Part shown: piece by piece, positions 1 through 64,000 of the stretch
Numbering within the stretch: the stretch's first letter is position 1
Layout of the letters: every line of letters begins with the position of its first letter
Origin: a virus
Lineage: Duplodnaviria > Caudoviricetes
Direction: 5' to 3' (one strand)
Virus record (IMG/VR): IMGVR_UViG_3300033463_000049
Coordinates: 1 to 64,000 of that record
DNA: 64,000 bases
The notes under the pieces: generated by a model
Databases searched by the model: none
The model's input: the letters and a program-made list of their open reading frames with translations, nothing else
Told to the model about the DNA's origin: nothing
Translations under genes and position numbers: made by a program

Positions 1-144
1 TTGGCTTTACACCACTTCAACGCCAAGTTTAACATAAGGGGCATTCTGTCCCCCAGCATTGCTTTGTATCCGTTCATACAGTTAAAAATTAGTTGGACGA
101 CCCGGATTCGAACCGGGAATGACAGAACACGTGTTTTTGTATAG

Positions 145-215
145 TTGCCCCAACAGGATTCGAACCTGTGCAGCAAGACCCAAATTCTTGAGTACTACCG
201 TTATACTATAGGGCA
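145..215 (-). tRNA. tRNA-Gln(UUG), nested inside the split tRNA
   Basis: TGCCCTA/TGGGGCA acceptor; anticodon arm CAAGA-AT-TTG-GG-TCTTG; T arm ACAGG-TTCGAAT-CCTGT. Confidence 0.85.
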
Positions 216-216
216 A

Positions 217-750
217 TCAGTTAGGTATATTGTTATAACATTTTATACACATTTTAGAACCGTAATTCATAGGACCTCCACAGTAAGGACATGTGGTATC
301 TGATTTATTAGAATTTCCACAATAATTTTCTGTCTGAGAATGACAATTAGGACATAATATCTGTAAATTTGATAATTCATTGTTTGTCGTATCTCCATCT
401 ATATGATGAAGCTGACATACTAATTGTTTACCATTCCATTCAGATATTCCGCAGATTTCACATCTGTTTTCTTTATATCCTTCATTAATCAATCGATCCT
501 TCAGTTTTGCAGATTTTATTGTAGAATTCTTTGTTAGATATTCTTTTATGTCTTTACGTTTCTATCCTTTTTTCTTCTTATTTCCATAAGTAAAATGTGA
601 AAAGTCAATATTATATAATAATATCTTCTTTTTTAATGTTATTCCATTATTACCTTGTATTGGGATATTTAATTTTCTCAACACATCGCAGAAAGAGTCG
701 CAATCTTTTATGACTCTTTCAATATTTTCTTTTGTCCAATTATATTTCAT
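217..750 (-). CDS. HNH homing endonuclease, 177 aa with one in-frame TAG=Gln
   Basis: ORFs 562-789 and 217-492 are in frame and joined through TAG at 564-562. Motifs CEICG...LHHIDGDTTNNELSNLQILCPNCHS and a C-terminal CPYC/CIKC. Confidence 0.9.
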
Positions 751-851
751 ACATAAATAACGAGCAAAATTCTCATTATAGTTGTACAAAAGTACACATT
801 CTGTAGTGTTACCATTACACCACCGTCCGGTTTAACATTAGTTATTAGTTT

Positions 852-886
852 AAAAGTAGCCGCCATCTTCACAGACAGCGACTACC
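852..886 (-). terminator. intrinsic terminator-like hairpin with GUGA tetraloop
   Basis: GGTAGTCGCTGTCT-GTGA-AGATGGCGGCTAC-TTTT. Confidence 0.55.
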
Positions 887-931
887 GGCTTCATTAAAGT
901 AATAAAAACCTAAACTAAGACCAATTGGTTG

Positions 932-1005
932 TGGACCAGCCAGGGCTTGAACCTGGGACCTCCAGATTATGAGTCTGTTGCTCTAACCAACTGAGCTACA
1001 AGTCC
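932..1005 (-). tRNA. tRNA(CAU), elongator type (Ile2 or Met)
   Basis: GGACTTG...ACAGA-CT-CAT-AA-TCTGG...CCAGG-TTCAAGC-CCTGG-CTGGTCC-A. Confidence 0.9.
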
Positions 1006-1246
1006 TTATGCTAGGGGCTACTATACTTCACCCCTAGCTACCATTCACCTAAGAGATTAGGACTCCCATCCAATCTCAACATACGTCTCACGACGTTTTA
1101 TCTTTTACCAGCATAACTGCGGTAGATTCTGCGTAGGCGGTATTTCTGTTTTATACCGATGTTGCCAGATAACGTTTCTGTTCATAATGTGATCAACAGT
1201 ACGAATTTCTGGATATCCTACTCGAATTTTGTAAAAACTAATCATT

Positions 1247-1840
1247 TTATTTTTGTACTTTGAACACTCTCATGCGCAGAGTTGGGAACATTTCGCGAAT
1301 CTTCTCTTCTGACACTTGTTTGTGTAAAGTTACATAGCATACGTTCCTTTTGGTTATTATAGAATCCTTGTCTATACCAGCCTTAAGAAGCATCTCTTTT
1401 GCTGCATTTTCAGCATGCGCTACAATGTTTATTGTAACTTCTTCTGATGAAACAACACGATGTCTCACGTCTCTCTTGCAGACAGTTCTCTTCCTTGTCT
1501 TATCTGTAACGTAGAAGAAATTAGAAGGAACGAGAATCTGAAGGATCCTCTTAACAGTGATAGCCGGCGTCTCTTTCTTGGACAACGGCACAATCCACGT
1601 CTTTTCACCATTCTGGTGATAGAACGTTTTACAACCAAAGTGTTCTTTGTTGAACAGCAATCGTTTTTCGTGGATTTTTGAAGGATCTACTCGGTGAGCA
1701 TTAATTCTCCTTCCTGTAGCCTCATCTACTTCTTTCTGTTCTCGTTTGAGAGACGACAGAAGTGGTCGCTTACTCGGCGCCTTTTTTACTTTCCACGAAG
1801 CATTTGTGCGACTTTTAGCATGCAATAAACATTTTTTCAT
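1247..1840 (-). CDS. hypothetical basic protein
   Basis: 197-aa ORF preceded by the shared CATTATCAAA-ATG start motif. Confidence 0.75.
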   Translation of the reverse strand: MKKCLLHAKSRTNASWKVKKAPSKRPLLSSLKREQKEVDEATGRRINAHRVDPSKIHEKRLLFNKEHFGCKTFYHQNGEKTWIVPLSKKETPAITVKRILQILVPSNFFYVTDKTRKRTVCKRDVRHRVVSSEEVTINIVAHAENAAKEMLLKAGIDKDSIITKRNVCYVTLHKQVSEEKIREMFPTLRMRVFKVQK

Positions 1841-1911
1841 TTTGATAATGCTTTTTGTTTAACTGTTATAAAATATCCAGTTTTTAAAGAACTTGGTATA
1901 AACTTTTATAA

Positions 1912-2931
1912 TTATTTCCAAAATTTTATCGTTTGGTTTTTAACGTAATCTTTGAACTTTGGATATTTCTTGTCGATTGACTCTCGTTCAGTCGTCCAAA
2001 CGTAATCAGCGTCTACACATATTTTAGCTGATGGTTGTCCTTTGAACCAAGGAATACTACAATCACCAACTTTAATAGGTATATCGTTTATATTCTTCGT
2101 TTGTATTCTGAACTGAACGGGTGGCGTTTCGTTGTAACTATAAGTATTAACCATAGTCTTAGTACTTACTCCAAACGCATTGTGTACTTCATTGCCATCT
2201 ATATATAATGGTAAAGTACCTCCTGCGGCGAGCAATGTAACTACATCACCATCTATTCCAAATACCACATCGTTGTAGTCGAAATCAGTGCTTTGTACAC
2301 CTAAATCTTCTGCAATTATGATTTTAGAATATGCCGGTGAGATTTTCACAATCCAATCATTGTACAGTCCGTCAGGACTTTCTCGCTGATTAGGATTCAT
2401 ACCGTCAGCAGAAAAATCAAAACCTACGTAATATTGACCATCGATTTCTTTTATATAATAGTCGTTGTGCATCTTATTGTCAAGACTATTATGATAACCG
2501 AAATTAAGCGTTGTAGAGTTGACCATCTTCATAACACTACCAGTATTGGCATTGAAGTTTGCTATGTGGTCATCGTAGCCGCAATATAGCCAGTCCATAT
2601 TAGAGTGTTTGCCAGATATGTGTTGAACATAAAAGTTCATCCAGTCTACTTCGATACTGTTTGTAGGAAAGTAGTGTGTGTCAAACCAACGCGTCACTTT
2701 CTCTATCTCTGTACGAGTAGGGGCAGCTGGCGTGTAGTCCCACATATTGGCATTTACATCAGCGCTACGTGTAATAGCGTCAAATCCCCACATATGGTCT
2801 TTTTGTGGTTCACCATAGGTACTTACGAACTCCTTTTTGAAGTTCTCGTTTTTGACCTGTTGCTGGTCAATGTTTTCTTTACAGCAACACATTAGTACTG
2901 TAAGAAGTAGGAATAGAATTGATTTCTTCAT
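1912..2931 (-). CDS. Bacteroidota-type lipoprotein, DUF4842/LruC-like C-terminus
   Basis: Lipoprotein-type signal MKKSILFLLLTVLMCCCK; motifs AEDLG..TDFDYNDVVF, LLAAGGTLP, W..ER..I...YP.F. Confidence 0.7.
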   Translation of the reverse strand: MKKSILFLLLTVLMCCCKENIDQQQVKNENFKKEFVSTYGEPQKDHMWGFDAITRSADVNANMWDYTPAAPTRTEIEKVTRWFDTHYFPTNSIEVDWMNFYVQHISGKHSNMDWLYCGYDDHIANFNANTGSVMKMVNSTTLNFGYHNSLDNKMHNDYYIKEIDGQYYVGFDFSADGMNPNQRESPDGLYNDWIVKISPAYSKIIIAEDLGVQSTDFDYNDVVFGIDGDVVTLLAAGGTLPLYIDGNEVHNAFGVSTKTMVNTYSYNETPPVQFRIQTKNINDIPIKVGDCSIPWFKGQPSAKICVDADYVWTTERESIDKKYPKFKDYVKNQTIKFWK

Positions 2932-2955
2932 TGTTTTTTTGTTTTATAAATATTT

Positions 2956-3423
2956 TTATAATTTTAATGGCGTTCTGTAACACTCATCTTGTTCCCGGAT
3001 CAAGAATCTTGTTATTCCTACAAAAGTAAAGAAACTCTGATTTAACAGATACAATTCATGCTTTCTCCAAAATCTCGAAACTTGTGGTACAATATGTCCA
3101 GGAATTATTCGTTCCCCGTACTTCATTGTTGCGCACAATGGGTGTTGATTTAAGAATTCCTCTGTTAGTCTAAATGTGACATAACCAAAATACTCCCACG
3201 ACCAATAGCCAACATAGACATCTTTTGGCATCAGACAGTCTTCCGGAGCTAATTCCGTTGGTCTATCTTCACGTGCAAAGTTTAAGTATCCGAGCAGAGG
3301 TTTGCCGGTTTTACTTTCTACGGTACATATTATTGTAACAGGTCTTACAATACTTATATACCCAGGAACAAGAATTAATTCTATAGCTCCTTGAACATTG
3401 ATTGTGTCTCCTCGTTTCCACAT
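2956..3423 (-). CDS. hypothetical protein
   Basis: 155-aa ORF colinear with its neighbours. Confidence 0.7.
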   Translation of the reverse strand: MWKRGDTINVQGAIELILVPGYISIVRPVTIICTVESKTGKPLLGYLNFAREDRPTELAPEDCLMPKDVYVGYWSWEYFGYVTFRLTEEFLNQHPLCATMKYGERIIPGHIVPQVSRFWRKHELYLLNQSFFTFVGITRFLIREQDECYRTPLKL

Positions 3424-3456
3424 AATAATTATAATTTAAAAGTTTACAGATTCTAG

Positions 3457-3509
3457 GAGTGAGTGCGGGAGTCGAACCCGCAGAATTAACTCGTCCAAAT
3501 TACTCACTC
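3457..3509 (-). ncRNA. tRNA-like minihelix (8-bp acceptor plus T arm, no D or anticodon arm)
   Basis: GAGTGAGT/ACTCACTC stem; GCGGG-TTCGACT-CCCGC T arm; 20-nt connector. Confidence 0.7.
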
Positions 3510-3800
3510 TTTGTTCGCGTTTAGGTAGTACGCACCGACTTCACGCAGCCTCCTTGAGGCCCGTGTAGTCTGCAATGTTAATATTGCCAGTTAAATTTAT
3601 ATCAAAGCGCTTAATGTGTTTACTTCCACTGCCGTCAAATGCATTCAGGCCCGTGTTAAAATGGGGCGCGTGACAGTCGCCCCGCCAGTGTTCGATTGAG
3701 TGTATATTTTCGGAACTGGTAGTGGACCTGGAGGGTATGCCTCCCTCGTCCGAACAGTTTACCTCACACACGCTAAGATTTCGCACTAAAGATCGTGGAA
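3510..3800 (-). ncRNA. ssrA: circularly permuted (two-piece) tmRNA; outer boundaries approximate
   Basis: Acceptor piece ends GGAC-GAGGG-AGGCATA-CCCTC-CAGGTCC-A (3723) and lies upstream of the coding piece starting GGGCCTG (3652). G3:U70 pair and A73. Tag frame 3588-3541 encodes GNINIADYTGLKEAA-stop after TAACT. Confidence 0.85.
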
Positions 3801-4117
3801 ATAACTATTCCATAATGGAGATTCCCCATCTCCGTCTACTTCATTGCATGAACAATAATCTTTGACTTCTGGGTTATCTTCTAAGGACTTTAACATTTCC
3901 TCGGCCTTTTCATCAGATACTTGGTAAAAAACTAATATATGTTTCATATCAAATAAATATTTGTGAGCAAAGGTGGACGCGACCCGCCAATGCTCTGTGA
4001 CGCTATTTTAAAGCCTCCTGGCGCATTTTACAGTCGTTGTGGTCAGCTGTTCCACTTTAACTATAAAACGCGTCAGAGAGGCTGTAAATGGCTTATGAGT
4101 GTGTACGGTGATATGAC

Positions 4118-4388
4118 TGATACAAAGATACTCGCATGTCGTACAGACGTACTTTGATAGTCTGTATGAGCTAAGCTGGTACAATGACACACATACAGTT
4201 TTGCTATTGAGCATAAAAGCATATTTTACGTCTTAGCTAGACGTTTGAATCCACCATTGATACAAAGATACTTAGGCATGTGTCGATTCACATAACACCT
4301 TTGCAATACTCTTCGTGGTCTTATTTGTCTAATTACAATGCCGTTTCCTAAATGCAAATTGGTGTATTACACGTGATACAAAGATACT
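4118..4388. repeat. three exact 15-bp direct repeats TGATACAAAGATACT
   Basis: Copies at 4118-4132, 4258-4272 and 4374-4388; the minus strand contains TATCTTTG (Bacteroidota -7 box TAnnTTTG). Confidence 0.85.
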
Positions 4389-4415
4389 TGTGTATAGATT
4401 CGTTCCTACCGTGGG

Positions 4416-5015
4416 TTACCAACGCCACGAATAAGAGAAGTAGCCAGGATACTCCGACTCGAGGTTGCTCTTGTCGATATCATACTGCTTCTCCAGAGCG
4501 GTCTTTTCCTTACGCTCTGCATCTGCCATACGCTCGCTCAGATCGTCGTACTCAGGACAGGTGATGCTGCCAGGAACCCAGACCTCTTCGCCGCCCTTCT
4601 TGAGCTCGAATGTCTTCTTCTCCTTAACAGGGTTGCCGTCCTTATAGTCGGTGATGACTTCCATCTCCAGCTTGCCGTCCTTGCCGCCCATTTTGGTGAT
4701 GTGCTCTTCGTTGAGCAAGAAGCCGGACATCTGATACTGGAGCTTTTCAGCCTCTTTCAGGTACTTCAGCGTGATGTTGTTCTCATGACGACGCTTCTGC
4801 AGCTGCAAAAGCTTAAGTCTGCGCTGGAACTCTGAGCGCAGCGAACGCGTCATGATGTTTTCCTTCAGACGGTCGTCCTTGGTTTTCTTGATGTTCTCCA
4901 TCACTGCCTTAGTGATTTCTACACTTGCAGTACCTTCTCTACGTACTACTGTGCTGATGTTGTCGATGTCGACAACGCCGTTTTGCTGCTGAGCAGCGTC
5001 TTTCTTGTTTGCCAT
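4416..5015 (-). CDS. hypothetical protein, probably highly expressed
   Basis: 199 aa, strong codon bias, CATTATCAAA-ATG start motif. Confidence 0.85.
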   Translation of the reverse strand: MANKKDAAQQQNGVVDIDNISTVVRREGTASVEITKAVMENIKKTKDDRLKENIMTRSLRSEFQRRLKLLQLQKRRHENNITLKYLKEAEKLQYQMSGFLLNEEHITKMGGKDGKLEMEVITDYKDGNPVKEKKTFELKKGGEEVWVPGSITCPEYDDLSERMADAERKEKTALEKQYDIDKSNLESEYPGYFSYSWRW

Positions 5016-5055
5016 TTTGATAATGATTTTGTTATTGTAAAAAATTAACTAAAAC

Positions 5056-5190
5056 TTACTGGTCTTCCCAGTGTGATCGCTTTCCGTTAGCTCTGCAATA
5101 CGGATCCATCTTTCGATGTGCACCTCTTTCGTGCTTTTTTACTTCTATATCGCGTCGCTTAGAGGGCCGATCTCGCCATGTCTTTCCCAT
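5056..5190 (-). CDS. small basic protein (44 aa, MGKTWRDRPSKRR...), not in ORF track
   Basis: ATG 5190 to TAA 5056 fills the gap between co-oriented genes. Confidence 0.55.
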   Translation of the reverse strand: MGKTWRDRPSKRRDIEVKKHERGAHRKMDPYCRANGKRSHWEDQ

Positions 5191-5194
5191 ATAC

Positions 5195-5689
5195 TTACCA
5201 CCTTGAAATAAATCCGTATAAAGTTTTAAACACAGCGATTTTCTGTCCAGTGAAGTTATACTTATCCATCAGGCTTGCTGAGATGTTTAAGTCTTCTTTA
5301 GACAGAATTTCTAGCGAATTGTCAAAACGCTTCTTTTCTTCCTCTTGCCCTAGTCTGAGGTAAGCGTTCAGAACTGCTCCTGTAAACTCCTTCTTGTTAA
5401 AGGGTTTTGCAAGGGCATGTGCTAGAATTGTACCGAAATAGATGATGGCCTCATCTTCGGGAGTATTTTTAACTCGGGGTTTTTTTGTCGCCTTTGTCAT
5501 TGTTTTTACTACCCCAGAGACATGATCGCTAGCAAGTAGAACTTGAGCGATTTCCTGCTGATCGAACACAACAGCGTGAACTGTTTCTGCTCCGCTTTGT
5601 TTACCAACAGCTGTTTGGAGATTTATGACGAAGGTGTCATCGGGGGCAGCTTCCCCCTCATAAATTAAAAGGATTGCGCGTGTCTGCAT
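5195..5689 (-). CDS. hypothetical protein
   Basis: 164-aa ORF in the operon. Confidence 0.8.
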   Translation of the reverse strand: MQTRAILLIYEGEAAPDDTFVINLQTAVGKQSGAETVHAVVFDQQEIAQVLLASDHVSGVVKTMTKATKKPRVKNTPEDEAIIYFGTILAHALAKPFNKKEFTGAVLNAYLRLGQEEEKKRFDNSLEILSKEDLNISASLMDKYNFTGQKIAVFKTLYGFISRW

Positions 5690-5700
5690 CTTTGCCAGTG

Positions 5701-6213
5701 TTAATCGATGATTGTAAATTTCTTGCCGTCAATAATTGTGTCAGTCCTAATTTTAGGAGACGACTCGTTCAGAAGCTTGTCAAGCTGTACGTCTGATGAA
5801 TCTTTCGGCCTTTCGGATAGTTTTGTACTGATAGAGGAGTCAATGAATTTATAGACAGTATTATAATTCTGCCTATATTCATATACAATATCCCTCTTGG
5901 TTGCACTACCCTGCCGTTTAATAACGACTTGAGCAATGTTAACTAAAGCTTCCTGTGGGATAGCCCGGAACGTTGAATCAATAGAGTTTTCATCAGCTAT
6001 TCGTTGTCGAAACTGATAAACATCATCAACCGACATAAACGTCGGATTGAGCACACTGGCAACAGCCTCTTTGAGCTGTGCGTTTTCTGTTGTGTCTTCT
6101 AATAGGTAATCAGCATACTTCTGATCCTCGTAGTAGTTATAGCCCAGCGAAGACACAATACTGAGCGCTACTACCCCGACTATTGTCAGGAGAACATAAA
6201 CAAATTTCTTCAT
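5701..6213 (-). CDS. membrane-anchored hypothetical protein
   Basis: N-terminal TM or signal helix; CATTATCAAA-ATG motif. Confidence 0.8.
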   Translation of the reverse strand: MKKFVYVLLTIVGVVALSIVSSLGYNYYEDQKYADYLLEDTTENAQLKEAVASVLNPTFMSVDDVYQFRQRIADENSIDSTFRAIPQEALVNIAQVVIKRQGSATKRDIVYEYRQNYNTVYKFIDSSISTKLSERPKDSSDVQLDKLLNESSPKIRTDTIIDGKKFTIID

Positions 6214-6244
6214 TTTGATAATGAGAATTTAATTAAACAATTGG

Positions 6245-6487
6245 TCATTTCTGACCGTCGGATTTTCTAATTCCTTCCCACTCACTGATAAATATTACTA
6301 AGAATACTATAGTGAGTATTGCAGATGCAACGAATTGACAGGTATTGTGAAGATTTGCATCTTTCTTCATGTCGTCATACGACATGCCGGTTACTGCCAA
6401 TAGTCCCAAAAGAGCAACGAAATACATTGTAGAGATGATAATTCTCTCCGCAAATGTTTTAATTTTCACACCATTTCCCATAATCAT
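6245..6487 (-). CDS. small two-TM membrane protein
   Basis: Two hydrophobic helices. Confidence 0.65.
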   Translation of the reverse strand: MIMGNGVKIKTFAERIIISTMYFVALLGLLAVTGMSYDDMKKDANLHNTCQFVASAILTIVFLVIFISEWEGIRKSDGQK

Positions 6488-6731
6488 TTTCGTTAAGGAA
6501 ATACGATTCGTTGTCCTCTAAGCAAGAGTCACGACGTTCATGCAAATCATAATCAGAGAATGATACTACACATATGTCAGCATCATCTGCCTCTTTCCAT
6601 GTTTTGTATTGAACATTGTTTTCTTCACACCACTTTTTCATGTGGCGTACATTCATGTGGTGACCGCGAACTGCCATTTCACGTTCTCCATAGGTGCGTC
6701 TACACCTTCTCAGTTTCTTTTTCGCTTCCAT
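6459..6731 (-). CDS. hypothetical protein
   Basis: 90-aa ORF. Confidence 0.6.
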   Translation of the reverse strand: MEAKKKLRRCRRTYGEREMAVRGHHMNVRHMKKWCEENNVQYKTWKEADDADICVVSFSDYDLHERRDSCLEDNESYFLNENDYGKWCEN

Positions 6732-6842
6732 TGTTGTTTACGATTTGATTGAACTGACAAAAAACGCATACGGCTGCGTTGCATTCTGTACAATCGTTGT
6801 TGTTCATAATAATTGTTTAATTGTTTCTGCAATATTGCATTG

Positions 6843-6915
6843 TGTGTCGTGTTGGACTCAAACCAACGACCTCCGGCTTATCGAGCCGGTGCTCTATCAA
6901 CTGAGCTAACGACAC
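6843..6915 (-). tRNA. tRNA-Ile(GAU) with C33
   Basis: GTGTCGT/ACGACAC acceptor; CCGGC-TC-GAT-AA-GCCGG; T loop TTTGAGT. Confidence 0.8.
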
Positions 6916-7050
6916 TGTCGCCTATAGACGTCTGGCGACAACTGTGGATATTTCTGTATCTCCTAGCAGCGGGTCTTCTATTTATAAGCTGCTTCTTGCG
7001 CGACCCCGATTTCGTAACATCCATACCACAGCATCCGTTTTAATGGTTTG

Positions 7051-7122
7051 TAGTCGATAGCAGAATCGAACTGCTCTTTAGAGAATGAAAATCTCTCGTC
7101 CTAACCGATAGACGAATCGACC
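7051..7122 (-). tRNA. tRNA-Glu(UUC)
   Basis: GGTCGAT/ATCGACT; AGAGA-TT-TTC-AT-TCTCT; AGCAG-TTCGATT-CTGCT. Confidence 0.9.
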
Positions 7123-7127
7123 GAATT

Positions 7128-7222
7128 AAAAATCAGTACCACTCTCACGAGCAATACTGATTCACATCATACCATGAGCAAAACTTTGAAATCTAACATT
7201 ACTCTCACGAGCTATGATAGAA
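7128..7222 (-). terminator. two tandem GUGA-tetraloop hairpins, the downstream one with a U tract
   Basis: ACTCTCACGAGC core repeated at 7141 and 7201; AATCAGTATTGCTC-GTGA-GAGTGGTACTGATT-TTT. Confidence 0.55.
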
Positions 7223-7344
7223 CAAAAGTAAGCCAATCATTTTTACCAATAACTAAAGGTTTAATTGTGCCAGGATTTTCATAAATCCGAATGAGACAAT
7301 TCAAAAAGATTAACAAGGTATATGCGTTTAAAAAATAACGTTAG

Positions 7345-7416
7345 TTAGGGAGGGCGGATTCAAACCACCGTCTACAGAAACCATATCTGTCGCTCTAAAC
7401 GCTGAGCTACTCCCCA
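7345..7416 (-). tRNA. tRNA-Pro(UGG)-like with atypical anticodon loop
   Basis: TGGGGAG/CTCCCTA; ACAGA-TA-TGG-TT-TCTGT (A33, U37); D loop lacks GG. Confidence 0.65.
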
Positions 7417-7896
7417 GGTGTACGTGTATTTACCCACGCACAGGTGTCAGCTTCTTTTTAAGTCTCCTCTGACCACGACTTTGTACCGACTAGCCCCAAC
7501 ATCTAGAATGGTCACGGTACTGTGGGGTCTAATAGCATTACCCCTTTGTACACACTTACGATCTATATTATCGTAAGCCTTGACGGATTGTCGATCCGGC
7601 ATGATTGTAGGTCGAGTGACGCGTCTTTCAGGTTTCCTTGTTTAATTCTGACTAACCTGATAAAAATCCAGACGCCTACAATCTGCATGCGCACCCTCTC
7701 ATCATTCGTACTGAGATCCCTAGGAATTTCCATGGAGTCTGATTCACTCAATACTTGCGGGCTTGAGGTTTCCGCTTTAGCTGATTTCTATGCATACTGC
7801 GGCAGGGGAGCTAATAACTTAAAACAAACTTATGGCTTCAAACTCATTCATTTGCTCCCCCACCGCGCGTGAGAATATATGAAAGTAATTAAAGTA

Positions 7897-8112
7897 TTAC
7901 ATTTTTGCTAGTCGTGCTAGTTTCTTATATTCTCGTTTTGCCTCTTCACGAGGCATTGTGGTCATAATCATACGTCCATCTACATCTTTATAGATTGCCC
8001 ACTTAAACGCATGATGTGCCAGCAAAGATACTTTATTACCAAAAGCATCTTCAAATTGTGCAATGATCCTATGCTGGCAACGATTAGGATCATATTTCTT
8101 TTTTCGTGTCAT
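7897..8112 (-). CDS. hypothetical protein
   Basis: 71 aa; ATGA overlap with the upstream gene. Confidence 0.7.
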   Translation of the reverse strand: MTRKKKYDPNRCQHRIIAQFEDAFGNKVSLLAHHAFKWAIYKDVDGRMIMTTMPREEAKREYKKLARLAKM

Positions 8113-8555
8113 CTTATTATCTGTGTTACAACGTGATCAACATAGATTATTATCTCTGTTTCTCTACCATTTCTCTGGTGAGTTATTCCCCACGGTTTAA
8201 CAATGACTTTGTTATCACTGTCTGAGAAGAAGGTTATTAACTCTGGCTTGTCTTTGTAGACTTTTAACCAGTTTGTTGTTGCAGGATGTCGTACAACTAC
8301 CTGTGAATGCATGGCAATTGTTTTTACGACATTCGGAGACACATTCAATGCTGCTCTTGTTGGAATGTATACGTTATTTTTGAACAAACAACGTAATTCT
8401 CCAGTTTTTAAGAGCATATTGCTTATATTTACCACTTCGGCTGCAACCAATTCTCGTTCTACACTACGAACGATGAGCCAGGGTCCGATGGGTAAACCTA
8501 ATGCTGGTAATTTTCGCTTAACCAGCATTCCTTTTCGCACTCTTTTTTCTGTCAT
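8109..8555 (-). CDS. hypothetical protein
   Basis: 148-aa ORF. Confidence 0.7.
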   Translation of the reverse strand: MTEKRVRKGMLVKRKLPALGLPIGPWLIVRSVERELVAAEVVNISNMLLKTGELRCLFKNNVYIPTRAALNVSPNVVKTIAMHSQVVVRHPATTNWLKVYKDKPELITFFSDSDNKVIVKPWGITHQRNGRETEIIIYVDHVVTQIIR

Positions 8556-8600
8556 TCTTGATAAATTAACAGATTAATTACTAAAGATGAACTTAACCCA

Positions 8601-8837
8601 TCATCTTTTTGGGTTTATTCGCTGGAGATAGTGGGTTGTTGGCAGTTTTCGACGATAACATACGTTGGAACATACGTGCTGTCTAGGAATCGGACCAAAC
8701 GTGTGTGAAATATCACATACAATACACGGAGGTATGAAACTATATTTGTCGCGACGCCGCTTTTTTACCCGAAATATTATCCCACGGATTGTCACTAACT
8801 GTCCTGGTTTCCACATACTTTTTCGTAATATCCCCAC
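8601..8837 (-). CDS. small Cys-motif protein (KPGQLVTI paralog)
   Basis: KPGQLVTI..I(F/Y)R followed by CxxC motifs; true start probably at MWKPG. Confidence 0.65.
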   Translation of the reverse strand: MGILRKSMWKPGQLVTIRGIIFRVKKRRRDKYSFIPPCIVCDISHTFGPIPRQHVCSNVCYRRKLPTTHYLQRINPKR

Positions 8838-8992
8838 AGTCCTAATTTTTCAACACAACCTATGCATTGTAGCATTGGAAGTGCACACAGTCTACATGAT
8901 GATAATAGAGTACTTTTTCGTCTTCTGATACGATAAACAGTGCGATTTATCGTAACCAGTTGTCCTGGTTTGAATCTACTCATCTCGTACAA
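8795..8992 (-). CDS. small Cys-motif protein (KPGQLVTI paralog)
   Basis: FKPGQLVTINRTVYR...CRLC...CIGC; ends TAG-TGA. Confidence 0.65.
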   Translation of the reverse strand: MYEMSRFKPGQLVTINRTVYRIRRRKSTLLSSCRLCALPMLQCIGCVEKLGLWGYYEKVCGNQDS

Positions 8993-9210
8993 ATCAAATT
9001 ACCCTCAAGATGTGTTCCTAACTTCTCACATATATCCGTCAGAGATTCAGAGATTACTTTGGCAGCGTTCTCTGTTACACCTTTACAAACCAACATCGTA
9101 GAATTACCGGCTTTAAACCATAATCTACGTCTATCGTTTCCCAGCTTATCCACTCTCTTCTTTTTGGGAAGAGGTGGATTTAGCTGGTTTTGTTTTTTAT
9201 ATGCCTCCAT
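8980..9210 (-). CDS. hypothetical protein
   Basis: 76-aa ORF overlapping both neighbours. Confidence 0.6.
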   Translation of the reverse strand: MEAYKKQNQLNPPLPKKKRVDKLGNDRRRLWFKAGNSTMLVCKGVTENAAKVISESLTDICEKLGTHLEGNLICTR

Positions 9211-9940
9211 TCAGATTAATATTTAATTCACGAATGTTTATGACGATCTGAGGAATGCCCTCTTCAGACTCTTCAGGATTATCATCTATTGGAGTTTCAC
9301 CGGCAGGATCGATCTTAACAGTACGTTTCTTTGTTTCACCAAAATCTATTAGATGTTTGTCATCATTCTCGTGCTGGTTCAGCCATTCCTGAACAAAATT
9401 GTGAGAGTGATCAAGATGTTCTTCTGCTGATTTTTTCAGTGCATGAATAATGTAAGCATCTTGAAGTTTTTCGTCCTCTTTTGCCTTTGCTACAAGCATT
9501 TTCCTAATTTTTTCAGCAGCTGATGACTCTTCTTCAGATTCTTCAGGATCATCTGTTTCGGACTCTTGATCAGTTGGACCAAAGTTGATGAGATGTACAT
9601 CTTCTTCAGGACAATCTCTGTGCTGTTTTTTCCACTGCTGTACAAAGTTGTGAGAATATTTTTCTTGTGATTTTTGAAGTGCGTGAACAAACGGTTCACC
9701 GTATTTGTTGTAAGCATCTCGAAGTTCTTCGTTTGCTTCTAGAGTTTCTGACAGTGAGTTGTGCACATCAATGAATGTGTTGAGCAAGAGCTTCATAAAC
9801 TCTGCAACTTCATCACCAGTTATCACTTCGCCGTTATATACAGCGAGTACAGCTGGTACTGCCATCCAAGGTGTAGTACCTCCGGATGTAACGGCAATTT
9901 TTAGTTCTTTTGCCATTTTTAGAGCTTTTTGTATATCCAT
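9197..9940 (-). CDS. acidic hypothetical protein with an internal duplication
   Basis: HAL.KS...SHNFVQ.W..QH...HLI.FG...PEESEE occurs twice. Confidence 0.8.
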   Translation of the reverse strand: MDIQKALKMAKELKIAVTSGGTTPWMAVPAVLAVYNGEVITGDEVAEFMKLLLNTFIDVHNSLSETLEANEELRDAYNKYGEPFVHALQKSQEKYSHNFVQQWKKQHRDCPEEDVHLINFGPTDQESETDDPEESEEESSAAEKIRKMLVAKAKEDEKLQDAYIIHALKKSAEEHLDHSHNFVQEWLNQHENDDKHLIDFGETKKRTVKIDPAGETPIDDNPEESEEGIPQIVINIRELNINLNGGI

Positions 9941-10075
9941 ACGTTTTTGTTTAGTATTGATTACTATTCCAACACTTAACTCAGTCGGATTTGAGTGATG
10001 CTAATATTAAGGCTCCGAGAATAAATCCGAGTCCAAATGACAGGAGCATCTTTGCTGTGAATAGATCGATGTACA

Positions 10076-10315
10076 TTATTTCCAGATATTAAGTTTTACG
10101 CGTTTGGTTTTCTTTGCTCTGTAGCTGGCTATATACATTTTCATAAAAAAATAGCTTTCTTTTCTTAGCTCTTCTATGATTGAATCTTTTTTAAGCCAGC
10201 CATGTTTATGTATGCGTGAGCAAGAGTAGTATGTTACACCAGCCACTTTTAACGCGTAAACAGCATATCTCTCACGGAATTTTCTTCGTAACTCTTTTAA
10301 CAGCTTTACTTTCAT
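10076..10315 (-). CDS. hypothetical basic protein
   Basis: 79 aa, MKVKLLKELRRKF-type small phage protein. Confidence 0.65.
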   Translation of the reverse strand: MKVKLLKELRRKFRERYAVYALKVAGVTYYSCSRIHKHGWLKKDSIIEELRKESYFFMKMYIASYRAKKTKRVKLNIWK

Positions 10316-10344
10316 TTTTCAGATACTTTAGTTTTCATCGATAG

Positions 10345-10692
10345 TCATAAGCCAATTGTATCTACTTTGCAAATAGTATCCCTTTTCACCTGTTGTACAG
10401 GTAAGTCGGGAAACGCCAAACGCATACGACGATACGTGCTATCTTTGATAATAACTGGAGGTATAGGACCTATCAGTTCTTCAAGAATGCACCATTCGTC
10501 TGTTTCAGATAGTACATCGAGCACAAAATCTGCATCATGCTCTTCCACCACGTACAAGATGTCGATAATTGCTTTCTCCAATCTTGCACATTTCTCACAA
10601 TATGCATCGGACTTAGTCTGTGCAGAAACGAAATTACACTCAACTAAGCCGATGCATACCAACGCGATTATGAACAACGTAAGCTTTTTCAT
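10345..10692 (-). CDS. secreted or membrane hypothetical protein
   Basis: N-terminal signal-like segment. Confidence 0.7.
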   Translation of the reverse strand: MKKLTLFIIALVCIGLVECNFVSAQTKSDAYCEKCARLEKAIIDILYVVEEHDADFVLDVLSETDEWCILEELIGPIPPVIIKDSTYRRMRLAFPDLPVQQVKRDTICKVDTIGL

Positions 10693-10890
10693 CTTTCAAC
10701 CGGGAAATTTCTCTTTGTTGTAACATTTCCACGGCGACTTGTCTCGCACACATATTGTTGTGCACGAAAGTCGTATCTCACACTTATTTTTGCATCCATG
10801 ATTTGATACGATCTATAAGCCATTGTGTTATTGCTACGACGACAACGAAAGCTATCGCTGCCTCAAAGAGGATTATTGCCAACTGTGCAT

Positions 10891-11232
10891 TCATTTCTTC
10901 AATGCATTTAGTTGTTCTGTGATTTTCGGCAGGTATCGACGATACATTTTACCTGTCTTTTTCGATCGGAGCCAGCAATACGCTTTCCCCTTACTTGAGA
11001 GAAACACAGGGTACTTGAAACCCTGAAGATCTTGATAGTAGAAATTTGTTTTCACACTATCACCAGTTGTAGTTTGTTGGATAAATGTATTACCCTTCAA
11101 AACTACATTTTGTCCTCTCAAGCCATGCGCAATGGCTAAGAATCCAAGGATGAGGACAATGATACCTAGGATTCTCGATGATCGTTTTATCATATGTTTA
11201 AATGGTGAATTCAAACAAAGTTGTGTAAACAT
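10891..11232 (-). CDS. membrane-anchored hypothetical protein
   Basis: TM helix, then YQDLQGFKYPVFLSSKGKAY...SKKTGKMYRRYLP. Confidence 0.75.
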   Translation of the reverse strand: MFTQLCLNSPFKHMIKRSSRILGIIVLILGFLAIAHGLRGQNVVLKGNTFIQQTTTGDSVKTNFYYQDLQGFKYPVFLSSKGKAYCWLRSKKTGKMYRRYLPKITEQLNALKK

Positions 11233-11234
11233 AT

Positions 11235-11271
11235 AAAAAGGGAGCGGACTTATGCCTAAGCAGCCGCTCCC
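11235..11271 (-). terminator. intrinsic terminator
   Basis: GGGAGCGG/CCGCTCCC stem followed by TTTTT on the minus strand. Confidence 0.6.
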
Positions 11272-11280
11272 CTACATGTT

Positions 11281-12093
11281 AACACATCGTTGCGCTTTCT
11301 ATCCTCCCAGTGGGTTGATGTACTCGATGTGGGATTCAGCCAATGCCTTCCATTGACCTCTCCTATAAATCCACACCTAGTAACTTACTAGTTTAGGTTG
11401 GTGTGCCACAATGGTTACGCAACATACTCATTGTAGTATAATTATTCCTTTGATGAAATAACTATAGATTGTAACCTCTAAGGGATTTGCGTGTGAGTCG
11501 AGTAACAGAGACACTCACTCCCCGTTGTATTGATAGGATACAACTGACCGATTCTACCTAGGTAGATTACCACTCGGCTAATGGGTTCAACTATTCCAGT
11601 GGACACATCACTGTTCAAGTCTAGCGTGTGTTTGTCGGGGACACGCATCCTCCCTTAGATAGTAGTCTATCGGCCAGGCAGCAGGCATCAGATAGTACAC
11701 ACAAATGGTCTTGTGTTGACCTGACTATCTTTAGCCTGAACTTCGGGACGTATCCCGAACATCTGCCAATTTGTTTGTAAACTCTTTCCCCTGCAAGCGG
11801 TCAAACCTACAGGGTACTGTTACCATGTAAAATTTGAATTGATTGCGAAATCCCAACTCACTCGAATAATCGATATAGGCGCCAGTTGCCGTGACACGTG
11901 GGATCTACTGGACTTATGAGGAAGTTTACATATTGTGCTCGCTGTCTAATGCCACCTGATATTATCAGGAATGGGAACAACTGCGGTTTAGCACTTACTC
12001 TCTTGCCTCACGGCAGCACGAGCACTTTGATATATGATATTCACGTTGCTCTGCAATATGCAGGTTGTACGTGGAGAGCGCAAATTTTGTGTT
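11281..12093. ncRNA. candidate large (about 810 nt) structured non-coding RNA
   Basis: No credible ORF; end-closing helix 11290-11300/12073-12083; many nested helices. Confidence 0.55.
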
Positions 12094-12203
12094 TATTTTA
12101 ACTTTATACAATAGGCTATATATTAAGAGAAAATAAGCCTATGAATAAGAGAAAATACAACAATTCCGAAAGTGAGGTGGCTCTCCTGCGAGAGCCTGCC
12201 CAC

Positions 12204-12860
12204 TTATAGACCTAAATCGTCAGCGGTTTTTGTGTCCGCTTTCGTTTCGGTCGGTACGTTCAAATCTCCGTCATCAATACGACGCAACAAGTTGTTGCGT
12301 AACATATTTGTCGCGCTTTCAGTATCGGTAAAAACTCCGTAAAAGATTTTACTTTGTTCCGAAATTCGTACAACCGCGCCGTCAGCGTTTTCGTACTCCA
12401 AATACTCTGTACCCTCGTACTTTGTACCCTTCAGGAGTGCGGACACGCTTTCAGTCAAAACGGAAAAAACTGAAGTGTTTCCCAAACCCTCGAAGTACTC
12501 ACGAAGTTTTCCTTCAAGTTTCGTTTGTTGCTCGTCAGTCAGACCGCCTTTGGGAGTCTTGAACGTTTTCCCGTCTCCCAAATCCAAATCCAAATCGTCA
12601 GCCGTAAAAACACCTGAATAACGAATTTGAGTGCGGTTTTTTAGTATCGTCTGTTTCATTTTCTCGCGTACTTTTTCGTCAGTAACACGCGAAAGAATTT
12701 CGTTTTCTTTGTCTGAGAGTGTATCTCCGTCAGAGAACGAAATAACGATACGATAACCCGTTTGGGGTTCGTAGCCCGCGCGTTCCTCACGATTACGCGC
12801 TTTTAGCGTGTCGGGAATTTCGACCAACACGATTTTTGCCAAATCAAATTTTGTCTGCAT
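12204..12860 (-). CDS. acidic hypothetical protein with distinct nucleotide composition
   Basis: 218-aa ORF, CpG-rich, followed by a hairpin at 12171-12204. Confidence 0.85.
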   Translation of the reverse strand: MQTKFDLAKIVLVEIPDTLKARNREERAGYEPQTGYRIVISFSDGDTLSDKENEILSRVTDEKVREKMKQTILKNRTQIRYSGVFTADDLDLDLGDGKTFKTPKGGLTDEQQTKLEGKLREYFEGLGNTSVFSVLTESVSALLKGTKYEGTEYLEYENADGAVVRISEQSKIFYGVFTDTESATNMLRNNLLRRIDDGDLNVPTETKADTKTADDLGL

Positions 12861-13010
12861 GATGTAAAACGTATTAAGTATATGTAATGTATAGGGGGAA
12901 CCTTTCCCCCATACGCATGTACTGGGGTGTGAAGTCTGCTATTTCTCCTTTCCACACTCACACAAAAAAATAAAAAATTTTTAAAAAATTTTCACCGTGT
13001 AGTAGTGTAC

Positions 13011-13046
13011 AAAAAAATCCGAAGAACATCGCTGTTCCCCGGATTC
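13011..13046 (-). terminator. intrinsic terminator ending the 15525-13052 operon
   Basis: AATCCGGGGAACA-GCGA-TGTTCTTCGGATT-TTTTT. Confidence 0.7.
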
Positions 13047-13051
13047 TATGT

Positions 13052-13240
13052 TTAATCTTCTTCCCACCATTGCAGGAATGCACACTTTGCATTAGGATTA
13101 TTCTCTGCTTGTTGGAATTTAACGGACCTAATGTATTTAACTATTCCGTCACTCCACGTGCCAACTTGTATATCACCGTATTTCTTCTGAATGACTTTAA
13201 GTTGTTCTATTATTTCACTTATTTTTAAAGGTTCTTCCAT
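13052..13240 (-). CDS. hypothetical protein
   Basis: 62 aa, LKISEIIEQL..IQKKYGD. Confidence 0.7.
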   Translation of the reverse strand: MEEPLKISEIIEQLKVIQKKYGDIQVGTWSDGIVKYIRSVKFQQAENNPNAKCAFLQWWEED

Positions 13241-13243
13241 GTA

Positions 13244-13462
13244 TTATGCATTATTACTCTCTAGTTCTATTAGCATTTCAAGATAATGTTTGGCCTTTTT
13301 TAGGTCTTCTATACCGTTCTTATCTTTATATCTACATATATACTTTATTATATTACCTACTATAAAGCTTAAGTTATTTTTGTGTATAAATTCCACAGGT
13401 TGGATGGCAAAACCTTTGTAGTGTGAGCCACCCACCTGCTGTTCTAGAGCATTATTCGTCAT
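13244..13462 (-). CDS. DUF3310 (SaV-like) protein
   Basis: QVGGSHYK..IQPVEFI...GNIIKYICRYKDKNGIEDLKKAKHYL. Confidence 0.85.
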   Translation of the reverse strand: MTNNALEQQVGGSHYKGFAIQPVEFIHKNNLSFIVGNIIKYICRYKDKNGIEDLKKAKHYLEMLIELESNNA

Positions 13463-13478
13463 TTTTTACCTCCCATTG

Positions 13479-13694
13479 TCACACTTGCAATAGTTTCATG
13501 TACCTTTCTTTATCCTCTTTCAAAGGATCTAGAATCCAACCCCAATCGTCTACTTTGGTAATATCTCCTCCAGCCCTATTAAATCTCTGTAGAATGTCTT
13601 GTTTAACGTCTTCAGAGTACTTGTCATTGTCAGCGCTTATGAGGCTTACAAAGACTAGATTTCTGAGCATTTTCTTGCTATCCTTATTACTCAT
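13479..13694 (-). CDS. hypothetical protein
   Basis: Probable start MSNKDSKK at 13694, after the extended upstream gene. Confidence 0.6.
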   Translation of the reverse strand: MSNKDSKKMLRNLVFVSLISADNDKYSEDVKQDILQRFNRAGGDITKVDDWGWILDPLKEDKERYMKLLQV

Positions 13695-13716
13695 TTGTGT
13701 TAGGCATTTCTTCAAA

Positions 13717-13980
13717 TTAATTCCACCAATGTTTCTTACGTAGCTATTTTTGTAGATCCTAATACATACATCTCCATTTATCTGCTTCTGCATTGGCTCT
13801 TATATAGTCATCACGTAGAGTTTCAATCTGTTTTTTATACATATTTTCATAAAAACGGTCTTTTTCAATAGTTATACGCCTAATAATGTCTACTTCTTTT
13901 TCTCTAGCTTTTTCGGCTCTCACAATCAGATCTCTATACTCTATAGTGGATATAACCACAATGTTTTCTTTCATTTCCAT
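13717..13980 (-). CDS. coiled-coil hypothetical protein (2 TAG=Gln)
   Basis: Readthrough gives ...WRCMYQDLQKQLRKKHWWN-TAA. Confidence 0.65.
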
Positions 13981-14525
13981 TATACTGCTACTTCTTCAAA
14001 TTCTACGTATTCGTCCATTTCTGTACTCATTCCTTCTCGTTCGACCAGAAGATCACTTTGGGTTGTTGGTACTTCCTCATGTAAGTAGCCGCTCCCCCGT
14101 TCGCTAGCTGTATCATCTCCAAACTCTCCGTTTGTATTACTTTCTGTATCTCCGGGTATGGTTCCTGATACCTCGTCGCTAGTACATTCTTCTGTTGTTC
14201 CGTCATTTTCGTCTTCAAGGTCTTTTTTAAGTTCGTTTATTGCAGTTTCTACTTGCTCAGTTATGTTTCTTTCTTTCTGAGCCGTTTGCATAGCTTCAGC
14301 AAATTCTTTTGGCGTCATTTTAGCGTATTGCCATACATATTTGGTCAAATTACGCATATAAGTGGCGTAAATCTTGGCTTTTTCAGAGTATTCGCCTACT
14401 TCTTCGATCTTTTTTCTATATTCTTCAATCTTTTCCTGGGCTTCTTTTATACTCCATTTGTGGGTATCGTAAATTGCCCGTATAAGAGCTCCGTCAATAT
14501 CGTAAATGTTGCTGTTGTTTTTCAT
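13980..14525 (-). CDS. hypothetical protein with acidic tail
   Basis: 181-aa ORF. Confidence 0.75.
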   Translation of the reverse strand: MKNNSNIYDIDGALIRAIYDTHKWSIKEAQEKIEEYRKKIEEVGEYSEKAKIYATYMRNLTKYVWQYAKMTPKEFAEAMQTAQKERNITEQVETAINELKKDLEDENDGTTEECTSDEVSGTIPGDTESNTNGEFGDDTASERGSGYLHEEVPTTQSDLLVEREGMSTEMDEYVEFEEVAV

Positions 14526-14597
14526 AATTTTAAATTATTACATCCCAATCTAGTGGTTCTATCTCATCATTCAGTTTCCTCGCCATAACAGTGGTTT

Positions 14598-15122
14598 TTA
14601 AGTCTGTAAGTAGTATCTCGAACTATGAGGTCGTAAGCCTCCATCCATACCGGATTGTTCAAACAATCTTTCAGCGTGGTATGCGTACTTTGAACATTCT
14701 GTTTCTATTTCGTCTCCGTCTTCATTGATTGTTATATGGGAATAAGTTTGTGAATTTTTCCAGTTATAGTATGAATTGAGGGCCTGCTTTCGTTCTTTTT
14801 TACTACTGTACTGATGTATACATTTTAGCATACGTTCTGCATCTACGCTTCCACATGCTCGAATCATACAAATATCGTCTACGAAACTCTCAACTCCCTC
14901 CTCTCCAAACTTATTCTTTATCTGCTCATACTCCATTTGAGCTTTTTGGAGGTACGGATTATCTTCATCGTAAACAGGCTCTTCGTTTAGGATATACAGA
15001 CTGTTTATTGGTACTCCGTGAATGAAGAAATATTTACAATTATCTGTTACAGGCTAACTAATAGCTTTCAAACTCAGGAAATCTGCATAATATAGTATGG
15101 CATTGCGTTCTATATCATTCAT
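14598..15122 (-). CDS. hypothetical protein (1 TAG=Gln)
   Basis: ATG 15122 (MNDIERNAILYYADF) is in frame with 14936 through TAG at 15056-15054. Confidence 0.8.
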
Positions 15123-15123
15123 A

Positions 15124-15525
15124 TTATTTCTTTTGGAAAGTTTTATAGATACATTTGGTCACCCAACCAAGTAGGTAACAGAATGGTTCTGAACTACTAT
15201 TGTATACTTGCTGGTCCATATGGCCGTATATGTCAAGTGCTACATGACCGGCCTCGTGAGAAATAGTGTCGATCCAGTGAAATTTATCTATATATTTTGG
15301 TTTGTAGTCGTGCAAACGTACTAACGCCACAGATTTATTGTCAGATTTTCTATAACAAGTAGAGACTGTAGCAAAATCTCCAGGATTATCATCTTCTATC
15401 TCAGCACCATCTGAGTATATGTATAATTTCCTAAGTTCTTCTGTAGTTACATGCTTATTTGCTACTACTAAGTCTACGTTATATATAGCCTCATAAGTAT
15501 CTATTATACTCTTCTTTTTCTTCAT
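15124..15525 (-). CDS. zincin-like (HExxH) protein
   Basis: TISHEAGH followed by SEPFCYLLGW. Confidence 0.75.
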   Translation of the reverse strand: MKKKKSIIDTYEAIYNVDLVVANKHVTTEELRKLYIYSDGAEIEDDNPGDFATVSTCYRKSDNKSVALVRLHDYKPKYIDKFHWIDTISHEAGHVALDIYGHMDQQVYNSSSEPFCYLLGWVTKCIYKTFQKK

Positions 15526-15594
15526 GTTATACTAATTCTTATAGTCTATATAACCCCCTATAGTCCCCCTTATTGAGGGTGGGTTTACGCCGAT

Positions 15595-15677
15595 ATAACG
15601 TAAAAATGGGCAAAAAAGTTGCATTTTTACAAATTTTAAATTTCTTTTGCAACCAAATAGTAACTACATTGCGTTAT
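15595..15677. promoter_or_regulatory. divergent promoter pair TGCAAC-N17/18-CGTTAT
   Basis: Minus: 15623-15618 and 15600-15595 (N17). Plus: 15648-15653 and 15672-15677 (N18). Located exactly at the strand switch. Confidence 0.7.
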
Positions 15678-15703
15678 CGCCGTGTAATTTGAAAAATATT
15701 GAT

Positions 15704-16120
15704 ATGGCAAAGACATTAAGAGTAATTGATCCGTTTTTCATTATGGAATTGGGAGATACGTTTGAGTTCTCCGATGAAACAAATATGTACGTTTCAAAAC
15801 ATAAGGAAGAGTTTTATAAGGCAGATAGCGAACGTGTAGAAGATATAAAGTCTTCATATAGTTCAGAATTTCAGATTTCTGTCGAATATGCTCAGACCTT
15901 GGTTAAGGATGGTTACTTGGAAGAGGTTGAAGACGACAATAAGAAGTCATTTGTAAATATCTTTGATGAGATAGACAATCTTCTGGAAAAGTACAAGGAT
16001 GGTTTGGCCACCCTCAATAAGGATACAATGAACCTTCCTGCTTGCGTAAAAGTTGAGCGCGAAGTCGTTTTGACCAACTTGGTAACACTACTTGAACACT
16101 TAAAAAGCTTAAAGAAGTAA
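15704..16120 (+). CDS. hypothetical protein
   Basis: Probable start MAKTLRV downstream of the promoter motif. Confidence 0.8.
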   Translation: MAKTLRVIDPFFIMELGDTFEFSDETNMYVSKHKEEFYKADSERVEDIKSSYSSEFQISVEYAQTLVKDGYLEEVEDDNKKSFVNIFDEIDNLLEKYKDGLATLNKDTMNLPACVKVEREVVLTNLVTLLEHLKSLKK

Positions 16121-16518
16121 TGGAAGAGGATAAGATTATAGATCAGTCGGAGCTGGCAAAGAGCGTTGGTAATAGTATTAAATACACTTTTTACGACCAC
16201 TTTCTTGTAAAGCCCCTGGACCCGATCAAAGTAAAGAAAGAATTTACAGTACCTGTCGATACTACTGTTCATGAAGATAAGAATGGTGTTAAAGCAGAAG
16301 ACTTTAAAGAGACGTCGACAGAGGTTAAAGAAGTTGATTCCGATTATCGCAAAGGAATTGTAATCAAATGTCCTGCTTATTATGACGATCCTAGTGTAAA
16401 GCAGGGTGCGCAGGTCGGTGATGTTGTGATCTTCAGAGATGCTGCGGGATTGAGATTTGACCTTGTAAAAGACAGTAGACTTCTTAGACAATACGATATA
16501 CTTGGTTTTGAGAAGTGA
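16120..16518 (+). CDS. groES: GroES-like co-chaperonin
   Basis: DHFLVKP...KGIVI...QVGDVVIF...LLRQYDILG, with an extended mobile loop. Confidence 0.7.
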   Translation: MEEDKIIDQSELAKSVGNSIKYTFYDHFLVKPLDPIKVKKEFTVPVDTTVHEDKNGVKAEDFKETSTEVKEVDSDYRKGIVIKCPAYYDDPSVKQGAQVGDVVIFRDAAGLRFDLVKDSRLLRQYDILGFEK

Positions 16519-16730
16519 TTGACATAGAACAAGTGATAAAAGAAGTTTCAGTTAAGACTGGAGAAGACAGAGACGAAGTTGCTAGAGTATGCAAACACGT
16601 ATTCGAACAATTAGTTAAAATAATGAAAGATGACGAAGATACTAGAGATATTCTACTTAATCACTTTCTAAAATTTAAACTGAAACGCAGATATAAAGAA
16701 AACAAATCTAAACCCTATACAGCAAAATGA
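16515..16730 (+). CDS. HU/IHF-like DNA-binding protein
   Basis: IKEVSVKTGEDRDEVARVCKHVFEQLVKIMK...ILLNHFLKFKL. Confidence 0.6.
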   Translation: MIDIEQVIKEVSVKTGEDRDEVARVCKHVFEQLVKIMKDDEDTRDILLNHFLKFKLKRRYKENKSKPYTAK

Positions 16731-17086
16731 AGACATTTTATCTTACTTACGGTTCTAATAATATTATAATCGATCCTGAGACAAATAGAGCAGATCGATT
16801 GGAAACCAGTAGAACCGGAATAAACAACATCTACTTGGTAAAAGAACCAATGCACGTTGTGTACGGATACAAGGACGAACAGAAGGAATTTGATGTAGAT
16901 GTTGATGATATTATTGTTACATTCTACAGTGAAGACTTTACGACACACGCAATAGTTGTAAAGAATGAAGAGTGGGCAAACAATATTAAGACATACGACA
17001 AAGCTCGACAAGAAGAAAAAGAACGTTGGGCAGAAGCAGAAAAAGGTACTATTCCAACATGTAATGCGTGTGAATCAATTGGTTAA
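16727..17086 (+). CDS. hypothetical protein
   Basis: 119 aa; ATGA overlap. Confidence 0.75.
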   Translation: MKTFYLTYGSNNIIIDPETNRADRLETSRTGINNIYLVKEPMHVVYGYKDEQKEFDVDVDDIIVTFYSEDFTTHAIVVKNEEWANNIKTYDKARQEEKERWAEAEKGTIPTCNACESIG

Positions 17087-17106
17087 GGTTAAAATATAAA
17101 CATACT

Positions 17107-17373
17107 ATGAAAAAGACAGTTAAGAACACAAAGCCCAGTTATACAGTAGATTTGACCAAAGTAAAGACTCTTGAAGATATCGATGTTGCTTTTGGTCTGG
17201 CCAAGCAAAAGGCTGGTCTCGCCATTAGTGACGAAGAGCTTAGCGCAATCGTTTTTGATGCTATTAAGGCATTTGGTCCGCGAATTACAATCGTAGATTG
17301 TACTTGTCCGAAAGCTGCAAAGAAGCCAAACATCTTTAAGCGCTTCTGGAACTGGATGCTCGGCAGAAAGTAA
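17107..17373 (+). CDS. hypothetical protein
   Basis: 88 aa with amphipathic C-terminus KKPNIFKRFWNW. Confidence 0.75.
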   Translation: MKKTVKNTKPSYTVDLTKVKTLEDIDVAFGLAKQKAGLAISDEELSAIVFDAIKAFGPRITIVDCTCPKAAKKPNIFKRFWNWMLGRK

Positions 17374-17381
17374 TAACAGTT

Positions 17382-17480
17382 CCCACCATGCTTCCCGAAG
17401 CATCGCACGCAATAGCGGGGTGTTGATCAGCAGGTGGGCCGTATACAGGTTTTACGTGGGTACCTGTTAAAAACCACGTG
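17382..17480 (+). ncRNA. multi-hairpin RNA followed by an H-type pseudoknot
   Basis: CCCACC/GGTGGG closes internal hairpins; ACAGGT/ACCTGT is interlaced with ACGTGG/CCACGT. Confidence 0.55.
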
Positions 17481-17515
17481 CATCAAAACTTTTCTTAATT
17501 TTATTATGATATTAA

Positions 17516-17569
17516 GACCTATATGAAGGCACCCTTAAGAAAGGCTGGGATCGTTCCCCAGTATAGGTC
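17516..17569 (+). ncRNA. tRNA-like minihelix (8-bp acceptor plus T-like arm)
   Basis: GACCTATA/TATAGGTC; CTGGG-ATCGTTC-CCCAG; 21-nt connector. Confidence 0.6.
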
Positions 17570-17570
17570 C

Positions 17571-17648
17571 TGCCCCGTAGTGTAAATACCTTAAACACAG
17601 AGGATTCTAGCCCCTCATTTGGTCGCAGGTGACGGCCCGGGGTGACCA
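17571..17648 (+). tRNA. amber suppressor tRNA(CUA), probably Gln, with non-canonical D and T loops
   Basis: TGCCCCG-TA-GTGT-AAATACCTTAA-ACAC-A-GAGGA-TT-CTA-GC-CCCTC-ATTT-GGTCG-CAGGTGA-CGGCC-CGGGGTG-A-CCA; anticodon 17607-17609. Confidence 0.85.
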
Positions 17649-17670
17649 ATACTGAGAAAACAGTAAACAC

Positions 17671-17774
17671 ATCGGCGTAGTTCAAGAAAGGTAGGATAGA
17701 TTGCATGATACTCCCCTTGAGGACGATTGATAAGTATACAGTCAAAGCAGGTGCAACACCTGTCGCCGATACCA
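17671..17774 (+). tRNA. tRNA-like RNA with a 35-nt expanded anticodon loop
   Basis: ATCGGCG/CGCCGAT-A-CCA; D arm GTTC/GGAT; GATTG/CAGTC stem; T arm GCAGG-TGCAACA-CCTGT. Confidence 0.7.
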
Positions 17775-17777
17775 AAT

Positions 17778-17849
17778 CGCGGAGTGGAGAAGAGGTAACT
17801 CGTCAGGCTCATAATCTGAAGATCGCTGGTTCGATTCCAGCCTCCGCAA
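17778..17849 (+). tRNA. initiator tRNA-fMet(CAU)
   Basis: C1:A72 mismatch; TCAGG-CT-CAT-AA-TCTGA; GCTGG-TTCGATT-CCAGC. Confidence 0.9.
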
Positions 17850-17874
17850 CTCATCATGATAATATAAATTTATA

Positions 17875-18438
17875 ATGGAAATTAAATTTAAGAAACTTGA
17901 TCCGCGAGCAGTAGCTCCGGTACGCGCCCATTCTACGGACGCAGGTGTTGATTTAACTGCCACTCGTATCACGACCGAAATAAACGAGTGCGGACAGTTA
18001 ATTTTGGTATACCACACGGATATTGCAGTAGAGATTCCTGAAGGCTATTGGGGTGTACTTGCTCCGCGCAGCTCTATATTCAAGAAGTCTCTGTCTCCCA
18101 CAAACTCGATTGGCGTCATTGACGCTGGTTATAGAGGAGAGATTATGGCCAAGTTCCGTTCCACTACAGATGTGGTTCCTGCGGTATACAAAGAAGGTGA
18201 ACGATTTGCACAGCTTCTGATTGTTCCTGTTCCAGAAGTAACCTTTACTGAAGCATTTGAACTTTCCGATTCAGATAGAGGCGAAGGTGGTTATGGATCA
18301 TCGGATGCAGTGACGGACACATCAAGCGCGACGTCCAACGATGCTGGTTCTTCCGAAGATAAAGGTGAACCTACAAACCAGCAGAACGTTGCAGACGAGA
18401 GCGGCGGGGAAGCAAACATCCCTGAGCAGGCAGAATAA
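17875..18438 (+). CDS. dut: trimeric dUTPase with acidic C-terminal extension
   Basis: AGVDL, PRSS, GVIDAGYRGEI, FAQL and RGEGGYGSS motifs. Confidence 0.95.
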   Translation: MEIKFKKLDPRAVAPVRAHSTDAGVDLTATRITTEINECGQLILVYHTDIAVEIPEGYWGVLAPRSSIFKKSLSPTNSIGVIDAGYRGEIMAKFRSTTDVVPAVYKEGERFAQLLIVPVPEVTFTEAFELSDSDRGEGGYGSSDAVTDTSSATSNDAGSSEDKGEPTNQQNVADESGGEANIPEQAE

Positions 18439-18496
18439 TTACGTAATAAAAGCCTGAGAAGCGGCGTACATAGGAATGGCAATGCTTCACTGGTAC

Positions 18497-18521
18497 GGGG
18501 GACTCGAATAGAGCCCCCTTT
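18497..18521 (+). terminator. terminator-like hairpin
   Basis: GGGGGACTC-GAATA-GAGCCCCC-TTT. Confidence 0.5.
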
Positions 18522-18560
18522 AACCATATATATACTAATTACGCGTAAAAATTAAAAGAT

Positions 18561-19259
18561 ATGATTAATAATATAAGTTATACTGCTACGGCAAATAAAA
18601 CAAACGGTACCAGTACACTTGATGCTGCAGAATGGAATGCTTTGAGTCAGGCAGTGGCCGGTATTGCTGGAAGTAGTTCTTCTAATGGCGTTGACAGTAC
18701 GTCTGGCAACACATCCATAGAATCTGCATCCGGAAAGAACGTAGAAATTTACGGCAGGGACCGAGTTTACGTTGAGTCTGACAGTACTAATGCAAATTCA
18801 ATGGAGCTTGCATCTATGGGTGGAATTATAATCCGCACAAACGATTAGAATGGTGTAAATCAAAGATTGTATTTAAATGCTGGCTCAGTTGCTGAACTGA
18901 GTTCTGGAAAAAATGAGCTTACGTCATCAGTGTCAGTAGTTGGAGCAAGCCAATAGACGGTTGGCAGCGGAAGGATTAACATAGAGACGCCTGGTTTAGT
19001 AAACGTTGAGTGTGGTAGATTTGATGCAATTGCTACCGGAAGTGGCAATAGTGGCGGAATAACCATGTATTCTGACGAACCAATGCAAATTACGGCCGGA
19101 TATGGTGGAGAGATTAATTTTTATAAAAATCTCGACGCAGACGCCACCTCTTTTAACCAAGTAACTCTTTCGGATTTAATAGCCATAAAACATTATTTTG
19201 AGTCCAACCCTAATTTAGGGGTTACGTTTTCTACTCAAAGTACGCAAAGTGCGGCTTGA
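18561..19259 (+). CDS. putative virion fibre or beta-helix protein (2 TAG=Gln)
   Basis: Joins 18561-18848 and 19065-19259; NKTNG...LDAAEWNAL N-terminus. Confidence 0.75.
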
Positions 19260-19283
19260 TTATAAAAATTAACAACAAGCACG

Positions 19284-20054
19284 ATGATAAAAAATAATAA
19301 AATATTTTTCCGCACATATGATGCGTTTCAGAGTGCATTGCAAAACAATCAGATTAGTGGCGATTCTATAGTATTCATCGAAAACGGAGGTTTAATTTGG
19401 ACTCACGGTGCATTCTTTGGAGATGTGACAGATGATCTGGTCAACTATTGCTTGAAGAGCGAAACTTATACAAAAGCCGAAGTACAAGCATTGATAGACG
19501 CTGTTGAAAACTTCACATACAGAATTGCTCCAGAATTACCAACTGCTTCGGCAGACACAATGTATATAATCTATTTAGTACCATCCAATGGGTCTACTGC
19601 ATAGAATATAAAAGATGAATACATTACTATAGATAACGGCGAAGAAGCTGAAACACGATACACCTGGGAATAGATTGGTAGTACAGCAGTAAATATGTCT
19701 GGGTACTATACTAGCCAACAGACAGAGGCCGCTATTTCTACAGCACTCGCTGATTATACTCCAACATCTAGTTTATTGTCTCTGATAGCTGCAAATAAAG
19801 CTGCGCTGGGATTAAATAATGTTGGAAACTTCAAAGCCGTATCTACTGAAGCAAACCAGAATCTGATTGATGCCGAAAAGAGCAATGCACAGTTAAACAT
19901 GGGCTTGCCGTACATTGTAGACGTTAGAGAAGACGGGTTTTACCTGATCGACGAATACGGTTATATTGGTGCACAGTTGACTGAAGATGGATTTGATGCC
20001 ATAGGGTTAGAGAATGTAGGATCTGGAAGTACGATAACAATAACGAATTATTAA
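19284..20054 (+). CDS. putative fibre or structural protein (2 TAG=Gln)
   Basis: LPTASADTMYIIYLVP...DEYIT...YTWE[TAG]IGST. Confidence 0.8.
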
Positions 20055-20055
20055 T

Positions 20056-22278
20056 ATGGGAAAAGCACTTATTATTCCAAACGTTTCATTTGCAACTGAT
20101 AATCTGGGGCAGATAACGTTTGCAGACGGATAGCTGCGAAGCATAACGATCGTAGGTTCAGATTCTATTAGCGGCGTATCAACTTATACTGTAACATACA
20201 ATCCACAAGATACAGAACATACTGGTGTAGAATGGACAGTGTTGAGTGGTAATGCAACAATAGACCAGAATACTGGTGTACTCACTCCGTCTGCCGACGG
20301 AACAGTTGTTATACAAGCGCAAAGTACATACAATCGATCTATTGTAGCAACTAAGACTATCTCTGTTTCAATTGTAGTACCGCTTACAAGTATAAGTATT
20401 TACGGCAGTGATTCTATAGACGGTGTGTCTACGTATTCTGTAATATACAATCCGCAGAATACAACGCAGACTGGTGTTACATGGTCCGTGCTAAGTGGCA
20501 GTGCAACAATCGATTCTGTTACTGGCGTACTTACTCCGACACAAAGTGGTACAGTAGTCATTAAAGCAGAGAGTACATACAATTCGCTGATATATGACAC
20601 AAAGACAATATCTGTGAGTATAACAATTCCTGTAACGGATATCAGCATTGTTGGAAGTAGTACTATTGCCACAGCTACTGCATACAGCATCACATATACT
20701 CCGAATAACACAACTCAACAAGGAGTAGTATGGTCTGTAGATAGCGGAAATGCTACTATAAGTCAACAAGGTGTACTTTCGCCAACTGCTGATGGAACTG
20801 TTGTAATTAGAGCAACTAGCACTTACGATTAGTCAATTACAAAGACAAAGACTATTACGGTTGATTCGACTATTCCTGTAACCGGAATCACCATCGTAGG
20901 ACCAGGCACTATTGAAAACGAAGCTACATATTCTATATTATACAACCCTGCAAATACAACATAGACTGGAGTTGTTTGGGAAGTCACTAGCGGTTATGCA
21001 ACAATAAGTTCTGCCGGTGTACTGACGCTGACTGGAGTTAGTTCAGAGATTACGATCAGAGCTACATCTACACATAATCAAAATGTCTTTAATACAAAGA
21101 CTATCGCAGTAGATACTACACATCACTATGAGAGAGATTATGTTACCGTAGAATCGTTGGACGACAATAATACAATCAGTTTAAATAACTTCCAAAGTCT
21201 AGTTAACCCCACATTACAATATTCTCAAGATGGTGGACAAACTTGGACCGGCGTTACGTCTGTAAAGAATCAAATTATTGACGTGGTGACTATCAATTAG
21301 GGAGATGTAATTCTGCTGAAGAGTAATAGAAATAATGTTCCTTGGGCAAATAGTAGAAGCGCATATAATGGAATTCGGACGTCTGGACGAGTTAACGTTT
21401 CTGGTAATATATTATCGTTAATGGCTAGCGATAATTTCCAATCTTACAATGAAAGTGTTCTTCCGTCATACACATTCTTACAGCTGTTCTCGGGGGCCAA
21501 CGTTGTAGATGCGTCCAATTTGGTATTACCTTTGATCACAGGCACAAGTTGTTACGACGGAATGTTTAAAAATTGTACAACACTGACTTATGCTCCAACC
21601 CTTCCGGCGACTACATTAAATGGCGAGTGTTATAGAGAGATGTTCTACGGTTGTACGTCGTTGACTACAACACCGTCTTTGCCAGCCACGACGCTTGCAG
21701 ATAGCTGCTACAGAGATATGTTCTATGGTTGTACGAGCCTGACGACAGTTCCGCAGAATTTGTTACTTGCAACTACGCTTACATCCTCTTGTTACAGAGG
21801 CATGTTTGATAGGTGTTCATCACTGACTAATGTACCAAATCTGCCTGCTACTACTCTTGCGAGTGACTGCTACAGAAGTATGTTTAATCAGTGTTTATCT
21901 TTGACGTCAGTTCCCACTAATTTACTGCCAGCAACAACGCTTGCAAGCAGTTGCTATAAGTATATGTTCTGCGACTGCGAGAACCTTGTGGCTGCGCCTG
22001 TATTACCTGCCACCACGTTAGTTAATAACTGCTATGAGTACATGTTTGGTTCTGACATTCGAAATCAGAACTTCAAACTTGCGTCTATAGTTTGTCTCGC
22101 TACCAGCTTATCGGCAACAGACGCGCTGAAGAATTGGGTGAGTTGGACTTTAGCACAGAGTTCCATCGCTAACGGCACCTTTACTAAGGCGGCGGGCGTG
22201 ACATGGTCTACTGGTGTTAGCGGCATTCCGACTGGATGGACAGTGGAAGATTATGTAGAACCCTCTAACAACGAATAA
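20056..22278 (+). CDS. adhesin-like protein: four Ig-like (Big_2-type) repeats plus LPATTL..CY..MF..C.SL leucine-rich repeats (740 aa)
   Basis: Single frame through TAGs; repeat PANTT[TAG]TGV aligns with PQNTTQTGV and PNNTTQQGV. Confidence 0.85.
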
Positions 22279-22280
22279 GG

Positions 22281-24275
22281 ATGAAAACAATCAAGATAAC
22301 AGAGCAAGGCGCGACGGTTAGTCCGTTGACCGCCTTTGAGAGTGTCAAGAACGTGGCACCCCTGTTGGCATCGTCTCAGGTAGTAGGCCCTTGGATTTAT
22401 AATGGTAATGAGATAAGCCTGCCGTACAGCGTGAACGCAATAGACGGACAGACGAGCAGCTACGCCAAGGGAGAGTGGGAGTTTAATTCTTCTATCACCA
22501 TACACAAGGTACAGCCGACGTATCTGTGGTTCGACCATGCAGACCAAAGTGCTGACATCTACATCAACGATACAAAGGTGACAACCCACTGGGGCGGTTA
22601 CTGTTCATTTTTCGTTGACATCACGAACGCGATACAAGTTGGAACAAACGCGTTGAAGGTTGTGCTGAACAACCAGACGCGCGACGTGTTGGCACCTGAT
22701 AGCGCAGACTTTAATTTCAATGCTACACTGGGTGTAGTTCGTCTCGTGGCAAGTCCTGTACTGCCATCAGTAAATTACGGCTATGATGGATTCCATATCT
22801 CATCTGTTGTGACAGACGAAGAAGCCACGCTGACTATTAAAACCAACATTCCAACTTATGCAGATGTAGTGCTGCGAGTGCAGGATGAAGATTTTAGCTA
22901 TACTGAGCGCAAGTTTGGTAAGGGTGAGATATAGTTTGTGGTGACGATTGATAATCCGCACTTGTGGAACGGCAAATTGGACCCGCATCTGTATGACATA
23001 TCGTTAGACCTTTACTATAATGGAGAACAGTGTCATCACCTGACGAGAGCCTACGGATTGCGCTACTATACCGTAGATAATACGGGTTTCACGCTTAACG
23101 GTCAGTCGTATTTGCTGCGTGGTGTGTGTATGCACGAGGACATTGTAGGTAAGGCCAACGCTCTGACGTCAGAAGATATTGACCAGGAGTTTGGAATTAT
23201 TGAAGACCTTGGCTGTAATTTTATCCGTACTGCTCACTATCCACATCCGCGTCAGTTCTATGACTACTGCGACCGCCTCGGCATTATTGTACAGACGGAG
23301 ATACCCTGGGTAAATAAATGTTGGACGAGTCAGCCGCAGGACTATTGGACTCACCTTGCCACTCAGACGGAAGAAATGGTGAAGCAGCACATGAATCATC
23401 CGAGCATTGTGTTCTGGGGTCTCGGTAATGAGGTATCTAACAAAGGGACGTTTAATGGAACACTTGCGGGACAGCAGTTGACCATTTTGCGTGACGTAGT
23501 TCTCTCGATAGATACATCGCGTCCGATTGGCTTTGTTTGCTCGGATGGTGTATCAAACCCGTTAACCAACTACCACATAAATACTGTAGATTGGGCAGGT
23601 GTGAACTGTTACGTAGGTTGGTATCACGACAAAACCAGCAATGACCCGACAAGTCTGTTGGAGGACAGATAGTCAAAGATGGACACCAAGGCGCTTGCCC
23701 TCAGCGAATATGGATGTGGCGGTACACAAGATTGTCACTCTGAAAATCCAAGTTCGACTACTAACAAGGGTGCTGGTGGTGCAAGGCATGATATTGAGTA
23801 CATGATGTGGATTCACGAGGGTTATCTGGCGGCTATCCGTCAGATGCCGGAGCTTGTATTTACCTCCGTTTGGGTGTTGTTTGACTTTGCTATGGAAGGT
23901 CGTAATGAAGGTTATAAGCTTTGCCTTGATGGTACTACAACTACGACCGATAACAGCCTGCGTCGGCTGAATGACAAAGGTCTTGTTATGCGAGACCACG
24001 TTACTAAGAAGGACGTATTCTATCTTTATAAAGCAGAATGGTCGTCTGAAAAGTTTGTACACATTTGTCAGAAGTCGTATACGAAGAAGGCCGATAGAGT
24101 GATTAAGTGTTACTCAAACGATGGAACTTCATTTACATTGAAGGTTAATGGTACGACTGTAGAAACTGTAACAGCATCTGACAATATTGTTTTGTTTACA
24201 GCATACACTTTCCAAAGTGGGGATGAGATTACTGTAGAAGGTGCAACAACAAGCGATACATATACAATCGCATAA
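22281..24275 (+). CDS. glycoside hydrolase family 2 (beta-galactosidase/glucuronidase-like), 664 aa, 2 TAG=Gln
   Basis: NFIRTAHYP, HMNHPSIVFWGLGNE (acid/base), SEYG (nucleophile), W..FDF, NDKGLV. Confidence 0.9.
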
Positions 24276-24314
24276 TAATCTATAACAGAACCTCGACTGT
24301 CTAAAATGAGGGTT

Positions 24315-24396
24315 GACCTTATAGCTCAATTGGTAGAGCACCCGCCGGTATACAGTCCGATACGGCATGTTCTCGGTTCGAGTCCGAGTTGGGTCA
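24315..24396 (+). tRNA. tRNA-like gene with aberrant anticodon arm
   Basis: Canonical D arm GCTC-AATTGGTA-GAGC and T arm CTCGG-TTCGAGT-CCGAG; middle arm GCCG-G-TAT-ACAGTCCG-ATA-CGGC. Confidence 0.65.
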
Positions 24397-24467
24397 CAAT
24401 TTAGATTAACAGTTTCCGCGCTGCAATGCGGAGTTTAATTAATGTTAATTTAATTTATTTTTATTTT

Positions 24468-25370
24468 ATGGAAAGTTCAAAAATTATGATGTTCCCTGAG
24501 ATGGGTGCAAACAACAACATTGATCCAAACCTGCTGTTGGCCCTTAACAACAATGGTGGTTTTGGTGGTAATAACTGGATTTGGATTTTGTTCTTGTGGC
24601 TCATTTGGGGCGCCAACGGCTGGGGTAACAACGGCTGGGGCGGTAATGGTGGTAATGGATTCCTGTCTAATCAGCTCAGCAATGATAGTGGTCGTGAATT
24701 GCTGATGAATGCTATACAGGGTAACGGTACTGCAATTAGTAATCTTGCTAATCTGCTGAACACCGAAGTACAGACTGTACAGAATGGAATCTTTACTCTC
24801 AACAACGCCATTAATTCTGTTGGTACTCAAGTTGGTATGGGCAGCTTACAGATTCAGAATGCCATTCAGGCAGGCAATGCTTCTATTGCTTCTCAGATCT
24901 GTCAGTGCTGCTGCGAGAATCGTTTGGCTATTGCTAATCAGACTAACACACTGCAGGCTCAGGCTGCTGCTAATCAAGCTGCCGATCAGCTCGCTGTATG
25001 TCAGTAGACTAATGCATTAACAACTCAGGCTGAACGTAACACTCGCGACATAACTGAAGCCATCAATGCTCAGAGTGTAATGATCAACGATAAGTTCTGT
25101 GATCTTGAGAAACGTGAATTGTAGGATAAGATTAATACTCTTACTGCCGACAATGCCCTGCTTCGTTCTAACATCAACAACGACAGACAGACTACGTTTA
25201 TCAACGATAAGTTCAACGAAATCGAAAATCAGCTCGTTGCTATTAAATCAGCTCAACCTAATACTGTTCCTGTTCAGTGGCCTCAACTGACCGCTGTAAA
25301 CACTACTCCATATATGAGCAGTTTTTATGGATATGGAAACGGTTTCTGGGGTAACAATGTTTCATTTTAA
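24468..25370 (+). CDS. Gly/Asn-rich membrane protein with CQCCC motif and coiled coil (300 aa, 2 TAG)
   Basis: WIWILFLWLIW TM segment, GWGNNGWGGNG, ICQCCCENRLA. Confidence 0.85.
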
Positions 25371-25381
25371 TAAGTAAAGAT

Positions 25382-25717
25382 ATGGGAAGTTTCAATGTAA
25401 CTACTAATGTAAATGGAGTTCCCTATCTCAGCACTACTAATGTTACTGTAACGGATACGGCCGTAGACTTTGCTCTCGGTTTCCGTAGAATATAGCCGGT
25501 TGGTTATTTCACAGTACGTATTTAGGACGCCATTCCCGACGGCACTACCGGCACGCTGCCAGTATCGCTCACACTGAATGGTACGTCGCGTGCTCTTACT
25601 TCATTTAATGGAACTCCTGTAACCGCTGCCGATCTTACAGGAACTGGTATAATCACTGTATTCAACGACCGTTTCAACGGTATATTACAGTTGACATCTC
25701 CCGGTTTGGCAGCATGA
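25382..25717 (+). CDS. beta-rich hypothetical protein (111 aa, 2 TAG), absent from ORF track
   Basis: MGSFNVTTNVNGVPYLSTTNV...GTPVTAADLTGTGII...; ATG to TGA fills the gap exactly. Confidence 0.8.
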
Positions 25718-25741
25718 TATTAACCACTTAAATATAATATT

Positions 25742-26047
25742 ATGGTAATAATGGAAATGCGTGAAGCTGCAAAAGAGAGAGCTTTGGATCTCGTAGAGGA
25801 ATCTCACGAGATCGGACATGAGATGAAAATGGTTTTGTGCGAACTTGAAGATGCTTTGTACGATTGCTTTGAGGAGTCTGAAGAAAAGGATTCCGAGAAG
25901 AGTGAAGAGGGTACTGACCTCGGGTTCAAGACTAAGTATAATCGTCACTATGCTATGCGTAACTTTGACGATGATGATGAGCGTGAATCACATCAGTATC
26001 ATAGAACTCGTGCAATGCGTATGCGTCGTGGTAGAGTGAATCGTTAA
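25742..26047 (+). CDS. acidic/Arg-rich hypothetical protein
   Basis: 101-aa ORF. Confidence 0.8.
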   Translation: MVIMEMREAAKERALDLVEESHEIGHEMKMVLCELEDALYDCFEESEEKDSEKSEEGTDLGFKTKYNRHYAMRNFDDDDERESHQYHRTRAMRMRRGRVNR

Positions 26048-26061
26048 TTAAGTGATTAATT

Positions 26062-26562
26062 ATGTTTTCAGGATTACGACAAGGAACTGCTCTTTATGTA
26101 TTAGATAAGACTAAAGAGCCGAAGGTTGTTACTGGGTATGTGGAGCGTGTAAGCGCCCCGCATCCCCTGTATCAGAACTACAATCCTGCAGTTAGTTTTG
26201 GAACAAACCTCCAAACTGTTGTGGACGTGGTAGTGAAGATAGATGACGATAAGAAAGAATTTGTTGGCATACCTAGTACTGCCACTATTCATTCTTATGG
26301 TGATTACGTGCTAAGTGAGTCTAAGGATAATATGATTCAGGAAGTTACTGCAATGATGCAAAATAGCAAAAGTATATTAGCAAATGTGGAACAGCATGAA
26401 TCAAATGTGAAAGCTTGTGAAAATATACTAAAAGAGCTGAATCCTGTATACGCGAAAGAATAGGAAAGAGATGAGGCTATAGAGACCATCTCTGAACGTA
26501 TTGACCGTATGGAGGATATCCTTGTCAGACTTGAAAACAAACTTGGCATGTAGAATCAATGA
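26062..26562 (+). CDS. hypothetical protein with C-terminal coiled coil (2 TAG)
   Basis: MFSGLRQGTALYVLDK...; readthrough ends at an ATGA overlap with the next gene. Confidence 0.8.
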
Positions 26563-26951
26563 TTGCACAATACATAAAGTTAGGTGAAGGTTGGAATGTG
26601 CTTGTGTATTATGGAGTCTACGAAGAAGATTTTGTTGAAGTCGAAGATGCCCTCAAACAACTGGGGTGCTCCAAACGGGATGTGAGAAGGTCTTTAAAGG
26701 TGTTAACTAAAGAAAATACAGGTTTTACCTTTAGCAACTCAGAATACAGAATGAGTATAATATGTATAGGCCCTTCTTCAGATGTAAGTCAATTTGTAAA
26801 TACTGCCATACACGAAGCAAAGCATGTCCAATCTCATGTATGTTCTTACTATAATATTCCAGAAGATGGCGAAGATGCTGCATATCTAATGGGGTATTTG
26901 GTATAGAGAATGTACAAAATGTTTTCGAAAATAATAAGATAGTATATTTGA
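26559..26951 (+). CDS. zincin-like (HExxH) protein (2 TAG)
   Basis: NTAIHEAKH...GEDAAYLMGYL. Confidence 0.75.
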
Positions 26952-26954
26952 GAG

Positions 26955-27473
26955 ATGTTTGATATAATCGGAGATAAAATAAAATTTAATACCGAAGATT
27001 TAGCAATACCTCCTTTTAAATATCACTACAATAATGCCGAAGATAAACAATAGGCGTTAAAAGAGATAGAATACGTAATTTGGCTACACAAATGGAATAC
27101 GCCCTACGAGGCATACCCAATCAATGAGAGACCGTCTGTTGTAGCCAAAGACGTGTTCAAAGACGAACATTATGTTCCTTCTGAATAGGTAAAAGAATTA
27201 GAGAAGCGCTTTATTGAGTTTCAGGAAACACCGGGAACAAGATTGCTTAGTGCATCTCAAACTGCAGCAGAAGGTCTTATAACAGCGTTGAATGATTATT
27301 CATCTACACTGATGGATATCGATACTGCTATAAAGGTTACGAGGATATTAAAAGATGTAGGTAACATAGTTAAGTCGCTCGACATCGCAATGAAGCAAGC
27401 TAAAGCTGAACAGCTCGATGCTGGCAGAATTAAGGGCGGCGGTACTATAGGTTTATACGAAACAGTTAGATAA
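26955..27473 (+). CDS. crAss-like protein, possible terminase small subunit (2 TAG)
   Basis: MFDIIGDK...LAIPPF in frame with 27243-27473; position upstream of terL (function inferred). Confidence 0.6.
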
Positions 27474-28051
27474 TGGCAAATATAGATAAGTTTATTCCTA
27501 TACTTCTTAGATGGGAGGCGGGAATAGTAATGAAAGACGGAGAGACTCTGGAACAAGCTTTTTTACGCGCCAAGAAGCGTGGATTCTCAAACGATCCGAA
27601 TGATCATGGCGGCGCCACAATGGTTGGTGTTACGATAGGTACATTTAGGTCTTACTACAAATACAAAGGTAGACGTACTCCTACTGTAACTCAACTCAAG
27701 AACATCCCATATAAGGAGTGGAGAGACATTATTCATTCTATATTCTGGTCTAAGTGGAAGGCCGACCTCATAGAAGATCAAAACGTGGCAAACATGTTGG
27801 TCGACTGGGTTTGGACTTCTGGACAGGGTGTTGGTATTAAGAGAGTTCAGAAGCTGCTTGGTGTAACAGCAGACGGAATAGTTGGTCCTAAGACGCTGGA
27901 AGCAGTAAATTCTCAAGATCCAAAAGAGCTGGTTAAGAAAGTATATAACGCTAGAGTTGCTCACTTCAATTCCATAGTAAAGACTAGCCCGTCTCAGAAA
28001 AAGTTTTTGAAGGGTTGGATGAACAGAATTAATTATATTTATAACCTATGA
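27473..28051 (+). CDS. GH108 lysozyme-like endolysin with peptidoglycan-binding domain
   Basis: WEAG...DPNDHGGATMVGVT; ADGIVGPKT; FLKGWMNR. Confidence 0.9.
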   Translation: MANIDKFIPILLRWEAGIVMKDGETLEQAFLRAKKRGFSNDPNDHGGATMVGVTIGTFRSYYKYKGRRTPTVTQLKNIPYKEWRDIIHSIFWSKWKADLIEDQNVANMLVDWVWTSGQGVGIKRVQKLLGVTADGIVGPKTLEAVNSQDPKELVKKVYNARVAHFNSIVKTSPSQKKFLKGWMNRINYIYNL

Positions 28052-28698
28052 AACAGAAAACAAATATATCTGTAAAGAATAATCTCGGTTACCACGTTAC
28101 AGCCAACATGGAGATCGGTCCGAATAAAGGATTTATTTCTGGCGATATTCTCGACGCCAATGCTGTTGCAAAGTTGATAGAAGATAAGGTGGCAGCACTT
28201 GTTGGTGGAGCTACTTCTTCAGCAGATACTCTTAAGGAAATTGAGGATAAGATTACACAGCTTGCAATGAGTCAGATTACCAACGATGCAGGTTATGTAC
28301 AGCAAGATGCTAATGGTCAACTGAAGGTCAATGAGACCAATATTACCAACACTATCAATAAGATTGTTGTTTCTAATCAGCCGTTCCCATCTACATGGCC
28401 GACCGGTATGGAAGAATCAAATAGTTTTTCAGATCTTATTACAGCAATGAATGCTGACACGGACATAACTGCAGGTAAAGTATATCTTGCTACTGTGGGC
28501 TACAGCGATCTCCCCAGTTCTTTAATTCAAGCAGAATTAAAAATAGAGGTGACACAGTGGGATGACATTCAAAAAATTGCGGTGTTTACGCTATCTAGTT
28601 CAAATCAGTCACCTTATAACTGGCACAATACGTTGGTAGACGGGCTGCTTGGATCGTGGTATTCATTTGCACTTGTACAAGAGGAACCTGTAGAGTAA
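28048..28698 (+). CDS. putative fibre or structural protein
   Basis: LVGGATSSADTLKEI and ITNDAGYV fibre-type motifs. Confidence 0.65.
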   Translation: MKQKTNISVKNNLGYHVTANMEIGPNKGFISGDILDANAVAKLIEDKVAALVGGATSSADTLKEIEDKITQLAMSQITNDAGYVQQDANGQLKVNETNITNTINKIVVSNQPFPSTWPTGMEESNSFSDLITAMNADTDITAGKVYLATVGYSDLPSSLIQAELKIEVTQWDDIQKIAVFTLSSSNQSPYNWHNTLVDGLLGSWYSFALVQEEPVE

Positions 28699-28707
28699 TA
28701 ATTAACT

Positions 28708-30756
28708 ATGGTAGATTTTACTAAAAAGATATATAACACAGATAAATTTCGTCAAGCCGCTCTCTTCTTTAAAGAGCACGGGTGTTATACTACCGCTCCC
28801 AGAGGAACTACCGATTACATGCAATACTGGGAGCAGGAGACGAATAGATGTTTAAATGGTTACGTTGCTCCTGACGGAGATGCTATAACAGGATACCATT
28901 ATTTTTATTTAAACTACAGTCCTATTATGAAGTTGGTAGAAACGGAGTACACGGACCGTTATGGTGCAAAACGCACAAGACGTGAACGTATATTCGACTT
29001 TCCTTCATACTGGGACGGAGATTATTACTACTTTAATGCAATAGAAGAAGCGGAATCAGAAGGAAAGCACATGGCCGTTCTTAAATGTAGACAGAGAGGG
29101 TACAGTTTTAAAGGAGCTTCGATGTTAGTCAGAAATTATGAACTTATCCCAGGAAGCAAAAATTTCGCTGTGGCTAGTGAGCAAAAGTTTCTTGTTGGCG
29201 ACGGAATCTTAACTAAAGCCTGGCAGATAATGGACTTCATCGATAAGAATACAGCATGGTCTAAACAACGTCTCACATCGACTCGCATGGAGCGTGTGTC
29301 TGGTTTTAAGATTAAGGATGAGTTTGGTAAAGAAACTGAGCAAGGTTATTTATCAGCTATTACTGGTATTACTCTAAAGAACGACCCAGAACGTCTTCGT
29401 GGTACTCGTGGTAAACTTGTACTATTTGAAGAGGGTGGTAAGTTCCCAGGACTCGAGACAGCTTGGCAAATTGAACGTCCTGCTGTAGAAACTGACGATG
29501 GCGTTGCATTCGGTCTTCTAATTGCATTTGGAACGGGTGGTACAGAAGGTGCTGCATTTGACGGACTTAAAAACATGTTTTATCATCCAGACGCCTTCAA
29601 CGTATTGGGATTCCCTAATGTTTGGGACGACAATGCAGAAAATACAAAATGTGGATTCTTCTCCCCGTCTTACTGGAATCTAGAAAGTAAGGATTCCAAT
29701 TATATGGATAAAGACGGAAATAGCATGCAAGACGCAGCAGTTGAGCGTTTATTGGCAGAGAGAGTTAAAGTTAGAGACGGCGGTGCTTCCCAAGAAGCTA
29801 TAGATAGATTTATATCCGAACGTCCAATTAAACCAGCAGAAGCTTGTTTGGAATTGGGAAAGAACATATTCCCCAAGAAACTCTTGATGGATCAACTTAC
29901 CAGAATACGAACCAATGCAAAGATTTAGAATATGAAACACATAGTAGATCTTTCATGGGATGGTAACGGTAAGGTGTAGGCTATTGAAAAGAAGACGGGA
30001 GATATAACAAACTATCCTTTAAAGAAAGATGACAAACCAAAAGGATCAGTAGTCATCTGGGAATATCCTATCCCAGACGCCCCATTTGGACTATACATTG
30101 GCGGTTGTGACCCGTATGATCACGACGAGTCCTTCACTAACTCTTTAGGATCGACGTTCATATTTAAACGCGTTAGAGCAGGTGAAGCGTGGAATGATGT
30201 AATAGTCGCAGAATATACTGGCCGTCCAGATACCGCAGAAGAGTATTATGAGAATGTGCGCAAACTGCTAATATTCTATAATGCACGACTTCTGTTTGAG
30301 AATGAACGAAAAGGTATATATCCATACTTTACAAACAAACATTGTGATTACTTACTTGCAGATTAGCCTGATAAGATAATCAGCGAAATATTCAAAGATA
30401 GTAAAGTACAGAGGCGTAAAGGTTGTCATATGACAAAAGCAATTAGGGCGTACGGGGAAGGCCTTATATTAGAATGGCTGATGGAAGAATATGAACCCGG
30501 ACACCTTAACATAGAGAGAGTATACAGCGAACCACTTATAGAAGAGCTTATAGAGAATGACGGCGTAAAGAACGTAGACCGTCTGATAGCAATGTGTATG
30601 GTGATGATATACCGAGAAGAGCTTTTTCAAGTAAGAGTGGCCGCTGCAAAAGAAGAAAACAAATAGGTCGAACTCTTCGAACTTCCGTTGTTTAGTTAGC
30701 AGTGGTTTGATGAAGGCAACGATGTACATGAAGATGTACCGCTATTTAGCTTTTAA
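28708..30756 (+). CDS. terL: terminase large subunit (682 aa with TAG=Gln)
   Basis: Walker A KCRQRGYS, Walker B LVLFEEGG; the nuclease domain YIGGCDPYD...SLGS lies beyond the first TAG. Confidence 0.95.
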
Positions 30757-30761
30757 AACGT

Positions 30762-33251
30762 ATGATTAGAATAGAAGACAATTTATATAATGCTACATTC
30801 CCTTAGCAAAAATTGCCGTTGTCAAAGAAGAATGAAAGGTGGCAACACGATTGCGTAAACTTTATCATAGGCGAGGGAAATGTTGTTTCCGGAGGAATGC
30901 ACAAGACGCACTTTGGGGAGATGTAGACCTATTATAATCTTTATAATAGCATATTCGACGAGAAGGATTTCAAACGAGTTACAAATCCTTTCAAAGTTGA
31001 AGATGGATTCCCGGCTACTCCGCAAGACTTTAATATAATAAGACCTAAGATAGACTTGCTCATAGGTGAAGAGACAAAGAGACCTATGAACTTTAGAGTA
31101 GTTAGGACTTCACAAGAAGCTGCTTCTGAACTTATGGATAAAGAAAAGGAGATGGTAATGCAGTATATAATGGCTGCTATTACTGCTCGCATGAGTCCAG
31201 AAGAAGCCCAACAATTTTAGCAGCAGCTACAGAACGGCGAGGTGATGCCTCCCGAAGCTATTGCTAAATACATGCAGAAAGACTACAAAGACATAGTAGA
31301 GAATACTGCATACCACACTCTCGTATACTTGAGAGAAAAACTTAATCTGGACAACGAATTCATAAAGGGTTGGAAAGACGCGCTTATATCCGGTGTAGAA
31401 GTATACTACGTTGGTGTAAACAATGACGAACCTTATATGGAGCGCGTAAACCCAATGTACTTCTCGTACGACCAGAGTCCTGACTTGGAATACGTTGAAG
31501 ATGGGTCTTGGTGCTGCAGAAAGATGCGTTTGCCTGTAGCTGAGATTTACGACAGATATTACGACAAACTGTCTGAGAAAGATCTGGACAAGCTCAACGA
31601 AATGCTCACTGGTCATGCAATGCACGATGCTGGTGAGAAGGATCCTGTAGACAACTTTGGAGGTGGTATACAGATGCACATATATGATAATCCGATTTAC
31701 GATCAGAAGTCTAGATACTGTGTAAATGTATGGCACTGCTGCTGGAAGTCGTTTAAGAAGATATATTATGTCACACTTCTTGATGAAGCTGGACAACCAC
31801 AAGTTACTATTGTAGATGAGACATATAAGAAAGTAGGTACAGAACTGTCTGTCGAACCTGATTGGATCGTCGAAGTTTGGGAAGGCTATCGTGCCGGATC
31901 TGATCTTTACTTTGGCATTCAACCTATTGAATATCAGCACGTATCGATTGATAACCCAAATTCTCAAAAGCTTCCCTATTGCGGATGCGTTTATTCTAAT
32001 ACCAATAGTCGCCCTAGGTCCCTTGTTAGCGTCCTTAAGCCTTTACAATATATGTATATAGTACTTTGGTACAGGTTAGAATTGGCGATCGCAAGAGACA
32101 AAGGAAAAGTAGTAAACATGGATATTACATAGATACCTAAGTCTATGAATATTACTCCAGATAGATGGATGCATTACTTGTCTTCTGTTGGTGTAAACTT
32201 TATTAACCCGTATGAAGAAGGTTGGAATGTACCAGGTCGAGAAGGCGGAAAGCCTGCTTCATTTAATTAGATCACTTCTCTCGATCTTACTATGTCGAAC
32301 GTAATAGCTGAATACATTCAGCTTATGGATAAGATCGAACAACTCGCAGGTACTATATCAGGTATCACCGAACAGCGTCAAGGTGCCATCAGTTCGAGTG
32401 AGCTTGTCGGTAACGTTGAGCGCAGTGTTGTACAGTCGTCTCACATCACAGAACCTTTGTTCTGGACTCACAATCAGTGTAAGAAACATGTACTCAATAT
32501 GTTGTTGAATACAGCAAAGGGTGCTTGGGAACAAACGGGCAAACAGAAGCTTTCTTATATATTTGACAATGGAGAGCGAGCATACTTGGACATATCCGAT
32601 AAGTTCTACTATGAGGATATGGATGTATTTGTAAGTGATACTTCCAAAGACATGGAGAATATCCAAAAGTTGCAGCAGCTCATTCAGCCGGCCATGCAGA
32701 ACGGCGCTAGTCTATTGGAAGCTGCAGAGGTGCTTACTAATGACAACTTTAATATTATTAAGCAGAAGCTTCAGGATATGCAGCAGCGTCAAGAAGAGCA
32801 AACGCGTCAGCAACAAGAGGCTGAGCAACAGCAGGCTATTCAACTCCAGCAAATGCAGAATGAACAGCGTGAACAAGAGCTCATGCTTGAGGAAGCTAAG
32901 ATGGATCTCGAACGATATAAGATCGACGCAGATAATCAGACTAAGATAGCTGTAGCTGAAATCAGTGCTTATCGTGGTACAGAAGAGAAGGACGCTAATC
33001 AGAATGGCATACCCGATCCTATCGAAATTGCCAATGCCGCTACACAGCAACGTAAGGTTGATCAAGATGCTTACCTGAAGAGATACGAAGCTCGTCAAAA
33101 GCGCGAGATTGAAGATCAGAAGGTAAAGCTCGAACGTGAAAGAATGCAGCACGAAATGGATTTGCAAAAGCAAAAAGATGAAGAGGCATATCGCAGAGAA
33201 AAATTAAAAGCTTAGACTGCATTAAAGAATAAAACATCTAGTGGAAAATGA
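30762..33251 (+). CDS. portal protein (829 aa with TAG=Gln)
   Basis: FP[TAG]QKLP N-terminus; NIIRPKIDLLIGEE; ISGITEQRQG; follows terL. Confidence 0.9.
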
Positions 33252-33424
33252 CAAGAAGTGAAGAACAAGAGCTCTTAGAGCTTGCAAGATAGAACAACGA
33301 GCTTCTAAGAGCTATACTTCGCTTTGTGTAGCACGATGAAGCTAATGATATGATGACTAACATAGTTGCTAATTTAGTAGCTAATAAGATGGAGGGAAAT
33401 ACTTATGCGCAGAGATCCTACTGA
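33248..33424 (+). CDS. small hypothetical protein (58 aa, 2 TAG)
   Basis: ATGA overlap with the portal gene; MTRSEEQELLELAR. Confidence 0.65.
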
Positions 33425-34571
33425 ATTTAGAAAAAGATTTTAGAAATGGAAATCGGGAGCTAAACCGTACTAGTATGGAATTCCGTATGAAGACGATAAT
33501 CATAATCTAGACTACGATCAAGCTCGCGCAAATCAATTGGGTTATACGCCAGATGAAACTGGACATTACCCAAGTAGAGATTACGAGACTGGAAGATATT
33601 TGAAATCTGTAGCCCACCCTACTGTATCTAAAAGTATATATACAGATATGGGTTTAGGATACGACGTTTTTTATAATTAGAAAGACGGGTAGTTGTATTC
33701 GCAACCGAATTGGGGCAATAGTTACAAAGATAGACTTCCAAAATATAATGATGGAAAACCCGAATATAAGTATGTACAAGCTGGTGCGGATAATAGTTGG
33801 AGTCGGATAACAAACGATTCCAATGGCGACGTATTTGCAAACCTTGTTGTAACTCCAAGTAAAGTGAAGCTTAATGCAGATAAACTTTATAATTCTGAAC
33901 CAATCAATTCGTCCGCAAATATAAAAGCTAGATCTATATCTATTCCCAGAAGCATTCACCAAGAGCCTGGATTAGAAATAACTTCTCCGGAATTTGATGT
34001 GCTGTCTTTAGGTTCTGGAGTACTAAAAGAATTAAAACGAATAAATTCCTTTAAACAAGTAATAAAAGAATACACTGGAGATAAAGATCAACTTAAATAT
34101 AACTTATTAGACTGGCGCGGAAGAAAAAAAGGATACATCACCGCACATACGTACGACAATACACCGGAAATAGGATTTGTAAAATCTGATATTCCTGGTG
34201 GCTCTAGGGCACTATACGATGCGGTAATAAAAGACGTTACTGATAAAGGAATGCCTGGATTATATACAGGAAAAGATTTATAGTCTGCTCCAAAGACATA
34301 TTCTGTGTGGAAACATTATAAAGACAAAATCCTTGTTGGGAACAATGGGCAACATTCTAATATGAGAATGCCCGGAGTTTCCGGTAATTTGAAATGGAGT
34401 GGCGATTATAATAAAATGATTCAAAATTGGCAAAATAACATATTTGATGGGACAAACAACGGTGCGATTTATTTATTAAAAACTCCATCGTAGCTAATAC
34501 AAACTTCTTCATATTTTCCAAATGTATCTTATTTAGGATTGCCTATTTTAGGTCATACAATAACAGAATGA
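33405..34571 (+). CDS. mosaic virion-associated or cargo-like protein (388 aa)
   Basis: MRRDPTEFRKRF.KWK.G N-terminus; GHYPSRD..TGRYLK..HPT; LPKYNDGKP motif. Confidence 0.7.
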
Positions 34572-34593
34572 TAAACAATTTTAAAAAGAATAA

Positions 34594-34824
34594 ATGAAAA
34601 CATACACAGGTGCAAAGCTACACGGAGTAAACAAACAGAATGTTGCTCCAGGAAAGCTCGGAAATACTGTTTCTTTAGATCTCGGGACGATTCCAGAAGA
34701 TGTATTGGAGGATAAAGTACTTCCGTTGATAGAAAATTTAAATACTGTATTGTCCGACTATAAAATATATATATGGACAACTGTGGGTTACGTCGAAGAC
34801 AAAAATACAGACAATGAAGTCTGA
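34594..34824 (+). CDS. small hypothetical protein
   Basis: 76-aa ORF. Confidence 0.65.
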   Translation: MKTYTGAKLHGVNKQNVAPGKLGNTVSLDLGTIPEDVLEDKVLPLIENLNTVLSDYKIYIWTTVGYVEDKNTDNEV

Positions 34825-34856
34825 ATAAAATAAACTTTAATTAACTATATTGCAAT

Positions 34857-36029
34857 ATGGCAAAAAAGAAGAATACTATACCGAGTGGTTTCGAAGATGT
34901 TCTTGGCAACATCTACGGAAATGTAGAGCAGGGCGAGAGTATTACTAATGTAGACGATCTCCTTCCTCCCGATACGCCACTTGAAGATAATGACGATGAA
35001 AAAGAACCGCCAGTGAATACTGAGGACGGCGACGATAAAGAAAAGGATGACACTCAAACTCCTCCTGCTAATAATGAGGATGACAGTGAGATTCCAGAAG
35101 ATGTTTTGAAAAACATTCAAAACAATGATACAACCGAAGTTGATGACGAGGAAACTGAAGATAACGAAGAACCTTCAGACGCAGACCTCGTTGAGGCTCA
35201 GCAAGTTGGGCTGTTGTTCGATGCTATCGGACAGTCGCTCGGTTGGAATATGAACGATATTGACGAGAAGGATAGACCTCTTACGGTAGACGCTCTTACC
35301 GACTTCTTTGGTAAAGTTATCAAGGAAAATTCTGTTCCGGAGTATGCAGATGAACGTATACAGCGTTTGGACGAATATGTAAAGAATGGTGGCAAGTTTG
35401 AGGACTTCTACGCTAAACAGCAAGAGAGTCTTACTCTTGACGATATCGACATGGAAGATGAAGTTAATCAGAAGGCAGTTATTCGTGAACTCTTAAAGCA
35501 CAATAACTACAGCGATGAGCAAATTAATAAGAAGATCTCTCGCTATGAGGACAATGACATGCTTTATGAGGAATCAGAGGATGCTTTAGATAGATTAAAG
35601 CAAATCAGGCAACATGAGATTGAAGAAGCTACGAGACAGTAGGAAGAGCTTGCTCGCCGACAAGAAGAGCAGTCAAAAGCCTTCTTCGAATCTGTCACCA
35701 ACGACATCAACTCGTTGACTGACATTCGCGGCATAGCAATCCCTAAGGAAGATCGTAAAGCTTTGTTTGACTATATATTCAAAGTAGATCAGTCTGGTAT
35801 GTCACAATATCAGAAGGACTTCAATGAAAATCTATCAAAGAATCTCATCGAATCAGCATACTTTACGATGAAAGCTGACGCTTTGATCTCAGGTGCCGAA
35901 AAGAAAGGAGAGTCATCCGCTGCTGAAAAACTTAGGAAAATGTTACGGCATACAACTAAAAATCATACTACATATAATGCCGATGATAAATAGAAATCAG
36001 TTACGGACTTACTTGCAGGTGCGTTCTGA
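34857..36029 (+). CDS. acidic scaffold-like protein preceding the MCP (2 TAG)
   Basis: Very acidic N-terminal half, helical C-terminal half, position directly before the MCP. Confidence 0.75.
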
Positions 36030-36055
36030 TATTAATTAACAATTTATAAACGTAT

Positions 36056-37564
36056 ATGAATAATACTTTGCTTAATAATCTCCAGCTGTATCGTGGACGT
36101 CGTTTCTCGGACCTGGTAGATGAGAACATGATTTCTAACGCCCTGCTGACCAAGCCCCATGAGGTATCTGGTCTGCTTTCACTGGTTTTCGGTACTAAGG
36201 ACGACGGTGTTTCTACCGCTATTGATATGATTACCGGTGGTCTGGGTAAAACAATGATTATCGAGAACCGTGAGTTCGAGTGGTCCGTAATGGTTGATGC
36301 TGATCACGCTATCAACATTCGTTGGGCCAAGGCTGACGGCAGCGAGATTACTACTTCAAATTACAGCACTGTTACTCCTGGTGCCAACGGTCAGCCTATT
36401 TATCTGGCTCTCGAAGAGCGCTGGTTCGGTCCCGGTGCAATCCTGAGCTTCGATGACTACAAGTTCCAGGTTCGCGTTAGCGGTACTCCGTATCAGGACG
36501 GTAGCGCTTGGGTTTATGAGTGCTACGTTGTTGACAGCAGCAACGCTGCCTACATTCCTGGTGAGTTCCTGCTTCCCGGTCGTCAGGTAAGCCGCATGGG
36601 TTCTGCCTATGAGGAGTACAGTGACGAGGCTGATATCCTGAACTATCAGACTCCGTTTAAGATGCGTAACCAGTTGCAGACTCTCCGTCTGTCTTGGGAC
36701 ATCACCGGCGATGCTTACAGCACTGTTTTGGCTATCGCTCTGAAGGATCCCGAGACTGGTAAGACATCTTATCTCTGGTCTGATTATCAGTACTGGCTCG
36801 GTCTCCGTGAGTGGAAGAAGCGTGAGGAGAAGGAAATGCTGTTCGGTAAGTCAAATCGTCAGGCTGACGGTACTTACAACCTGAAGGGTACTAACGGTCG
36901 TCCCGTTGCCAAGATGTCTGGTCTGTTCGAGCAGATTTCTCCGGCTAACGTTCGTTACTACACCACTCTGACTGCAGAGTTGCTCGAGGACTATCTGTTC
37001 GATCTGTGCTACAATATTCTGGGTACAAACGAGCGCAAGTTCATGGCTCTGACTGGTGAGATGGGTATTCGCGAGTTCGATCGCATCCTGAAGGAGAAGG
37101 TTGCTGGTTTCAACCTCATCGACACCGTATTTATTACTGGTAGTGGTCAGAACCTGACTCTCGGTGGTCAGTTCACTACTTATAAGATGACTAACGGCAT
37201 TGAGCTCACTCTGAAGCGTTGTCCTCTGTTCGACAACATGGAGTTGTTCCGTCAGCTTCATCCGCTGACTGGTAAACCACTGATGTCTTACACCTTCCTG
37301 TTCGTTGATATTGCTTCACGTGACGGTCAGGCTAACATCGTTAAGGTTTGCCGCAAGGGTCGCGAGTTCGTTCAGTGGTGCACTGGTGGTTCTGTAATCC
37401 CCACGGGTTATGGTAACAGCATCAGCACGCTGCGTTCTAACAGCCGTGATGGTTATCAGGTTCACTTCCTCGGTGAAGTTGGTATCATGCTGCGCAATCC
37501 GCTGTCTTGCGGTATTCTGTACTGTGATGCCGAAGATACAGAAATCGTTAATGAAGGTATCTGA
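36056..37564 (+). CDS. major capsid protein
   Basis: 502 aa, strong codon bias, no TAG, portal-scaffold-MCP synteny. Confidence 0.9.
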   Translation: MNNTLLNNLQLYRGRRFSDLVDENMISNALLTKPHEVSGLLSLVFGTKDDGVSTAIDMITGGLGKTMIIENREFEWSVMVDADHAINIRWAKADGSEITTSNYSTVTPGANGQPIYLALEERWFGPGAILSFDDYKFQVRVSGTPYQDGSAWVYECYVVDSSNAAYIPGEFLLPGRQVSRMGSAYEEYSDEADILNYQTPFKMRNQLQTLRLSWDITGDAYSTVLAIALKDPETGKTSYLWSDYQYWLGLREWKKREEKEMLFGKSNRQADGTYNLKGTNGRPVAKMSGLFEQISPANVRYYTTLTAELLEDYLFDLCYNILGTNERKFMALTGEMGIREFDRILKEKVAGFNLIDTVFITGSGQNLTLGGQFTTYKMTNGIELTLKRCPLFDNMELFRQLHPLTGKPLMSYTFLFVDIASRDGQANIVKVCRKGREFVQWCTGGSVIPTGYGNSISTLRSNSRDGYQVHFLGEVGIMLRNPLSCGILYCDAEDTEIVNEGI

Positions 37565-37643
37565 TTAAAATAAAAAAGAATAATGTATTCGGCGGGGGGT
37601 CATAAGGGCCCCCTTGACCGGTACACAACAACTAATGTAAATT

Positions 37644-38396
37644 ATGGTAGTTGAATTAAAAATTAAGAAGAAGAATCCCTGGATTGGTTTGGTTAAATAT
37701 AAGGCATGTTTTGACTATATTGCTCCGTATTTCACTAGGTCCGGGTCGATTTACACGGGACTTACTCCCGAGGACGAAAGATATTACGAAAAGGCTTTAG
37801 GTTACGAAGAAGGTCATCTTGCAAAGACTAGTGACTTCTGGACTACATTCTGTGTTAAGGTTGGATCAAGAGGTTTGATTCTCGACGATTCAGTTCCCCG
37901 TCAGGAGATGATAATCAAGTTCCTGAGTGGACACAAGCGTGTAGCTACGTCATTAGATAAGCTCACTGCAGGTAAGGACTATTTGCTGATTAATCGTGAG
38001 GCAGAAGCTGTTGAAGCAAACAAGATCAATAAGCTTCGTCGCGAGGCTCTTAAGGAATTCGATAAGCTCAGTCTCGAGCAGATGCGTAAGTGTTTGCGTT
38101 TGTTTGGTGTTAAGGCAGATAAGCTGTCAAACGAGCTTGTAGAATCAACATTGTTCAATTTGGTTGACAAACAGCCGAAGCGATTCTTTGAAAAGTGGGT
38201 TGACAACAATACTAAGGAAACTGAGTTTATTCTCGAAGAGGCTATTGCTAAGGGTGTAATTCGTAAGGATAAGACGCACTACTTCTATGGCTCAGACATG
38301 TTCGCAGATTCACTTGAGGATGCAATTGCTTATTTGGATAGTAAGAAGAATCAGGATCTAAAGCTTTCGATTATTAACGAAACACAAAATAAATAA
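37644..38396 (+). CDS. crAss-like structural protein following the MCP
   Basis: 250 aa, no TAG; synteny. Confidence 0.75.
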   Translation: MVVELKIKKKNPWIGLVKYKACFDYIAPYFTRSGSIYTGLTPEDERYYEKALGYEEGHLAKTSDFWTTFCVKVGSRGLILDDSVPRQEMIIKFLSGHKRVATSLDKLTAGKDYLLINREAEAVEANKINKLRREALKEFDKLSLEQMRKCLRLFGVKADKLSNELVESTLFNLVDKQPKRFFEKWVDNNTKETEFILEEAIAKGVIRKDKTHYFYGSDMFADSLEDAIAYLDSKKNQDLKLSIINETQNK

Positions 38397-38413
38397 TCTA
38401 AATCAATCTGCAT

Positions 38414-41400
38414 ATGACGCACAGAGACATATACATAAAATTTATGATCGGTTACGATAAAGCAAACGTTACTTCATCGTATCCTTCCTTGACGGAGTAT
38501 GAAATAGCTACGTTCTTGGATAAAGCATATCTTGCGCTCATTGCTCAAAAAGTGACCGGTAATAATTCGCGTCATATAGGGTTTGAACAAGACTTAAAAC
38601 TAACCGAAGATTTAGGTCCACTTGTTACTACAAAAAGAATAAACACCGATATAAACACCAGTCCGATACCATATGTAAGCAACGCACTGTCTTGTGGCAA
38701 ACCAAACGACTGGTTGTATTTTGTGTCCGGTGAAATGAAAAGAGGTTTGGGAGATTATGAAAAGACTTGGGACATGCAACTCATAACACACGATGTTGCA
38801 TCCAAGTTCCAAACCACAGCATATAACATTCCCTGGATTAAACATCCGGTGTGTTATGAAGAAGGAAATCGCATCTATGTATTGTATGACAGTATACTAC
38901 AATCTGCTAATGCCGGTAGTAATCCGTCGCTGTCTTTGACATACATAAAGAAGCCGAAGAAGTTTATGGTCAACGACGAACCTGAGATTGTTATTCCAGG
39001 CGCACCTACCGTCACTTCTGATTATGAAGACGGACAAAACGTTACGTTACACATAGGAGATACTTTTTAGATTGAGTATACAAACGGAAGTTATGGTTCA
39101 GTAATGGTGTTTCCTCCTAGAATAATCAATACTGTGACTTCTGAAACATCGACTGGCGGAACCATTAATTGTACTGCTCAATATGTTGGAGAAGGTACTC
39201 TAACTCTTAAAAGTACGGCGCACCCTACGTGGCAATACTCAGTAAACTTTACTGTAGTGCCGAACGAAGGGGTTACTGAAGAGTGGACAAAAAGTATAAC
39301 TGGTCCGGATACAATATAGGGCAGTGGTAGTGTTACAGCACGTTATTACGCCAATATGATTAGTAATTTGTACGGTTTCTACAATTGCGAATGGACGATT
39401 ACTCCGATGAGCGGTCTAGGTGGACATTAGTTGAGTGATTATATATAGTATGGATCTGATGGAAATTAGTTGACAATAGACAGGTTGAGAAACTATACGT
39501 ACGATATAACTGTGTTTATCAAAGCAGAACCTGTTGGAATTAGTGATCCTAGTAGAAAGCAGGCTGCTACTGTATCTAAGTACGTTAGAATAATTAACGA
39601 GGCGTATCAACCAGAATAGGAACAGTGGTATATAAGTTTTAATCCGGATACGTATAATATTTCTCAAGATAATACTATACCACTAGAAGCACACATGGAC
39701 AGTTCACTAGGCAATGAGGATGTTCCTGTGTTTAGTATTACAAGCGGTAATTAGTATGCTCGTATTACAAATCAACATGCCGGTACATATCAGCAGGAGG
39801 CTACGTTGGAAATATTACCAGCGGCAGAGGGCGATGATTTCCCAATTACTATTACGGTGAGGGGAACTAATCATAGTGAGATTTCTGAAAATTATTATGT
39901 ATACGTACAATATACAAACAACGAAACCCCCAATCCACCGACGCCCACTATTTGGCACTTTGGAGATTTACTTCCTGCAGGATTATATGGGTCTGGTAGT
40001 GAACCACAACCTAGTCAGTCTGCCACATTAACAACTGCTCCTACTGCAAAATCTTTAACATACAATGGTTCAGCACAATAGTTGGTAAATCCCGGTGTTG
40101 CATCTGGTGGTACGTTGATGTATCGAAGAGTATATCTCGGATCTTCAACAGCATGGAGTTCTGAAATTCCAACGTATACTAATGCGAACGTTCAATCTTA
40201 GATATATTACATGATAGTGGGAGACTCTAGTCATTCTGACGTAACCTTCCCAAATCCAATCAATGTTGAAATATCTCAAAAACAGCTTGGTGTAACGTGG
40301 AGCAATACGTCATTTACATATGATGGCAACACGCACGTTCCAACTGCTACTCCGACCGGAGTTGTGGGTTCGGATTCAATATCGTTTGTAGTAAGCGGCG
40401 GAGCATCTTCTGCGGGTACGTATACTGCAACAATTGCTTATATGGAAGGTACTGGATATACCAATTATCTGCTTCCACAAAACAATACTTGCCAATTTAC
40501 TATATCTAATTCAGGATCAAGTTCTGAAGCGAGTGTGACAACTGCCCCGACCGCCAAATCACTTACTTATAACGGACAACCCCAAGACTTGTTGAATGCA
40601 GGAACAGCCTCTGGCGGAACACTGTATTATAGTTTAAACGGAACTGACACAACTCCAACTTGGTCTGCATCTATTCCGCAATAGACGAACGCTGGTACTT
40701 ATAACGTATGGCACAAGGTGGTTGGTGATTCTTCACACACAGATAGTCCTGTATATGGACCAATGTAGGTAACTATCGGAAAGAAAGAAGTTACGTTGAC
40801 GTGGAGCAATACTACTTTCTCATATGACGGAAGCTCACACGTACCGTCTGTATCGGTGAGCGGTGTAATAACAGGAGATTCTGTAAGTGTATCGGTAAGC
40901 GGCGATCAAACTAATGCTGGTACATATACAGCAACTGCTAGTATGACATCGCAGAATTATAAATTGCCTTCAAATTACACATGTCAGTTTACTATAACCG
41001 CACCTCAATTACAACTTAGCGAGTTCAATAGTCAGTCTCCTACTGGATATTATGTGATGAAATTCGACGCTTATGAAGTTCGCACCGATAATGGGCTTGG
41101 TATAAATATAGGGGCACAGTATACTTATGTAAATATAATAGTTTATATTGATAGAGAAAACGGCGTTGTAAAATGTCCTTCTAATCATTACACCGGAAGT
41201 TGGAAATTACTTTCGCTTAATGAAACAACGCAGTCGATAGGATCTACTATCAACTCTACTCCAAGTGGTGGAAGTGGAGACGAGTATTGTACAGAAATGT
41301 GCGACATTGCGCGTATTGTAATGTAGGATAAATACGGAATCAATCTAACGTACGATTCTAATTCTTTGGACAATAATGTAATTGTTTTCAACGATAGTGA

Positions 41401-41887
41401 TCCACAAATCACACTTTCCGGATACATCGATAGAACTAGACAAATATCATTATCGTCGTTATCGGAATTTAACAACTCTTCTCCGTCCGGTTATTATATA
41501 TTAAGAGGAGACGTTTAGGATATGGAGTATAGATCTGAAGGTTCTTACAATTCTTCCGAAACGGAATATCTAAACAATTGTTAGAACTGCGTAGTATATA
41601 TAGATCGTGCAAATAGTTTAATAAAAACAGTTGCTGACAGAGACGTTTCTTACGGATACAACTATGCTTGTGACGAATCTACAAATATTGTCGATAGTAC
41701 GTGTTATTTTGGACTAAGCGATTGGGGTAAAGGTAAATTATATTATATTGCAAGCGCTGCTTCCGAAGGATTATTGCGCAATTATAACTTGGATTATTAG
41801 TGGAGTACGCAAAATAGAAATGCGTATATTGACGTGAAAGGTGCCGCTCCTGTTATTTCTGGATACATTCGCGGAGTTCAATCTTAA
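38414..41887 (+). CDS. tail ring/adaptor N-domain fused to Ig-like and repeated beta domains (1157 aa with TAG=Gln)
   Basis: N-terminus paralogous to 42055; two TTAPTAKSLTYNG...W..T.F.YDG repeats and two LSEFN..SP.GYY...VYIDR repeats; no TAA or TGA in frame until 41885. Confidence 0.85.
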
Positions 41888-41900
41888 AATATAATAGACT

Positions 41901-42047
41901 ATGAAAATTGATTTTACAGATACAACACAATTTGAGTTGTCTGATTCTATGGCAGAGGAACTTGTGGATCTTGCAATATTGATGGCGTTGGAGAACGTAG
42001 AGTCTTAGAGAGTTAAAACTAAACAATCAACCTTAACATTAGCATAA
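41901..42047 (+). CDS. detached C-terminal segment of the ring protein (48 aa, 1 TAG)
   Basis: FELSDSMAEELVDLAILMALENVES matches FECNDSMAEELISLAITYALENVES of the 42055 paralog. Confidence 0.8.
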
Positions 42048-42054
42048 TAACGTT

Positions 42055-42972
42055 ATGATGTCACATAAAGATATATATACAAAGTTTATGATTGAATACG
42101 ACAAGGCTAATGTTTTGTCATCATATCCATCGTTGACTGAATATGAAGTGGCTACGTTTTTAGATAAGGCATATAGCGCATTAATTGCGCAAAAGGTTAC
42201 TGGTAACAATCCCCGTTTAATGGGCTTAGAAACGGATGTAAAGGTCATAGAAGACCTTTCTCCGTTGATTGTTACGGTAGAACTTCCGCTTTATCACAAC
42301 CAACAAGCTGACGATAGTTCAGTAAACCTGTACTCTAAGAATATAATGTACGTAGATCTTCCAAAAGACGACACCGATGTAAATGCGTATGTGTCTACTG
42401 AATGGAATTTTGGCGATACATTGCCTTCAAGATTAGGATCTGGTGGTGCAAGCTAGACGTATGCTGTTTCGCAATATGCAGAATATCTGTACTTTATATC
42501 GGCGGCTTTGAAAAGAACAATGGATCAGACCCCAATGGATGGTCATTTAGAAAGGGCTTTGCCAATAAAGCTGGTGTCGCATCAAATGGCTAAGAGTTTT
42601 TTAAATAAAGCTTATAACATGCCGTGGATAAAACAGCCGGTTGGATATATAGAATAGAACAAGTTGTATATTATATACGACCCTTCAGATAATTAGTTTA
42701 ATAATTTAAGTTGGGTAAACGATACACTTTCTATAACCTATATAAAGAAGCCGAATCCTTTTGCAAAAGATCTGAGCAATACTTCAAAGTTTCCATCTAA
42801 TGTCGGATATTATACGTTGTTTGATGCTACTACACCAAATGAATATTATATATTCGAATGTAATGATTCTATGGCGGAAGAATTAATATCGCTGGCCATT
42901 ACATACGCACTTGAAAACGTAGAATCCAATAGACTATCAACAAAACTTAACATGAGAGGATTAGAATCATGA
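42055..42972 (+). CDS. tail ring/adaptor protein
   Basis: FMIEYDK...YPSLTEYEVATFLDKAY...TYIKKP...EELISLA. Confidence 0.8.
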
Positions 42973-43880
42973 ACATAAACGAAACGAGACAATTAGGTAT
43001 TGAGTTTGAAAGACGAGTTCAAACTATGATTCCTGATAGAGAATACATTGACAAACTTGATACTGATACTATTTATTCTTTTTTAAACTAGTATCAAGAT
43101 AAGTATGTTCATGAAATCTACAGGAATCTCGATAAGGTTGAATCCGGGTCAACGTTGTCTGCGCACATAGAATCTGTTCTACAGTCATTGTAGCGTAGCG
43201 TTACAATCTCAACAGATCAGACCGATATAAATGCAGATCAGTCGAAATGTATTGGCAACTATACTGGCAATTTTGACATATCTGACTCTAATTATATTGT
43301 AATAGATACAGCAAGATCAGTTGTATTTAGACTGCCAAACGACTTCTATATGTATATCAGAAGTGTTTCTAACGTGAGTTCTACTTACGGATTTAGATCT
43401 AATACAACCAATGGACAGAGCAGCAATGACCCTCTTCAGAAACTTCCTATAAGGATTATTCCGAATGAGTTGGTATCTCAATCGGACGTGTGGAGACTGT
43501 TAGAAACTCCTCATAATAGTTTGAGGATTCTGAGGTATCCTGCTGCTGTATTGAGTGCTCCCGATAGTACCGGGACTACCAGCTATCCAACACTGACCTG
43601 TATATACGACCAGTATACTACAGTCGAGGGCATTAAAGTTTTATATTACAAACAGCCCAGACATTTTAGTATATTGACTAGCACTCCGTGCGAACTTCCA
43701 TCAGACGCTTTTGATGATTTAGTAACCGGTGCGGTTGATTTGTATATTCAATATGTGTCTAACAACAGACCTACTGATAGAAGCAGACAGCCGATCATTC
43801 CCGCTTCTGAAACATCTAAAGCTAAAGAAGAGGCACAGAGACAGCAAAGAAATCGTAGGAAACAACAAGATGAAGACTGA
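42969..43880 (+). CDS. tail ring/adaptor protein paralog
   Basis: EFERRVQ...TDTIYSFLN...YYKQP...CELP. Confidence 0.75.
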
Positions 43881-43882
43881 TT

Positions 43883-44578
43883 ATGAGATGCATTGACCTT
43901 ATCGCAGCATTTGAGCTTGAGATAAATAAGCTTGACGATGCTCTACAAAAGCCGGTCACTGATGATTCTATATATTGGTTAAATCAAGCTATGATGAAGC
44001 TTGTGAAAGAAAGGTTTAACGGCAATTTGCCACACCGGACATCATACGAACAAAATGAAAAACGCACTAGAGATTTAGTCAATCTGCTACGTGAAGAGAT
44101 ACATGATTTCGCGGTGGACTACGAACCGGTACAACACAAGTCATATGATGAATACGAATACAATTATCCATCAGACATGATGTTTGTACTAAATGAAGAT
44201 GTTGTAATATCAGATACTCAAGGTGGTCACGAGATGGACACTTGTGTATTTGAATGCACAGCAGACAACTTCATGTATAGAATAAATAATAGTCTTACTG
44301 ATTTCCATTATAGGTATCATCGTGCAAGACCTCTGAGAGTTAGGACACAGACTGGTTTCAGACTCCTAACTGATACGAAATATAGAATTAAACAATATAC
44401 TTTGGGCTACCTTAAATTGCCCGAAGAAATAACCAATGAAAATCCTTTTAAAGAATATCAGGATTTTCCAGATTACATTTGGATGGAGATAATCAAGATT
44501 GCAGCTTAGATGTATGTAGAAAATCAGGCTGATCCTAGATATCGCACCATTACAAATGAAGTAAATACACAAGAGTAA
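43883..44578 (+). CDS. tail ring/adaptor protein paralog
   Basis: YWLNQA...YEQNEKRTRDL...YLKLP...EIIKIAA. Confidence 0.75.
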
Positions 44579-44681
44579 ACATTCGTTTATTCTAAATTCA
44601 AATAATTTAAACGTGGAAACCCCAGCTAGTTAGGTCTAGACATTGAAATATAGGGGGAGTAGAATAAATTAATTTAAAAAT

Positions 44682-45794
44682 ATGATTACATACGTAAATT
44701 CAGTGTTTGTTAGCAACGTTGATTCTAGCAACATTGTAACTATTTCTAGCAATTCTGACTTTGCTAGCGTTAGCAAGGGCAAGTTCGTGTTCCTCGATAT
44801 CGATTCGAACACTTCAATTAGTGCTACTACCACTCGCTTTAAGATTGGTATGGGTACCGGTAAGACCATTTCAAACGACAAGGGCTCTGTAGCCGAGATC
44901 AAGTGGTCTAACATCATCAACGTTGACGACATCAAGGGTTGGACAGCAAGTTCTTATGCTGCTGACACCGAGGACGTTTGCTACATCAACCTCGCCGGTG
45001 CTACTGGCCTGATTGGTTCTGGTAAGACTTTGTCTCAGAAGGGCAAGCGCATCATCGTTCGTCTGACCTATAAGGATATGCCTCATCGCTATCGCAAGTG
45101 GACTGAGAGCTATGAGTATGTTACCGAGGACGGTGAGACCGTTGCTTCTATCGCTACCAACATCGCTAAGATGATTAACAAGGAAGCAAAGCGTGCTCGT
45201 GTCATCGCTACTGTAGGTGAGATTAACAGCACTTCAGCAAGCGCAACCGCTACTGTTGGTTCTGCTTATTTCCATGCAGACTCTAACTGGGACAATGTTT
45301 CTGCAAGCGCAAACAACAACACGATTGTTCTTACTGCCATGACTTATGATGATGACAACTCTGTTGATTCTCTGAACTGGTACAACAAGGTTCGTTTCAA
45401 TGCAAACATGTATTACACGGATCCTTCTGCCGAGGGTTGGGAGTCTATCAACAAGCACTTCATCACTGGCGCAACTATTACCAAGGTTCCCGGTAAGACC
45501 TATGAGGCTTCTGCTAAGCTCGTTCGCGATCGCGAGGCTCAGGCTATGGGTTACGACGGAATCCTGAACCGTGGTGAGGGTACATGGCCCATCATCAAGC
45601 CCGGTATGAATGTTGATCTGACCAAGCACTACAATGTAGTTACGCTTGAGTTTGAGAACATGTATCGTACCGCTGACGACCTGTTCCGTAAGACCAAGCA
45701 GACGGTTGAGATTTATACCACTGCTGCTACTTCAGGCATTACGACTGAATTGGCTAAGCTTACGAGCGCAGTAGTTGACACCAACAAGGAATGA
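44682..45794 (+). CDS. abundant virion protein (auxiliary capsid or sheath-like)
   Basis: 370 aa, MCP-like codon bias, no TAG, own terminator. Confidence 0.7.
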   Translation: MITYVNSVFVSNVDSSNIVTISSNSDFASVSKGKFVFLDIDSNTSISATTTRFKIGMGTGKTISNDKGSVAEIKWSNIINVDDIKGWTASSYAADTEDVCYINLAGATGLIGSGKTLSQKGKRIIVRLTYKDMPHRYRKWTESYEYVTEDGETVASIATNIAKMINKEAKRARVIATVGEINSTSASATATVGSAYFHADSNWDNVSASANNNTIVLTAMTYDDDNSVDSLNWYNKVRFNANMYYTDPSAEGWESINKHFITGATITKVPGKTYEASAKLVRDREAQAMGYDGILNRGEGTWPIIKPGMNVDLTKHYNVVTLEFENMYRTADDLFRKTKQTVEIYTTAATSGITTELAKLTSAVVDTNKE

Positions 45795-45802
45795 TTTTAA
45801 CT

Positions 45803-45842
45803 AAGCTGGGGTGGGCAACGCCCATCTCGGCTTTTTTATTTT
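45803..45842 (+). terminator. intrinsic terminator
   Basis: AAGCTGGGGTGGGC-AAC-GCCCATCTCGGCTT-TTTTATTTT. Confidence 0.85.
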
Positions 45843-45848
45843 ATCGCT

Positions 45849-46562
45849 ATGAAAGTAAGAATAGGAAATGACATTCGCCTGCAGGTTCAATTGAGCTTTG
45901 CAGGAGCACAGGAATCTGTTAATATTCTTTCTCTGAAAGCCGTTTTCATAAATAGAACACTTAAGGATGAGTTTTTGAAGGAGTATAAGAAGAAGAACAG
46001 ATTCATACACAGATTTCCTATCGAACCTTTTTCTGACGAATTTCAGCCTACTGAGTACAACATTCATTCTACCGGCAATCCCAGATATAGAGCTTTCGTT
46101 ATGAATCAATATAACGGCTTTGGTGTATACCCCGACTGGAAAAATGTAATGCCGTTTAAGAAGATGGATATTACAGAATACGTATCTAAGGTTTCGAGAA
46201 CTCAAGATCCGAGTTCTGTAGTAGCTGTATTCCCAGCAAGTATTCAAAAGTATGCCGGTGAATACGACCTGATCGTAACCGCACAGGTATACGACGACGG
46301 TTATGAGGATAATGTTCGTACTGTAACAGTAGACTATAAAAATGTATTCGAACTTGTTTCTTCTAGTGAAGAAAGTGATGTCAACGATGCAGTACAGATT
46401 AGCATAAATAACATTTCCGAACCACCTTCTACACATGATTATTTCGTAATATCCGGTTCTTATGACAACAATGAGATACTGTTGAGGAGAAATGATAATG
46501 CTACAATTCATGTAGACATAGATTCTGTGAGCGGGTGGTACGAACAACCCGAGGAGGATTAA
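45849..46562 (+). CDS. hypothetical structural protein
   Basis: 237 aa, MKVRIGNDI N-terminus. Confidence 0.75.
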   Translation: MKVRIGNDIRLQVQLSFAGAQESVNILSLKAVFINRTLKDEFLKEYKKKNRFIHRFPIEPFSDEFQPTEYNIHSTGNPRYRAFVMNQYNGFGVYPDWKNVMPFKKMDITEYVSKVSRTQDPSSVVAVFPASIQKYAGEYDLIVTAQVYDDGYEDNVRTVTVDYKNVFELVSSSEESDVNDAVQISINNISEPPSTHDYFVISGSYDNNEILLRRNDNATIHVDIDSVSGWYEQPEED

Positions 46563-46563
46563 T

Positions 46564-47079
46564 ATGCCGATAATAGCGTCAATAGGAAAGATGTTCCAAG
46601 GACTGTCGGCAGGCACTCCATTGGGTAAAATGTTAATCGCCGCAGGAACTGCTATCACAGCCTTCTATTCTCCAATAGCAGCACTGTTAGTAGCGTGCTT
46701 CATCTTTACTACAGTAGACATGCTATATGGCATAAAGGTGGCATGCAAGCAGAAGAAAAAGATAGAGAGCAAGAAGAATTGGAAAGGTACGTTATCAAAA
46801 CTCCTAGACGAGTTCGTAATACTGTCTCTGGCTAGATTACTGGAATGGGCTATATTGGATGACAGCGGTGTGTTTGTATTGACTGGCGGTGTAACTGTAA
46901 TAATCAGTTTGACCGAATTGTGGTCTATACTTGAAAACCTCAACACCCTCAACCCCGAAGGTCCGTGGAAAGCTTTGAGTAAATTCCTTAAGAAAAAAGG
47001 TGAAGATTATATAGGAACTGAAATAGATTTAAACGATGACGATACTAACAATACTAAAGTGGATAGTAGCGAATCGTAA
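46564..47079 (+). CDS. holin (Phage_holin_4_1-like)
   Basis: Three TM segments; D.LYG; IESKK; ELWSILENL. Confidence 0.8.
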   Translation: MPIIASIGKMFQGLSAGTPLGKMLIAAGTAITAFYSPIAALLVACFIFTTVDMLYGIKVACKQKKKIESKKNWKGTLSKLLDEFVILSLARLLEWAILDDSGVFVLTGGVTVIISLTELWSILENLNTLNPEGPWKALSKFLKKKGEDYIGTEIDLNDDDTNNTKVDSSES

Positions 47080-47698
47080 AAGCCTGTTTAAGGCCGTTTT
47101 AGGCCTCTCTGTTGGGCTTTTGTTTGGTTGGTGCGTAATGCTCAGCCACTAGAATAAAAAGCTGTCAGAAAGCCTGCAAATGGCTTAGAATAACATTGAG
47201 GCCTATTAGGGCTCCCTCGCGGGGTCTTAGTAGGCCAATAATGTTTTAAAGCTGGACGTCGAATCGCTACATCAATAGAATGATAAAGTTCTCCAACAGC
47301 TAGATAGTGTTAGGAAGGAACTTAAAATAAAACCAAAAGAAATACATACTGCAGCAACTCAAACGTAGATACTATACGTTAATGAGGGTAAGGGGGTATA
47401 GGGGGATCTTAGAGAGATACTTAAAGATACTACCTATACTGATAGTATAAAATATAACGACTTAACTTCTGTCTACTATACTATAGGTGCTGATACAGTA
47501 AGTATGAGAATAGATGTAAAGAATACTTAGTATTTATATATATACAGCAAAAAGGAGTATAAGAATAAGAAAAGCTTTATAAAACGTATATTTACTTGGG
47601 ATTTCAAGAAAGAGCGCAAGTATAAGTACGAAATAAAGAACACTAATGATTTGATTAAAACAGAAGATGTAAGAGTCATAGAATCAAACAAATTATAA
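47036..47698 (+). CDS. putative spanin (Rz-like) membrane protein, 220 aa with 9 TAG; absent from ORF track
   Basis: N-terminal TM helix, coiled coil, overlaps the holin gene. Confidence 0.7.
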
Positions 47699-47699
47699 A

Positions 47700-48419
47700 A
47701 TGGCGAAGATTTCATTAAAGACAATAACCGATGATATTCTTCTCCTTGTAAGAAATAACTACATTAGTGAAAGTGAAGACCTCTCTAGAGCTTAGATTCA
47801 CGCGTGGGTAAAGGCGTACAGACACAAGTTGTGGAAAGACGAAAAAGATCGCAGAAAGCAATTAGCTCTGATGAATAAGCTCGACTTTGATGAATTCATA
47901 GACAACGAGTATTTTCGTAAAGTTGAGACAGGTCCGATGGAACTTGAACCAGTAGAATCTGGTGACGAAGATGGTTAGACTTTCACAAAGCGTACAATAG
48001 ACACGCTCGAAGATGTATTTAACAACGACGACAATAGTATTCTTGCCATTCACGATGAAAATGGTGAGAATATTTAGTATATGAATCATGTGCGTCGCCA
48101 TTACAACTATTGGAGAAGATATACGTTTGGAGAGATGACCGGATATTATAAAGATGACGGTCACGTCTATGTCCAAGGACTTGTTGACGAAGGTCAGCTT
48201 AAGTATATATACGTACTGTGGATTAAGGAAATTGAAGATGACGATGAGGATGAAGATGATGAGGATGATGTACTGATTCCTGCATGGATGGTCCCAACTA
48301 TCAAAGAACTCATAATGAAGAATGAGCTTGCGTTTATGCTCAATAGACCTAGCGACGATAGCAACAACGCTACGTTGGCAAGCGTAAAGCCACACGGTCC
48401 ACAAGACGATGAAGAATAA
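47700..48419 (+). CDS. structural protein (tail hub or ring-like)
   Basis: MAKISLKTITDDILLLVRN..., in frame with 48081-48419. Confidence 0.7.
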
Positions 48420-48852
48420 AAAATCTTATACATTCAGAGATATGTACCGTACAATGCCCATAGAGGTACCGTACAGCCGTTATAAGCGCATTTTAGACGA
48501 GATGTGTAAAGTTATTCTGGAACACATGTTAGAGCGCTCAGAAGGCTTTAAAATGCCTTACGGACTCGGCTTAATACAAATTGGAAAGTACAAACCAAAG
48601 TCTTATACACAAGACTCTCTGTCTGTAGACTATAAGTCTAGCAAAACTTACGGGAAGAGGATATACCACTTGAACGAACATTCAGATGGATATAAATTTA
48701 GGTTATACTGGTCTAAAATACCAAGGACGTTTCCGAATAGATACAAATATCAATTAAGCTTAGTAAGACAAAACAAGCGTAAGTTAGCTCAACTAATATT
48801 TAACAAACACGATTATATAGATATAGATGATATACAATTATACAAGGTGTGA
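48409..48852 (+). CDS. IHF/HU-like protein
   Basis: FKMPYGLGLIQI...YHLNEHSDGY; typical position in the crAss-like tail module. Confidence 0.7.
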   Translation: MKNKKSYTFRDMYRTMPIEVPYSRYKRILDEMCKVILEHMLERSEGFKMPYGLGLIQIGKYKPKSYTQDSLSVDYKSSKTYGKRIYHLNEHSDGYKFRLYWSKIPRTFPNRYKYQLSLVRQNKRKLAQLIFNKHDYIDIDDIQLYKV

Positions 48853-49693
48853 ATCAGTCATCGCTAAAATCATGGCTGATTTAGATTCCACAGAAGTAAG
48901 ATAGAGAACTTCTGATATAAAAGAATGGATTTTTGAGGCCGTGGAAAAGATTGGTGCTCCTATGCAGTATATCAGAAAAGAGTCTGGGACAGAGGACTGC
49001 CCGTTGTTGAAGATAGAAGACAACTAGGTTCCACTGCCTTCAGATTTAACTGTATTAGACGGTGCGGCTTACTCGGAATCACCAAAAGGCCCTTGGGTGC
49101 CAATGAAGACGACTACAAGCTTATTTAGAGAGCCGTCTAGGCCACAAAAACCCAGCGGTGGACATGAGCCAATGAGACATAAAATGTTCACTACACAAGG
49201 CCAGTTTTACACAGTCAACCTTATGAAATATGCTGAGAAGCATCTAAAAACTGACGATCAACCTCAGTATTTCATTAAACCAGGTTGGTTGGTTACTAAT
49301 AAACGAAAAGGATTTGTAAAACTGGCTTATAAAGCAATACCAGTAGACGAAAGAGGTTATCCACTTATTCCAGACCTCCCGTCCTACCAAGAAGCAATCT
49401 ATTGGTACGTTGCAATGAAGTTATCCTTCCCTAAGTGGATAAACGGTTCACTCGGAGGTAATTCTAAATACGCACAGAAGTATGCCGCAAACACCTACAG
49501 CTATATGTAGAACCAGTGGAACTTCTATCGTAATCAAGCTTATGCTGAAGCAATGATGCCAACTGCAGACGATATGGAAAATATAAAGAACGATTGGAAT
49601 AAGTTAGTTCCAGATTGGGATGCTAGGGATACGTTCTTTAAAGATATAGGTACAGAACAAGATATTTATACTGATTACTATTATGGATATTAA
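48827..49693 (+). CDS. tail tubular protein (P22 gp4-like)
   Basis: EWIFEAVEKIG...AIPVDERGYPLIPD.PSYQEAIYWY. Confidence 0.8.
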
Positions 49694-52600
49694 TTCACAA
49701 CAATAGATAAATACATTTGTTGGCGGCATGAATACCGATACCTCCGATTCGTTACTGGAGAGTAATCAGTACAGATATGCCGAAAATCTAAGAGTTGTTA
49801 CTAACACCGACAGCAATAGTGGAGAGTTGCGAATGATTGAAGGTACGAAAGTATTCATACCTCAAGGTGACTGGAATGAGATCATTAAGATCGATAAAGT
49901 TCGAGACATTGTAGTATTTATTACTAGGAGTAGTAGTACTTGGTCTATATGGAAATTTAAAGACGGTGGAACAGCCTCTCCTACCAGAATATTTGGTCCG
50001 TGCAGTACGAAGATATGGAAAACTGGATGTTATCCAAATCTCAGTACGGTACTTAATTACGAATCTGAAAGTAATATCAAGTACTATATTGCAGATGGAA
50101 TACATCAAATAATGGTACTTAATGTGGCAGATACTCCGTCTTACATTCCGACAGATATAAAACATCTTTCCGGATATACGGAAATCATGTTGCCAGACTT
50201 AAGTGTGCAAATATCAGACCGATCCGGACAATTAAAGTCTGCTAAAGTATAGTATGCGTATAGATTGTACAAATAGGGTGGATCTGCAACGAAACTCTCT
50301 CCTTTAAGTAGAGTATTATCTCTGTACAAAGATTCTAAATCTGGATACGCTAGTACTTTTAGATCTGGTAGATCTGTTAGAATTTTACAACCTTCTGCAG
50401 AATTTTATACACAGTCTACATAGCCATCTGGATACTTTGTAAATCCAAGAATATATATTTCTACAGACACTGTTGTAGATAATCAAGGATTGCGCGGCAC
50501 ACCGACTGTTCCGTAGATACATATAAACGATATATCGTTCTCAAAATATTCGAATAACGGAAATTAGCAAATCGGAGAATCTATTCACGATTGTTATTAT
50601 ATAGAAGACACATTGTGTACAAGAAATTTGGACACAGATCCGTTGTCTCCGTCTGAAGTTTTGTATTCCTACAATCACAATACTGCCGTGCGCGGATTAG
50701 ATTCAACTCATTACTTTGAAAATTCTGGAGACGACGACTCTACGTGGATACAAGAAAATTCAAGACTGATTGTTGTGCAAATCGGAAGTACTATGGACGA
50801 CAATGAATACGAATGTTCTAATGTTATAGAGTTTACATATGACGATCTGTACCAACTCACACTGAGTTCCGGATGTATTGTAGACTCTGTGTGGCAAGCC
50901 GGCCAAAGAATTCAAGTAGATAGTATTCAGCGTACACATCCGTTAGGAAATACATCGCAACAGCAAGAAAACCTTTCTGTATCTGAAGTATTGGATAGAA
51001 TACAGATTTTCAGAATCAATTATGTAGTAAACGGACAATCACCAGAAGTAAACGTAATATATGATGGCACATATGTTGCCGGAGGTTAGATTATAGACTC
51101 GGGGCAAGATGATTTACGCTCAGTTGCAGTTTCTGAATTATTGTCATACGTTGATTTTGGAGTTACTCCAAAAGTACTGGAGGTGAAAAATAATTATTTA
51201 TTTGCTGCCAACATAAATTATTCTCAGTAGAAGACCGACGATCTGTTTAAGAACCTAGATCTGAGTTCATGCTTTACTATAGAATAGTGCACTGGACCAG
51301 AATACACAATAAGTGAAACTAGTTAGGATTTAAATTATCAATCTCAACACGCAGCATTTAGGCCCGGTGAAACCTATCGATTTGGAGTAATATTCTACGA
51401 TAATGAAGGAAATCGTTCTAGCGTATTTCCGCTAGGAAATGACGTTACTATGGACGATTATTCATCTTTCAATTGGTTGACTATAAACCAAGGTACTCCT
51501 ACAGACACTGTATATAGCCCTACGTTTACAATAAAACCACCGACAGTAAAGATAAAACAAAGAAGTTATATACCAAACTGTTCTAGATACGAGATTGTAA
51601 GATGCATAAGAACGTTGTCAGATAAACGCACCCTTACACAAGGATTGATAGCAAAACCCGCAGAATGTTGGGATGCAAATCCATTAGAAGGAAGCAGCCA
51701 TCGGATGCGTATAATAGGACCGAGAACTTTATTTTCTCTTGGAGAAATTGATTCGTATCACGGGGCGAATTTTAATGATGAAACTAGGTATGTTACAACT
51801 TCCGATTCAAACATCCTTTGTTTTGCATCTCCGGAATATGTTTATCAGCAAGACGATGTAAAAGATATGTTGAACTAGTATCAAGGTGCGCTGTCGGTAA
51901 AACGTGTTGCGAATTATATTCCGTACATCAAAGTTGATCAGAGTAATTCATATAAATATGCTCCAACAAACGGTACTTTTAATTATCCGACAGTTATTGG
52001 GTATACTAATAACATTACTATAACTCACTAGTTTAGTAGTATTATTAATTCACAAACACTTTCGCTGCCGTTTACAAAAAACAATAAAACTGGATATATA
52101 AAGTTTAATCACATTACTCCGCATACAATATAGTATTATACTACATTTGTAGCAAACGGGCCGGCAAATATTACAGATCTAGCATATCCGAATGTACCAG
52201 CATATAATGCTTTTGCAAACGGAGAAGATTTGCGATTTAAAGACGATATAACGACCATAGGAGACTATTCTTATCTCGGATGGTCTGCGTTAGCTTATAA
52301 TGTTAGTAATACAGGAAGCGGTAGTGAATTGTATAATACGTTTAAAAATGGTAACGGAGAAACATATCCAATTGGAACAACTGGGGCATGTGTTTTAATG
52401 AAGGTTGATAATATAAATACATTTACTCCAAACACGGTGGTTGAAACCAACGGTCCGTTTTTGATAACTGTAGCAGATATATACAAATCTGCAAATCCTT
52501 ACGGAGGAGATACTTCGGACGCAAAAAGGAATAGTACATATTGCTCATTTGGAGATGTATTTGAAAATCAAGTTGCAGATCATGTGCTGAACAGCGGTGA

Positions 52601-54092
52601 CTGTTATATTAGAATGTTCTAGTATAACGCACTACACAACTGGTATGATGCAACATTTCCGGCTGTAACTAAATGTGGAACTGTATATAGCGTTCCAATG
52701 TTTATGGACATTGACTTACACGGACAGTACGGAACTACGTATACAAAGAACATAGCAAAAGGATATTATATACAAGATAAAGCGGCTCAATTTGATTCAT
52801 ACATACAAGAGACAGATGCTTATTTGTATAATACTGCTTACAATCAACATCCGGATATAATAAAATACTCTACGAACGATAATCGTGAGTATATCTCACA
52901 GCAATACGATACCAGAGTTCATTATTCTGAATAGAAAACTAATAATGAAGATATAGATAGTTGGACACAGTTCAGAGCAATGAACTTCTCAGATGTAGAT
53001 TCCAGATTTGGTGAGATAACGGGTCTTAAGTTGTTTAAAGACAAACTTGTATTCTGGCAAGAAAATGCAACTGGAGTTTTGGCTGTCAACGAACGCGTGA
53101 TACTTCAAGATGCAAACGATACACAAGTTACGCTCGGTACTGGTCAAGTGTTGGATAGATATGATTACATAAGTACTGTATACGGTATGAAGAAAGACCA
53201 GAGTACGGCTTGTATTTCTAACGACGCACTATATTGGTGGGATGGTAACAACAGAGAGTTGTTACAATATGCTGAAAAGTATTCTGTAGTACCTTTGTCG
53301 CAGGTTAAAAATATACGCAACTATATAAACAACAGTGCTGAAAATGACCATCCTCATGTATACTATAATAATAAGTATAAAGAGGTTGTATTCCAGTGTG
53401 TAAACAACGAAGCTGTGGCATACAGCGAGTTATTGTAGAGATTTACTTCAGTCTATACGGCTATTGAGAACAACCAAAAAGGATTTATTCCCACATACTC
53501 AGCTTGTGTGAACGATACTATATATATTACGGATGGAAAAACTATTGAGACAGACAATACAGTTTCACAAAGCGGATCTAAGTTGTTTGGATATAGCGCA
53601 TATCCTTATATAAAGTATATAGTAAATTCTAACAATACGCTAACAAAAACTTTCGATACTCAAATAATAGGCGGAGAGTTGTACGGAGGAAGTACTCGAC
53701 ACGAATTAGTGGAAGGCAGTAGTTATGGAACCCACAAAGCCAACGGAAAGGATGTAAATTCTGAAATGCTATTCCAAAATCAACCAAAATTGATAGACGA
53801 CACTCATAATTCTCTAACACAAGCTAAGCATATTTTGCATGACGATGGCGTGTTAAAAGACTTGGAAATGCGTTACAACACTCCGTTAAAACAAACAGCT
53901 CATACTACTGGTACATCTTTGAGTAATAGAGAATACGATTATAGACTTAACATTCCGAGAGAGACTGGTAATGAAGTTTACGGCGGAAGGTTAAAGGGAA
54001 AAACGATGCAATGTGAATTATGGTCTACTAATAACTCCATTGACTTCTCATTGCAATACATAATAACTAAATATAGAATGTCATGGAGTTAA
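49683..54092 (+). CDS. tail stabilization/muzzle protein (P22 gp10-like), about 1469 aa
   Basis: NTFVGGMNTD...QYRYAEN; GETYRFGVIFYD; DVDSRFGEIT; RLKGK; all sub-ORFs share one frame. Confidence 0.85.
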
Positions 54093-56017
54093 GAGATAGA
54101 AAATATATAAAGAACAGAAAACAGCTTCCTAAATTTGATCCGGGTAAGCCGGACACTGGGGTAGGTGCTGGCAATAATTGGTAGAATATAGATCCAACTT
54201 CTGCTATTACAGGTACTCTAAATACAGCAGCGTCTATTTATGACGCACACCAATTTACTACTACATCTGACGACTATATCAACAAATATGGGTCTACTAA
54301 CTCTAACATAGGTGGAATCGGTTATACTAAATACAACGATATAGACCGTGGTAGAGAGATGGATATAGTTGGAAGAGAAAATACATAGAATACGTTTAAG
54401 ACAACGTTAGCTGGTGTTGGCGCAGGTGCTGCAATCGGTTCAATCATACCGGGCGTAGGTACTGCAATTGGTGCTGGAGTCGGCGCTCTTGTTGGTGGTT
54501 TAGGAGGCCTTGTTGGAGGTTTGTTTGGTGGTTCTCATCGTAAACATAAGGCTCGTCAAGAAATGAGAGAAGCTCAGCAAAGAGTTGACAACTATAATGA
54601 GATGAACAGATCTGATGCACTCACTACTTCCCTGCAGCTCAAACAAGCAGAAAAGTACGGAGATAGCAGATCTCAGTTGTTGTTTAGTGCAAATCTTGGA
54701 AAGCCGAGTGGGTTTAATCCAAGCAAGGCCGTTTCTAGTTTAAAACCTGTGCACACCGTTGCAGGAAAGGTAACAGCTCCGCAAAACTCGTTTACTAGAC
54801 TACATGAAGGATTGTGGAACAAAGATGAAGAGCTGGCACACTTTGTAGACGAAGGTCCGAACGATACCGCACCTAGTTATTTAAGAGATGGAGACGTCGC
54901 CTTCGGAGCTACAAAAAATCCAGAGACCAATAATAAATTTGAAGACGATGCTGAACCGTACATTCGTATTATGGAAGCTATAAACAAAAATAGACCGAAG
55001 GGGGATGGTCCACTTGGAGAATCGTCTAGAAAAACATACGACATGGCCGTTAAGAATATAAAGCAGAATGCTGTAAATAATTTAAATCATTTAGAAGATG
55101 TTATGAATGCTACGATGGCATATAATAAATATAATTGCGGAAAGCCAAAATTTGATCCCGGTAAACCAGATACCAGGTCCTCCTTAGAGAAGAATGGCCT
55201 AGCAGATGAATACGGACTCACATGGTGGGGAAACGCAGTCCCTTCGTCGATAGGGGCATTAGCTAGCCTCGCATAGTATTTTGAAGCAAAAGGAGATAAA
55301 CCGTATAGACCAGATACATATGTGCCAAATAGATTTTAGGATAAAGGTTTAGCTCTCCTTTCCAGCCTTAGAATAAATCCATATGGCACAATGTAGCAGT
55401 TAAGAGACGCAGAAGCCCGTACAAATAGTGCAGTTACTTCTTCTGGTGGATTGAGTACGGCTTAGAAAAATCTAGCAAGAATTGCTTCTCTACATGGAAC
55501 ACAGCAGCAGATTGGTAATATGTTGAATAGCATACAAGCTCAGAATAACTCATATTTCTCCAATTATGCAAATGCTTTGTTGGCACAAGGACTCGGAGAT
55601 GCCCGACGTAGTCAAGCTGCTAAACAGTATGATCTTGAGTATTATGCTAAAGCACATGCTGCAAGACAATAGATGCAGCAAATGGGTATGCGTAACTTCT
55701 TGGATTATATTCAGCAGTATGGCAGAAATGAGTTTGAAAGAAAGAACGCTCTTGCAAATATCGGAATGTACAAACAGTCTATTGATATTGAAAGGGAGAA
55801 ATTGGATAGATAGTTCCCGAAAACGAAGGCACAGGATGCTTCTTCTACTACATGGACTGGCGGAATACCTTATGTAATTGCCCCTGAGATATTAGATAAG
55901 ATTCCAGGAGCAGTTACTCAACCTACATTACAATTTGTACCGGGACCACAAAACTGGCAAAAGCCAAGGAATACGTGGGCAGATAACATTATGAACCAAT
56001 ACGGATGGGGACGATAA
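54083..56017 (+). CDS. ejected cargo protein with glycine-zipper TM region (644 aa)
   Basis: GVGAGAAIGSIIPGVGTAIGAGVGALVGGLGGLVGGLFGG; Gln/Ala-rich helices. Confidence 0.75.
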
Positions 56018-56018
56018 T

Positions 56019-58145
56019 ATGATATACGCTTATGATCAGAATATACAATATCCAGTAAAGGATTTGTATGATAGCTAGATGATAGCAATGAGTATTGCTG
56101 CAGCTAAGGATATGTATGAGAAGGGTCAATAGGAAATCAAAGAGTTTAAAAAGGAATTTGGAGATTTTTACAGTCCGTTTAAAAAGGACATGGCTAGGTA
56201 TGGTCAAATCGTAAGCGGAGTAAAAGACACCATTGACAATCTTTACGCAAACGGAATAGATCCAATTAGAAGTGCAGAAGGTAGGGCTGCTGTCAGCAGA
56301 GCTATTCAGAGTGTTGATCCTGCTGAATTGAATAACATGCGCGCAAATGCAAAAGTTGGATATGCGTATTTGGATGCATTGCAGAAGTTAAATTCTCAAG
56401 GCAAATATGATCCAAACATGCAGAATGCGTATTTGAGATCACAAGGCTTGCCGACATTTGAAGAGTTTAGTTCTGAGGGTGGTAACGCATGGACCCAATC
56501 TTCGCCAATGGAAGCTATAAACCTCAGAGACCTAACCTCTCCGGGCTTTGCGCATAGAACTGCACACGAGCTTACCAGGGAGCAAGCTATGCGAGAAATG
56601 GGATCTTCATATGACCCGAGAGCAAAATATACCGGATTTACATATGACGATCTGTTTGATACGGCCGGAATGCTTGTTCCAGGACTTCGCGGAGATTGGA
56701 GAGCTGAATATTTCAGGGATATTTCTGCACAAAAAGCACTGGCTAAGAATCCAAATGCCACGCAAGCAGACATTGATAAATAGTTTTAGAGTGATATTGC
56801 TGAAGCAAACAGATAGTGGATAATAGAGCCGAGTGGAAAATTGGACGATTACTACAAAGAGGCTGGATTGCAATTAGATAGGCAAAAGCTTGGATTGGAA
56901 GCTGCGAGAATGGCACAAGCACAGCGCAATGCAGACAGATCTTTCCAATTAGAACTGCTTAAAAATGGAATAGGAATAGATCCAAAGACTGGAAGATTTG
57001 TTGCCGCCACACCATCAGACATGAGTGGATATGTCCAACCGGTAGAACAGAGGTAGATTGATAAAAATGTAAAAGGTAGAGCAGACGCTCTCGGTAGTTA
57101 TCAATAGGTACTATAGTTATGGATGCAACAGAATCAGAAGACAATTGACGACTACGAAAGAGAAAAGCGTGCGAGTACTATCGGATATAGAGAAGAACAG
57201 ACGCCTGCTACAAAAATTTCAAAATATCCAAGTGCAGTAGGTGGGGTTATTCCGCAATTTGGTAACACATCTGGTACGATTACTAAAAAAGTTCCGTACA
57301 TAAAAAATGCAGCATCTGATGAGCGACTTGCTAAATTAAAGAAAAACGCAGACACCGCTAGATACAATATCAGAGAAATAAAAAAGATGATGTCTGGTGG
57401 AGTTGAACAGCTTAAACGTAGAGGTTACTTGGATGCAAACGGATTCCCGACTGAAAGATATACCAAACTTGTTACAAAACTGTATCTCAATAAGGATAGA
57501 ATGGCGGGTTTGTCGCAAACACAAAAACAGTAGACTGTAAACGGATTGTTTAACTCGCTATATTCTGCTGGCGATTTGGCGGCTGGTGATTTCAAAAATT
57601 GGAGAGATTCTCAATTTGCTTCTGGTAATTTAGAGACGCTTCCTGGAACCAAAGATAAGAAAATGAGATCTGTATACACAGGAGAATATACCTACGCTCC
57701 AGTATACAAGAATGCTGCTCTTGGTGTAAAGATGGGCGAATCTTCGATGGAAATTCGAATAAATAATTGGCTTACTAATAATATACAGGCATGGGACTTC
57801 TCCAGTAAAAAGTAGGATTATTTCTTACCTGGTAAAGGCGGAGAAAAATATGCAACCGAAGGTCCTCTGTTAATATCAGAAACGTCGTTAAAAGAGTTTG
57901 CAAAACTGTATGGATATAGTCTTTCAGATGTAACTAAAAAACAGAATCTCCGCAGACATTCCTATAAAAAGGAAGGATCTCCGTACGAAACTGTTTATTA
58001 CGAAATTCCAGTATTTAAAGATTTGAATAATAACGGAGGCTTTAATTATTATAGAATAAACGAAACTGTGAATAAAAAAGACTTCGGTTCGAGTTAGAGT
58101 GCAAAAGACAGAGAAGATGCACAACATCAGTCTGTAATGAATTGA
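56019..58145 (+). CDS. putative cargo or ejection protein (708 aa)
   Basis: Single frame through TAGs; position after the first cargo gene. Confidence 0.7.
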
Positions 58146-58149
58146 TTGT

Positions 58150-61100
58150 ATGAAAAAACAAATATATAACCCTAGATATCAACAAGGTGAAGCGATATTG
58201 TAGAACCTGCGGAGCAATAAAGTCCGCAGGTCTTACGCTTCATATGCCCCTGTGTACGAAGGCGTTATATCTCCAATAGAGTATGAGTAGAACGACAGCG
58301 CAGCGCAATACGATTCTAGTGGAGATGTTGTAGCGGAAGACAAGGGAGGAGTACTTTCCGGAATAGGAGAGTTTTTATTTGGAGATTATCACCACGCTGC
58401 AGATAGATTTGCGGAAGCAAGTTTAGCAGACTCGTGGAGATTGTTTCACGAAAAACGTCTGCAGGCAGAAACTACTAACAAATTAAATCTGGTTTCAGAA
58501 GCAGAAAGTAAACTCAGTGAATTAAAACGCGCTGAAGATTATGCGGATTCTGTCGATAAATATAATAATCTTCTACAGTAGTATTCTAATGCAATAAAGT
58601 AGAACAACTTAGAAGGCGCGCGCAACATAAAGAGTGAAATAGATAAGTGCATAAAAGACATCGTTTCTTTTTAGACCGATATAAAATTTAAAGGCAAAAA
58701 CAGCGATATAAATGTAGATTTGTTTTTCGATCCGTCGAAAGATGAAAAACAAGGAAAGTATATTAGAAACGAGGTTCGTAGAAACGTTTTAAAAGAAAAC
58801 TTAACTTGGGATAGAAGAGAGCCAATTGGTACATCGGCTGCGTTATCTTGGGTTTAGAATTTGTTTGAGAGCGGTCAAATGGCCATACAAAAGGCGATTT
58901 CTCCAGAACAAGCTAGAGGAAACTTTACAAAAAAAGCAATCAAATAGAGTTTATCTGGAGACAGGTGGACCGATTATTTATTCGAAGGGTATGACGAAAA
59001 AGATGGTCCAACTACTACGGATTTGCGAAACAAGATACAGCCTTATAAAAACTATTGGGAAAGACAGTTAGAGAATCGAAAGATTGATGCTATTAAATCC
59101 AGTATTTAGTATAAAAACGGAAACTGGTTGTTTGATCCTCAAAAAATAAATCCAAAGTTTAGACAATACTCTGAAAACAACGATTCTGGTCTAATTGGAG
59201 GATTGCTTCCAGACCAACTGCTGTATTCGTTTTCTGAACTCGGAAGTTCTTGGAGTGATTGGCAAAATATGGCATTGATGACAATGTCCGATGTCGCAGC
59301 AGGATATGGTGCAAAGGTTCTTACTAATTTCGCAGTAAAGAGAAGTCCTTATATAAACGCAGTTTTAGCAATAGACCAATATAACAGATTGAAAACTGCG
59401 GGAAGATTTGCAGAAGCTTCTAAACTTGAAAAGACTGTTGCCGCTGCAAAAAAACTGGTACCACAGGCCGTAGTATCCGGAGTAAATTCAATAGAATCGG
59501 TAGGAAAAGGGGCCGCTATGTTGGCAAGTACATATTTTATAAATAGAATGCGTCAACATGAGACCAATTCCGAAGTAATGGATGCCTGGTCGAATCGTGT
59601 TTTACAGAATGCGATGGACAAAAATGCAGATATGACGAAAGTGCTAAATAACACAAAGGAATATCTGACGCAAATAGGAATACCTACCGAAAACATGACA
59701 GATATAGACCTCGTCCAACATGCTTTGGCGTACAACATACCAAGTGGAGATTCTACTTTCGAACAAGAAAAGGAATCCGCACGCAAGGGATTGGATAAAG
59801 TCTACAACGAAAACATGTCACTTGCAGCAAAGGATTACGTAGAGGCCTTGCCGTTTTTGTCGTTTTAGGGGTCTGTTTTAAAATCAATAGGAAACGGGTT
59901 TGTCAACAAATTAAAAGATAGAACCTACGCAAATGTGGCGAGGGGTATATTGGACAAGACCGCAGAAAGAGCTGTATCTAAGACGTTTTTAAATAGCAAT
60001 TTATCTAGCAAACTGGCATCCAAGCATACAGCAGATTACTTAGAGAGAGCTTTAAAAAAAGCTGGTTGGGTAGGTACTATGGAGGGTATCGAAGAAGGTC
60101 AGCAACATTTATTGCAGCAAAGATATTCGAGAGGCGAGTATGATGATTATAATACTCCTACGTCTCAATTCTCTCTTCCGTCCGTATTTAGAGACTTTAA
60201 TCTTGGTACAGATGCCGTCGGTGCATACTTGGGAATATTGTACGGCGATCCAGATAACGGCACTCCAGAATTGCGCAGGGCAATGCAAATAGGTGCAGTA
60301 GCTGGCATGTTGGGCGGCGGATTCGGCTTGGGTCTTGCATCAAACGTCCTTCCGTCAGAAGGTAGAGATAATATACGAAATTTAACAGCTCAACTTAGAA
60401 GTGATTTTGCTATAAACAAGATTTTGGGAGATTCTTACGGCACAGCTCAAGACACTGCTCACATGAACATGTTTTATGACGCCATGTAGAAACACGGTGT
60501 TACAAGGTAGCGGTTGCAGCAAAGCTTGGAGGATCTTCGACAATTTAAAGGGGAAAACGTCACCGATGATTATATTTCACGCGATGTAGAACTATTAAAT
60601 GATGTCTGGTACTATACGAACAGTGACAAGTTTAATTCTTCTATGAAGGACAGGAATATAAAAAAGAACTCTCCGGAATATAAAACCGAGGTTATAAATG
60701 CCGCCAAAAGAAGAACTTAGGTACGAGAACAGCTTCGATTTATACAAGAAAAGCTCAGAGAGCAGGATGGAATGAAAAATTCTGTTCTTAGAAAAGTATT
60801 TAATTCTTCTGACGGATTTAGTGAAGCCGAAGATCCGGAGGTAGACAGATTGGTGGATCAACTGTGGAAATCATACGACGAGTATAAAATAAACAGAAAA
60901 CAGACTCGTAAAAAGCTGGAAGAAGCTTTAAATAACGTTTAGACAAACGAGTATTCTCAAGAATGGCAGTTAAAGAAGGCAGAACAAGATTTGGAAGAGT
61001 TTGACAAATCTCAGGAACTTGGGTGGCATGATTATTTGGATCAGACCATTGACAAAATGATCGCCTATAGAACTCTCCAAAATGCAGAAATTTTAACAGA

Positions 61101-64000
61101 AAACCTCACTTCTTCAAAGGAAGTTGTCGATACGATTTCTAAAGAGCTCGGATTGGGAATAGAATCCCCGAAAATTCAACCTTATTTGGACGCTCTTCAG
61201 TTACAAAAAGACCAATTATATAAGAATCTTGAAAATGACGACGTTTATAATCAAAACGAACTTCGTAAATAGTTGAATGCAGCAAGAAAAAAGGGGCAGC
61301 CTATACTCCCACTTATAGAAAATATTGCGGCAAGAATAGAAAAGAAATATGGTAGACTTCCGTTCTAGGATGAAATAGATAGTATTCAGCAAAATATGCT
61401 TTTGAGTAGGGCATATTATGATGTAATGAAACCTATTTCTGACATGTATCATACTGGCGAAATAGATCCGAGATTGGCGGCGAAAGCAGTGTCTACTATA
61501 TCATGGAAGAGTTTGTCTAAAGAAGAGCGAAAACTATACTTGGACACCATTAATGACGAGCGACAAAAGGATGGTAAAAACCCATTAAATGAAAAGAGTA
61601 TAATTTTTGAATACTCTAAGCGCCAAAAAGATTCGATAAAAGACATAAAGGCTTTGTCGGAACAATACGCGAAGCATTTACAAGAACACAAAGATGAAGA
61701 CGACAGCGGAAATGTAGATGTAGACGCCGAGGATATGAGAAAGCGCGCCGCTCAAATGCTGATGGATTTCGAACGTTAGAAGTTTGAAGATCTGCGTAGA
61801 ATTAATCATAGAGAATATTTGCGCGAGGACTCTACAGTTAGTGTAGAAGATGCTGCTAAAAATGGCGACGAAGATGCCAAGCGAGTGTTGCAAGAAAATC
61901 TACAAAGTTATTCTAACGATGAAATGTCAGATCGCGATGTGATCGGTGAGAGAACGGATTAGATTTTAACAGACACGCCAACAACCGTTTCGACTGACGA
62001 ATCTCCGCAGGAGCAGACAATAACATCTACTGATTCTGGTAGGCCTGTGATAGAATCTCCATCAGACGAATCAAATTCTATAGATAATGCGTCGGCAGAA
62101 GGTGAAAATGTTATATATGCCCCATCTGACGAAAGTGGGCCTCAGCCTATCGACAAACCATCTGACGAAAGTGGGCCTCAGCCGATAACGCAGACGCAGA
62201 TGACGTCTCAAGAGAGACATTTGCGTCACTTGTTGGGATATGACGACGAAGAGGTTGGTTAGTATTAGGCGCCGTCTGATGAAAGTGGAGAATAGTCCGT
62301 TGACAAATATGACCAATATGATACTCGCGACTATATAGAAAAGGAAAGCGACGAAACTTCTATAGACGAGCAGTAGGCGCTAATTGATATAGACGACCAC
62401 GGATCGTCTAGATATGACGACTTCTTGCAAAGTAGAGACGAACGCACAATATAGTCTACAGATTAGATATATTCGAATTTCTTACATTAGACATTCAAAT
62501 ATGCTAACTATGCCGGGGATGACGAACTTCCGACAATAATAACTAAAAAGATTGTACGTGATGTAAACGGAAATCCTATTGTAAAGAACGGAGAAATTCA
62601 GTACGAAGAAAACCCTCTAAAGTTCAGAAACGGCGCACAGCTTAGATCTGGCGGACAACTCGCTAAAAAGCTTTTGATTCCGGGTTGGTTTGAGAAGGCA
62701 GATAAGTATTTTGTAATAACTGCTGATGAATCTACTGTTTAGGATATAAAAAATCCAGATAATCTTGTTGTTATAATGGTAATTCAAGACGGAAATGATG
62801 CATATTGTACATTCATGACAGGTCTTGAGATAAAAATAAACAAGAACGGAGGAGTGTTGTCAAACGGCGAAAAGGAAATTCGCAACAGAATGAAAACCAT
62901 GTATTATTCTTCGTTCTATACGCAAGACGATTCTGGTATTACCGAGCATGTTGTAAAAGACGAATATGGAAATATCGATGAAGACGAAGTTCGTCTTGGA
63001 CGATAGATAGTAATGATGTCTCAATATATTGCGGAACATCCTGGAGAAGATACTTCAAAGCTCACGCAAGAAGAATTGTGGAAAAAAGCTGCAAGTTGGT
63101 ATTCGTCTTCAGATCAAAAGGTTGTCAACAAGGTAGATTTTGCTGTAAGGCGCTTTTTATCTGGAGATCGCCCCGTATATAGTAATGAGAAAATAGAAGA
63201 AGAAATATCTAAACTTCGAGAGGTAAGAAATAGTATAATAGACGCATGTCTTACCAAAGATAAGTGGGGAAATTACCAATTATACTACGATCCGAGCCAA
63301 TACAAGTATGTGAAACCTTTAAATCCAAGAACTAGTGGTGGTAAGATAAACGACGTTAGAGAGGATGGAAAGCCAGTATTCAGAAAACTTACCGACGGTG
63401 GATTTGAAATGAGTACCGACATAGAGGAACTCACCAGACAAATAGCCGATGAAGAAGTTATGATAGGCGTCGGTCTCGGTGAAAGATCGTTTGCATATAA
63501 GAGCGGAGAAAAAGCTCCTATTGCAAAGCTGGATCCGGAATCTACCGGCAATTATAATGAAGCTGGTTACGGACACTCTGGTAAAATCTATTATATCGCA
63601 ACTACTGTAAATGGCGACAGGAGAGCTATTCAGCTTTTTGAAAAAAAGTTTAAAGACAGTATAGAAAAAGTTGAGGCCGAGTATGTAGAAGAGTCGATAC
63701 TCCCGAACGGAAAGATTGCCGAAGGAGAAACTCCGACCATTAGTGAATTTATATTGAGACTGGTCACCGATACTATTTCTGACGACGTATTCGAAGGAAT
63801 GCCTGTAAGATATATACCGCAGTTTAAAAAGCAGTTATTGAAGATACTTGTAAATGCAGACCATAGTACTTGGGTAAGGGCAAAAAATGAATCGAAACAA
63901 CAGCATTTTGCTCAGAAGCAGTTCTTTTTTGACGACGAAACGGGTGATTTGATAATCGCACTGCCGGACCAAAATGGTGTATATAAACACACCAAGTTTA
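58150..64000 (+). CDS. giant virion protein, 3'-truncated by the window (virion RNAP-associated or cargo class)
   Basis: More than 1950 codons in one frame with TAG=Gln; EGIEEGQQ motif. No RNAP catalytic motif seen within the window. Confidence 0.75.
62059..62290 (+). repeat. coding PSDES(G) repeats
   Basis: CCATCTGACGAAAGTGGGCCTCAGCC at 62122 and 62158 (36-bp period); variants at 62059 and 62272. Confidence 0.8.

Follow-up and report, generated by a model that had tools for sequence, protein, structure and literature searches.

The tRNA-Gln locus at the beginning of IMG/VR record IMGVR_UViG_3300033463_000049 is best explained, with a probability that we put at about 0.7, as a mobile "cut-and-replace" cassette, in which a free-standing HNH gene and its own tRNA-Gln(UUG) appear to have taken the place of the anticodon loop of a resident tRNA-Gln. 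The locus shows three of the properties by which a homing cassette is recognized, namely, a homing-family endonuclease gene, presence/absence polymorphism at one homologous site, and an element that is more diverged than its exons. The record is that of a crAss-like phage (102,216 bp) whose nearest GenBank matches are uncultured crAss-type phages; the window, i.e., the whole stretch of DNA analyzed here, is its first 64 kb.

On the minus strand, the locus reads, from 5' to 3', tRNA-Met (1005-931), the 5' half of a tRNA-Gln, 47 nt, the HNH open reading frame (ORF), a tRNA-Gln(UUG), 15 to 17 nt, and the 3' half of the outer tRNA-Gln, which is followed after 17 nt by the ATG (position 76) of a gene encoding a 171-aa protein (Table 1). 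The initial annotation had placed two tRNA halves at 829-798 and 128-93 around an insert, and these coordinates were right, with C829-A800 and T126-A93 forming the tRNA parts. Its description of the insert as an HNH ORF plus an intact tRNA-Gln(UUG) was equally accurate, 673 nt separating the two halves. The resident gene is split exactly between the two strands of its anticodon stem.

Table 1. Features of the split tRNA-Gln locus, with positions counted along the 64,000-nt window
Feature	Position	Strand	Description or basis
Outer tRNA-Gln, nt 1-31	829-800	-	Acceptor 5' strand, D arm, anticodon-stem 5' strand (ACAGA)
Terminal helix, 5' arm (A TGTGT AC TTTTGTA)	785-799	-	Occupies the place of the anticodon loop; covariation in six alleles
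Small leader hairpin (ATGAG-N7-CTCGT), upstream of the HNH ATG	760-776	-	Read from the six-allele alignment, columns 53-71
HNH homing-endonuclease gene, 177 codons + TGA	217-750	-	ATG at 750, TGA at 219-217; phrog_10822
Cargo tRNA-Gln(UUG), intact	145-215	-	ARAGORN and Rfam (57.5 bits)
Terminal helix, 3' arm (TACAAAA ACACG TG T)	127-141	-	Pairing and covariation
Outer tRNA-Gln, nt 39-73	126-93	-	Anticodon-stem 3' strand (TCTGT), 4-nt variable loop, T arm, acceptor 3' strand, discriminator A93

The halves that flank the insert had been called tRNA-Gln-like, a description borne out by their 78 to 85% identity to the unbroken tRNA-Gln(UUG) genes of relatives. Since the cargo tRNA is only 63 to 69% identical to these same genes, the halves belong to the resident gene and the cargo tRNA is of foreign origin. 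When the halves were joined, ARAGORN accepted the product as a tRNA at each junction tried, and C1/A72 was the sole stem defect of the joined window halves. The UUG loop was restored at none of these junctions, the products reading GUG, GUU, GGU, or CGU. The loop letters at the junction vary between alleles, and the near-universal U33 is a C in L131, L137, L136, and L134, four of the related loci described below. ARAGORN did not call the split tRNA-Gln in its intron mode. A "tRNA-Ser with 604-nt intron" that the program reported at 3456-4153 was rejected, as this candidate overlaps a tmRNA-like region. That region (3457-3800, minus strand) contains a permuted two-piece tmRNA-like gene that scores 42.9 bits against the Rfam tmRNA_permuted family, just below the gathering score of 47; permuted tmRNAs were also called by ARAGORN in L003, L042, L043, and L131, with tag peptides that end in VDYTGLKEAA or VDYTGLKEVA.

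The cargo tRNA-Gln(UUG) scores well above the Rfam gathering score of 29 (Table 1), has canonical cloverleaf loops, and is the sole tRNA-Gln in the phage genome. It begins 1 nt after the stop codon of the HNH gene. All 71 of its nucleotides are identical in the window and L131 despite a dS of 0.71 between their HNH genes, and 63 to 71 of the 71 positions are identical in five alleles, which keep the loop AU-UUG-GG; the cargo tRNA of L139 carries compensatory changes in the anticodon and T stems. Its anticodon arm is CAAGA-AUUUGGG-UCUUG, versus ACAGG-UUUUGGU-UCUGU in alleles that lack the insert. Given this pattern of identity and compensatory change and the dN/dS ratios of 0.12 to 0.29 for the HNH gene in six alleles, both cargo genes are under purifying selection and functional.

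The HNH ORF matches phrog_10822 (E value of 4e-41), and its CxxC...H...N...CxxCH columns are invariant; its matches to the Pfam families HNH and HNH_3 fall below the cutoff. The frame is open but for one TAG at 564-562, across which the phrog_10822 profile aligns straight. In the two closest alleles, L131 and L137, this codon aligns with TGG (Trp), so that a single G-to-A change, located in a variable lysine-rich linker, accounts for the difference. Since the window has TAG where its relatives have TGG, its own enzyme may be inactive. When a 91-aa fragment of the HNH protein served as the query, nothing close was retrieved, whereas the full 177-aa reading (TAG as Q) matched proteins at 86, 84, 80, 69, and 67% identity, all of which are encoded without a TAG. 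Among GenBank phages, only distant matches to the HNH core were obtained, and the element itself was absent. Roughly 10 nt upstream of the HNH start codon, we also observed a leader hairpin preceded by an invariant CAAC. It is present in the window, L131, L137, and L139 (ACGAG-N7-CTCGT in relatives), and its stem letters change together as read by eye from the alignment.

The in-frame TAG has a counterpart in the coding of the phage at large: TAG is a sense codon in the plus-strand late genes, from window position 18549 to 64000 and on to genome position 81407, where readthrough opens frames of 5416, 2341, and 1501 codons that contain 57, 18, and 18 TAGs, respectively. With its single TAG, the HNH gene would then yield full-length enzyme only in the late phase, when TAG is suppressed, unless the codon is a fresh nonsense mutation. 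No tRNA with a CUA anticodon was called by ARAGORN across the whole phage genome. Two tRNA-like sequences, a CUA "suppressor" and a tRNA body with a 35-nt loop insert, had been proposed at 17571-17774 and were seen by neither ARAGORN nor Rfam (E values up to 5); just a tRNA-Met at 17778-17849 with a C1/A72 mismatch is called.

Uninterrupted alleles in relatives, which the initial annotation had suggested seeking as a check, were found with a UUG anticodon at the same site (L042 and L047 to L050). Sixty-eight relatives were identified through the 171-aa downstream protein. L042 has the order permuted tmRNA, tRNA-Met, unbroken tRNA-Gln(UUG), and the same downstream gene (83% identical protein), and the window minus 666 nt aligns collinearly with it. 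A pattern built from the 3' half recovered four further unbroken tRNA-Gln(UUG) genes in IMG/VR (L047 to L050), all with the anticodon arm ACAGG-TTTTGGT-TCTGT; the exact 23-nt pattern of the 5' half had no match in IMG/VR. From L043 and L003, a tRNA-Gln is absent at this site altogether.

At least six alleles are filled (the window, L131, L134/L135, L136, L137/L138, and L139), and the five other than the window come from independent ENA and Logan assemblies. Every one of them has the order half, HNH gene (177 aa), tRNA-Gln(UUG), half, and L131 belongs to a 103.5-kb phage with the window's gene order. The six align end to end with a mean column identity of 84%, and the distance from one anticodon-stem strand to the other is 665 to 677 nt. 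The exons of individual filled alleles are nearly indistinguishable from those of empty ones: L137 differs from empty L048 at 1 of 64 positions (G31 to A), and L131 differs from empty L047 and L049 at 2 of 64. The HNH genes, in contrast, are separated by a dS of 0.64 between L131 and L137 and of 0.64 to 1.9 among the six alleles. Since the divergence of the elements thus greatly exceeds that between the exons of filled and empty alleles, resident genes were apparently invaded repeatedly rather than sharing a long descent with the cassette. These comparisons indicate that the cassette has spread horizontally, most likely by homing. The six outer tRNAs also have differing acceptor stems (CGGACGG, TGGATCA, TGGACTA, TGTCTCA, and TGGGTTA), each of which pairs with its own 3' strand, a pattern that would fit the invasion of several distinct resident alleles.

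The nested layout is also seen in unrelated phage contigs. In L008 (2787-3747 of a 167-kb contig), outer Gln-like halves whose acceptor strands pair at 7 of 7 positions surround a tRNA-Gln(UUG) and a gene for a 237-aa HNH protein; the 3' strand of the outer anticodon stem was not found in this copy. L010, an unrelated 57-kb viral contig, carries four cassettes of a nuclease gene plus a tRNA-Leu at 937-4598, each within a split tRNA-Leu and all in one array. Both gene orders occur among them, two nuclease ORFs (1045-1563 and 3004-3477) run into the beginning of the cargo tRNA, and the outer anticodon was read as matching that of the cargo in at least two of the four; in the cassette at 3945-4598, one strand of the outer anticodon stem was not found. 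At 1709-2236 of L131, an intact tRNA-Met precedes an HNH_3 gene (1801-2198), beyond which lies the 3' half of another tRNA-Met, one similar to the tRNA-Met of the window; this arrangement looks like a second cut-and-replace event at the neighboring tRNA gene. At least 577 relatives of the HNH protein are present in IMG/VR. As for further HNH loci, the gene lies inside a split tRNA of 780 to 900 nt in about 17 of 80 and adjoins an intact tRNA in 46 of 80, so this HNH family is at home in tRNA genes. Because our relaxed split-tRNA detector was noisy with AT-rich 7-mers, only GC-rich, hand-checked cases were counted, and brute-force joining of the halves at other loci gave ambiguous anticodons.

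The ends of the cassette pair into a helix of 18 to 20 bp that continues the anticodon stem. That such a helix exists between the insert ends had been noted from the window alone, where 13 extra pairs stack on the anticodon stem. By anchored pair count, this number was reached by 32 of 20,000 shuffles and by 100 of 20,000 random pairs of genome segments. By energy, the window helix is unremarkable: its duplex energy was matched in 2.5% of the shuffles and in 10% of the random genome pairs, the minimum free energy (MFE) of the hairpin was reached by 9% of shuffles, and the helix is not formed in the MFE fold of the whole 737 nt. The case for it is therefore made by the anchored pair count and the comparison of six alleles. 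All six have the helix, with 10 to 15 extra pairs built from unrelated sequences, and their pair counts were reached by 18, 1, 1, 41, 8, and 166 of 5,000 shuffles. The 5' arm of L134, for example, forms 15 pairs with its own 3' arm and 0 to 6 with the arms of other alleles. The arms read TGTGT/ACACG in the window, CAAAGTTC/GAACTTTG in L134, and TGTATG/CATACA in L139, and the inner helix reads TTTTGTA/TACAAAA in the window, TTTTGTG/CACAAAA in L137, and TTTTATG/TATAAAA in L136.

Covariation of the helix, another check named at the outset, was evident in the six-allele alignment, in which 10 of 15 pairs have changed on both sides and 89% of the cells are paired. Of the whole structure, 93% is paired, compared with 36 to 52% when the partner strand is slid by 1 to 3 columns, and none of 500 shuffles reached 93%; these figures come from six sequences, and the structure was derived from those same sequences. 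By this measure, the helix is under selection and maintained by compensatory change. The staggered 2-nt bulges that had given it the look of a bulge-helix-bulge (BHB) motif were not robust, since they represent one of two registers and ViennaRNA favors an 11-bp run, a 2x2 loop, and 7 bp over them. The interruptions of the helix are of the types 2x2, one 1-nt bulge, 1x1 plus 1 nt, 3x1, and 2x1, depending on the allele, with L131 having 13 contiguous pairs and the single 1-nt bulge. What the helix does is a matter on which we are tentative, with the odds somewhat against any one proposal of ours: the paired ends may form an RNA stem by which the outer tRNA fold encloses the insert, acting as a processing site (e.g., for RNase III) or as part of a natural "tRNA scaffold" with ends trimmed by RNase P and RNase Z.

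We also considered and dropped a promoter as the reason for the inner 5' arm. The sequence TACTTTTGTA fits a -7 box, whose Bacteroidota consensus we take to be TAnnTTTG, but the box is kept in just two of the six alleles. In the window as a whole, TAnnTTTGTA is enriched (12 occurrences versus 5.4 expected; 0 of 100 shuffles reached 12). Three exact copies of AGTATCTTTGTATCA lie upstream of the tmRNA region (window positions 4118-4388, minus strand, with further positions at 785-794 and 3019-3028). The copies of AGTATCTTTGTATCA and TAnnTTTGTA are likely Bacteroidota-type -7 promoter boxes.

The covarying helix bears on whether the filled state is instead old and vertically inherited, such that the halves plus helix constitute a functional, non-decoding tRNA-like RNA, serving, e.g., as RNase P/Z punctuation for the operon or as a scaffold that stabilizes the HNH message. 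Compatible with such a history are, besides the helix, the constrained length of the insert and the outer halves themselves, whose stems are intact in most filled alleles and have changed in both strands at 4 of 7 acceptor pairs and 4 of 5 T-stem pairs. The covariation of the exon stems is, however, equally explained by the invasion of different, previously functional alleles, and some filled alleles have stem defects (C1/A72 in the window; C31/T39 and C50/A64 in L136). Exons that differ at only 1 or 2 of 64 positions from empty alleles, in L137 and L131, while the elements they flank have diverged to a dS of 0.64, are better accounted for by recent invasion. We therefore regard long vertical descent as unlikely. 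A functional, non-decoding role of the outer RNA is possible in view of the intact stems, for which recent homing also accounts.

It is improbable, in our judgment, that the helix is an RNA processing signal that directs excision of the 673-nt insert from a precursor, after which the halves would be joined again or kept together to form a working RNA and the cargo tRNA would belong to the device instead of being just a spare. In that case, the locus would be a phage tRNA intron that depends on proteins and not on a ribozyme, or else a natural tRNA scaffold.

With regard to splicing, the initial annotation had offered two options, of which a homing element that carries a substitute tRNA fits all of the comparative evidence, whereas a BHB-type intron is not supported. 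Its remark that there is too little room for a ribozyme core was correct: the noncoding stretches measure 47 and 15 to 17 nt, and a narrow Rfam search of window positions 60-900 for a group I core yielded the cargo tRNA only and no intron. A search of like width (851 nt) of L007 served as a positive comparison and returned Intron_gpI (RF00028; 26 bits, E value of 2e-4). In this locus (2883-3706), the same HNH family occupies a split tRNA that has a long variable arm and some 200 nt of additional sequence, and the insert is a probable group I intron by virtue of this Rfam match. A split tRNA-Gln was also considered for L007, but a tRNA-Leu(UAA) split between nt 34 and 35, presumably the classic site, agrees better with the long variable arm and with a by-eye boundary after U and after G.

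The insert would be a true protein-dependent tRNA intron if its helix offered sites to an endonuclease and a ligase, such as a host RtcB, rejoined the halves into a functional outer tRNA. Stacking of a covarying helix on the anticodon stem is indeed the usual geometry of pre-tRNA introns, the outer stems are intact, and RtcB is present in Bacteroides thetaiotaomicron, a possible type of host that was included in our comparison panel. Nevertheless, a 7-nt loop with UUG, or with any anticodon shared between alleles, can be regenerated in no allele, and the replacement of U33 noted above affects four of them. Since the interruptions differ in position and size in every allele and the 3-4-3 bulge geometry appears in none of the six predicted duplexes, the helix is not a BHB motif. 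A search of the rest of the phage for RtcB or an RNA ligase, suggested as a check, came back empty: the EndA, RtcB, T4 Rnl1, RNA_ligase, and LigT families (PF01974, PF01139, PF09511, PF09414, and PF02834) had no match in the phage. Moreover, beside a spliced tRNA there would be no need for a cargo tRNA with the same anticodon that strong selection maintains, and the outer genes of the analogous cassettes in L008 and at L010 3945-4598, each of which appears to lack one strand of the anticodon stem, could not be spliced. An intron of this kind is thus quite improbable. Since UUG is restored at no junction and the phage has no ribozyme, BHB geometry, EndA, RtcB, or RNA ligase here, the outer gene most likely represents a relic whose function the cargo tRNA has taken over.

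The paired ends could also be read as the terminal inverted repeats of a transposon-like DNA element, inserted by transposition rather than homing. The arms do amount to imperfect inverted repeats of 13 to 16 nt, and a short direct repeat, GTGT, flanks the window's copy. However, the recognition site of a transposase would be conserved, whereas the arm sequences are unrelated between alleles and tolerate G-U pairs and bulges; an arm has no second copy in the window or the compared loci; the element always sits at the same site of the same gene; and its sole ORF encodes an HNH nuclease whose family is otherwise encountered in group I introns of tRNA genes. Transposition is accordingly very improbable.

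The IMG/VR record is broken inside the split-tRNA locus. Window positions 1-180 are repeated at genome positions 102037-102216, a direct overlap with one mismatch at window position 53 that produces a G/R residue change in the 171-aa downstream protein; this 180-nt terminal overlap suggests that the genome is circular or terminally redundant and varies within the population. That the layout is an assembly artifact or a meaningless one-off rearrangement is virtually ruled out, since the original JGI contig carries the locus internally, identical except at position 53, and the five further filled alleles come from separate assemblies.

The cut-and-replace reading leads to the following scheme. 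During mixed infection, the HNH enzyme would cut an unbroken allele in or near its anticodon stem-loop, and repair would copy the cassette from the filled allele, with the tRNA halves and flanks providing the homology. Neither the split site nor the cargo tRNA, whose sequence differs, would be cut. The outer halves would no longer yield a decoding tRNA, judging from their sequence, and the cargo tRNA would cancel the cost of losing the target, the role that self-splicing presumably plays for the intron-borne relatives of the enzyme. Against this scheme stand the selected terminal helix, for which a pure DNA parasite with dead exons has no obvious need, the outer stems, which are intact in most alleles, and the TAG in the window's own HNH gene.

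A tRNA nested within a split tRNA together with an HNH gene was not described in the literature covered by our full-text searches, in agreement with the earlier remark that no element with this layout was known, and a survey of crAss-like phages (PMC7886860) contains no description of the cassette. The closest described system is SegB of phage T4, a free-standing GIY-YIG nuclease encoded in a tRNA cluster that cuts the tRNA genes of phages lacking SegB and whose inheritance brings neighboring tRNA genes with it (PMC2330249); "intronless homing" by free-standing endonucleases has also been described elsewhere (PMC13096335). Like SegB, the cassette has an intronless nuclease gene among phage tRNA genes and is polymorphic for presence or absence between related phages. 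SegB, however, lies between genes and recognizes the T-loop region, whereas the HNH gene of the cassette lies inside its presumed target and replaces the anticodon loop. Unlike SegB, the cassette, whose cleavage activity is putative, has a fixed tRNA cargo with the same anticodon and a covarying closing helix.

With the mobile group I introns found in tRNA anticodon loops, the cassette shares the insertion region and the HNH family. Unlike these introns, it has no ribozyme core and leaves an anticodon loop that cannot be restored; its tRNA gene occupies the place of the ~200-nt core of its intron relatives. In the BHB tRNA introns of archaea and in split tRNAs such as those of Nanoarchaeum, a helix beside the halves extends the anticodon stem. 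The helix of the cassette does the same and would bring the halves together, but it has no 3-4-3 geometry, occurs in a bacterial setting in a phage without EndA or RtcB, and leaves no functional loop after a cut-and-join reaction. In "fractured genes," a homing-endonuclease gene has interrupted a host gene, which split inteins later repair (PMC2677866). As in these, a nuclease gene lodged within an essential or useful gene disrupts it without an intron, at a cost that is covered by other means; the product of a fractured gene is repaired by protein trans-splicing, whereas the broken tRNA gene is replaced by a spare copy that is carried along. The geometry of the cassette is that of a tRNA scaffold, in which a stem leading into a long foreign RNA replaces the anticodon loop and the acceptor, D, and T arms stay intact. 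Such scaffolds, with an insert on an extended anticodon stem, are a laboratory design engineered for the production of recombinant RNA.

To our knowledge, homing endonucleases have been thought to survive within genes only by means of self-splicing introns or inteins and otherwise to reside between genes. The cassette would add a third route, by which the element breaks its target and carries a working replacement, so that splicing is not needed. It is also an annotation trap, because ARAGORN and Rfam see only the cargo tRNA, and cassettes of this kind would explain "orphan" tRNA halves and duplicated isoacceptors in phage tRNA arrays. The TAG codon in the nuclease gene may tie its expression to the code switch of the phage, in which TAG becomes a sense codon late in infection. 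If the end helix directs processing, it would bear on how bacteria and their phages handle interrupted tRNAs. Finally, such cassettes would provide a way by which phage tRNA genes are exchanged between genomes.

Follow-up and report, generated by a model that had tools for sequence, protein, structure and literature searches.

The window, by which we mean the whole 64-kb stretch of DNA that was analyzed, comes from a TAG-recoded crAss-like gut phage. An initial annotation had proposed that it encodes two RNA minihelices of one architecture, one lying 3' of the coding piece of a tmRNA and the other just before a suppressor tRNA, and both are present exactly as drawn there, at 3509-3457 on the minus strand (minihelix A) and at 17516-17569 on the plus strand (minihelix B). 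The placements hold as well: A starts 31 nt past the stop codon of the tmRNA tag, and B ends 1 nt before the suppressor tRNA. The features concerned are as follows.

2956..3423, minus strand: first ORF downstream of A, 155 aa, with its start codon 33 nt past A
3457..3509, minus strand: minihelix A, an 8-bp acceptor-like stem, a 20-nt connector and a T arm
3510..3540, minus strand: tmRNA coding piece, 3' tail, made up of a hairpin whose loop, CUACCUAAA, is conserved, followed by AACAAA; abuts A
3541..3774, minus strand: circularly permuted two-piece tmRNA (Rfam RF04321 tmRNA_permuted, 42.9 bits, E 1e-5)
17490..17515, plus strand: AT-rich stretch immediately before B; at the equivalent place, relatives carry the conserved and likewise AT-rich motif ..AUAAAGUUAAAAUGUU..
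17516..17569, plus strand: minihelix B, an 8-bp acceptor-like stem, a 21-nt connector and a T arm
17571..17648, plus strand: noncanonical amber suppressor tRNA with anticodon CUA and an encoded ACCA, read by eye and with a descriptor

The architecture common to A and B consists of an 8-bp acceptor-like stem, a connector of 20–21 nt, a 5-bp T stem and a 7-nt loop. Minihelix A runs from GAGUGAGU through the 20-nt connector and the T arm GCGGG-UUCGACU-CCCGC to ACUCACUC and then CU, the C74 and U75 of its trailer being C3456 and U3455; minihelix B runs from GACCUAUA through the 21-nt connector and CUGGG-AUCGUUC-CCCAG to UAUAGGUC, followed by C and then U17571. The small hairpin previously drawn in the connector amounts to four weak pairs and is not conserved in relatives, the length of the connector being as described. 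In folding, A has a z-score of -2.6 and B one of -1.8. A strict descriptor of eight Watson–Crick acceptor pairs, five Watson–Crick T-stem pairs and a 7-nt loop matches the window exactly twice, at A and B, the mean in Markov shuffles being 0.17. With a looser 7-bp descriptor, the window gives 15 matches against 6.5 expected, four of the 15 being real tRNAs; this excess is not clear, lying not much above chance, so that it is position and conservation, both confirmed, that carry the case for the elements.

In both elements, an acceptor stem of 7 bp stacks on a T stem of 5 bp that closes a 7-nt loop, as is characteristic of tRNA. Neither is called as a tRNA by ARAGORN at default settings or, as RF00005, by Rfam at up to E 10 on short stretches, and ARAGORN with lowered thresholds returns only overlapping noise; as the connectors are too short for both a D arm and an anticodon arm, neither element can form the cloverleaf. 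A carries the T-arm motif GGTTCRANYCC (positions 3468-3478), of which the window has six copies against 0.28 expected, and B is without it, its T loop being noncanonical (AUCGUUC / AGCGUUA). The encoded 3' end of both is C73-C74 only, with no CCA encoded. A trailer of the form N73-C74-(A/U) is shared widely: like A and B, the acceptor piece of the tmRNA and each of the six tRNAs of the phage have C74 followed by A or U, and C74 occurs in 16 of 16 script-tabulated elements, the window as a whole being 19% C.

At the tmRNA locus, the acceptor piece ends in CAGGUCC-A-CUA, and the coding piece starts with GGGCCUG and specifies the tag GNINIADYTGLKEAA; in relatives, where ARAGORN calls a tmRNA, the acceptor pairs covary (GGGCGUG/CACGUCC and GGGCCAU/AUGGUCC) and the gap from the tail hairpin to the element in the position of A, here called the A slot, is ~0–7 nt. 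Two other assignments were rejected. The T arm of A matches RF00023 positions 347-363 with 16.6 bits, but A does not correspond to the 3' half of the tRNA-like domain of the tmRNA (with G3:U70): ACUCACUC shows no complementarity to GGGCCUG, and the true acceptor piece sits upstream of A. Nor is A or B an intrinsic terminator: neither is followed by a U run, and no terminator-like site exists on the minus strand between 2900 and 4100, including the interval between A and the next ORF. The scans for sigma-70 promoters and for terminators were uninformative.

Structural conservation in relatives, on which the initial annotation had made its reading depend, was found. Among 15 distinct tmRNA loci, the A slot holds a minihelix in 11 (the window, L009, L011, L096, L097, L098, L100, L002, L003, L006 and L012), a tRNA-like element of full size, degenerate but with a remnant of the D arm, in two (L001 and L010), a real tRNA-Met in one (L005) and a terminator-like hairpin in one (L099); a minihelix, degenerate tRNA or tRNA-Met thus lies ~0–7 nt from the tmRNA tail in 14 of the 15. 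Within the clade of A itself, six A-slot minihelices here called the A clade, all 78 stem cells pair and 6 of the 13 pairs have changed on both sides, a degree of covariation reached by none of 500 shuffles, and slid controls pair only 31–59%. This structure-pair count is limited to the six-member clade, the 5' strands of divergent elements not being alignable by MAFFT. A wider, script-made table has 112 of 120 cells paired for 10 A-slot elements (shuffle mean 72) and 70 of 72 for six B-type elements (50 in shuffles), counts that are inflated because the offset of the 5' strand was picked for maximal pairing. The connectors of the relatives range from 12 to 37 nt and are unrelated in sequence, and only the acceptor and the T arm are kept; at the A slot, what is kept is a T loop of the canonical form UUCGANU, stacked acceptor and T stems adding up to mostly 10–13 bp, and the tRNA-type trailer N73-C74. 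As a separate observation, UGAGUGU is an alternative distal 5' partner of the 3' strand in L003, L006 and L012, but not in L002; we treat it as a presumed by-product of a repeated tmRNA motif.

At the locus of B, the suppressor tRNA has a homologue in L028, and late genes show readthrough of TAG; an exact search of IMG/VR with its anticodon arm gave no match. The AT-rich stretch before B may be a promoter. Copies of the B type in five relatives (L028, L023, L019, L016 and L017) differ in sequence and keep the pairing, and in at least three of these five the minihelix abuts the suppressor; by slot, an abutting minihelix is recorded for the window, L028, L023, L019, L015-L017 and L031. In more distant relatives (L014, L024, L026, L029, L035, L038, L040 and L047), the slot is taken by a plain hairpin.

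A and B share an architecture, but common ancestry is not demonstrable: scored with a covariance model derived from A, B reaches just 7.9 bits (E 6.8), too little for the two to be called homologous, and the A-based models R1 and R2 are tied too closely to sequence. The search with such models, suggested at the outset, did reach further elements in the same genome. In the replication arm, T arms with acceptor pairing are found between minus-strand ORFs at 85857-85810 and 86474-86415 (minus), and the A-derived model matches them solely over the T arm, with E 0.03-0.11. They have the acceptor/T-arm architecture of A and B but lie between protein genes, whereas A and B adjoin structured RNAs, a tmRNA and a suppressor tRNA. 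What the elements do thus looks like punctuation of a general kind and not like assistance reserved for odd RNAs.

We favor, with a probability of roughly 0.55, the reading that A and B are tRNA-like punctuation elements, minihelices in longer transcripts that the host's maturation enzymes treat as tRNA. What the sequences show is the structure, its conservation by position, the covarying stems and the common 3' trailer; we infer the transcription of the elements, every cleavage and the enzymes involved. RNase P would cut at the 5' edge of A and so form the 3' end of the tmRNA coding piece, and RNase Z or trimming at N73-C74 would free the downstream mRNA, with its start codon 33 nt on; B and the suppressor tRNA would constitute a dimeric precursor, in which the RNase P cut making the 5' end of the suppressor would also release B, ending in C73-C74. 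No SmpB gene is present in the phage, nor does anything in it match PF01743, the family of CCA-adding enzymes, or PF12706, the Lactamase_B_2 family of RNase Z type; in view of these two families, it is host enzymes that would act. The initial annotation had thought of adaptors that mature noncanonical neighbors. The adaptor part is the best supported of its readings, given the 14 of 15 slots and the covariation, but the neighbor need not be noncanonical, as in relatives the elements also adjoin a suppressor tRNA or tmRNA that ARAGORN calls at default settings.

That plain hairpins can occupy the B slot in eight distant relatives, and a terminator-like hairpin the A slot of L099, suggests that any stable structure may serve, and the same cases speak for the elements being structural caps, A shielding the coding piece of the tmRNA, at its free 3' end, against 3' exonucleases and B, or a hairpin, insulating or stabilizing the 5' leader of the suppressor, with recognition by RNase P or RNase Z not under selection. 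We consider this unlikely, though worth keeping in mind: for stability alone a simple GC hairpin would do, whereas what is preserved at the A slot is the canonical T loop, the stack of mostly 10–13 bp and N73-C74, and in L005 the slot is filled by a full tRNA. The same tRNA-Met, set in a series with the degenerate elements of L001 and L010 and then the minihelices, would fit tRNA genes decaying beside the tmRNA and the suppressor and functionless themselves. However, with six pairs changed on both sides and a freely diverging connector, the stems of the A clade are still completely paired, which neutral decay would not achieve, and an element has been kept within ~0–7 nt of the tmRNA tail in nearly all loci; decay is, accordingly, an improbable explanation. 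That A might be what remains of the 3' half of a tmRNA once made in one piece is neither supported nor contradicted. The T arm of A is equally close to the general tRNA consensus, the shared GGACGAG is limited to the window and L009, and the elements of L005, L001 and L010 point to an origin from tRNA.

A role in trans, after release, seems to us similarly doubtful. Once completed with CCA, for which just two added bases are needed as C73-C74 is already encoded, the minihelices could be stable RNAs of ~56 nt, charged by HisRS in the clade of the window, or acceptor-end mimics that act as sponges for host enzymes, factors or toxins recognizing the acceptor end of tRNA; if so, they would be a phage countermeasure and more than cut marks. 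The G-1:C73 pair, initially taken as a tRNA-His signature, is indeed present in A and throughout its six-member clade, and in the B copies of the window, L028 and L023, but L016, L017 and L019 lack it in their B-type elements, as do the A-slot elements of L001, L002, L003, L006 and L010, which belong to other clades. Connector sequences are not conserved, which leaves no specific trans-acting sequence. The particular suggestion of decoys for anticodon-targeting defenses is implausible, since RNAs without an anticodon cannot distract anticodon nucleases, and it gained no support in any test here.

If A and B are punctuation elements, large phages use organelle-type tRNA punctuation, with host enzymes cutting their transcripts. 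For one phage lineage, a conserved tRNA-shaped element exactly where the coding piece of a two-piece tmRNA ends offers a testable answer to how that 3' end forms. There is also a practical side for annotation: the tmRNA* span of ARAGORN extends a fixed 91 nt past the tag, and in records with such a call (NC_055904 and NC_055902) the tmRNA feature silently includes the element. All these elements are missed by tRNA finders.

We did not find an earlier description of such elements in phages in the literature, but several known systems resemble them in part. The acceptor of tRNA-His, and the histidine minihelix, have the extra pair G-1:C73; A and B similarly have an additional G:C pair atop a 7-bp stem, with C73, and the pair is invariant in the A clade, but unlike in tRNA-His it varies among B-type elements and is not kept in other A-slot clades, and the CCA is not encoded. 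In the dimeric tRNA precursors of phage T4, the units stand 1–3 nt apart and a single RNase P cut creates the 5' end of the downstream tRNA together with the 3' end of the upstream unit. B and the suppressor tRNA have the same layout, except that B, the upstream unit, is without D and anticodon arms and cannot decode. What A is proposed to do where the tmRNA coding piece ends has a parallel in the noncoding RNAs MALAT1 and MEN-beta, whose 3' end, in work by Wilusz, Freier and Spector from 2008, is reportedly made by RNase P at a downstream tRNA-like structure (mascRNA); that system is eukaryotic and nuclear and uses a cloverleaf mimic, whereas A is a minihelix with an ORF 33 nt downstream. A further parallel is the mitochondrial tRNA punctuation model and, with it, the t-elements of plant mitochondria; the latter are tRNA-like folds at RNA ends that act as cis-signals for RNase P and RNase Z, were located via the T-arm motif GGTTCRANYCC and can be replaced in their role by plain stem-loops (Forner et al. 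2007, PMC1920247). Our elements differ in belonging to a phage and not an organelle, in consisting of the acceptor and T arm only, joined by a connector of 12–37 nt, and, for B, in having no canonical T-loop motif. They are alike in placing a tRNA-like fold without decoding function at RNA ends, with A carrying the very motif of the plant elements, and, as in the plant case, stem-loops seem to substitute for the minihelix at the B slot.

The architecture described in the initial annotation, in which an acceptor-like stem is joined by a connector to a T arm, with no D and anticodon arms, was borne out in its coordinates, stems, connectors and T arms:

3509-3457, minus strand: element A, 3' of the tmRNA coding piece; GAGUGAGU / 20-nt connector / GCGGG-UUCGACU-CCCGC / ACUCACUC
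17516-17569, plus strand: element B, 5' of the CUA suppressor tRNA; GACCUAUA / 21-nt connector / CUGGG-AUCGUUC-CCCAG / UAUAGGUC

A strict descriptor, with eight Watson–Crick acceptor pairs, five Watson–Crick T-stem pairs and a 7-nt loop, matches exactly these two sites in the 64 kb, against a shuffle mean of 0.17. The shape by itself would not convince: a looser 7-bp descriptor gives 15 matches against 6.5 expected, barely over chance, and four of the 15 are real tRNAs. Neither A nor B is called a tRNA by ARAGORN or Rfam. As a model derived from A gives B only 7.9 bits (E 6.8), the two have a common architecture and no demonstrable common ancestry.

Total long-ORF length in the window nearly doubles with TAG read as a sense codon, almost wholly through the plus-strand late genes at 18.5-58 kb, and the nearest phage records, cr272_1, cr273_1 and cr131_1, are Crassvirales of the family Suoliviridae; the phage is thus crAss-like and has recoded TAG. 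The last 127 bases (102090-102216) of the full record of 102,216 bases copy window positions 54-180, crossing the tRNA-Gln locus, and represent either a terminal repeat or an overlap left by assembly.

The neighbour of A matches the Rfam permuted-tmRNA model at 3774-3541 (minus) with 42.9 bits (E 1e-5), slightly below the gathering score of 47. Its acceptor piece lies upstream of the coding piece and ends in CAGGUCC-A, and the coding piece begins with GGGCCUG, a pairing that keeps G3:U70; the assignment is supported by the compensatory changes in the tmRNAs of relatives (GGGCGUG/CACGUCC and GGGCCAU/AUGGUCC). The tag reads GNINIADYTGLKEAA*, and its stop codon is followed by a conserved-loop hairpin, AACAAA and then A. 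A 155-aa ORF has its start codon 33 nt past A, with no terminator-like site between them. ARAGORN extends its call a fixed 91 nt beyond the tag, and this alone is why the element falls within the RefSeq tmRNA features of cr273_1 and cr131_1. Default ARAGORN misses the window's tmRNA and finds most relatives' copies; the T loop of the window's acceptor piece is non-canonical (GGAGG-CAUAC-CCUCC or similar). A hairpin that has the conserved loop GGUUCGUGAGAAUAG and a U run after it is repeated in several related phage sequences (L002, at 1483-1506 and 1740-1765, and L003, L006, L012 and L013); in the cr131_1-like group, it occupies the tmRNA intervening segment and a site downstream of the minihelix. 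The window's intervening segment has a different hairpin, GGGGCG...CGCCCC with AUUUU, at about 3682-3655 (minus).

Searching IMG/VR with a conserved tmRNA word and applying the Rfam model to five more complete relatives gave 15 distinct sequences for the slot of A, approximately 0-7 nt past the tmRNA tail:

Minihelix: window, L009, L011, L096, L097, L098, L100, L002, L003, L006, L012
Degenerate tRNA-size element with a remnant D arm: L001, L010
Real tRNA-Met: L005
Terminator-like hairpin, CCCCUUCGGGGG then UUU: L099

The connectors range from 12 to 37 nt and are unrelated in sequence. In the six-member clade of A, correctly aligned by MAFFT, 78 of 78 stem cells are paired and both sides have changed in 6 of the 13 pairs; none of 500 shuffles reached this pairing, and sliding the partner left 31-59% paired. 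Across ten A-slot elements tabulated by script, with the 5' strand offset picked to maximise pairing, 112 of 120 cells are paired, where shuffles average 72.

B ends 1 base short of U17571, where a non-canonical tRNA begins. This tRNA has a CUA anticodon, with ACCA encoded, and is the suppressor that the recoding predicts. Among relatives fetched via the first late-block ORF, B-type minihelices with the T loop A[U/G]CGUU[C/A] occur in L028, L023, L019, L016 and L017; their stems differ yet pair (70 of 72 cells, or 69 with L023 placed by homology; shuffles average 50). The element adjoins the suppressor in the window, L028, L023 and L019; in L015-L017 the neighbour is a different minihelix (T arm AGGGG-UUCGAUU-CCCCU), the B-type copy of L016 and L017 lying farther upstream, and L031 has another, different tRNA-like leader. 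In the more distant relatives L014, L024, L026, L029, L035, L038, L040 and L047, a plain hairpin is all that stands upstream, at 3-5 nt. Several of these suppressors come close enough to the canonical form that ARAGORN calls them, and the initial annotation's tie between the elements and non-canonical neighbours thus fails.

Upstream of the B-type minihelix (window 17440-17515 (+); L015-L028) lies a conserved hairpin ACGUGG...CCACGUG, in which a second stem is sometimes nested; an AT-rich motif ..AUAAAGUUAAAAUGUU.. comes after it, and the two could be a terminator-promoter pair of the suppressor and the late block. The 11-mer CCUUAAGAAAG of the B connector (17537-17547 (+)) recurs in the loop region (AACCUCCUUAAGAAAGAGGUU) of the plain pre-suppressor hairpin in the more distant group L024, L025 and L026, the rough chance of such sharing between two short stretches being ~1e-3. 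A third tRNA-shaped RNA of ~100 nt, at 17671-17776 (+), lies 3 nt ahead of tRNA-Met (17778-17850) and is called by neither ARAGORN nor Rfam; it has the acceptor AUCGGCG/CGCCGAU, two internal arms, a T-like arm CAGGU-GCAACAC-ACCUG, an encoded ACCA and a fold z-score of -2.1.

All six phage tRNAs and the tmRNA acceptor piece have a seven-base 3' strand, N73, C74 and then A/U; A and B end in C73-C74-U. C74 is present in 16 of 16 tabulated elements, with A/U next in 14, and because this trailer is shared with the phage tRNAs in a window of only 19% C, it suggests that the elements enter the 3'-end pathway of real tRNAs. In the phage, neither the CCA-adding enzyme family nor the RNase Z-type Lactamase_B_2 family has a match, and SmpB is absent; host enzymes would therefore act. 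The G-1:C73 pair, noted earlier as a tRNA-His feature, holds for A and B of the window, is invariant in the A clade and recurs in B of L028 and L023; it does not look defining for the elements, as it is missing from L016, L017, L019 and the other A-slot clades, which have an unpaired A at position 73.

Most likely, A and B are marks for cutting by RNase P and RNase Z. RNase P cutting at the 5' edge of A would give the tmRNA coding piece its 3' end, and the mRNA downstream would be freed by cutting on the 3' side; at the other locus, a single RNase P cut would both form the 5' end of the suppressor and set B free with C73-C74 at its end. On the permuted precursor, a tmRNA review goes no further than to name RNase P and tRNase Z as its probable processing enzymes (PMC3985003). 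In some relatives the B slot is filled by plain hairpins and the A slot by a terminator-like one, so that any stable structure may suffice; we consider this rival reading unlikely. The A-slot series, which runs from a real tRNA by way of decayed ones to the minihelix, fits selection for the enzyme-recognised part of a tRNA.

T arms GUGAG-UUCGAGU-CUCAC with acceptor pairing also occur between minus-strand ORFs at 85857-85810 and 86474-86415 (minus), and there are more candidates at 85.4, 88.3 and 92.1 kb. The motif GGTTCRANYCC, the T-arm motif that defines the plant t-elements (PMC1920247), has six copies in the window against 0.28 expected: three in called tRNAs and one each in a split tRNA-Gln, A and a tRNA-like element at 24.3 kb. 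The last (24311-24395 (+)) has a canonical D arm GCUC-AAUUGGUA-GAGC, and a T arm CUCGG-UUCGAGU-CCGAG, but its anticodon arm is odd and its acceptor geometry imperfect; the ATG at 24426 follows after 31 nt, and the element falls within an apparent TAG-read-through frame (24279-25370). We found no earlier account of such elements in phages in the literature; as proposed cut marks, A and B would belong to a known class, tRNA-like punctuation.

Follow-up and report, generated by a model that had tools for sequence, protein, structure and literature searches.

A probable two-piece tmRNA gene in a TAG-recoded crAss-like phage and the family to which it belongs

Two-piece tmRNAs have been recorded in three bacterial lineages and in mitochondria, as well as in aquatic phages bearing proteobacterial-type copies. 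The permuted genes, and how tRNA enzymes process them, have been described (PMC11915505), and the alphaproteobacterial, betaproteobacterial and cyanobacterial forms (RF01849, RF01850, RF01851) are merged in the Rfam model RF04321, tmRNA_permuted, whose seed holds sequences of these three groups only (PMC11915505). Among unique phage tmRNA structures, 53 of 133 were two-piece (PMC9004378), and permuted genes are found in the marine phage Melnitz and in pelagimyophage-like contigs. One-piece and TLD-only phage forms have been described in mycobacteriophages, namely the tmRNAs of the Bxz1 group and the RNA of DS6A (PMC4131195). No paper dealing with a tmRNA family of crAss-like phages was found beyond mentions in pipelines.

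The locus described here lies on the minus strand of a 64,000-nt stretch of phage DNA (hereafter the window), belonging to a phage with a complete genome of 102 kb, recovered from a bovine gut metagenome. An earlier note, made from the sequence alone, had read it as a phage-encoded, circularly permuted tmRNA gene with a tag of its own and an altered elbow. A scripted re-reading of the coordinates placed the parts of a permuted tmRNA at 3779-3517, in the order 3' half, spacer, 5' half, and found the gene order and all the coordinates of the first reading to be right. The stretch 3779-3517 is very probably a functional two-piece ssrA of a TAG-recoded crAss-like phage near the Suoliviridae/Oafivirinae. 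The terminase of the window phage is 81% identical to that of phage cr272_1, which is classified in the Suoliviridae, Oafivirinae. The features of the locus are collected in Table 1.

Table 1. Parts of the permuted tmRNA locus and of the elements downstream of it (window positions)
Feature	Coordinates	Strand	Remarks
Acceptor piece	3723..3779	-	script coordinates, covariation, per-member anatomy
P2d, 3' strand	3779-3777	-	
P2c, 3' strand	3774-3771	-	
P2b, 3' strand	3770-3766	-	
Conserved internal loop	3765-3759	-	acceptor piece
P2a, 3' strand	3758-3753	-	
GAC	3750-3748	-	acceptor piece
T arm	3747-3731	-	5-bp stem; loop AGGCATA at 3742-3736
Acceptor 3' strand	3730-3724	-	
Discriminator A	3723	-	
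Intervening spacer	3653..3722	-	70 nt; presumed removed from the precursor
Coding piece, 5' part	3601..3652	-	re-read coordinates, covariation, model R1
Acceptor 5' strand	3652-3646	-	G1, G2, G3:U70; 7 bp with 3730-3724
D-loop region	3645-3634	-	GC where relatives carry GG
P2a, 5' strand	3633-3628	-	pairs with 3758-3753
Conserved loop GGAAGTAA	3627-3620	-	coding piece
P2b, 5' strand	3619-3615	-	
Bulge	3614-3610	-	5 nt
P2c, 5' strand	3609-3606	-	
P2d, 5' strand	3603-3601	-	
Tag frame GNINIADYTGLKEAA and stop	3541..3588	-	resume codon GGC 3588-3586; UGA 3543-3541
Post-tag hairpin	3517..3533	-	near-invariant loop (CTACCTAAGTG type), covarying stem
Mini tRNA-like element	3456..3509	-	54 nt; dG -19.4, z -3.1
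Acceptor stem of mini element	3508-3502 with 3464-3458	-	extended by G3509:C3457 (8 bp)
T arm of mini element	3481-3465	-	canonical; 20-nt connector in place of D and anticodon arms

The identification as a phage-encoded permuted tmRNA was upheld by searches of different kinds. In a permissive Rfam scan, RF04321 aligned end to end to the window gene at 42.9 bits (E 4.6e-7), a score under its gathering cut-off of 47 bits. The covariance model R1 (model positions 1-179), built from 13 relatives with the window left out, matched 3595-3776 over its full length at 106 bits (E 7.7e-26), the second-best match in the window reaching 15.7 bits. Moreover, blastn of the window gene against annotated phage tmRNAs gave an E value of 3e-22. 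As for the check with ARAGORN and Infernal that the earlier note had proposed, the end-to-end alignment to RF04321 speaks for the proposal, but neither ARAGORN nor Rfam at its gathering score calls a tmRNA at this gene. The low score is a property of the family, since its relatives reach 35-40 bits and all members (35-43 bits overall) stay under the cut-off. With introns allowed, ARAGORN reported a 'tRNA-Ser with a 604-nt intron' at 3456-4153, a call that was rejected as an artefact on account of its mismatched acceptor stem. The one-piece model RF00023 found in the window only a 17-nt T-arm match at 3465-3481, which is part of the mini tRNA-like element, and a one-piece order for the gene was discarded as well, the acceptor strand beside this T arm having no pairing to 3652-3646.

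Matches of the window gene in phage records were confined to three genomes, those of the crAss-like phages cr272_1, cr273_1 and cr131_1 (NC_055903, NC_055904, NC_055902), and each of them falls under a feature annotated 'transfer-messenger RNA, SsrA', for which the records give an automatic 'tmRNA' label only. These three genes are homologous to that of the window (78-84% identity over the tag-proximal 100 nt) and share with it the permuted order, the type of tag, the downstream tRNA-like element and the phage group. They have a canonical T loop and the D-loop GG and are found by ARAGORN as permuted tmRNAs ('tmRNA*') with the tags GNINVVDYTGLQEAA and GNYNVVDYTHVA, whereas the window gene, with AGGCATA and GC, is missed. 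Through motif scans in IMG/VR and JGI metagenomes the family grew to more than 20 distinct members from crAss-like phages and metagenome contigs, nearly all of them on contigs of ~100 kb and most of them called permuted tmRNA by ARAGORN. The window gene is indeed phage-encoded and permuted, but it is no singular case, as it belongs to this family of more than 20 members, three of which are labelled tmRNA in RefSeq. It is a new member of an automatically annotated, undescribed family, and the family in turn represents a novel version of the two-piece design.

Some peculiarities of single members were recorded along the way. In L145 (5258-6400; also in L147), a group I intron (RF00028, 83.6 bits) lies within the T loop of the acceptor piece; the insert is of ~860 nt and contains an antisense ORF, the joined exons give a canonical T arm, and the 'permuted' and 'intron' gene forms are in this way united in one gene. 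In most relatives (L003-L023) the acceptor piece is preceded at ~10-45 nt by a hairpin whose 10-bp stem covaries and whose loop, CTGATCA, is conserved; the window and L015 lack this hairpin and have a small ORF region (3786-3947) there instead. The contig L164, which came up as a T-arm pattern match, has GC-rich flanks and a T loop, GGCGGTA, of the alphaproteobacterial kind, and is probably an ordinary alphaproteobacterial two-piece tmRNA outside the crAss-like family. Four ruminant-gut metatranscriptome runs contained contigs over 3533-3653 and some over 3701-3780, mostly from relatives; one contig spans G3652 into the spacer, and the joint 3632>3753 has a 28-nt side only. As these matches are assembled contigs, from which ends, strand and transcription are not readable, they were excluded from the evidence.

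When compared with the alphaproteobacterial, betaproteobacterial and cyanobacterial two-piece tmRNAs (PMC11915505), the family shows the same gene order and likewise a trans-formed acceptor stem, G3:U70 and a P2 helix, and some of its members have the GGCNG T loop of the alphaproteobacterial type. Unlike those forms, it has a Gly or Asp resume codon, no pseudoknots, and a T stem and resume context of the Bacteroidota type, and it is encoded by phages of Bacteroidota. The permuted tmRNAs of Melnitz and of the pelagimyophage-like contigs are also phage-borne and rely on host SmpB (PMC9004378); they are, however, alphaproteobacterial in type and carried by aquatic myophages, in Melnitz together with a glutamine riboswitch, whereas the present family belongs to crAss-like podophages of gut and rumen and bears features of the host phylum, Bacteroidota. 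The tmRNAs of the Bxz1 group and the TLD-only RNA of DS6A are likewise encoded by phages without an SmpB of their own (PMC4131195), but they are one-piece or tagless and their hosts are Actinobacteria. The one-piece tmRNAs of Bacteroidota (RF00023; e.g., Bacteroides, Segatella and Paraprevotella loci L052, L053 and L046) have an almost identical 3' tRNA-like half, and they likewise have a GGC resume codon after TAACT or ATCT, a tag starting with GN or GE, and a gene end at A-C without a full CCA, as in the phage gene. The host genes differ in having the standard order, a length of ~395 nt, four pseudoknots and tags ending in ALAA, whereas the phage gene is permuted, ~200 nt in its mature form, free of pseudoknots and provided with a longer tag that ends in EAA, VA or LAA.

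The named structure, with 29 pairs, was tested for covariation in 17 relatives. Paired cells amounted to 93.9%, against 70.5% in shuffles, changes on both sides were seen in 21 of the 29 pairs, and the covariation score was 0.64, against 0.19 in shuffles and 0.07-0.14 in slid registers; every helix is supported by covariation. The two acceptor strands are paired at 7/7 positions in the window; the same is true of 18/19 relatives. Positions 4-7 of this stem covary, and G1, G2 and G3:U70 show no variation within the family. The alanine identity pair noticed in the first reading is present in the window (G3650 with T3726) and, like the discriminator A3723, invariant in the relatives (17/17 and 19/19). 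Acceptor stem and T stem are complete (7/7 and 5/5) in nearly every member, despite spacers that range from 17 to 176 nt. As regards P2, the proposed pairing GGCAGT/ACTGTT of 3633-3628 with 3758-3753 was confirmed by double changes (8/8 pairs of P2a), and P2b and P2c also covary, being 94-99% paired. The second pairing proposed for P2, a continuous 10-bp ACACATTAAG helix, had to be abandoned, since at several of its positions no more than 8-13 of the 19 sequences form the pair; the register that covaries is 3619-3615/3770-3766, the bulge 3614-3610 and 3609-3606/3774-3771. From P2 to the resume codon there are only 12 nt, A/U-rich; the window RNA has no room for PK1, and PK2-PK4 are all absent.

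The spacer (3722-3653), described from the start as 70 nt rich in hairpins, folds indeed as two hairpins (dG -18.5, z -3.3). Neither its length nor its sequence is conserved among the relatives. A terminator-like site was not found in the spacer, and a promoter/terminator scan of 3200-4200 yielded nothing above shuffle level. In the window gene the discriminator A is followed by C, and CCA is not encoded.

The origin of the permutation was approached by scanning one genome per species for a motif that runs from GGAC through the T arm to the first bases of the acceptor 3' strand. Bacteroidota account for 63 of the 80 motif-bearing genomes among the matches listed, and what the motif hits there is the 3' end of one-piece tmRNAs, for which ARAGORN gives G-initial tags (e.g., GENNYALAA); the final 34 nt of L013 recur without a change in Bacteroides sp. 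GD17. Furthermore, the resume context TAACTGGCAA and a tag start of the type GN.N are common to the family and to Bacteroidota tmRNAs, one host tag beginning with GNYN. In this context TAACT is followed by GGC AA, whereas an Ala codon is the resume point in non-Bacteroidota tmRNAs and in the RF04321 consensus. The 5' halves of the phage genes also have the D-loop/GAC region and AAGTAA after P2a in common with Bacteroidota tmRNAs, and in both family and host genes only A-C is encoded after the acceptor stem. Neither RF04321 nor the family model detected a permuted gene in 151 Bacteroidota genomes, where the best matches were 3' ends or 5' halves of one-piece tmRNAs; the statement of the earlier note that Bacteroidota tmRNA is one-piece holds in the genomes sampled. 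An nhmmer search with the coding piece gave no significant match in 126 bacterial tmRNA loci, so that homology with the host genes rests on the tRNA-like domain and on short motifs. From these resemblances, descent from a Bacteroidota-type tmRNA appears quite likely, bearing in mind that adaptation to host enzymes could mimic descent, and the permutation was probably an event of the family's own. The independent permutation put forward at the outset is something we infer from the Bacteroidota-like tRNA domain and resume context, which make it likely.

A different origin would be the acquisition of the family from an already existing two-piece lineage (alphaproteobacterial, betaproteobacterial, cyanobacterial or of their phages), followed by adaptation to Bacteroidota enzymes; this reading concerns the origin only, and under it no new permutation would have taken place. 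Partial matches of alpha_tmRNA (23.5 bits) and of beta_tmRNA (31 bits, in L001) over the tRNA-like domain would be expected from it, as would the GGCAG-type, alpha-like T loops of several members, and two-piece tmRNAs are a known cargo of aquatic phages (PMC9004378). However, most members, distributed over several subclades, combine a canonical T loop with the Bacteroidota T stem, so that the alpha-like loops look derived and recurrent. Bacteroidota traits can be recognized in the Gly resume codon with its upstream context and in the GN.N start, nothing beyond A-C is encoded at the 3' end, as in the host genes, and none of the 151 Bacteroidota genomes sampled yielded a permuted form with RF04321 or the family model. 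Overall, we consider an origin from an existing two-piece lineage possible but unlikely.

T54, Psi55 and C56, together with the GG of the D loop, normally form the elbow. In the window, the T arm has a complete stem (5/5) and a 7-nt loop, AGGCATA, while the D loop has GC, a combination that departs from the canonical elbow. The altered elbow is therefore real in this gene, but it turned out to be a trait of a subset of the family and not of the family as a whole. The members with a canonical T loop (TTCGA type) all keep the D-loop GG, and all seven others have lost it: besides the window gene, these are L008 (T loop AGACATA, D loop GT), L015 (a 6-nt T loop, D loop GT), L017 (GGCAGAG, with AG), L165 (AGCAGTA, with AG), and L168 and L169 (both GGCAGTA, with AG). 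The GGCAG-type loop resembles the alphaproteobacterial consensus GGCgGUA and looks recurrent, as it is found in two different subclades. Since non-canonical loops are the rule in alphaproteobacterial tmRNA, the elbow of the window gene does not bar it from being a tmRNA. The T-loop GCAT (3740-3737) is complementary to the D-loop ATGC (3644-3641), and the counterpart in L008, ACAT/ATGT, corresponds to one paired change (T loop G to A, D loop C to T). Such a 4-nt complement is in itself not significant (12-17% of shuffles), and a T-loop/D-loop contact rewired in the window copy through GCAT/ATGC is thus suggestive, with weight added only by the paired change between the window and L008.

These departures raise the question of whether the family is real and the window copy a decaying or inactive member that has lost its elbow (T54, Psi55, C56, G18, G19). 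A loss of this kind would fit the loops AGGCATA and GC, the silence of ARAGORN and the Rfam score under the cut-off, all of which also weigh against a functional gene, and it would fit the fact that the nearest relative, L015, has a different odd T loop. A further point against function is the absence of PK1, which is important in E. coli tmRNA. On the other hand, the helices of the window copy are intact (acceptor 7/7 with G3:U70, T stem 5/5, P2a to P2c), its tag is the same as those of L146 and L145 despite synonymous differences, and the paired change with respect to L008 keeps the 4-bp T-loop/D-loop complement. Moreover, a non-canonical T loop with loss of GG recurs in at least seven members, including loops like the consensus of the working alphaproteobacterial tmRNAs. 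An inactive copy is, in our judgement, very unlikely.

A comparable arrangement was noticed in the amber suppressor tRNA of the window (17571-17648, anticodon CTA), whose T loop CAGGTGA and D loop AAATACCTTAA can form a 4-bp duplex (AGGT/ACCT); it is conserved in the genome of L015 (L170) and parallels the elbow of the window tmRNA. Rewired tmRNA and suppressor elbows co-occur in the window and in the genome of L015, whereas the genome of L008 has a canonical suppressor, so that the two rewirings are not strictly linked. A more ambitious reading, in which a fourth bacterial-type two-piece origin took place in crAss-like phages out of a Bacteroidota one-piece gene, with loss of all pseudoknots, and in which the elbows of tmRNA and suppressor, the two RNAs of this lineage active at stop codons or non-stop ends, were both rebuilt as adaptive Watson-Crick duplexes, is doubtful and seems to us quite unlikely. 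If true, the rebuilt elbows might, for instance, evade a nuclease or a modification enzyme that reads the T loop, or be orthogonal to a host factor. A tRNA-like gene at 24315-24397 of the window (Rfam tRNA, 44.4 bits) is seen by ARAGORN only with introns allowed and has an irregular anticodon arm.

Returning to the window tmRNA, its tag frame consists of 15 codons (3588-3544) followed by UGA, and G1 and the resume codon are 64 nt apart, within the 63-68 nt observed across the family. Within the first nine tag codons, the first, second and third codon positions have 3, 4 and 8 variable sites, respectively, the N, D, Y and T codons show synonymous changes only, and the tag of the window is identical to those of L146 and L145 in spite of a different choice of synonymous codons. 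To judge from these substitutions, the tag behaves as a coding sequence whose peptide is kept by purifying selection, translation itself being a step that we infer. The coding-type substitutions and the fixed spacing are in agreement with the earlier reading of a tag proper to this RNA. In the family as a whole, tags end in EAA, LAA, EVA or VA, and the EAA ending might, as the earlier note supposed, affect protease targeting.

Downstream of the tag, no covarying pseudoknot partner was seen for the post-tag loop on inspection by eye, and neither the motif of this loop nor that of the GGAAGTAAA loop was found as such in host tmRNAs. The T arm of the mini tRNA-like element matches the tmRNA/tRNA consensus. 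An equivalent element follows the tag in every family member, with an acceptor stem that covaries, and the same position is occupied by a true tRNA-Met in L008 and by a near-complete tRNA in cr272_1. An acceptor stem with a T arm is a minimal RNase P substrate, and for this reason the mini element would set the 3' end of the coding piece, being probably a 3' processing signal for RNase P. A second mini tRNA-like element (17516-17569) adjoins the amber suppressor tRNA.

SmpB (PF01668) is absent from the complete 102-kb phage genome, whereas a control Bacteroides genome has one; SmpB, AlaRS, EF-Tu, RNase P and the CCA-adding enzyme would all have to be provided by the host. According to the proposed mechanism, the gene would be transcribed leftward together with the neighbouring tRNA genes, and the 3' half, lying upstream, would be joined to the 5' half further downstream by the acceptor stem and the long P2, the helices shown by covariation. 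Host RNase P would cut 5' of G3652, the trailer past A3723 would be trimmed and a host enzyme would complete the CCA, while RNase P acting at the mini tRNA-like element would free the 3' end of the coding piece. The acceptor piece of ~57 nt and the coding piece of ~140 nt would remain base-paired; host AlaRS would charge the molecule through G3:U70 and A73, and host SmpB and EF-Tu would deliver it to stalled ribosomes. Translation would resume at GGC 3588, appending (A)GNINIADYTGLKEAA.

Spacers as short as 17-20 nt would permit a closed loop, and a TLD-only phage tmRNA is on record (PMC4131195); the RNA could then be conceived as an uncharged tRNA mimic or decoy, either with a YrlA-like permuted body or as an SmpB-titrating domain of the kind proposed for DS6A, with the spacer staying in the RNA and the tag untranslated. 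Against such a decoy speak the purifying selection on the peptide of the tag frame, the fixed distance between G1 and the resume codon and the invariance of G3:U70 and A73. In addition, the free length and sequence of the spacer and the group I intron found in one T loop fit the removal of the spacer and not a structural loop, and a decoy appears highly improbable. A chance that can be practically neglected is that the region encodes an 81-aa protein and resembles an RNA by coincidence, because the frame 3541-3786, although open for 81 codons from GTG 3786, in 13 of 19 relatives is closed by an in-frame stop situated 3-19 codons upstream of the resume codon, is unalignable among the family in its spacer part and has zero Pfam or PHROG matches, and because conservation tracks the RNA helices with compensatory changes. 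This ORF, which the earlier note had considered as a possible conserved full-length protein, is by the same comparison an accident of the window sequence and not a protein gene.

The two-piece tmRNA is carried by a phage that reads TAG as sense, as had been supposed from the beginning: read-through lengthens ORFs to 1,953 codons, and eight ORFs of at least 600 aa contain 2-17 in-frame TAGs. In-frame TAGs are also present in the terminase, portal and virion genes of cr272_1, and tRNA(CUA) in the genomes of L008, L013, L015 and L019. All six tmRNA-bearing relatives that were checked are TAG recoders and belong to one clade; this is consistent with a tie between tmRNA carriage and UAG recoding, to be read as the association seen in a single clade. 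Within the window, the effect of TAG read-through is strong from ~12 kb on and small in the first 12 kb, which hold the tmRNA and most of the tRNA genes, and this suggests that the 0-12 kb region is an unrecoded early arm.

At the Rfam threshold the whole family goes unseen, and ARAGORN fails to call the members with a rewired elbow; for this reason tmRNA carriage by crAss-like phages is undercounted. All the carriers checked read TAG as sense, which makes a link between recoding and ribosome rescue open to test. If functional, these RNAs would represent a minimal design of tmRNA, devoid of pseudoknots and with an elbow that can be rewritten in several ways. If their separate, Bacteroidota-type origin is true, they would offer a new natural experiment on the requirements of tmRNA in an abundant group of gut and rumen phages.

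Follow-up and report, generated by a model that had tools for sequence, protein, structure and literature searches.

A probable new family of large, structured non-coding RNAs in crAss-like phages of the ruminant gut

Results

Genomic setting and coding potential

The record IMGVR_UViG_3300033463_000049 is a phage genome of 102 kb that is rated complete by CheckV, and its first 64 kb were analysed here (the window). A crAss-type major head protein, a large terminase and a portal were identified in the genome, and the major head protein is 86% identical to that of the crAss-like phage cr272_1 (Crassvirales, Suoliviridae). For many late genes of this genome, TAG must be read as an amino acid. 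The element described here sits between two minus-strand ORFs, 10891-11232 on its downstream side and 12204-12860 on its upstream side. Pfam and PHROGs searches gave no function for any neighbour gene, and the upstream ORF (218 aa) has no relative in the viral contigs or the phage collection searched. Genes for tRNAs and a tmRNA are found 4-8 kb downstream on the same strand, both in the window and in the contigs L006, L011 and L017, where the element occupies the syntenic site; this island is thus near the element but, being kilobases away, not adjacent to it. The arm of the phage genome is rich in RNA genes and self-cleaving ribozymes, with tRNAs, a suppressor tRNA, a permuted (split) tmRNA and, in L008, a hammerhead.

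The gap between the two ORFs (11233-12203, 971 nt) contains no ORF of at least 70 aa under code 11, and no long frame is opened on either of its strands by reading TAG as Q, TGA as W or TAA as Q. A first-pass annotation of the same DNA had called this the longest ORF-free stretch of the window. The stretch is indeed ORF-free, but with the 70-aa cut-off and code 11 it ranks second in length among such gaps, behind 57816-58825, which closes under TAG=Q. Indels between homologues (described below) are frequently 1-2 nt long, and whole modules of 46-250 nt are inserted among them at a few fixed sites, with variation in the peripheral arms. This pattern fits an RNA with variable peripheral arms and not a coding sequence. 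The features of the element are collected in Table 1.

Table 1 Features of the element and its borders in window coordinates.
Feature	Position	Strand	Details
Conserved RNA body, 807 nt	11275..12081	-	5' GCGCUCUCC to 3' ...AAGCGCAACGAUGUGUUAACAUG; ~35 helices
5' stem-loop	12042..12073	-	Outer helix CACGU/ACGUG around hairpin CUGC-AUAUU-GCAG
Universal core, ~160 nt, 7 helices	11659..11820	-	Covariation n=10; R1 scores 180 bits
Hairpin loop UUGACC	11799..11804	-	Invariant in 10/10 sequences
GGUCAA, internal loop of core	11706..11711	-	Invariant; perfect complement of UUGACC loop
Pseudoknot 5' strand CACAUCG	11325..11331	-	Pairs with CGAUGUG 11283-11289
Conserved 3' tail AAGCGCAAC-GAUGUG	11283..11297	-	Pseudoknot 3' strand and motif CGCAAC
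Loop motif GUUGCG	11418..11423	-	Kept in 9/10 sequences; GUUGUA in L012
Intrinsic-terminator-like hairpin GGGGAGCGG...CCGCUCCC then UUUUUAU	11234..11273	-	Predicted transcript 3' end
Upstream spacer, unconserved, putative promoter region	12084..12203	-	Hairpin after upstream ORF; repeats; A/T-rich box
TATTTTCTCTTA repeat copies in spacer	12124-12135, 12146-12157	-	Read from sequence

Homologues and conservation

Homologues were gathered by DNA patterns, starting from a 29-mer in common with the related phage G001 and continuing with conserved blocks. The family obtained is small: ten distinct homologous sequences of 788-1012 nt, carried by viral and metagenome contigs that are all from the ruminant gut. 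It falls into a close and a divergent subtype. The close subtype includes L006, L008 (which shares a contig with L017), L010, L014 and the partial L013; the divergent subtype includes L009 (which shares a contig with L016), L011 (a match to L015 in the stretches that were compared), L012 and L018. Both subtypes share the ~160-nt core, the architecture of the 5' stem-loop and the 3' motif AAGCGCAAC..UGUGUUAAC.

With its nearest relative, L006, the element aligns from end to end at 71-93% identity; the surrounding 8 kb of the two contigs cannot be aligned save for one 51-nt match ~2.4 kb away. When L006, L008, L010 and L014 are compared, conservation begins exactly at GCGCUCUCC (12081) and ends at GUUAACAUG (11275). 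Homologues of the downstream gene follow the element in L013, L014 and L006, and its protein is 46-61% identical where present; in L006, an unrelated 131-aa ORF comes first. A homologue of the upstream ORF is absent from every relative examined, and the upstream neighbours differ in each relative.

A search with R1, a covariance model of the core, finds one copy of the element in this genome and one in the L006 contig, and nothing in G001, in cr272_1 or in the metagenome-assembled contig L019. The last of these, from a Clostridia MAG, was the lone pattern match in the genome collection and is attributed to chance, with ~1 match expected for 20 fixed bases in 596 Gb and no similarity beyond the pattern itself. 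Among the INPHARED phages, blastn gave no match to the window element or to L011, and L006 was matched by a 58-nt module only.

G001 (locus L002), a related 101-kb phage, was found with a flanking protein as bait and has only 29 nt in common with the element; the flanking proteins are poor bait for homologues. In this complete relative the 5' stem-loop is kept, including the first 29 nt of the RNA, and the rest of the RNA is absent, with a 71-aa cysteine-rich ORF in its place; the same downstream gene is present. Since G001 does without the RNA, the RNA is dispensable for at least some relatives, and the retention of the 5' stem-loop suggests that this part may be a general feature of the transcription unit. 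The absence from a complete relative with another ORF at the site, together with the poor conservation of the flanks, would also suit the remains of a decayed protein gene, or a selfish mobile insertion, that is functionless for the phage. We regard such an origin as highly improbable, because the element is conserved far better than its flanks, its changes preserve helices, and it is present as a single copy at a syntenic site in every carrier. In addition, no target-site duplications, terminal repeats, transposase or reverse transcriptase were seen, and RVT_1 matches are absent throughout the 102-kb genome.

Fold and covariation

The sequences were aligned by E-INS-i and folded with RNAalifold. 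For the five full-length sequences of the close subtype, this gave 200 pairs at first, of which 65 show one or more compensatory double changes; with the addition of a 3' pseudoknot helix that was spotted by eye, the fold comprises 207 pairs in 35 helices, with 95.5% of cells paired and 69 pairs compensatory. Slid controls reach 7-13 compensatory pairs and shuffles average 26, the observed value being reached in 0/500. Across the core of all ten sequences, 40 pairs are 98.5% paired and 21 are compensatory, compared with 1-2 in slid controls and again 0/500 among shuffles. The four divergent-subtype sequences, folded alone, yield 151 pairs (34 compensatory) and the same core helices.

Individual elements of the fold follow this pattern. 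The 5' stem-loop covaries in both of its helices, CACGU/ACGUG changing to CGUGU/ACACG and CUGC/GCAG to UCGC/GCGA. The 3' pseudoknot has three compensatory positions (CACAUCG/CGAUGUG versus CAUACUG/CAGUAUG), and the divergent subtype forms CACAGUG/CACUGUG in the same place. The core includes a 10-bp hairpin with the loop UUGACC and three G.U pairs, of which two are invariant in 10/10 sequences and the third is G.U in 9/10. The UUGACC loop and its complement GGUCAA are candidates for a loop-loop contact, either within one molecule or between two, and neither side varies. A second candidate pairing joins the loop GUUGCG, which in the divergent subtype forms the hexaloop of a hairpin that covaries, to CGCAAC in the 3' tail. 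Because both complementary hexamer pairs are invariant, covariation cannot support these contacts, which we infer from complementarity.

The first-pass annotation had proposed a giant structured non-coding RNA of about 810 nt, and the motifs that it quoted are all found where it had placed them (TTGCGCTTTCT 11290 / GGAGAGCGCAA 12073; AACAC 11281 / GTGTT 12089; GTGCTCG/CGAGCAC). Its proposal stands up well to homologue collection, which yielded ten distinct homologues with strongly covarying helices; the conserved body in the window measures 807 nt. Among the helices that it listed, AGATAGT/ACTATCT is compensatory in 6/7 pairs and TTCGGGA/TCCCGAA in 5/5, and GTGCTCG/CGAGCAC and GTTGTAT/ATACAAC have two compensatory pairs each. 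The helix TCTAAGGGA 11477 / TCCCTTAGA 11651 is present and kept in homologues, yet invariant. The terminal pairing GCGCU/AGCGC is kept, without variation, in the close subtype, but its 5' half is absent in two divergent members. Two other suggestions fail: the end pair AACAC/GTGTT is not conserved, its GTGTT side being in unconserved sequence beyond the 5' boundary of conservation, and the hairpin GATT-GCGA-AATC was not recovered in the homologue-tested fold.

Strand

The strand was assessed by several measures. The z-score of the minimum free energy is -7.76 on the minus strand and -3.34 on the plus strand, and the alignment fold has an energy of -184 kcal/mol (minus) versus -165 kcal/mol (plus), with the covariation term doubled on the minus strand. 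Raw G.U counts proved uninformative as a strand test, since the fold of each strand picks its own wobbles; only helices common to both strands are therefore informative, and these contain 24 G.U cells versus 12 A.C cells. These results favour a minus-strand RNA that has the same orientation as the flanking genes. The earlier view that G-U content favoured the plus strand, with an RNA antisense to its neighbours, was wrong: z-scores, G.U pairs in common helices, and the terminators and hammerhead described below all favour the minus strand. In sum, the comparisons demonstrate a conserved, single-copy, non-coding and syntenic element, the base pairing of which is under selection on the minus strand.

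Ends and transcription unit

Directly after the conserved 3' end, a GC-rich hairpin followed by UUUU(U)AU was found in 8/8 members checked, with energies of -20 to -29 kcal/mol (-22 kcal/mol and z -3.8 for the hairpin of the window). The hairpin sequences differ among members, so it is the hairpin feature itself that is conserved. A simple terminator scan had overlooked these hairpins, the loops of which are beyond its limit, and they were revealed by folding.

At the 5' side, the spacer contains an A/T-rich ...AAAATTTG box directly next to the 5' end of the RNA, and TTT(G/A)-type boxes are found 0-5 nt upstream of GCGCUCUCC in L006, L014 and L002. A sigma-70 scan found nothing in the spacer. 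The unconserved 120-nt spacer presumably holds a promoter.

A different arrangement is seen in L008. Here, the strand of the RNA also carries a match to Hammerhead_3 (type III) that stops 2 nt short of GCGCUCUCC; it scores 45.8 bits (E 3e-7), where the gathering score is 48.5. The hammerhead is readable, with the core CUGAUGAG...CGAAAC, three stems and a GUC cleavage site, and no U-run terminator is present between it and the upstream ORF. Given a hammerhead at the 5' border and no intervening terminator, the L008 RNA is probably excised from a longer transcript, and most of the ribozyme would then stay on its 5' end. No ribozyme was found in the window element by a permissive Rfam search of 11100-12300. 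In L006, a twister-P1-like match is sub-threshold.

From these borders we infer that the RNA is its own transcription unit of ~848 nt, from ~12081 to ~11234 on the minus strand, and that the RNA is the functional product. The same borders could also delimit a giant cis-acting leader (attenuator- or riboswitch-like) that governs read-through into 10891-11232 and beyond, toward the tRNA/tmRNA cluster: the element points the same way as the downstream genes, its terminator is one that could be bypassed under the control of a regulator, and homologues of the same downstream gene follow it in three of its relatives (L013, L014 and L006). Such a role is decidedly unlikely. At 800-1000 nt, it would be far larger than any leader described to our knowledge; the terminators are strong, and the sequences show no alternative pairing that is conserved. 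Moreover, the unrelated 131-aa ORF comes first in L006, and G001 has the downstream gene without the RNA.

Coverage in RNA libraries

A search of sequencing runs identified four bovine-gut DNA runs in which the stretch is largely or completely present (89-100% of the words sampled), and parts of it in eight metatranscriptome runs. Logan contigs from four bovine metatranscriptome studies, mapped to 10500-12900 at 80% likeness, cover 11267-12051 only. These contigs are strandless and come from relatives with unalignable flanks, and RNA libraries can contain DNA. Since the flanks of the relatives would not map, the zero cover outside the element is no evidence for a discrete transcript. In two studies, contigs end ~22-25 nt beyond 12042, a weak hint of the 5' end. 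The metatranscriptome contigs therefore give a hint that the element is expressed.

The first-pass annotation had offered an ssDNA or origin structure as its alternative. More broadly, a DNA-level element (replication origin, packaging site or ssDNA structure) would account for a long, non-coding stretch that is rich in inverted repeats and has direct repeats beside it. The two TAAGAGAAAATA copies of this repeat at 12124 and 12146 are indeed present, but they are not conserved in the relatives compared. The GC-skew changes sign near 15-16 kb, at a point of divergent transcription, and not at the element. In addition, compensatory changes and conserved G.U pairs maintain the pairing, and on the opposite strand these G.U pairs would turn into A.C mismatches; terminators are found on one strand only; the hammerhead abuts the element in L008; and RNA libraries cover the element. 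With the skew turn elsewhere and these RNA-specific features, an origin or ssDNA structure is very unlikely, and a DNA-level role is the least probable of the readings weighed here.

Comparison with known RNA families

Searches against Rfam returned no family at gathering score in the window and none at E up to 10 on 11100-12300, and on the loci of 10 relatives no family matched the element at E up to 1. The permissive searches gave only unrelated weak noise at E ~1 (mir-BART16, SraB, snoRNAs). The suggestion that the family may be new thus agrees with the lack of an Rfam match in the window or any relative.

Specific candidates were considered in turn. Membership in GOLLD (RF01998) or ROOL (RF03087) was rejected, as neither covariance model has a match on the window or the relatives. 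The group I and group II intron models did not match either; the flanks are separate, complete ORFs, and a terminator follows the element. RNase P RNA, tmRNA, 6S RNA and other housekeeping RNAs have no Rfam match inside the element, the tmRNA and tRNA genes being elsewhere in the arm. A structured RNA associated with the UG27 reverse transcriptase has been described in gut phage genomes, some of which cluster with Crassvirales; it adjoins the UG27 RT gene and has three long stem-loops (PMC9226505). The RNA described here is far larger, and this relationship was ruled out because the genome has no RT.

The lack of a match to RNase P, to group I/II introns or to any ribozyme family in Rfam also bears on the possibility that the RNA is a large ribozyme of a new type or a subunit of an RNP enzyme, for example a processing RNA for the tRNA/tmRNA island, with the core as active site or protein platform. 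Conservation of the core is very strong, and there are pseudoknots and unpaired nucleotides that never change; the element resides in an arm with many RNA genes and self-cleaving ribozymes; and it is comparable in size and complexity to RNase P and group I/II introns. However, no protein partner is consistently adjacent, the upstream neighbours being different in every relative, and the sequence gives no pointer to a substrate. An enzymatic RNA of this kind is therefore unlikely, although it ranks next after the architectural RNA discussed below; the leader, the DNA element and the remnant are all unlikely.

Discussion

Taken together, the results make it probable, to our minds with good confidence, that the minus strand from 12081 to ~11234 encodes, as a gene of its own, a highly structured non-coding RNA of ~850 nt that represents an undescribed family of ruminant-gut crAss-like phages. 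Transcription would start at or just before the conserved 5' stem-loop, proceed co-directionally with the neighbouring genes and with the tRNA/tmRNA island downstream, and end at the intrinsic terminator predicted from the fold. In one relative, L008, the position and score of the match suggest that the 5' end is probably set by the type III hammerhead in place of a promoter. The product would be the RNA itself, most likely a stable architectural RNA that acts in trans and is comparable to GOLLD and ROOL. Its invariant loops UUGACC/GGUCAA and GUUGCG/CGCAAC may let it self-associate or dock, and it may serve the RNA and translation module of the phage.

The architectural role is favoured because size, ornate fold, phage origin, a nearby island of RNA genes and presence in rumen RNA libraries all resemble GOLLD and ROOL. 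As a mode of action within the broader proposal it is a tentative choice, a guess by analogy to which we would give somewhat less than an even chance. The likeness in kind is readily seen: the element is longer than 500 nt, non-coding and has many covarying helices, and it is encoded by a crAss-like genome with tRNA and tmRNA genes 4-8 kb downstream.

GOLLD is a giant (at least 800 nt) ornate non-coding RNA of phages and prophages that is often found near tRNA islands; it consists of one universally conserved part and a more variable part, and its function is unknown (PMC12286853). Like GOLLD, the RNA described here is phage-encoded, upstream of a tRNA/tmRNA island, and combines a conserved core and 3' end with variable arms. 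Unlike GOLLD, its carriers are Bacteroidota-type crAss-like phages, and its conserved part is central with a 3' tail, whereas that of GOLLD is the 3' domain. ROOL, which was discovered in cow rumen, is a large RNA encoded by phages and prophages, with several pseudoknots; it is found close to tRNA islands and was very abundant wherever it has been measured (PMC12286853). The present RNA shares with ROOL the ruminant-gut source, predicted pseudoknots and presence in rumen metatranscriptome contigs; it differs in being longer and in its unrelated sequence and helix layout, and its carriers are crAss-like phages, whereas those of ROOL are bacterial phages and prophages. The RNA represents a new family among the few giant ornate RNAs of phages and belongs neither to GOLLD nor to ROOL. 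In the literature searched, no large RNA is described for crAss-like phages, and the motifs reported by a survey of structured RNAs in IMG/VR measure only 29-151 nt.

Recent cryo-EM structures of GOLLD, ROOL and OLE revealed unexpected RNA-only assemblies (PMC12286853). Only a handful of bacterial and phage non-coding RNAs above 500 nt are still without a known function, and the RNA adds a new class to the few giant "ornate" ones of phages. With the new family it becomes possible to ask whether giant phage RNAs act in a common way, and structural work would have a well-defined target in this RNA.

The closest cultured-independent reference phage, cr272_1 (NC_055903.1), has a 1.5-kb unannotated gap (6068-7580) in the same arm. 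A hammerhead (RAGATH-1, 73 bits) is found in this gap, and no gene is annotated in the ~790 nt that come after it, a layout that mirrors the hammerhead and large RNA of L008. The phage has a 58-nt module in common with the insert of L006/L010. Unlike the RNA described here, the gap lacks the core motifs as well as a match to R1, and just one near-identical relative of it was found. At most, therefore, the cr272_1 gap holds an analogous or extremely diverged RNA.

A more far-reaching reading is that the RNA is the founding member of a giant RNA class specific to crAss-like phages, either an RNA-only assembly or a new catalytic or RNP machine that serves the translation and RNA toolkit, and that phages of the cr272_1 type have non-homologous, hammerhead-released counterparts. 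We consider this less likely than not; if true, a ribozyme-processed giant RNA would be a general feature of this phage arm. For annotation, at least one large unannotated gap in crAss-like phages probably holds an RNA gene, and a second, in cr272_1, holds a hammerhead ribozyme.

Inserted modules and related loci

A single fixed insertion point, lying after ...AGUUGAA and before the following helix, is occupied by modules that differ among members of the large RNA family. The hairpin CUUGUUAUUCCGAGGGGAAAUCGGAAUC is common to L014, of the close subtype, and to L009 and L018, of the divergent subtype; this shared sequence suggests module exchange. In two further divergent-subtype loci, L011 and L012, expansions of ~250 nt are observed at the insertion site.

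The large RNA is absent from the complete 101-kb relative G001, which nonetheless keeps its first 29 nt, corresponding to the base of the 5' stem-loop. These are followed by a 71-aa cysteine-rich ORF and then by a homologue of the window gene located downstream of the large RNA.

In the reference crAss-like phage cr272_1, an unannotated 1.5-kb gap is found on the same arm, where a RAGATH-1 hammerhead is followed by ~790 nt without an annotated gene. This stretch has a fold z of -3.45, exhibits four hairpins of the CYUG-GAAAGA-CRRG type, and includes a 58-nt module with 83% identity to the insert of L006 and L010 (close subtype). The core model, a covariance model of the ~160-nt conserved core, gave no match to it, and the stretch may be a different giant RNA.

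Elements flanking the large RNA

Immediately upstream of the large RNA of L008, a 103-kb relative, a type III hammerhead match was observed, in which the core CUGAUGAG...CGAAAC and a GUC cleavage site are readable in the sequence. No U-run terminator was found between this match and the upstream ORF. In L018, a partial hammerhead match truncated at the contig end precedes the large RNA by ~540 nt, with a terminator-like hairpin in between.

In the window, direct and inverted repeats are found 40-75 nt upstream of the 5' end of the large RNA. They are conserved in no relative; a phage-specific promoter or operator is one possible reading, noise another.

On the downstream side, the twister-P1-like match of L006 lies 3.6 kb from the large RNA on the same strand, between it and the tmRNA/tRNA cluster. 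Permuted tmRNA genes are found downstream of the large RNA in both L006 and L011.

Coordinates and scores of features in and around the large RNA and related loci
Feature	Position	Strand	Score
Module-insertion site	L014:~600-660; same alignment site in L009, L018, L011, L012
29 nt, ORF and gene homologue (G001)	L002:3685-3996
cr272_1 gap	L020:2470-3982 = NC_055903.1 6068-7580
RAGATH-1 hammerhead	L020:3125-3197		73.2 bits, above gathering score
Type III hammerhead match	L008:268-326 = L017:1317-1375	+	45.8 bits, E 3e-7 (gathering score 48.5)
Partial hammerhead match	L018:1333-1373	-	24.9 bits, E 0.25
12-nt direct repeats, two copies, TATTTTCTCTTA	window 12124-12157	- (sequence as given)
7-bp inverted repeat, ATAGGCT/AGCCTAT	window 12108-12140
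Twister-P1 ribozyme-like match	L006:6563-6615	+	46.2 bits, E 2e-7, below gathering score of 67.2
Permuted (two-piece) tmRNA gene	L006:8980-9355		above Rfam gathering score
Permuted (two-piece) tmRNA gene	L011:6279-6581		above Rfam gathering score

Follow-up and report, generated by a model that had tools for sequence, protein, structure and literature searches.

The genome of virus record IMGVR_UViG_3300033463_000049 (Duplodnaviria; Caudoviricetes) comprises 102,216 bp, has overlapping ends and is rated complete by CheckV; the stretch of DNA analysed here, hereafter the window, covers its first 64 kb. The TerL protein is 81% identical to that of crAssphage cr272_1 (Crassvirales, Suoliviridae, Buhlduvirus), and the phage, which is present in DNA runs from cattle gut, is a Suoliviridae-like, crAss-like phage of that habitat. 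Reading TAG as a sense codon raises the coverage by frames of at least 200 aa from 0.38 to 0.77. A plus-strand block at 18561-81410, the first part of which (18561-64000) falls within the window, contains approximately 200 in-frame TAG codons and includes the terminase, portal and major capsid genes; the two minus-strand blocks (217-13462 and 81473-102113) have nearly none.

The plus-strand block is opened by small TAG-free genes (15704-17373), followed by a cluster of RNA genes, a TAG-free dUTPase gene (17875-18438, plus strand; phrog_135, E = 5e-48) that served as our synteny anchor, and finally the TAG-rich genes. The cluster consists, in this order, of a candidate amber-suppressor tRNA (17571-17648), a tRNA-like element (17671-17774) and a canonical tRNA-Met(CAU) (17778-17850, plus strand) that is called by ARAGORN and scores 61.7 bits in Rfam. 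A first-pass annotation, made from the sequence and its open reading frames, had located the candidate behind the TAG-free genes and ahead of the TAG-laden ones, which is indeed where it lies, and the order suppressor, tRNA-Met, dUTPase is common to the window and three related loci (L016, L210 and L213). In a second sample, taken in another study, a contig of 381 nt is identical to the window over 17530-17910, and RNA contigs of two metatranscriptomes at the locus cover only the tRNA-Met and the dUTPase gene of relatives. At the top of its acceptor stem the tRNA-Met has a C1 x A72 mismatch, as is characteristic of initiator tRNAs in bacteria; the three G-C pairs that initiators typically have are absent from its anticodon stem.

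Elsewhere the phage encodes a tRNA-Gln(UUG) at 144-215 on the minus strand, detected by ARAGORN. Searches with ARAGORN and Rfam identified no other CUA tRNA in the complete 102-kb genome, and none was found in the complete 99-kb genome of a relative (G001) that bears the same odd tRNA. The phage genome encodes no GlnRS/GluRS-type synthetase, no GatB and no class-I release factor, and searches of G001 found neither a release factor nor a synthetase.

Architecture and detectability of the candidate tRNA

The candidate spans 78 nt on the plus strand (17571-17648), including an encoded CCA, and its cloverleaf can be read directly from the sequence. The 5' strand of the 7-bp acceptor stem (17571-17577) pairs with 17638-17644, beginning with the two wobbles U1.G72 and G2.U71, and the 3' strand runs on through the discriminator A into the encoded CCA (17638-17648). 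A linker of 2 nt leads to a D stem of 4 bp with a D loop of 11 nt (17584-17594), in which CC occupies the site of G18G19. The anticodon stem has five positions, the innermost of which is an invariant A31.C39 mismatch that closes a 7-nt anticodon loop (17605-17611) reading TTCTAGC, that is with U33, the CUA anticodon at 17607-17609 and the purine G37. The variable loop measures 4 nt, and the T stem of 5 bp carries a 7-nt T loop, CAGGTGA (17626-17632), in place of one with T54-Psi55-C56. The D-loop segment TACCT (17587-17591) is complementary to the T-loop segment AGGTG (17627-17631). The first-pass annotation had described the cloverleaf with its CUA anticodon and CCA end, the CC for GG substitution, the T loop and the complementarity of the two loops, and each of these elements is present in the sequence. 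We refer to this arrangement as the class A elbow.

Set against the features of bacterial-type elongator tRNAs, the candidate retains U8, A14, A21 and the purine15-pyrimidine48 pair, and lacks G18G19 as well as the T54-Psi55-C56-purine-A58 motif of the canonical elongator. The core is equally well kept amongst its closest homologues: in the class A alignment described below, columns 8, 14, 24 and 15/50 are invariably T, A, A and A/T, and the equivalents of A14, A15 and A21 in the D loop do not vary.

The first-pass annotation had also expected standard finders to overlook such a tRNA, and both ARAGORN and the Rfam tRNA model do so. ARAGORN does not call the candidate, whether run at its defaults, with introns permitted or with the threshold lowered to 80%; a search with all Rfam models returned no match to it at the gathering score (29 bits for the tRNA family RF00005), nor at E<=10 on 521 nt or on 98 nt. 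Single-sequence folding gives a cloverleaf-like minimum free energy structure whose energy is not better than chance (z = -0.55). Because the finders are negative and the folding energy is ordinary, the candidate sequence is not convincing by itself. GenBank phage records queried with the 521-nt intergenic region yielded matches through the tRNA-Met only, and nothing at E<=0.01 when queried with three classes of atypical tRNA; a loose DNA pattern scan of IMG/VR returned chance matches only; and CAGGTG is not enriched as a repeated motif in the 64-kb window.

Homology, covariation and the probable pairing of the D and T loops

With the dUTPase gene as an anchor, 80 related loci were collected from IMG/VR and further loci from ENA, JGI and Logan contigs. 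Approximately 25 relatives have a tRNA(CUA) that ARAGORN detects, immediately upstream of the dUTPase gene and in many cases next to a tRNA-Met; that of cr272_1 is found at NC_055903.1:12606-12681. The label 'Pyl' that ARAGORN attaches to these tRNAs reflects the CTA anticodon only. The candidate aligns with the relatives' canonical tRNA(CUA) in the acceptor stem, the D stem and the anticodon arm, and a covariance model built from the odd tRNAs only (R1) scores the candidate at 99 bits and the canonical suppressors at 28-40 bits. Judged by alignment and gene order, the candidate is a homologue of its relatives' canonical suppressors and lies in synteny with them: it is a CUA tRNA, in a phage with in-frame TAG codons, that corresponds in sequence and in site to recognised suppressors. 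The canonical Crassvirales tRNA(CUA) (those of cr272_1, L001-L005, L018, L022 and L210) and the candidate have in common CUA, U33, similar acceptor and D-stem sequences and the site upstream of dUTPase beside tRNA-Met, and presumably also the glutamine identity and the role in late gene expression. The D loop of the canonical tRNAs contains GG (or GA), their T loop contains TTCGA or TTTGA, and ARAGORN detects them, whereas the candidate has neither motif but complementary loops, G37 and the A31.C39 mismatch, and is missed by both ARAGORN and Rfam. Some canonical members (L007, L013 and cr272_1) carry an A19-U56 variant, which is a known one.

The suppressor family in turn resembles the tRNA-Gln of the phage. 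The match between the 5' end of the candidate and that of the phage tRNA-Gln(UUG) at 144-215, which had been pointed out from the sequence, is confirmed, and this tRNA is the phage's own tRNA closest to the suppressor family: it is identical to the canonical suppressor of L022 at 52/75 positions, against 39-44/75 for the other phage tRNAs. A sensitive model search of 14 further relatives recovered other tRNAs only, and their suppressors, if any, lie elsewhere in their genomes. A tblastn comparison of the three genes after dUTPase with those of relatives gave too few alignments to be of use.

DNA pattern scans for the odd D loop led to the IMG/VR contigs L015, L021 and L082 and to the metagenome contigs L201-L207. 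The class A alignment comprises six distinct sequences over 78 gap-free columns. When the cloverleaf and the loop-loop helix are imposed on it, standard pairs occupy 100% of the 150 cells; 14 of the 25 pairs have undergone compensatory changes on both sides, and none of 500 shuffles reaches the alignment in any measure. Sliding the partners by 1-3 columns reduces pairing to 36-51%. Changes on both sides affect 5/5 pairs of the T stem, 3/4 of the anticodon stem and 5/7 of the acceptor stem, whilst the anticodon loop, the A31.C39 mismatch, U8, A14, A21 and the 15/48 pair are invariant in all six sequences. RNAalifold recovers the same cloverleaf from the homologues unaided. This pattern of substitution indicates that the fold of the candidate is under selection.

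Similar reasoning can be applied to the two loops. Written as D-loop segment followed by T-loop segment, both 5' to 3', design A (UACCU / AGGUG) is found in the window, L021, L015, L082 and L202; design A2 (UGCCU / AGGCA) in L201; design A3 (UGCCU / AGGCG) in L208, which is the same as L209; design C1 (CGCU / AGUG) in L212 and L264; and design C2 (UGCU / AGCG) in L244, L249 and L261. Across these designs the first helix pair is either U.G or U-A, the second takes the forms A-U, G-C, C-G and U.G, and the third those of C-G, G.U and G-C; the unpaired loop bases that flank the helix vary freely. The wobble pairs are consistent with a plus-strand RNA only. The first-pass annotation had named a lack of loop covariation in homologues as one finding that would refute it; the loops do covary (A-U/G-C/C-G and C-G/G.U/G-C at the two positions), counted by hand from the parsed sequences with statistics that ignore phylogeny. 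A MAFFT alignment of all kissing-type designs was dropped as it misaligned loops of unequal length. L201 belongs to a different phage type, which has tape-measure-like and HNH endonuclease genes and lacks dUTPase; a terminator follows its tRNA, whose acceptor stem has a wholly different sequence and is fully paired.

The complementarity could also be read more modestly. The tRNA might be a functional amber suppressor whose elbow is just relaxed and floppy, like that of many mitochondrial tRNAs, with the match between the loops due to chance and shared ancestry. When the loops are shuffled, L201 and L208 each reach P = 0.002, the window 0.03 and the L021 type 0.25; by itself, the complementarity seen in the commonest design is thus no rarity (P 0.03-0.25), as a relaxed elbow would have it. 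The D and T loops are moreover invariant in 5/6 class A sequences and the loop covariation rests on few independent lineages; L033 holds only some 3 contiguous loop pairs, L256 lacks the terminal U-A pair, and the designs that we call class B form just 2-3 pairs. Against this stand the two helix positions that accommodate three or four standard pairs each whilst their flanks vary freely, the strand-specific wobbles, and an independent C-G to G-C swap within class B. We regard a relaxed elbow as unlikely and a loop-loop tertiary helix, on the strength of these substitutions, as likely though not proven. The label 'C19-G56 swap' of the first-pass annotation understates what has changed: the loops would form an antiparallel helix of 4-5 bp rather than one swapped pair.

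In such a tRNA the contacts of G18/G19 with Psi55/C56 would be replaced by an antiparallel 5-bp helix of Watson-Crick and wobble pairs between five D-loop and five T-loop bases, and the core of the L-shape would be retained through U8, A14, A21, a pair of the A15-U48 type and stems of normal length. Stacked on the T stem, the helix might reach about the height of the four stacked layers of a normal elbow and could offer a flat outer pair, in which case the L-shape could persist. The kissing-loop complexes of ColE1 RNA I/II and the HIV-1 DIS, known from textbooks, likewise consist of an antiparallel helix of 4-6 bp between hairpin loops of approximately 7 nt; they join separate RNAs or distant domains, whereas the helix of the candidate would lie within one tRNA at its elbow. 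Mitochondrial tRNAs have similarly lost conserved elbow nucleotides and kept the cloverleaf (textbook; review PMC7954030), but they are served by dedicated machinery and their elbow is mostly weakened, whereas in the candidate the contact seems to be replaced by a stronger Watson-Crick helix that would have to operate with the machinery of a bacterial host.

Proposed decoding and probable amino-acid identity

We consider it probable that the candidate is the working amber suppressor of the phage, descended from the canonical tRNA(CUA) of its clade, and that its elbow has been rebuilt as a loop helix. The proposal that it acts as the effector of the code switch gains support from its standing as the sole CUA tRNA of a recoded genome, from homology and synteny and from the compensatory changes in its stems, its function being deduced from sequence comparison. 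The ancestor would be the canonical tRNA(CUA) upstream of dUTPase in Suoliviridae-like relatives, which is itself tRNA-Gln-like. The tRNA would be transcribed along with the tRNA-Met where the plus-strand late block begins, excised by host enzymes and matured without CCA addition, since its CCA is encoded. Its charging would fall to a synthetase of the host, most likely GlnRS, and by reading the in-frame UAG codons, of which the structural and lysis genes hold approximately 200, it would allow the late genes to be translated. Escape from host factors, orthogonality or drift could each account for the rebuilding of the corner. Phage-specific charging, which had been proposed at the outset, finds no support in a genome that lacks a GlnRS/GluRS-type synthetase, GatB and a release factor; orthogonality and immunity to host nucleases are speculation.

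Several lines point to glutamine as the likely inserted residue. The tRNA-Gln-like body of the candidate has a weak first acceptor pair, G10 and U35, and GlnRS accepts CUA anticodons through U35. When the TerL genes of close relatives are compared codon by codon, 5 columns show an interchange of TAG with CAA/CAG, and two standard-code phages have Q (CAG, CAA) at one of the TAG columns; there is likewise an interchange of TAG with AAA, in 3 columns, so that we can only infer the assignment. The residues opposite TAG in 120 TerL homologues were set aside as circular, those proteins having been predicted with TAG=Q. Proteomics has demonstrated TAG-to-Gln decoding in crAss-like phages (PMC9523058). 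The supE-type tRNA-Gln suppressors of E. coli, familiar from textbooks, share with the candidate a tRNA-Gln-like body, CUA and a weak first acceptor pair; the candidate differs from them in its discriminator (A instead of G), its second acceptor pair (G2.U71 instead of G2-C71) and its non-canonical elbow, and its charging by GlnRS is presumed.

Two known tRNAs with unusual builds were compared with the candidate. tRNA-Pyl, a natural reader of UAG that works with bacterial EF-Tu and ribosomes, provides a precedent for the tolerance of a non-canonical corner. It likewise does without G18G19 and T-Psi-C (textbook; reviews PMC11467909 and PMC11363022); its D loop is very short, its variable loop measures 3 nt, its anticodon stem 6 bp and its linker 1 nt. 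The candidate is not homologous to it, tRNA-Pyl identity being ruled out by the 11-nt D loop, the 4-nt variable loop, the 5-position anticodon stem and the 2-nt linker. The allo-tRNAs that Mukai et al. are said to have described in 2017 reportedly combine acceptor and T stems of 8/4 or 9/3, with 8-9 bp in the acceptor stem and 3-4 bp in the T stem; the stems of 7 bp and 5 bp rule the candidate out as one of these.

A different reading grants the RNA its tRNA shape but assigns it a non-decoding role, for instance as a decoy for a host defence directed at tRNAs, a processing signal or a regulator, with UAG being read by other means. The context of the anticodon is in keeping with this: G37, C38 and the A31.C39 mismatch are unusual and, to judge from E. 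coli, would make a poor context for an efficient amber suppressor, and the neighbouring element at 17671-17774 is likewise tRNA-like and lacks a normal anticodon loop. Yet U33 and CUA are invariant over all elbow designs, the CCA is always encoded, the candidate occupies the site of the canonical suppressor in relatives, and neither the phage genome nor G001 holds another CUA tRNA, a release factor or a synthetase. The Bacteroidota infected by crAss-like phages, moreover, use the standard code. A non-decoding role strikes us as distinctly improbable. That the RNA is a decaying pseudogene of the clade's suppressor, its odd loops being damage, as the failure of ARAGORN and Rfam and the ordinary single-sequence folding energy might suggest, is scarcely credible and is contradicted by the covariation (compensatory change in 14/25 pairs, pairing in 100% of cells), by the conservation of the loops over different phage types, by the identical sequence in an independent sample and by the dependence of the genome on UAG decoding.

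Alternative elbows, encoded CCA and other RNAs of the locus

Close relatives of the phage display two non-canonical elbows in addition to class A. In class B the D loop measures 10 nt and the T loop 7 nt, and no more than 2-3 of their bases are complementary; this class exists in two versions (L030, L006, L248 and L260 against L213 and L211) that differ by the C-G to G-C swap between D and T loop. Designs change over short distances: the dUTPase of L208, 89% identical to that of the window, accompanies a suppressor of design A3, that of L213 (88%) one of design B, that of L212 (86%) one of design C1 and that of L210 (81%) a canonical one. An HNH homing-endonuclease gene (L201:1265-1768) adjoins the atypical suppressor of L201, and a GIY-YIG gene (L209:385-1158) lies between the tRNA and the dUTPase gene of L209. 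Owing to these homing-endonuclease neighbours, and to the varied designs amongst phages with 81-89% identical dUTPases, an exchange of suppressor designs as cassettes is plausible.

An encoded CCA is more frequent amongst the atypical tRNAs, being present in 20/20 distinct atypical tRNAs against 15/23 canonical ones (Fisher P = 0.003, uncorrected for relatedness). CCA-adding enzymes measure from the tRNA elbow, and an encoded CCA would therefore be needed if the rebuilt corner were not recognised by such an enzyme.

A suppressor has been detectable in only 40% of TAG-recoded phage genomes (10.1101/2021.08.26.457843), and most such genomes were likewise found to be without one in PMC7886860; both papers guessed at divergent tRNAs that escape detection. 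The missing suppressors were still unexplained in a 2025 paper (PMC12386605) and in an August 2026 preprint that cites a Suoliviridae case (10.64898/2026.08.21.746148). Our literature search found no description of such tRNAs or of a Watson-Crick helix between D and T loop: phage amber suppressors are already known, and it is the build with a rebuilt elbow for which we found no published account. The locus and its approximately 20 distinct relatives offer a concrete, covariation-supported answer to why many recoded phages seem suppressor-less, and as a covariance model finds rebuilt-elbow tRNAs the question is now testable genome-wide. A natural tRNA that made use of bacterial RNase P, EF-Tu and ribosomes with a Watson-Crick helix in place of the G18/G19-Psi55/C56 corner would be surprising and would reveal what the tRNA elbow is needed for; for genetic-code engineering, these RNAs are candidate amber suppressors with unusual recognition surfaces. 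A still broader proposal, which we put forward tentatively as a possibility that falls short of even chances, is that the near-universal elbow is replaceable in bacterial translation and has been rebuilt in at least three alternative ways (the 5-bp helix, a 4-bp helix with shorter loops and a 2-bp swapped G-C version), that these builds are exchanged amongst close relatives and unrelated phage types, maybe via adjacent homing-endonuclease genes and driven by host factors by which the canonical suppressor is recognised or attacked, and that such hidden tRNAs explain a large share of the approximately 60% of TAG-recoded genomes that appear to have no suppressor.

Other RNAs of the phage and its relatives also depart from the norm. 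A permuted tmRNA at 3541-3774 on the minus strand is missed by ARAGORN and scores 42.9 bits with RF04321, against a gathering score of 47 (E = 2e-7). The first-pass annotation had ascribed to it an elbow swap similar to that of the suppressor; as far as this remark was checked, the tmRNA does lack the canonical GG and UUCGA, with GC for GG in the D-loop analogue and a T loop reading AGGCAUA, and these two segments have a 4-base complement in common (AUGC/GCAU). A relative (G002) has an ARAGORN-detectable permuted tmRNA with canonical GG and UUCGA. The tmRNA may be a second phage RNA with a rebuilt elbow.

The element between the suppressor and the tRNA-Met (17671-17774, plus strand) is a CCA-ending tRNA-like RNA of 104 nt. 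Its acceptor stem has 7 bp, a hairpin resembles a T arm without having a T loop, and the site of the anticodon loop is taken up by a long insert. A copy in L202 (approximately 776-851, minus strand) is 92% identical, and because its differences include compensatory changes (C-G to U-A in the acceptor stem and two hairpin pairs) the element looks like a real structured RNA. In a related phage represented in run X5, a contig joins 17669 to 17874 with 21 other letters between them; this relative would be without the tRNA-like element and the tRNA-Met, as judged from one low-depth contig with 24 letters on its shorter side.

The suppressor is immediately preceded by a T-arm-like hairpin (17516-17569, plus strand) in which ARAGORN detects no tRNA; in L082 (positions 1-37) and L202 a canonical-looking T arm, an acceptor-like strand and CCA abut base 1 of the suppressor. 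The hairpin may be a minihelix or a processing element. Further downstream, in a tRNA at 24315-24396 (plus strand; Rfam 44.4 bits), a stretch of 18 nt replaces the anticodon region of 9 nt; ARAGORN finds this tRNA only if introns are permitted, and then as Cys(ACA) with an intron of 5 nt, and the anticodon arm seems to be extended and to carry a loop of 8 nt. The relative G001 contains a comparable oddity (L228:1501-1571, minus strand), a tRNA of 34.8 bits in Rfam that escapes ARAGORN and whose anticodon region is not a normal 7-nt loop.

Follow-up and report, generated by a model that had tools for sequence, protein, structure and literature searches.

The closest described counterparts of the locus analysed here are the tail-barrel rings R3 and R4/R5 of ΦcrAss001 (gp35 and gp34; 7QOJ; PF25710), with which it shares a fold of three helices and a beta-sandwich, a gene neighbourhood between the capsid genes on one side and R2, R1 and the muzzle on the other, and membership of a paralogous multi-ring barrel. 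Three conserved helices and a beta-sandwich are the common architecture of ring proteins (PMC10172136). The rings of ΦcrAss001 are single polypeptides of about 225-240 aa with no appendages, and its fibres dock via separate tail-hub proteins. In the window, by which we mean the whole 64-kb stretch of DNA that was analysed, the ring domain instead carries a covalent 970-aa arm, the third helix is a separate gene product and the sequence lies below the Pfam cut-off. Another relative is gp21 of crAssphage cr273_1 (YP_010113570.1, 790 aa, 'hypothetical protein'; Suoliviridae, Buhlduvirus), which shares the ring family and the genome position and has one loop of the beta-sandwich enlarged by an insert of about 540 aa. 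Unlike the pair in the window, this protein has its insert in another loop and remains an unsplit chain ending in the helix.

Two further systems are relevant, one for the docking of fibres and one for the division of a gene. T7 gp11, acting with gp17, is a podovirus head-to-tail adaptor that docks tail fibres and combines a helical bundle with an outward-facing beta domain; in adaptors of this type the fibres are bound non-covalently to an intact adaptor, whereas the putative binder of the window lies within the ring polypeptide. In phage Aeh1, NrdA is encoded by two genes with a homing-endonuclease gene separating them, and the pieces reassemble into an active enzyme (PMC3045599). Common to both cases are two ORFs that correspond to one single-ORF homologue, foreign coding DNA between them and a proposed non-covalent restoration. 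The intervening DNA of Aeh1 is a selfish endonuclease and the product an enzyme, whereas the insert of the window is fused in frame to the first piece, apparently provides the benefit, as an adhesin arm, and differs among relatives, and the second piece is one helix.

Results

The window is from a crAss-like, Suoliviridae-like phage of the bovine gut. Its late genes take TAG as a sense codon, and this reading holds genome-wide: the residues contained in frames of at least 200 codons almost double, from 8195 to 15532, once TAG is sense. TAG was assigned to Gln on the basis of alignment and of existing knowledge of crAss-like phages; within the conserved motif of the small ORF described below, the related locus L011 has a TAG at the position where L010 has a genuine Gln codon. 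ARAGORN found no amber-suppressor tRNA in the 64-kb window, and a scan for promoters and terminators returned intergenic signals no better than chance. The features on which the argument depends are the following.

38414..38968, + strand: ring N-domain (long-protein residues 1-185) of the R3/4/5 type found in crassvirus tail barrels; beta-sandwich and helices 1 and 2 present, third helix absent
38969..41887, + strand: adhesin-like arm, about 970 aa long and continuing the frame of the N-domain; Ig-like region, 15 TAG codons read as sense, TAA at 41885-41887
40028-40507 and 40535-40999, + strand: two 160-aa MBG-like units of the arm (from the translation and internal repeats)
about 41015-41443 and about 41459-41884, + strand: duplicated C-terminal beta domain of the arm (from internal repeats)
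41901..42047, + strand: 48-aa ORF corresponding to the missing C-terminal helix of the ring protein; ATG at 41901, TAA at 42045-42047, one TAG at codon 36
42055..42972, + strand: plain unsplit paralog (305 aa; 3 TAG); C-terminal helix in cis, and one loop of the beta-sandwich extended by an insert of its own, about 60 aa long
42969..43880, + strand: remote ring-like paralog, 303 aa (80% probability in hhalign against the ring profile, E 1.5e-5)
43883..44578, + strand: R3/4-family ring protein, 231 aa (PF25710 39 bits, above the cut-off; hhalign probability 91.5%)
47700..54092, + strand: remainder of the tail-barrel block, comprising ring 2 (47700-48419), a 147-aa gene, ring 1 (48827-49693) and the muzzle (49620-54092)

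The long gene (38414-41887) is a single open frame of 1157 aa, which stays open only when its 15 in-frame TAG codons are taken as sense. The initial annotation was silent on this requirement. The boundaries that it gave, from the start at 38414 and the match to the paralog up to about 38965 to the TAA at 41887 and a small ORF 13 nt further on, all hold. Compared with the plain paralog, the long protein is 72% identical over residues 1-77 and 42% identical over residues 96-185, and the likeness stops at LSLTYIKKPKKF. The small ORF, whose ATG is shifted to frame +1 with respect to the long gene, is 65% identical to the C-terminal helix of the paralog (residues 266-299; E 1.6e-7 when the genome of the phage itself was searched), an identity that bears out the earlier suggestion of a missing helix reappearing as its own ORF. 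With the N-domain matching residues 2-237 of the paralog, the two pieces cover the single-ORF homologue in the same order. A fusion of both ORFs by frameshift or readthrough is ruled out, as a TAA at 41892 closes the small-ORF frame upstream of the ATG. PHROGs gave no match for any of the three proteins.

The assignment to the ring family was approached through profiles, structure and gene order. With PF25710, for which the gathering score is 27 bits, the scores are 17.6 bits for the long protein and 21.4 bits for the plain paralog, both under the threshold, and only the neighbour at 43883-44578 passes. A sequence search of the PDB with the plain paralog yielded a chance Fab match only. Its AlphaFold2 model (pLDDT 82.4, helix at 271-304) matched chains D/E/F of the ΦcrAss001 barrel 7qoj in Foldseek, with E values of 2e-10 to 4e-10 and TM scores by target of 0.70-0.73; podovirus adaptor chains were also among the matches, with weak scores. 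The ring fold of three helices and a beta-sandwich is therefore found in the plain paralog, to which the N-domain is homologous, and the N-domain is predicted to form the bundle with the 48-mer. The split pair is positioned in a conserved structural block of capsid genes, ring paralogs, R2, R1 and muzzle, in which PF25702, PF24228 and PF25731 match the part from 47700 to 54092 with E values of 5e-51 to 8e-144. The initial designation as a tail ring protein is accordingly upheld by fold, synteny and family.

The ring N-domain is common to 37 long database proteins, and 40 columns are invariant across 28 split-type proteins; in the long protein it retains the residues that are invariant across the ring family. 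In a FastTree tree of N-domains, split forms are scattered among plain forms, with many forks lacking support, so that the tree does not give the number of split origins. A scan of IMG/VR using patterns of the long protein returned no confirmed relative. Stand-alone homologues of the small ORF, of 46-50 aa, form 35 database clusters with 22 invariant columns, an invariance inflated by the preference of the word-based search for conserved sequences. Among four close loci, dN/dS of the small ORF is 0.07-0.12, and in distant pairs the peptide is still conserved with synonymous sites near saturation, while in-frame TAGs occupy different codons in different loci. Both pieces are thus under purifying selection, as judged by dN/dS for the small ORF and by the 40 invariant columns for the N-domain. 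The peptides of the window and of L007-L009 end in a diverged tail, RVKTKQ.TLTLA, as against RL.TKLN.RGLE in plain and other split forms. The existing record gives the small ORF of the window as a 35-aa fragment, and the copy in L011 is without any gene call.

The small ORF follows a ring-N gene in 12 of 12 places (the window, L007-L014, L016, L017 and one listed without DNA), 11 of which were read as DNA. In L010-L014, L016 and L017 the split pair fills the slot that holds a plain gene of 234-294 aa in cr130_1 and cr272_1. At least seven loci have the pair in the plain-ring position with no adjoining plain copy, as judged from the visible flanks, the full capsid-to-muzzle block being covered only in L016; there, no plain ring copy occurs among all the called genes from MCP to muzzle. 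Where the plain paralog is missing, the family of 42969-43880 comes directly after the small ORF. The clade formed by the window and L007-L009 has retained the plain paralog directly downstream of the pair. The split form is absent from described phage records in the collection searched. Unsplit relatives do exist, with plain or insert-bearing single-chain ring genes.

The arm is repetitive: identity is 50% between residues 539-698 and 708-862 (E 1e-42) and 37% between residues 868-920 and 1016-1071 (E 6e-9), alignments which substantiate the duplicated beta domains noticed earlier. Its Pfam matches, to CopC and MBG_3, are weak, and it has no match among described phages, where tblastn reached the N-domain only. 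In one bovine run, a contig skips 507 nt in frame (from 40105 to 40613), equivalent to one repeat unit. The close relatives L008 and L009 have unrelated sequence in place of the arm; DNA similarity to them breaks off at about 38900 and returns at 41880-41901, and since it is regained at the small ORF, the arm is an exchanged cassette. The arms of other relatives contain Big_2, BspA-type LRR and InlB B-repeat domains. Unsplit ring forms have inserts at three different loops, and at the loop of the split these inserts measure at most 303 aa, against about 430-1560 aa for split arms. In L017 and L010, a separate fibre-like gene sits between the two ring pieces.

The co-folding of the N-domain with the 48-mer, which the initial annotation had put forward as a check, passed against controls, with a predicted ipSAE of 0.66 versus 0.00 for the best of 3 controls; this mark is attained by 58 of 80 solved complexes and by 2 of 110 mismatched pairs, and as a measure of model confidence it may be due to resemblance to the ΦcrAss001 rings of known structure, halves of one fold often passing. 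At least 95% of contacts agree between runs, and the pLDDT of the partner is at least 74. In the predicted interface, the helix of the 48-mer lies on helices 1 and 2, and the contacts fall on N-domain residues 1-42, 65-70 and 181-187. The pLDDT of the N-domain is 78-79 with the true partner versus 56 in the controls, which is a hint only.

Discussion

We propose, with a probability of roughly 0.7, that 38414-41887 and 41901-42047 encode one tail-barrel ring subunit in two pieces, completed in trans. What the analysis shows is homology, conservation and selection on both pieces, synteny and the cassette boundaries. The earlier idea of a naturally split subunit whose free C-terminus accommodates a swappable extension is likewise supported by the layout in 12 places, selection, synteny, the co-fold controls and the breaks in similarity at the edges of the arm.

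The first piece would provide helices 1 and 2 and the beta-sandwich, followed by the arm, which would leave from the loop normally leading to helix 3. The second piece, a 48-aa peptide made from its own ATG, would be helix 3 and would pack on helices 1 and 2, giving the complete three-helix bundle that ring proteins use for the dodecameric ring. It can be hypothesised that the assembled ring displays up to 12 covalently attached arms outside the tail barrel, and that these arms bind the host surface or glycans. As the arm would end in a free C-terminus, modules of any kind and length could be placed there, and the N-domain and the helix ORF would serve as fixed flanks between which the arm is exchanged by recombination. 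Binding in trans, incorporation into the ring, the copy number and the adhesin function are what we infer. A single ring bearing twelve such 970-aa arms may be sterically demanding, and occupancy could be partial. As the phage also carries the plain paralog at 42055, the split copy could be accessory here and not constitute the full ring.

A stronger version of the latter point, which we consider unlikely, is that the plain paralog builds the ring and that the long protein with the 48-mer is itself a fibre, whose ring-like domain serves only for docking on the barrel or for replacing a few subunits of the plain ring, with no separate 12-mer ring of arms. The plain paralog immediately downstream in the clade of the window and L007-L009 would fit this proposal, the diverged peptide tail of the same clade suggests a different contact, and the fibre-like gene between the pieces in L017 and L010 shows that non-covalent fibres also use the site. 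However, the split pair is the sole gene at this position in at least seven loci, the N-domain keeps the family-invariant residues, and the scattering of split N-domains among plain forms in the tree does not outline a separate fibre lineage. The layout of the locus also resembles a tandem duplicate with an insertion, and the small ORF might then be an untranslated 3' remnant of a duplicated ring gene, disrupted by the insertion of an adhesin gene, with a long protein that works without the third helix. We regard this as highly improbable, given that a length of 46-50 aa, a start codon and the frame are kept in 12 places and 35 clusters, that dN/dS is low while distant synonymous sites approach saturation, and that the small ORF persists where the plain copy is not adjacent; the drop in N-domain pLDDT without the true partner is a hint in the same direction. 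The prospect of an untranslated and decaying small ORF, raised in the initial annotation, is contradicted by these comparative data on length, frame and dN/dS.

Introns and inteins are frequent interruptions of phage genes, and relatives of this phage have an HNH gene inside the capsid gene, which would be in keeping with a removal of the 2.9-kb insert, by RNA splicing, protein trans-splicing, DNA excision or recoding, that restores a plain ring subunit. No Rfam family, intron or other, was found at 38000-42500 at E values up to 1, however, nor any intein or Hint domain by Pfam, and the roughly 10 residues before the helix in the 48-mer are too few for a C-intein. The insert itself is in-frame coding sequence, adapted to the TAG code and built of adhesin-type repeats; the two pieces are in different frames, the TAA at 41892 blocking a simple +1 shift; and unsplit relatives hold large inserts within a single polypeptide. 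A joint across the insert was met in none of the contigs from 4 bovine-gut DNA runs, although contigs cannot prove absence; the sequencing runs found to contain the region included none from RNA. The removal of the insert at the RNA or DNA level, which had been offered as an alternative, thus finds no backing, and we give it very little credence. A ring subunit divided between two genes and completed in trans remains the reading that we favour.

Crassviruses are among the most abundant gut phages, yet to our knowledge few of their receptor-binding proteins and host ranges have been established. The ring gene that follows the capsid genes emerges as a hypervariable display site, with three insertion loops in addition to the split form and arms of up to about 1560 aa, and it shows annotators where receptor binders may be sought. 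The small ORF represents a conserved family of microproteins that are overlooked or shortened in gene calling. Phage display, or host-range engineering in laboratory phage-bacterium systems, could adopt the design of a scaffold that a short helix completes in trans. The pair would also be an example of a virion structural protein that is held split by selection, which is a rare case. On balance, we lean towards the view that conserved microproteins, each about 48 aa long, complete the helical bundle of the crassvirus ring subunit in trans, and that the ring gene is thereby a nested cassette site, in which fibre or adhesin modules, whether fused in frame or present as whole genes, are exchanged between two fixed pieces. 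This arrangement would represent a natural split-protein display system and may be a main route of host-range change in the crassviruses of the ruminant gut.

Genomic setting and TAG recoding

Pfam matches assign the region around the split pair to the structural gene block of a crAss-like phage; it comprises the following features.

36056-37564: major capsid protein (PF23898, E 6e-210)
38414-41887: long gene, ring N-domain followed by an adhesin-like arm
41901-42047: small ORF encoding the 48-aa helix peptide (48-mer)
42055-42972: plain ring paralog, 305 aa
from 47700: ring 2 (Pfam)
from 48827: ring 1 (Pfam)
from 49620: muzzle protein (Pfam)

The source record is a 102-kb virus contig, and the closest described genomes, those of the Suoliviridae phages cr272_1 and cr130_1, share about 75-78% DNA identity in the capsid gene only. 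Bovine-gut sequencing runs contain DNA near-identical to the window, and goat-gut runs smaller fractions of its sampled words. TAG is a sense codon in the late genes: every one of the 15 internal stops in the long frame 38414-41887 is a TAG, and reading through TAG nearly doubles the summed length of long open frames. Despite this, no amber-suppressor tRNA was found among the six tRNAs that ARAGORN detects in the window (1-64,000). The late region also holds, upstream of the packaging genes, a complete GH2 glycosidase gene (22281-24275; Pfam E 7e-30), in which two codons are TAG.

A ring protein probably encoded in two pieces

With TAG read as Gln, the long gene is a single 1157-aa ORF closed by a TAA. 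Its residues 1-77 and 96-185 are 72% and 42% identical to the plain paralog, and the match stops at the motif LTYIKKP..F. The small ORF starts with an ATG at 41901, 13 nt past that TAA and in the +1 frame, and its product is 65% identical to the paralog's C-terminal helix (residues 266-299). The initial annotation had described the ring gene as split in this manner, and translation together with the paralog comparison bears out every coordinate. A simple frameshift fusion is ruled out: a TAA at 41892 shuts the small ORF's frame upstream of its ATG, and such a shift therefore cannot join the two ORFs. Translation table 11 yields only a 35-aa fragment of the small ORF (41901-42008, database protein P0049), and the homologue of the small ORF in the related locus L011 is absent from the gene calls. 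In phages with recoded TAG, this microprotein family is lost to standard gene calling.

In its predicted fold (mean pLDDT 82.4) the plain paralog has two N-terminal helices (4-17 and 29-49), then a beta-sandwich, and finally a long helix at the C-terminus (271-304). Its top structural matches are chains D, E and F of the ΦcrAss001 tail barrel (7qoj; E 2e-10 to 4e-10, TM by target 0.70-0.73), in which ring proteins with three conserved helices and a beta-sandwich form stacked dodecamers (PMC10172136). PF25710 matches both the long protein and the paralog under the Pfam cut-off, so that ring identity is carried by fold and synteny, not by sequence membership. The downstream genes starting at 42969 and 43883 are remoter ring paralogs. 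The former (42969-43880, 303 aa) is without a Pfam match and aligns to the ring profile, C-terminal helix included, with an hhalign probability of 80%; it is probably an additional, unrecognised ring paralog, and the phage would then have six ring-type genes. The conserved gene that follows the capsid gene (37644-38396, 250 aa) is named 'RecA protein' in the RefSeq relatives cr272_1 and cr130_1, a likely mis-annotation because it has no Pfam match in the window and lies among capsid genes.

Searching with the N-domain, and considering long proteins only, we found 37 relatives of 636-1740 aa. Eight terminate in the helix and are therefore unsplit, with internal inserts. The remaining 29 lack it at their end, and in all eight of these whose contigs were inspected an ORF of 47-50 aa with the motif FELSD.MAEEL..LA lies downstream, usually 1-21 nt after the stop (123 nt in one locus; in the related locus L010 a 401-aa fibre-like gene intervenes). 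The 48-mer in turn matched stand-alone proteins in 35 clusters: 34 measure 46-50 aa, and the remaining one is the window's own small ORF as called under table 11 (35 aa). A weaker match of 67 aa was also listed; an alignment of 25 clusters has 22 invariant columns. Three further places, reached via helix peptides, have the identical layout. L017 and a second place, listed without DNA, have a short N-domain gene (226 or 289 aa), with a separate gene, about 378 aa long, ahead of the helix ORF; the split site can therefore accommodate not just a fused arm but an entire gene. In the three-piece variants (L017:5176-7150 and L010:3001-7144) the separate fibre-like gene, of 379-401 aa, has conserved N- and C-terminal motifs, and the N-domain protein of L017, only 226 aa long, carries a short acidic tail.

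In cr130_1 and cr272_1 a plain ring protein (234-294 aa) directly follows the 250-aa post-capsid gene and is succeeded by 42969-like and then 43883-like genes. The split pair occupies this slot in L010-L014, L016 and L017, with the 42969-like gene next, and none of the called genes of L016, all visible from capsid to muzzle, is a plain ring copy. The window's own clade (the window and L007-L009) retains the plain paralog beside the split pair.

Proposed assembly in trans and alternative explanations

Co-folding of N-domain residues 1-200 (alignment of split-type relatives) with the 48-mer (alignment of 25), a check suggested in the initial annotation, gave an ipSAE of 0.66, whereas the best of three controls scored 0.00. 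Of 80 solved complexes 58 attain this value, as do 2 of 110 mismatched pairs; these counts are only approximate because custom alignments were used. The runs share at least 95% of contacts, with a partner pLDDT of at least 74. Residues 1-33 of the 48-mer are predicted to contact helix 1, helix 2 and residues 65-70 and 181-187, in the position of the cis helix in the plain paralog's model. Since related rings have already been solved, the model indicates likeness to these rings, short of binding by this copy.

It was also conceivable that the small ORF is a decayed relic, an outcome that the initial annotation regarded as fatal to its proposal. We consider this highly improbable, as it is contradicted both by loci without an adjacent plain copy and by the strong selection on the small ORF: dN/dS is 0.07-0.12 in four close loci, and distant pairs conserve the peptide with synonymous sites near saturation. 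The in-frame TAGs of the small ORF vary in codon position between loci, and that of L011 aligns to a true Gln codon in L010. Equally improbable is the alternative raised at the outset, that removal of the insert at the RNA or DNA level restores a plain ring subunit: Rfam gave no match, Pfam revealed no intein domain, the 48-mer falls short of the length that a split intein needs, the N-domain and helix pieces lie in different frames, and a joint across the insert occurs in no contig examined from bovine-gut DNA runs. Somewhat better placed, albeit still unlikely, is the idea that the long protein and 48-mer form an anchor and not a full ring in this phage, which also encodes the plain paralog and whose clade has a peptide tail diverged from the canonical ending RL.TKLN.RGLE.

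The arm as an exchanged cassette

The arm contains two 160-aa MBG-like units that share 50% identity, as well as a distal domain in duplicate; comparison between relatives shows that it is a cassette. Between the window and L007 the flanks are 91-97% identical in DNA and the arm 83%, a 755-nt block being present in the window and not in L007, and similarity to L008 and L009 ends near 38900 and returns at 41880-41901, where the small ORF begins. Other members have arms with Big_2, BspA-type LRR or InlB B-repeat domains. One contig of bovine-gut run X3 skips 507 nt (169 codons; 40105-40613) in frame, joining equivalent points of both MBG-like units, which is in-frame copy-number variation of the arm. 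Inserts occur at three loops in unsplit family members; at the loop that carries the arm in split forms these reach at most 303 aa, compared with about 430-1560 aa for split arms. Split forms turn up in scattered positions among the plain forms of the N-domain tree, where well-supported branches alone need at least seven state changes, a distribution that fits repeated origin or recombination. In several close relatives (L007:1-2150, L008:1-2150, L012:1-1564 and L013:1-2122) an HNH/NUMOD4 endonuclease gene breaks up the major capsid gene and is flanked by called Crass_capsid fragments; the interruption is probably either an intron or a homing endonuclease of the free-standing kind. The capsid gene of the window itself is uninterrupted and without TAG.

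Relation to known systems

The nearest analogue in principle is the nrdA gene of Aeh1, which is in pieces (PMC3045599); there a selfish endonuclease gene separates the pieces, whereas the intervening DNA here appears to be useful payload. Ring proteins with appendages or in split form are not mentioned in PMC10172136, nor was a description found in full-text literature searches. RefSeq holds an unsplit insert form, gp21 of the crAss-like phage cr273_1, labelled 'hypothetical protein', and the split form was found in no described phage record searched. We propose, with a probability of roughly 0.7, that the long gene and the small ORF encode a split tail-ring subunit bearing an adhesin arm; comparative support for this is good, and we infer that the two pieces would assemble in trans. 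The ring family and its multi-ring barrel were already known (PMC10172136); what is new is the split form, with an arm and a separate helix gene.
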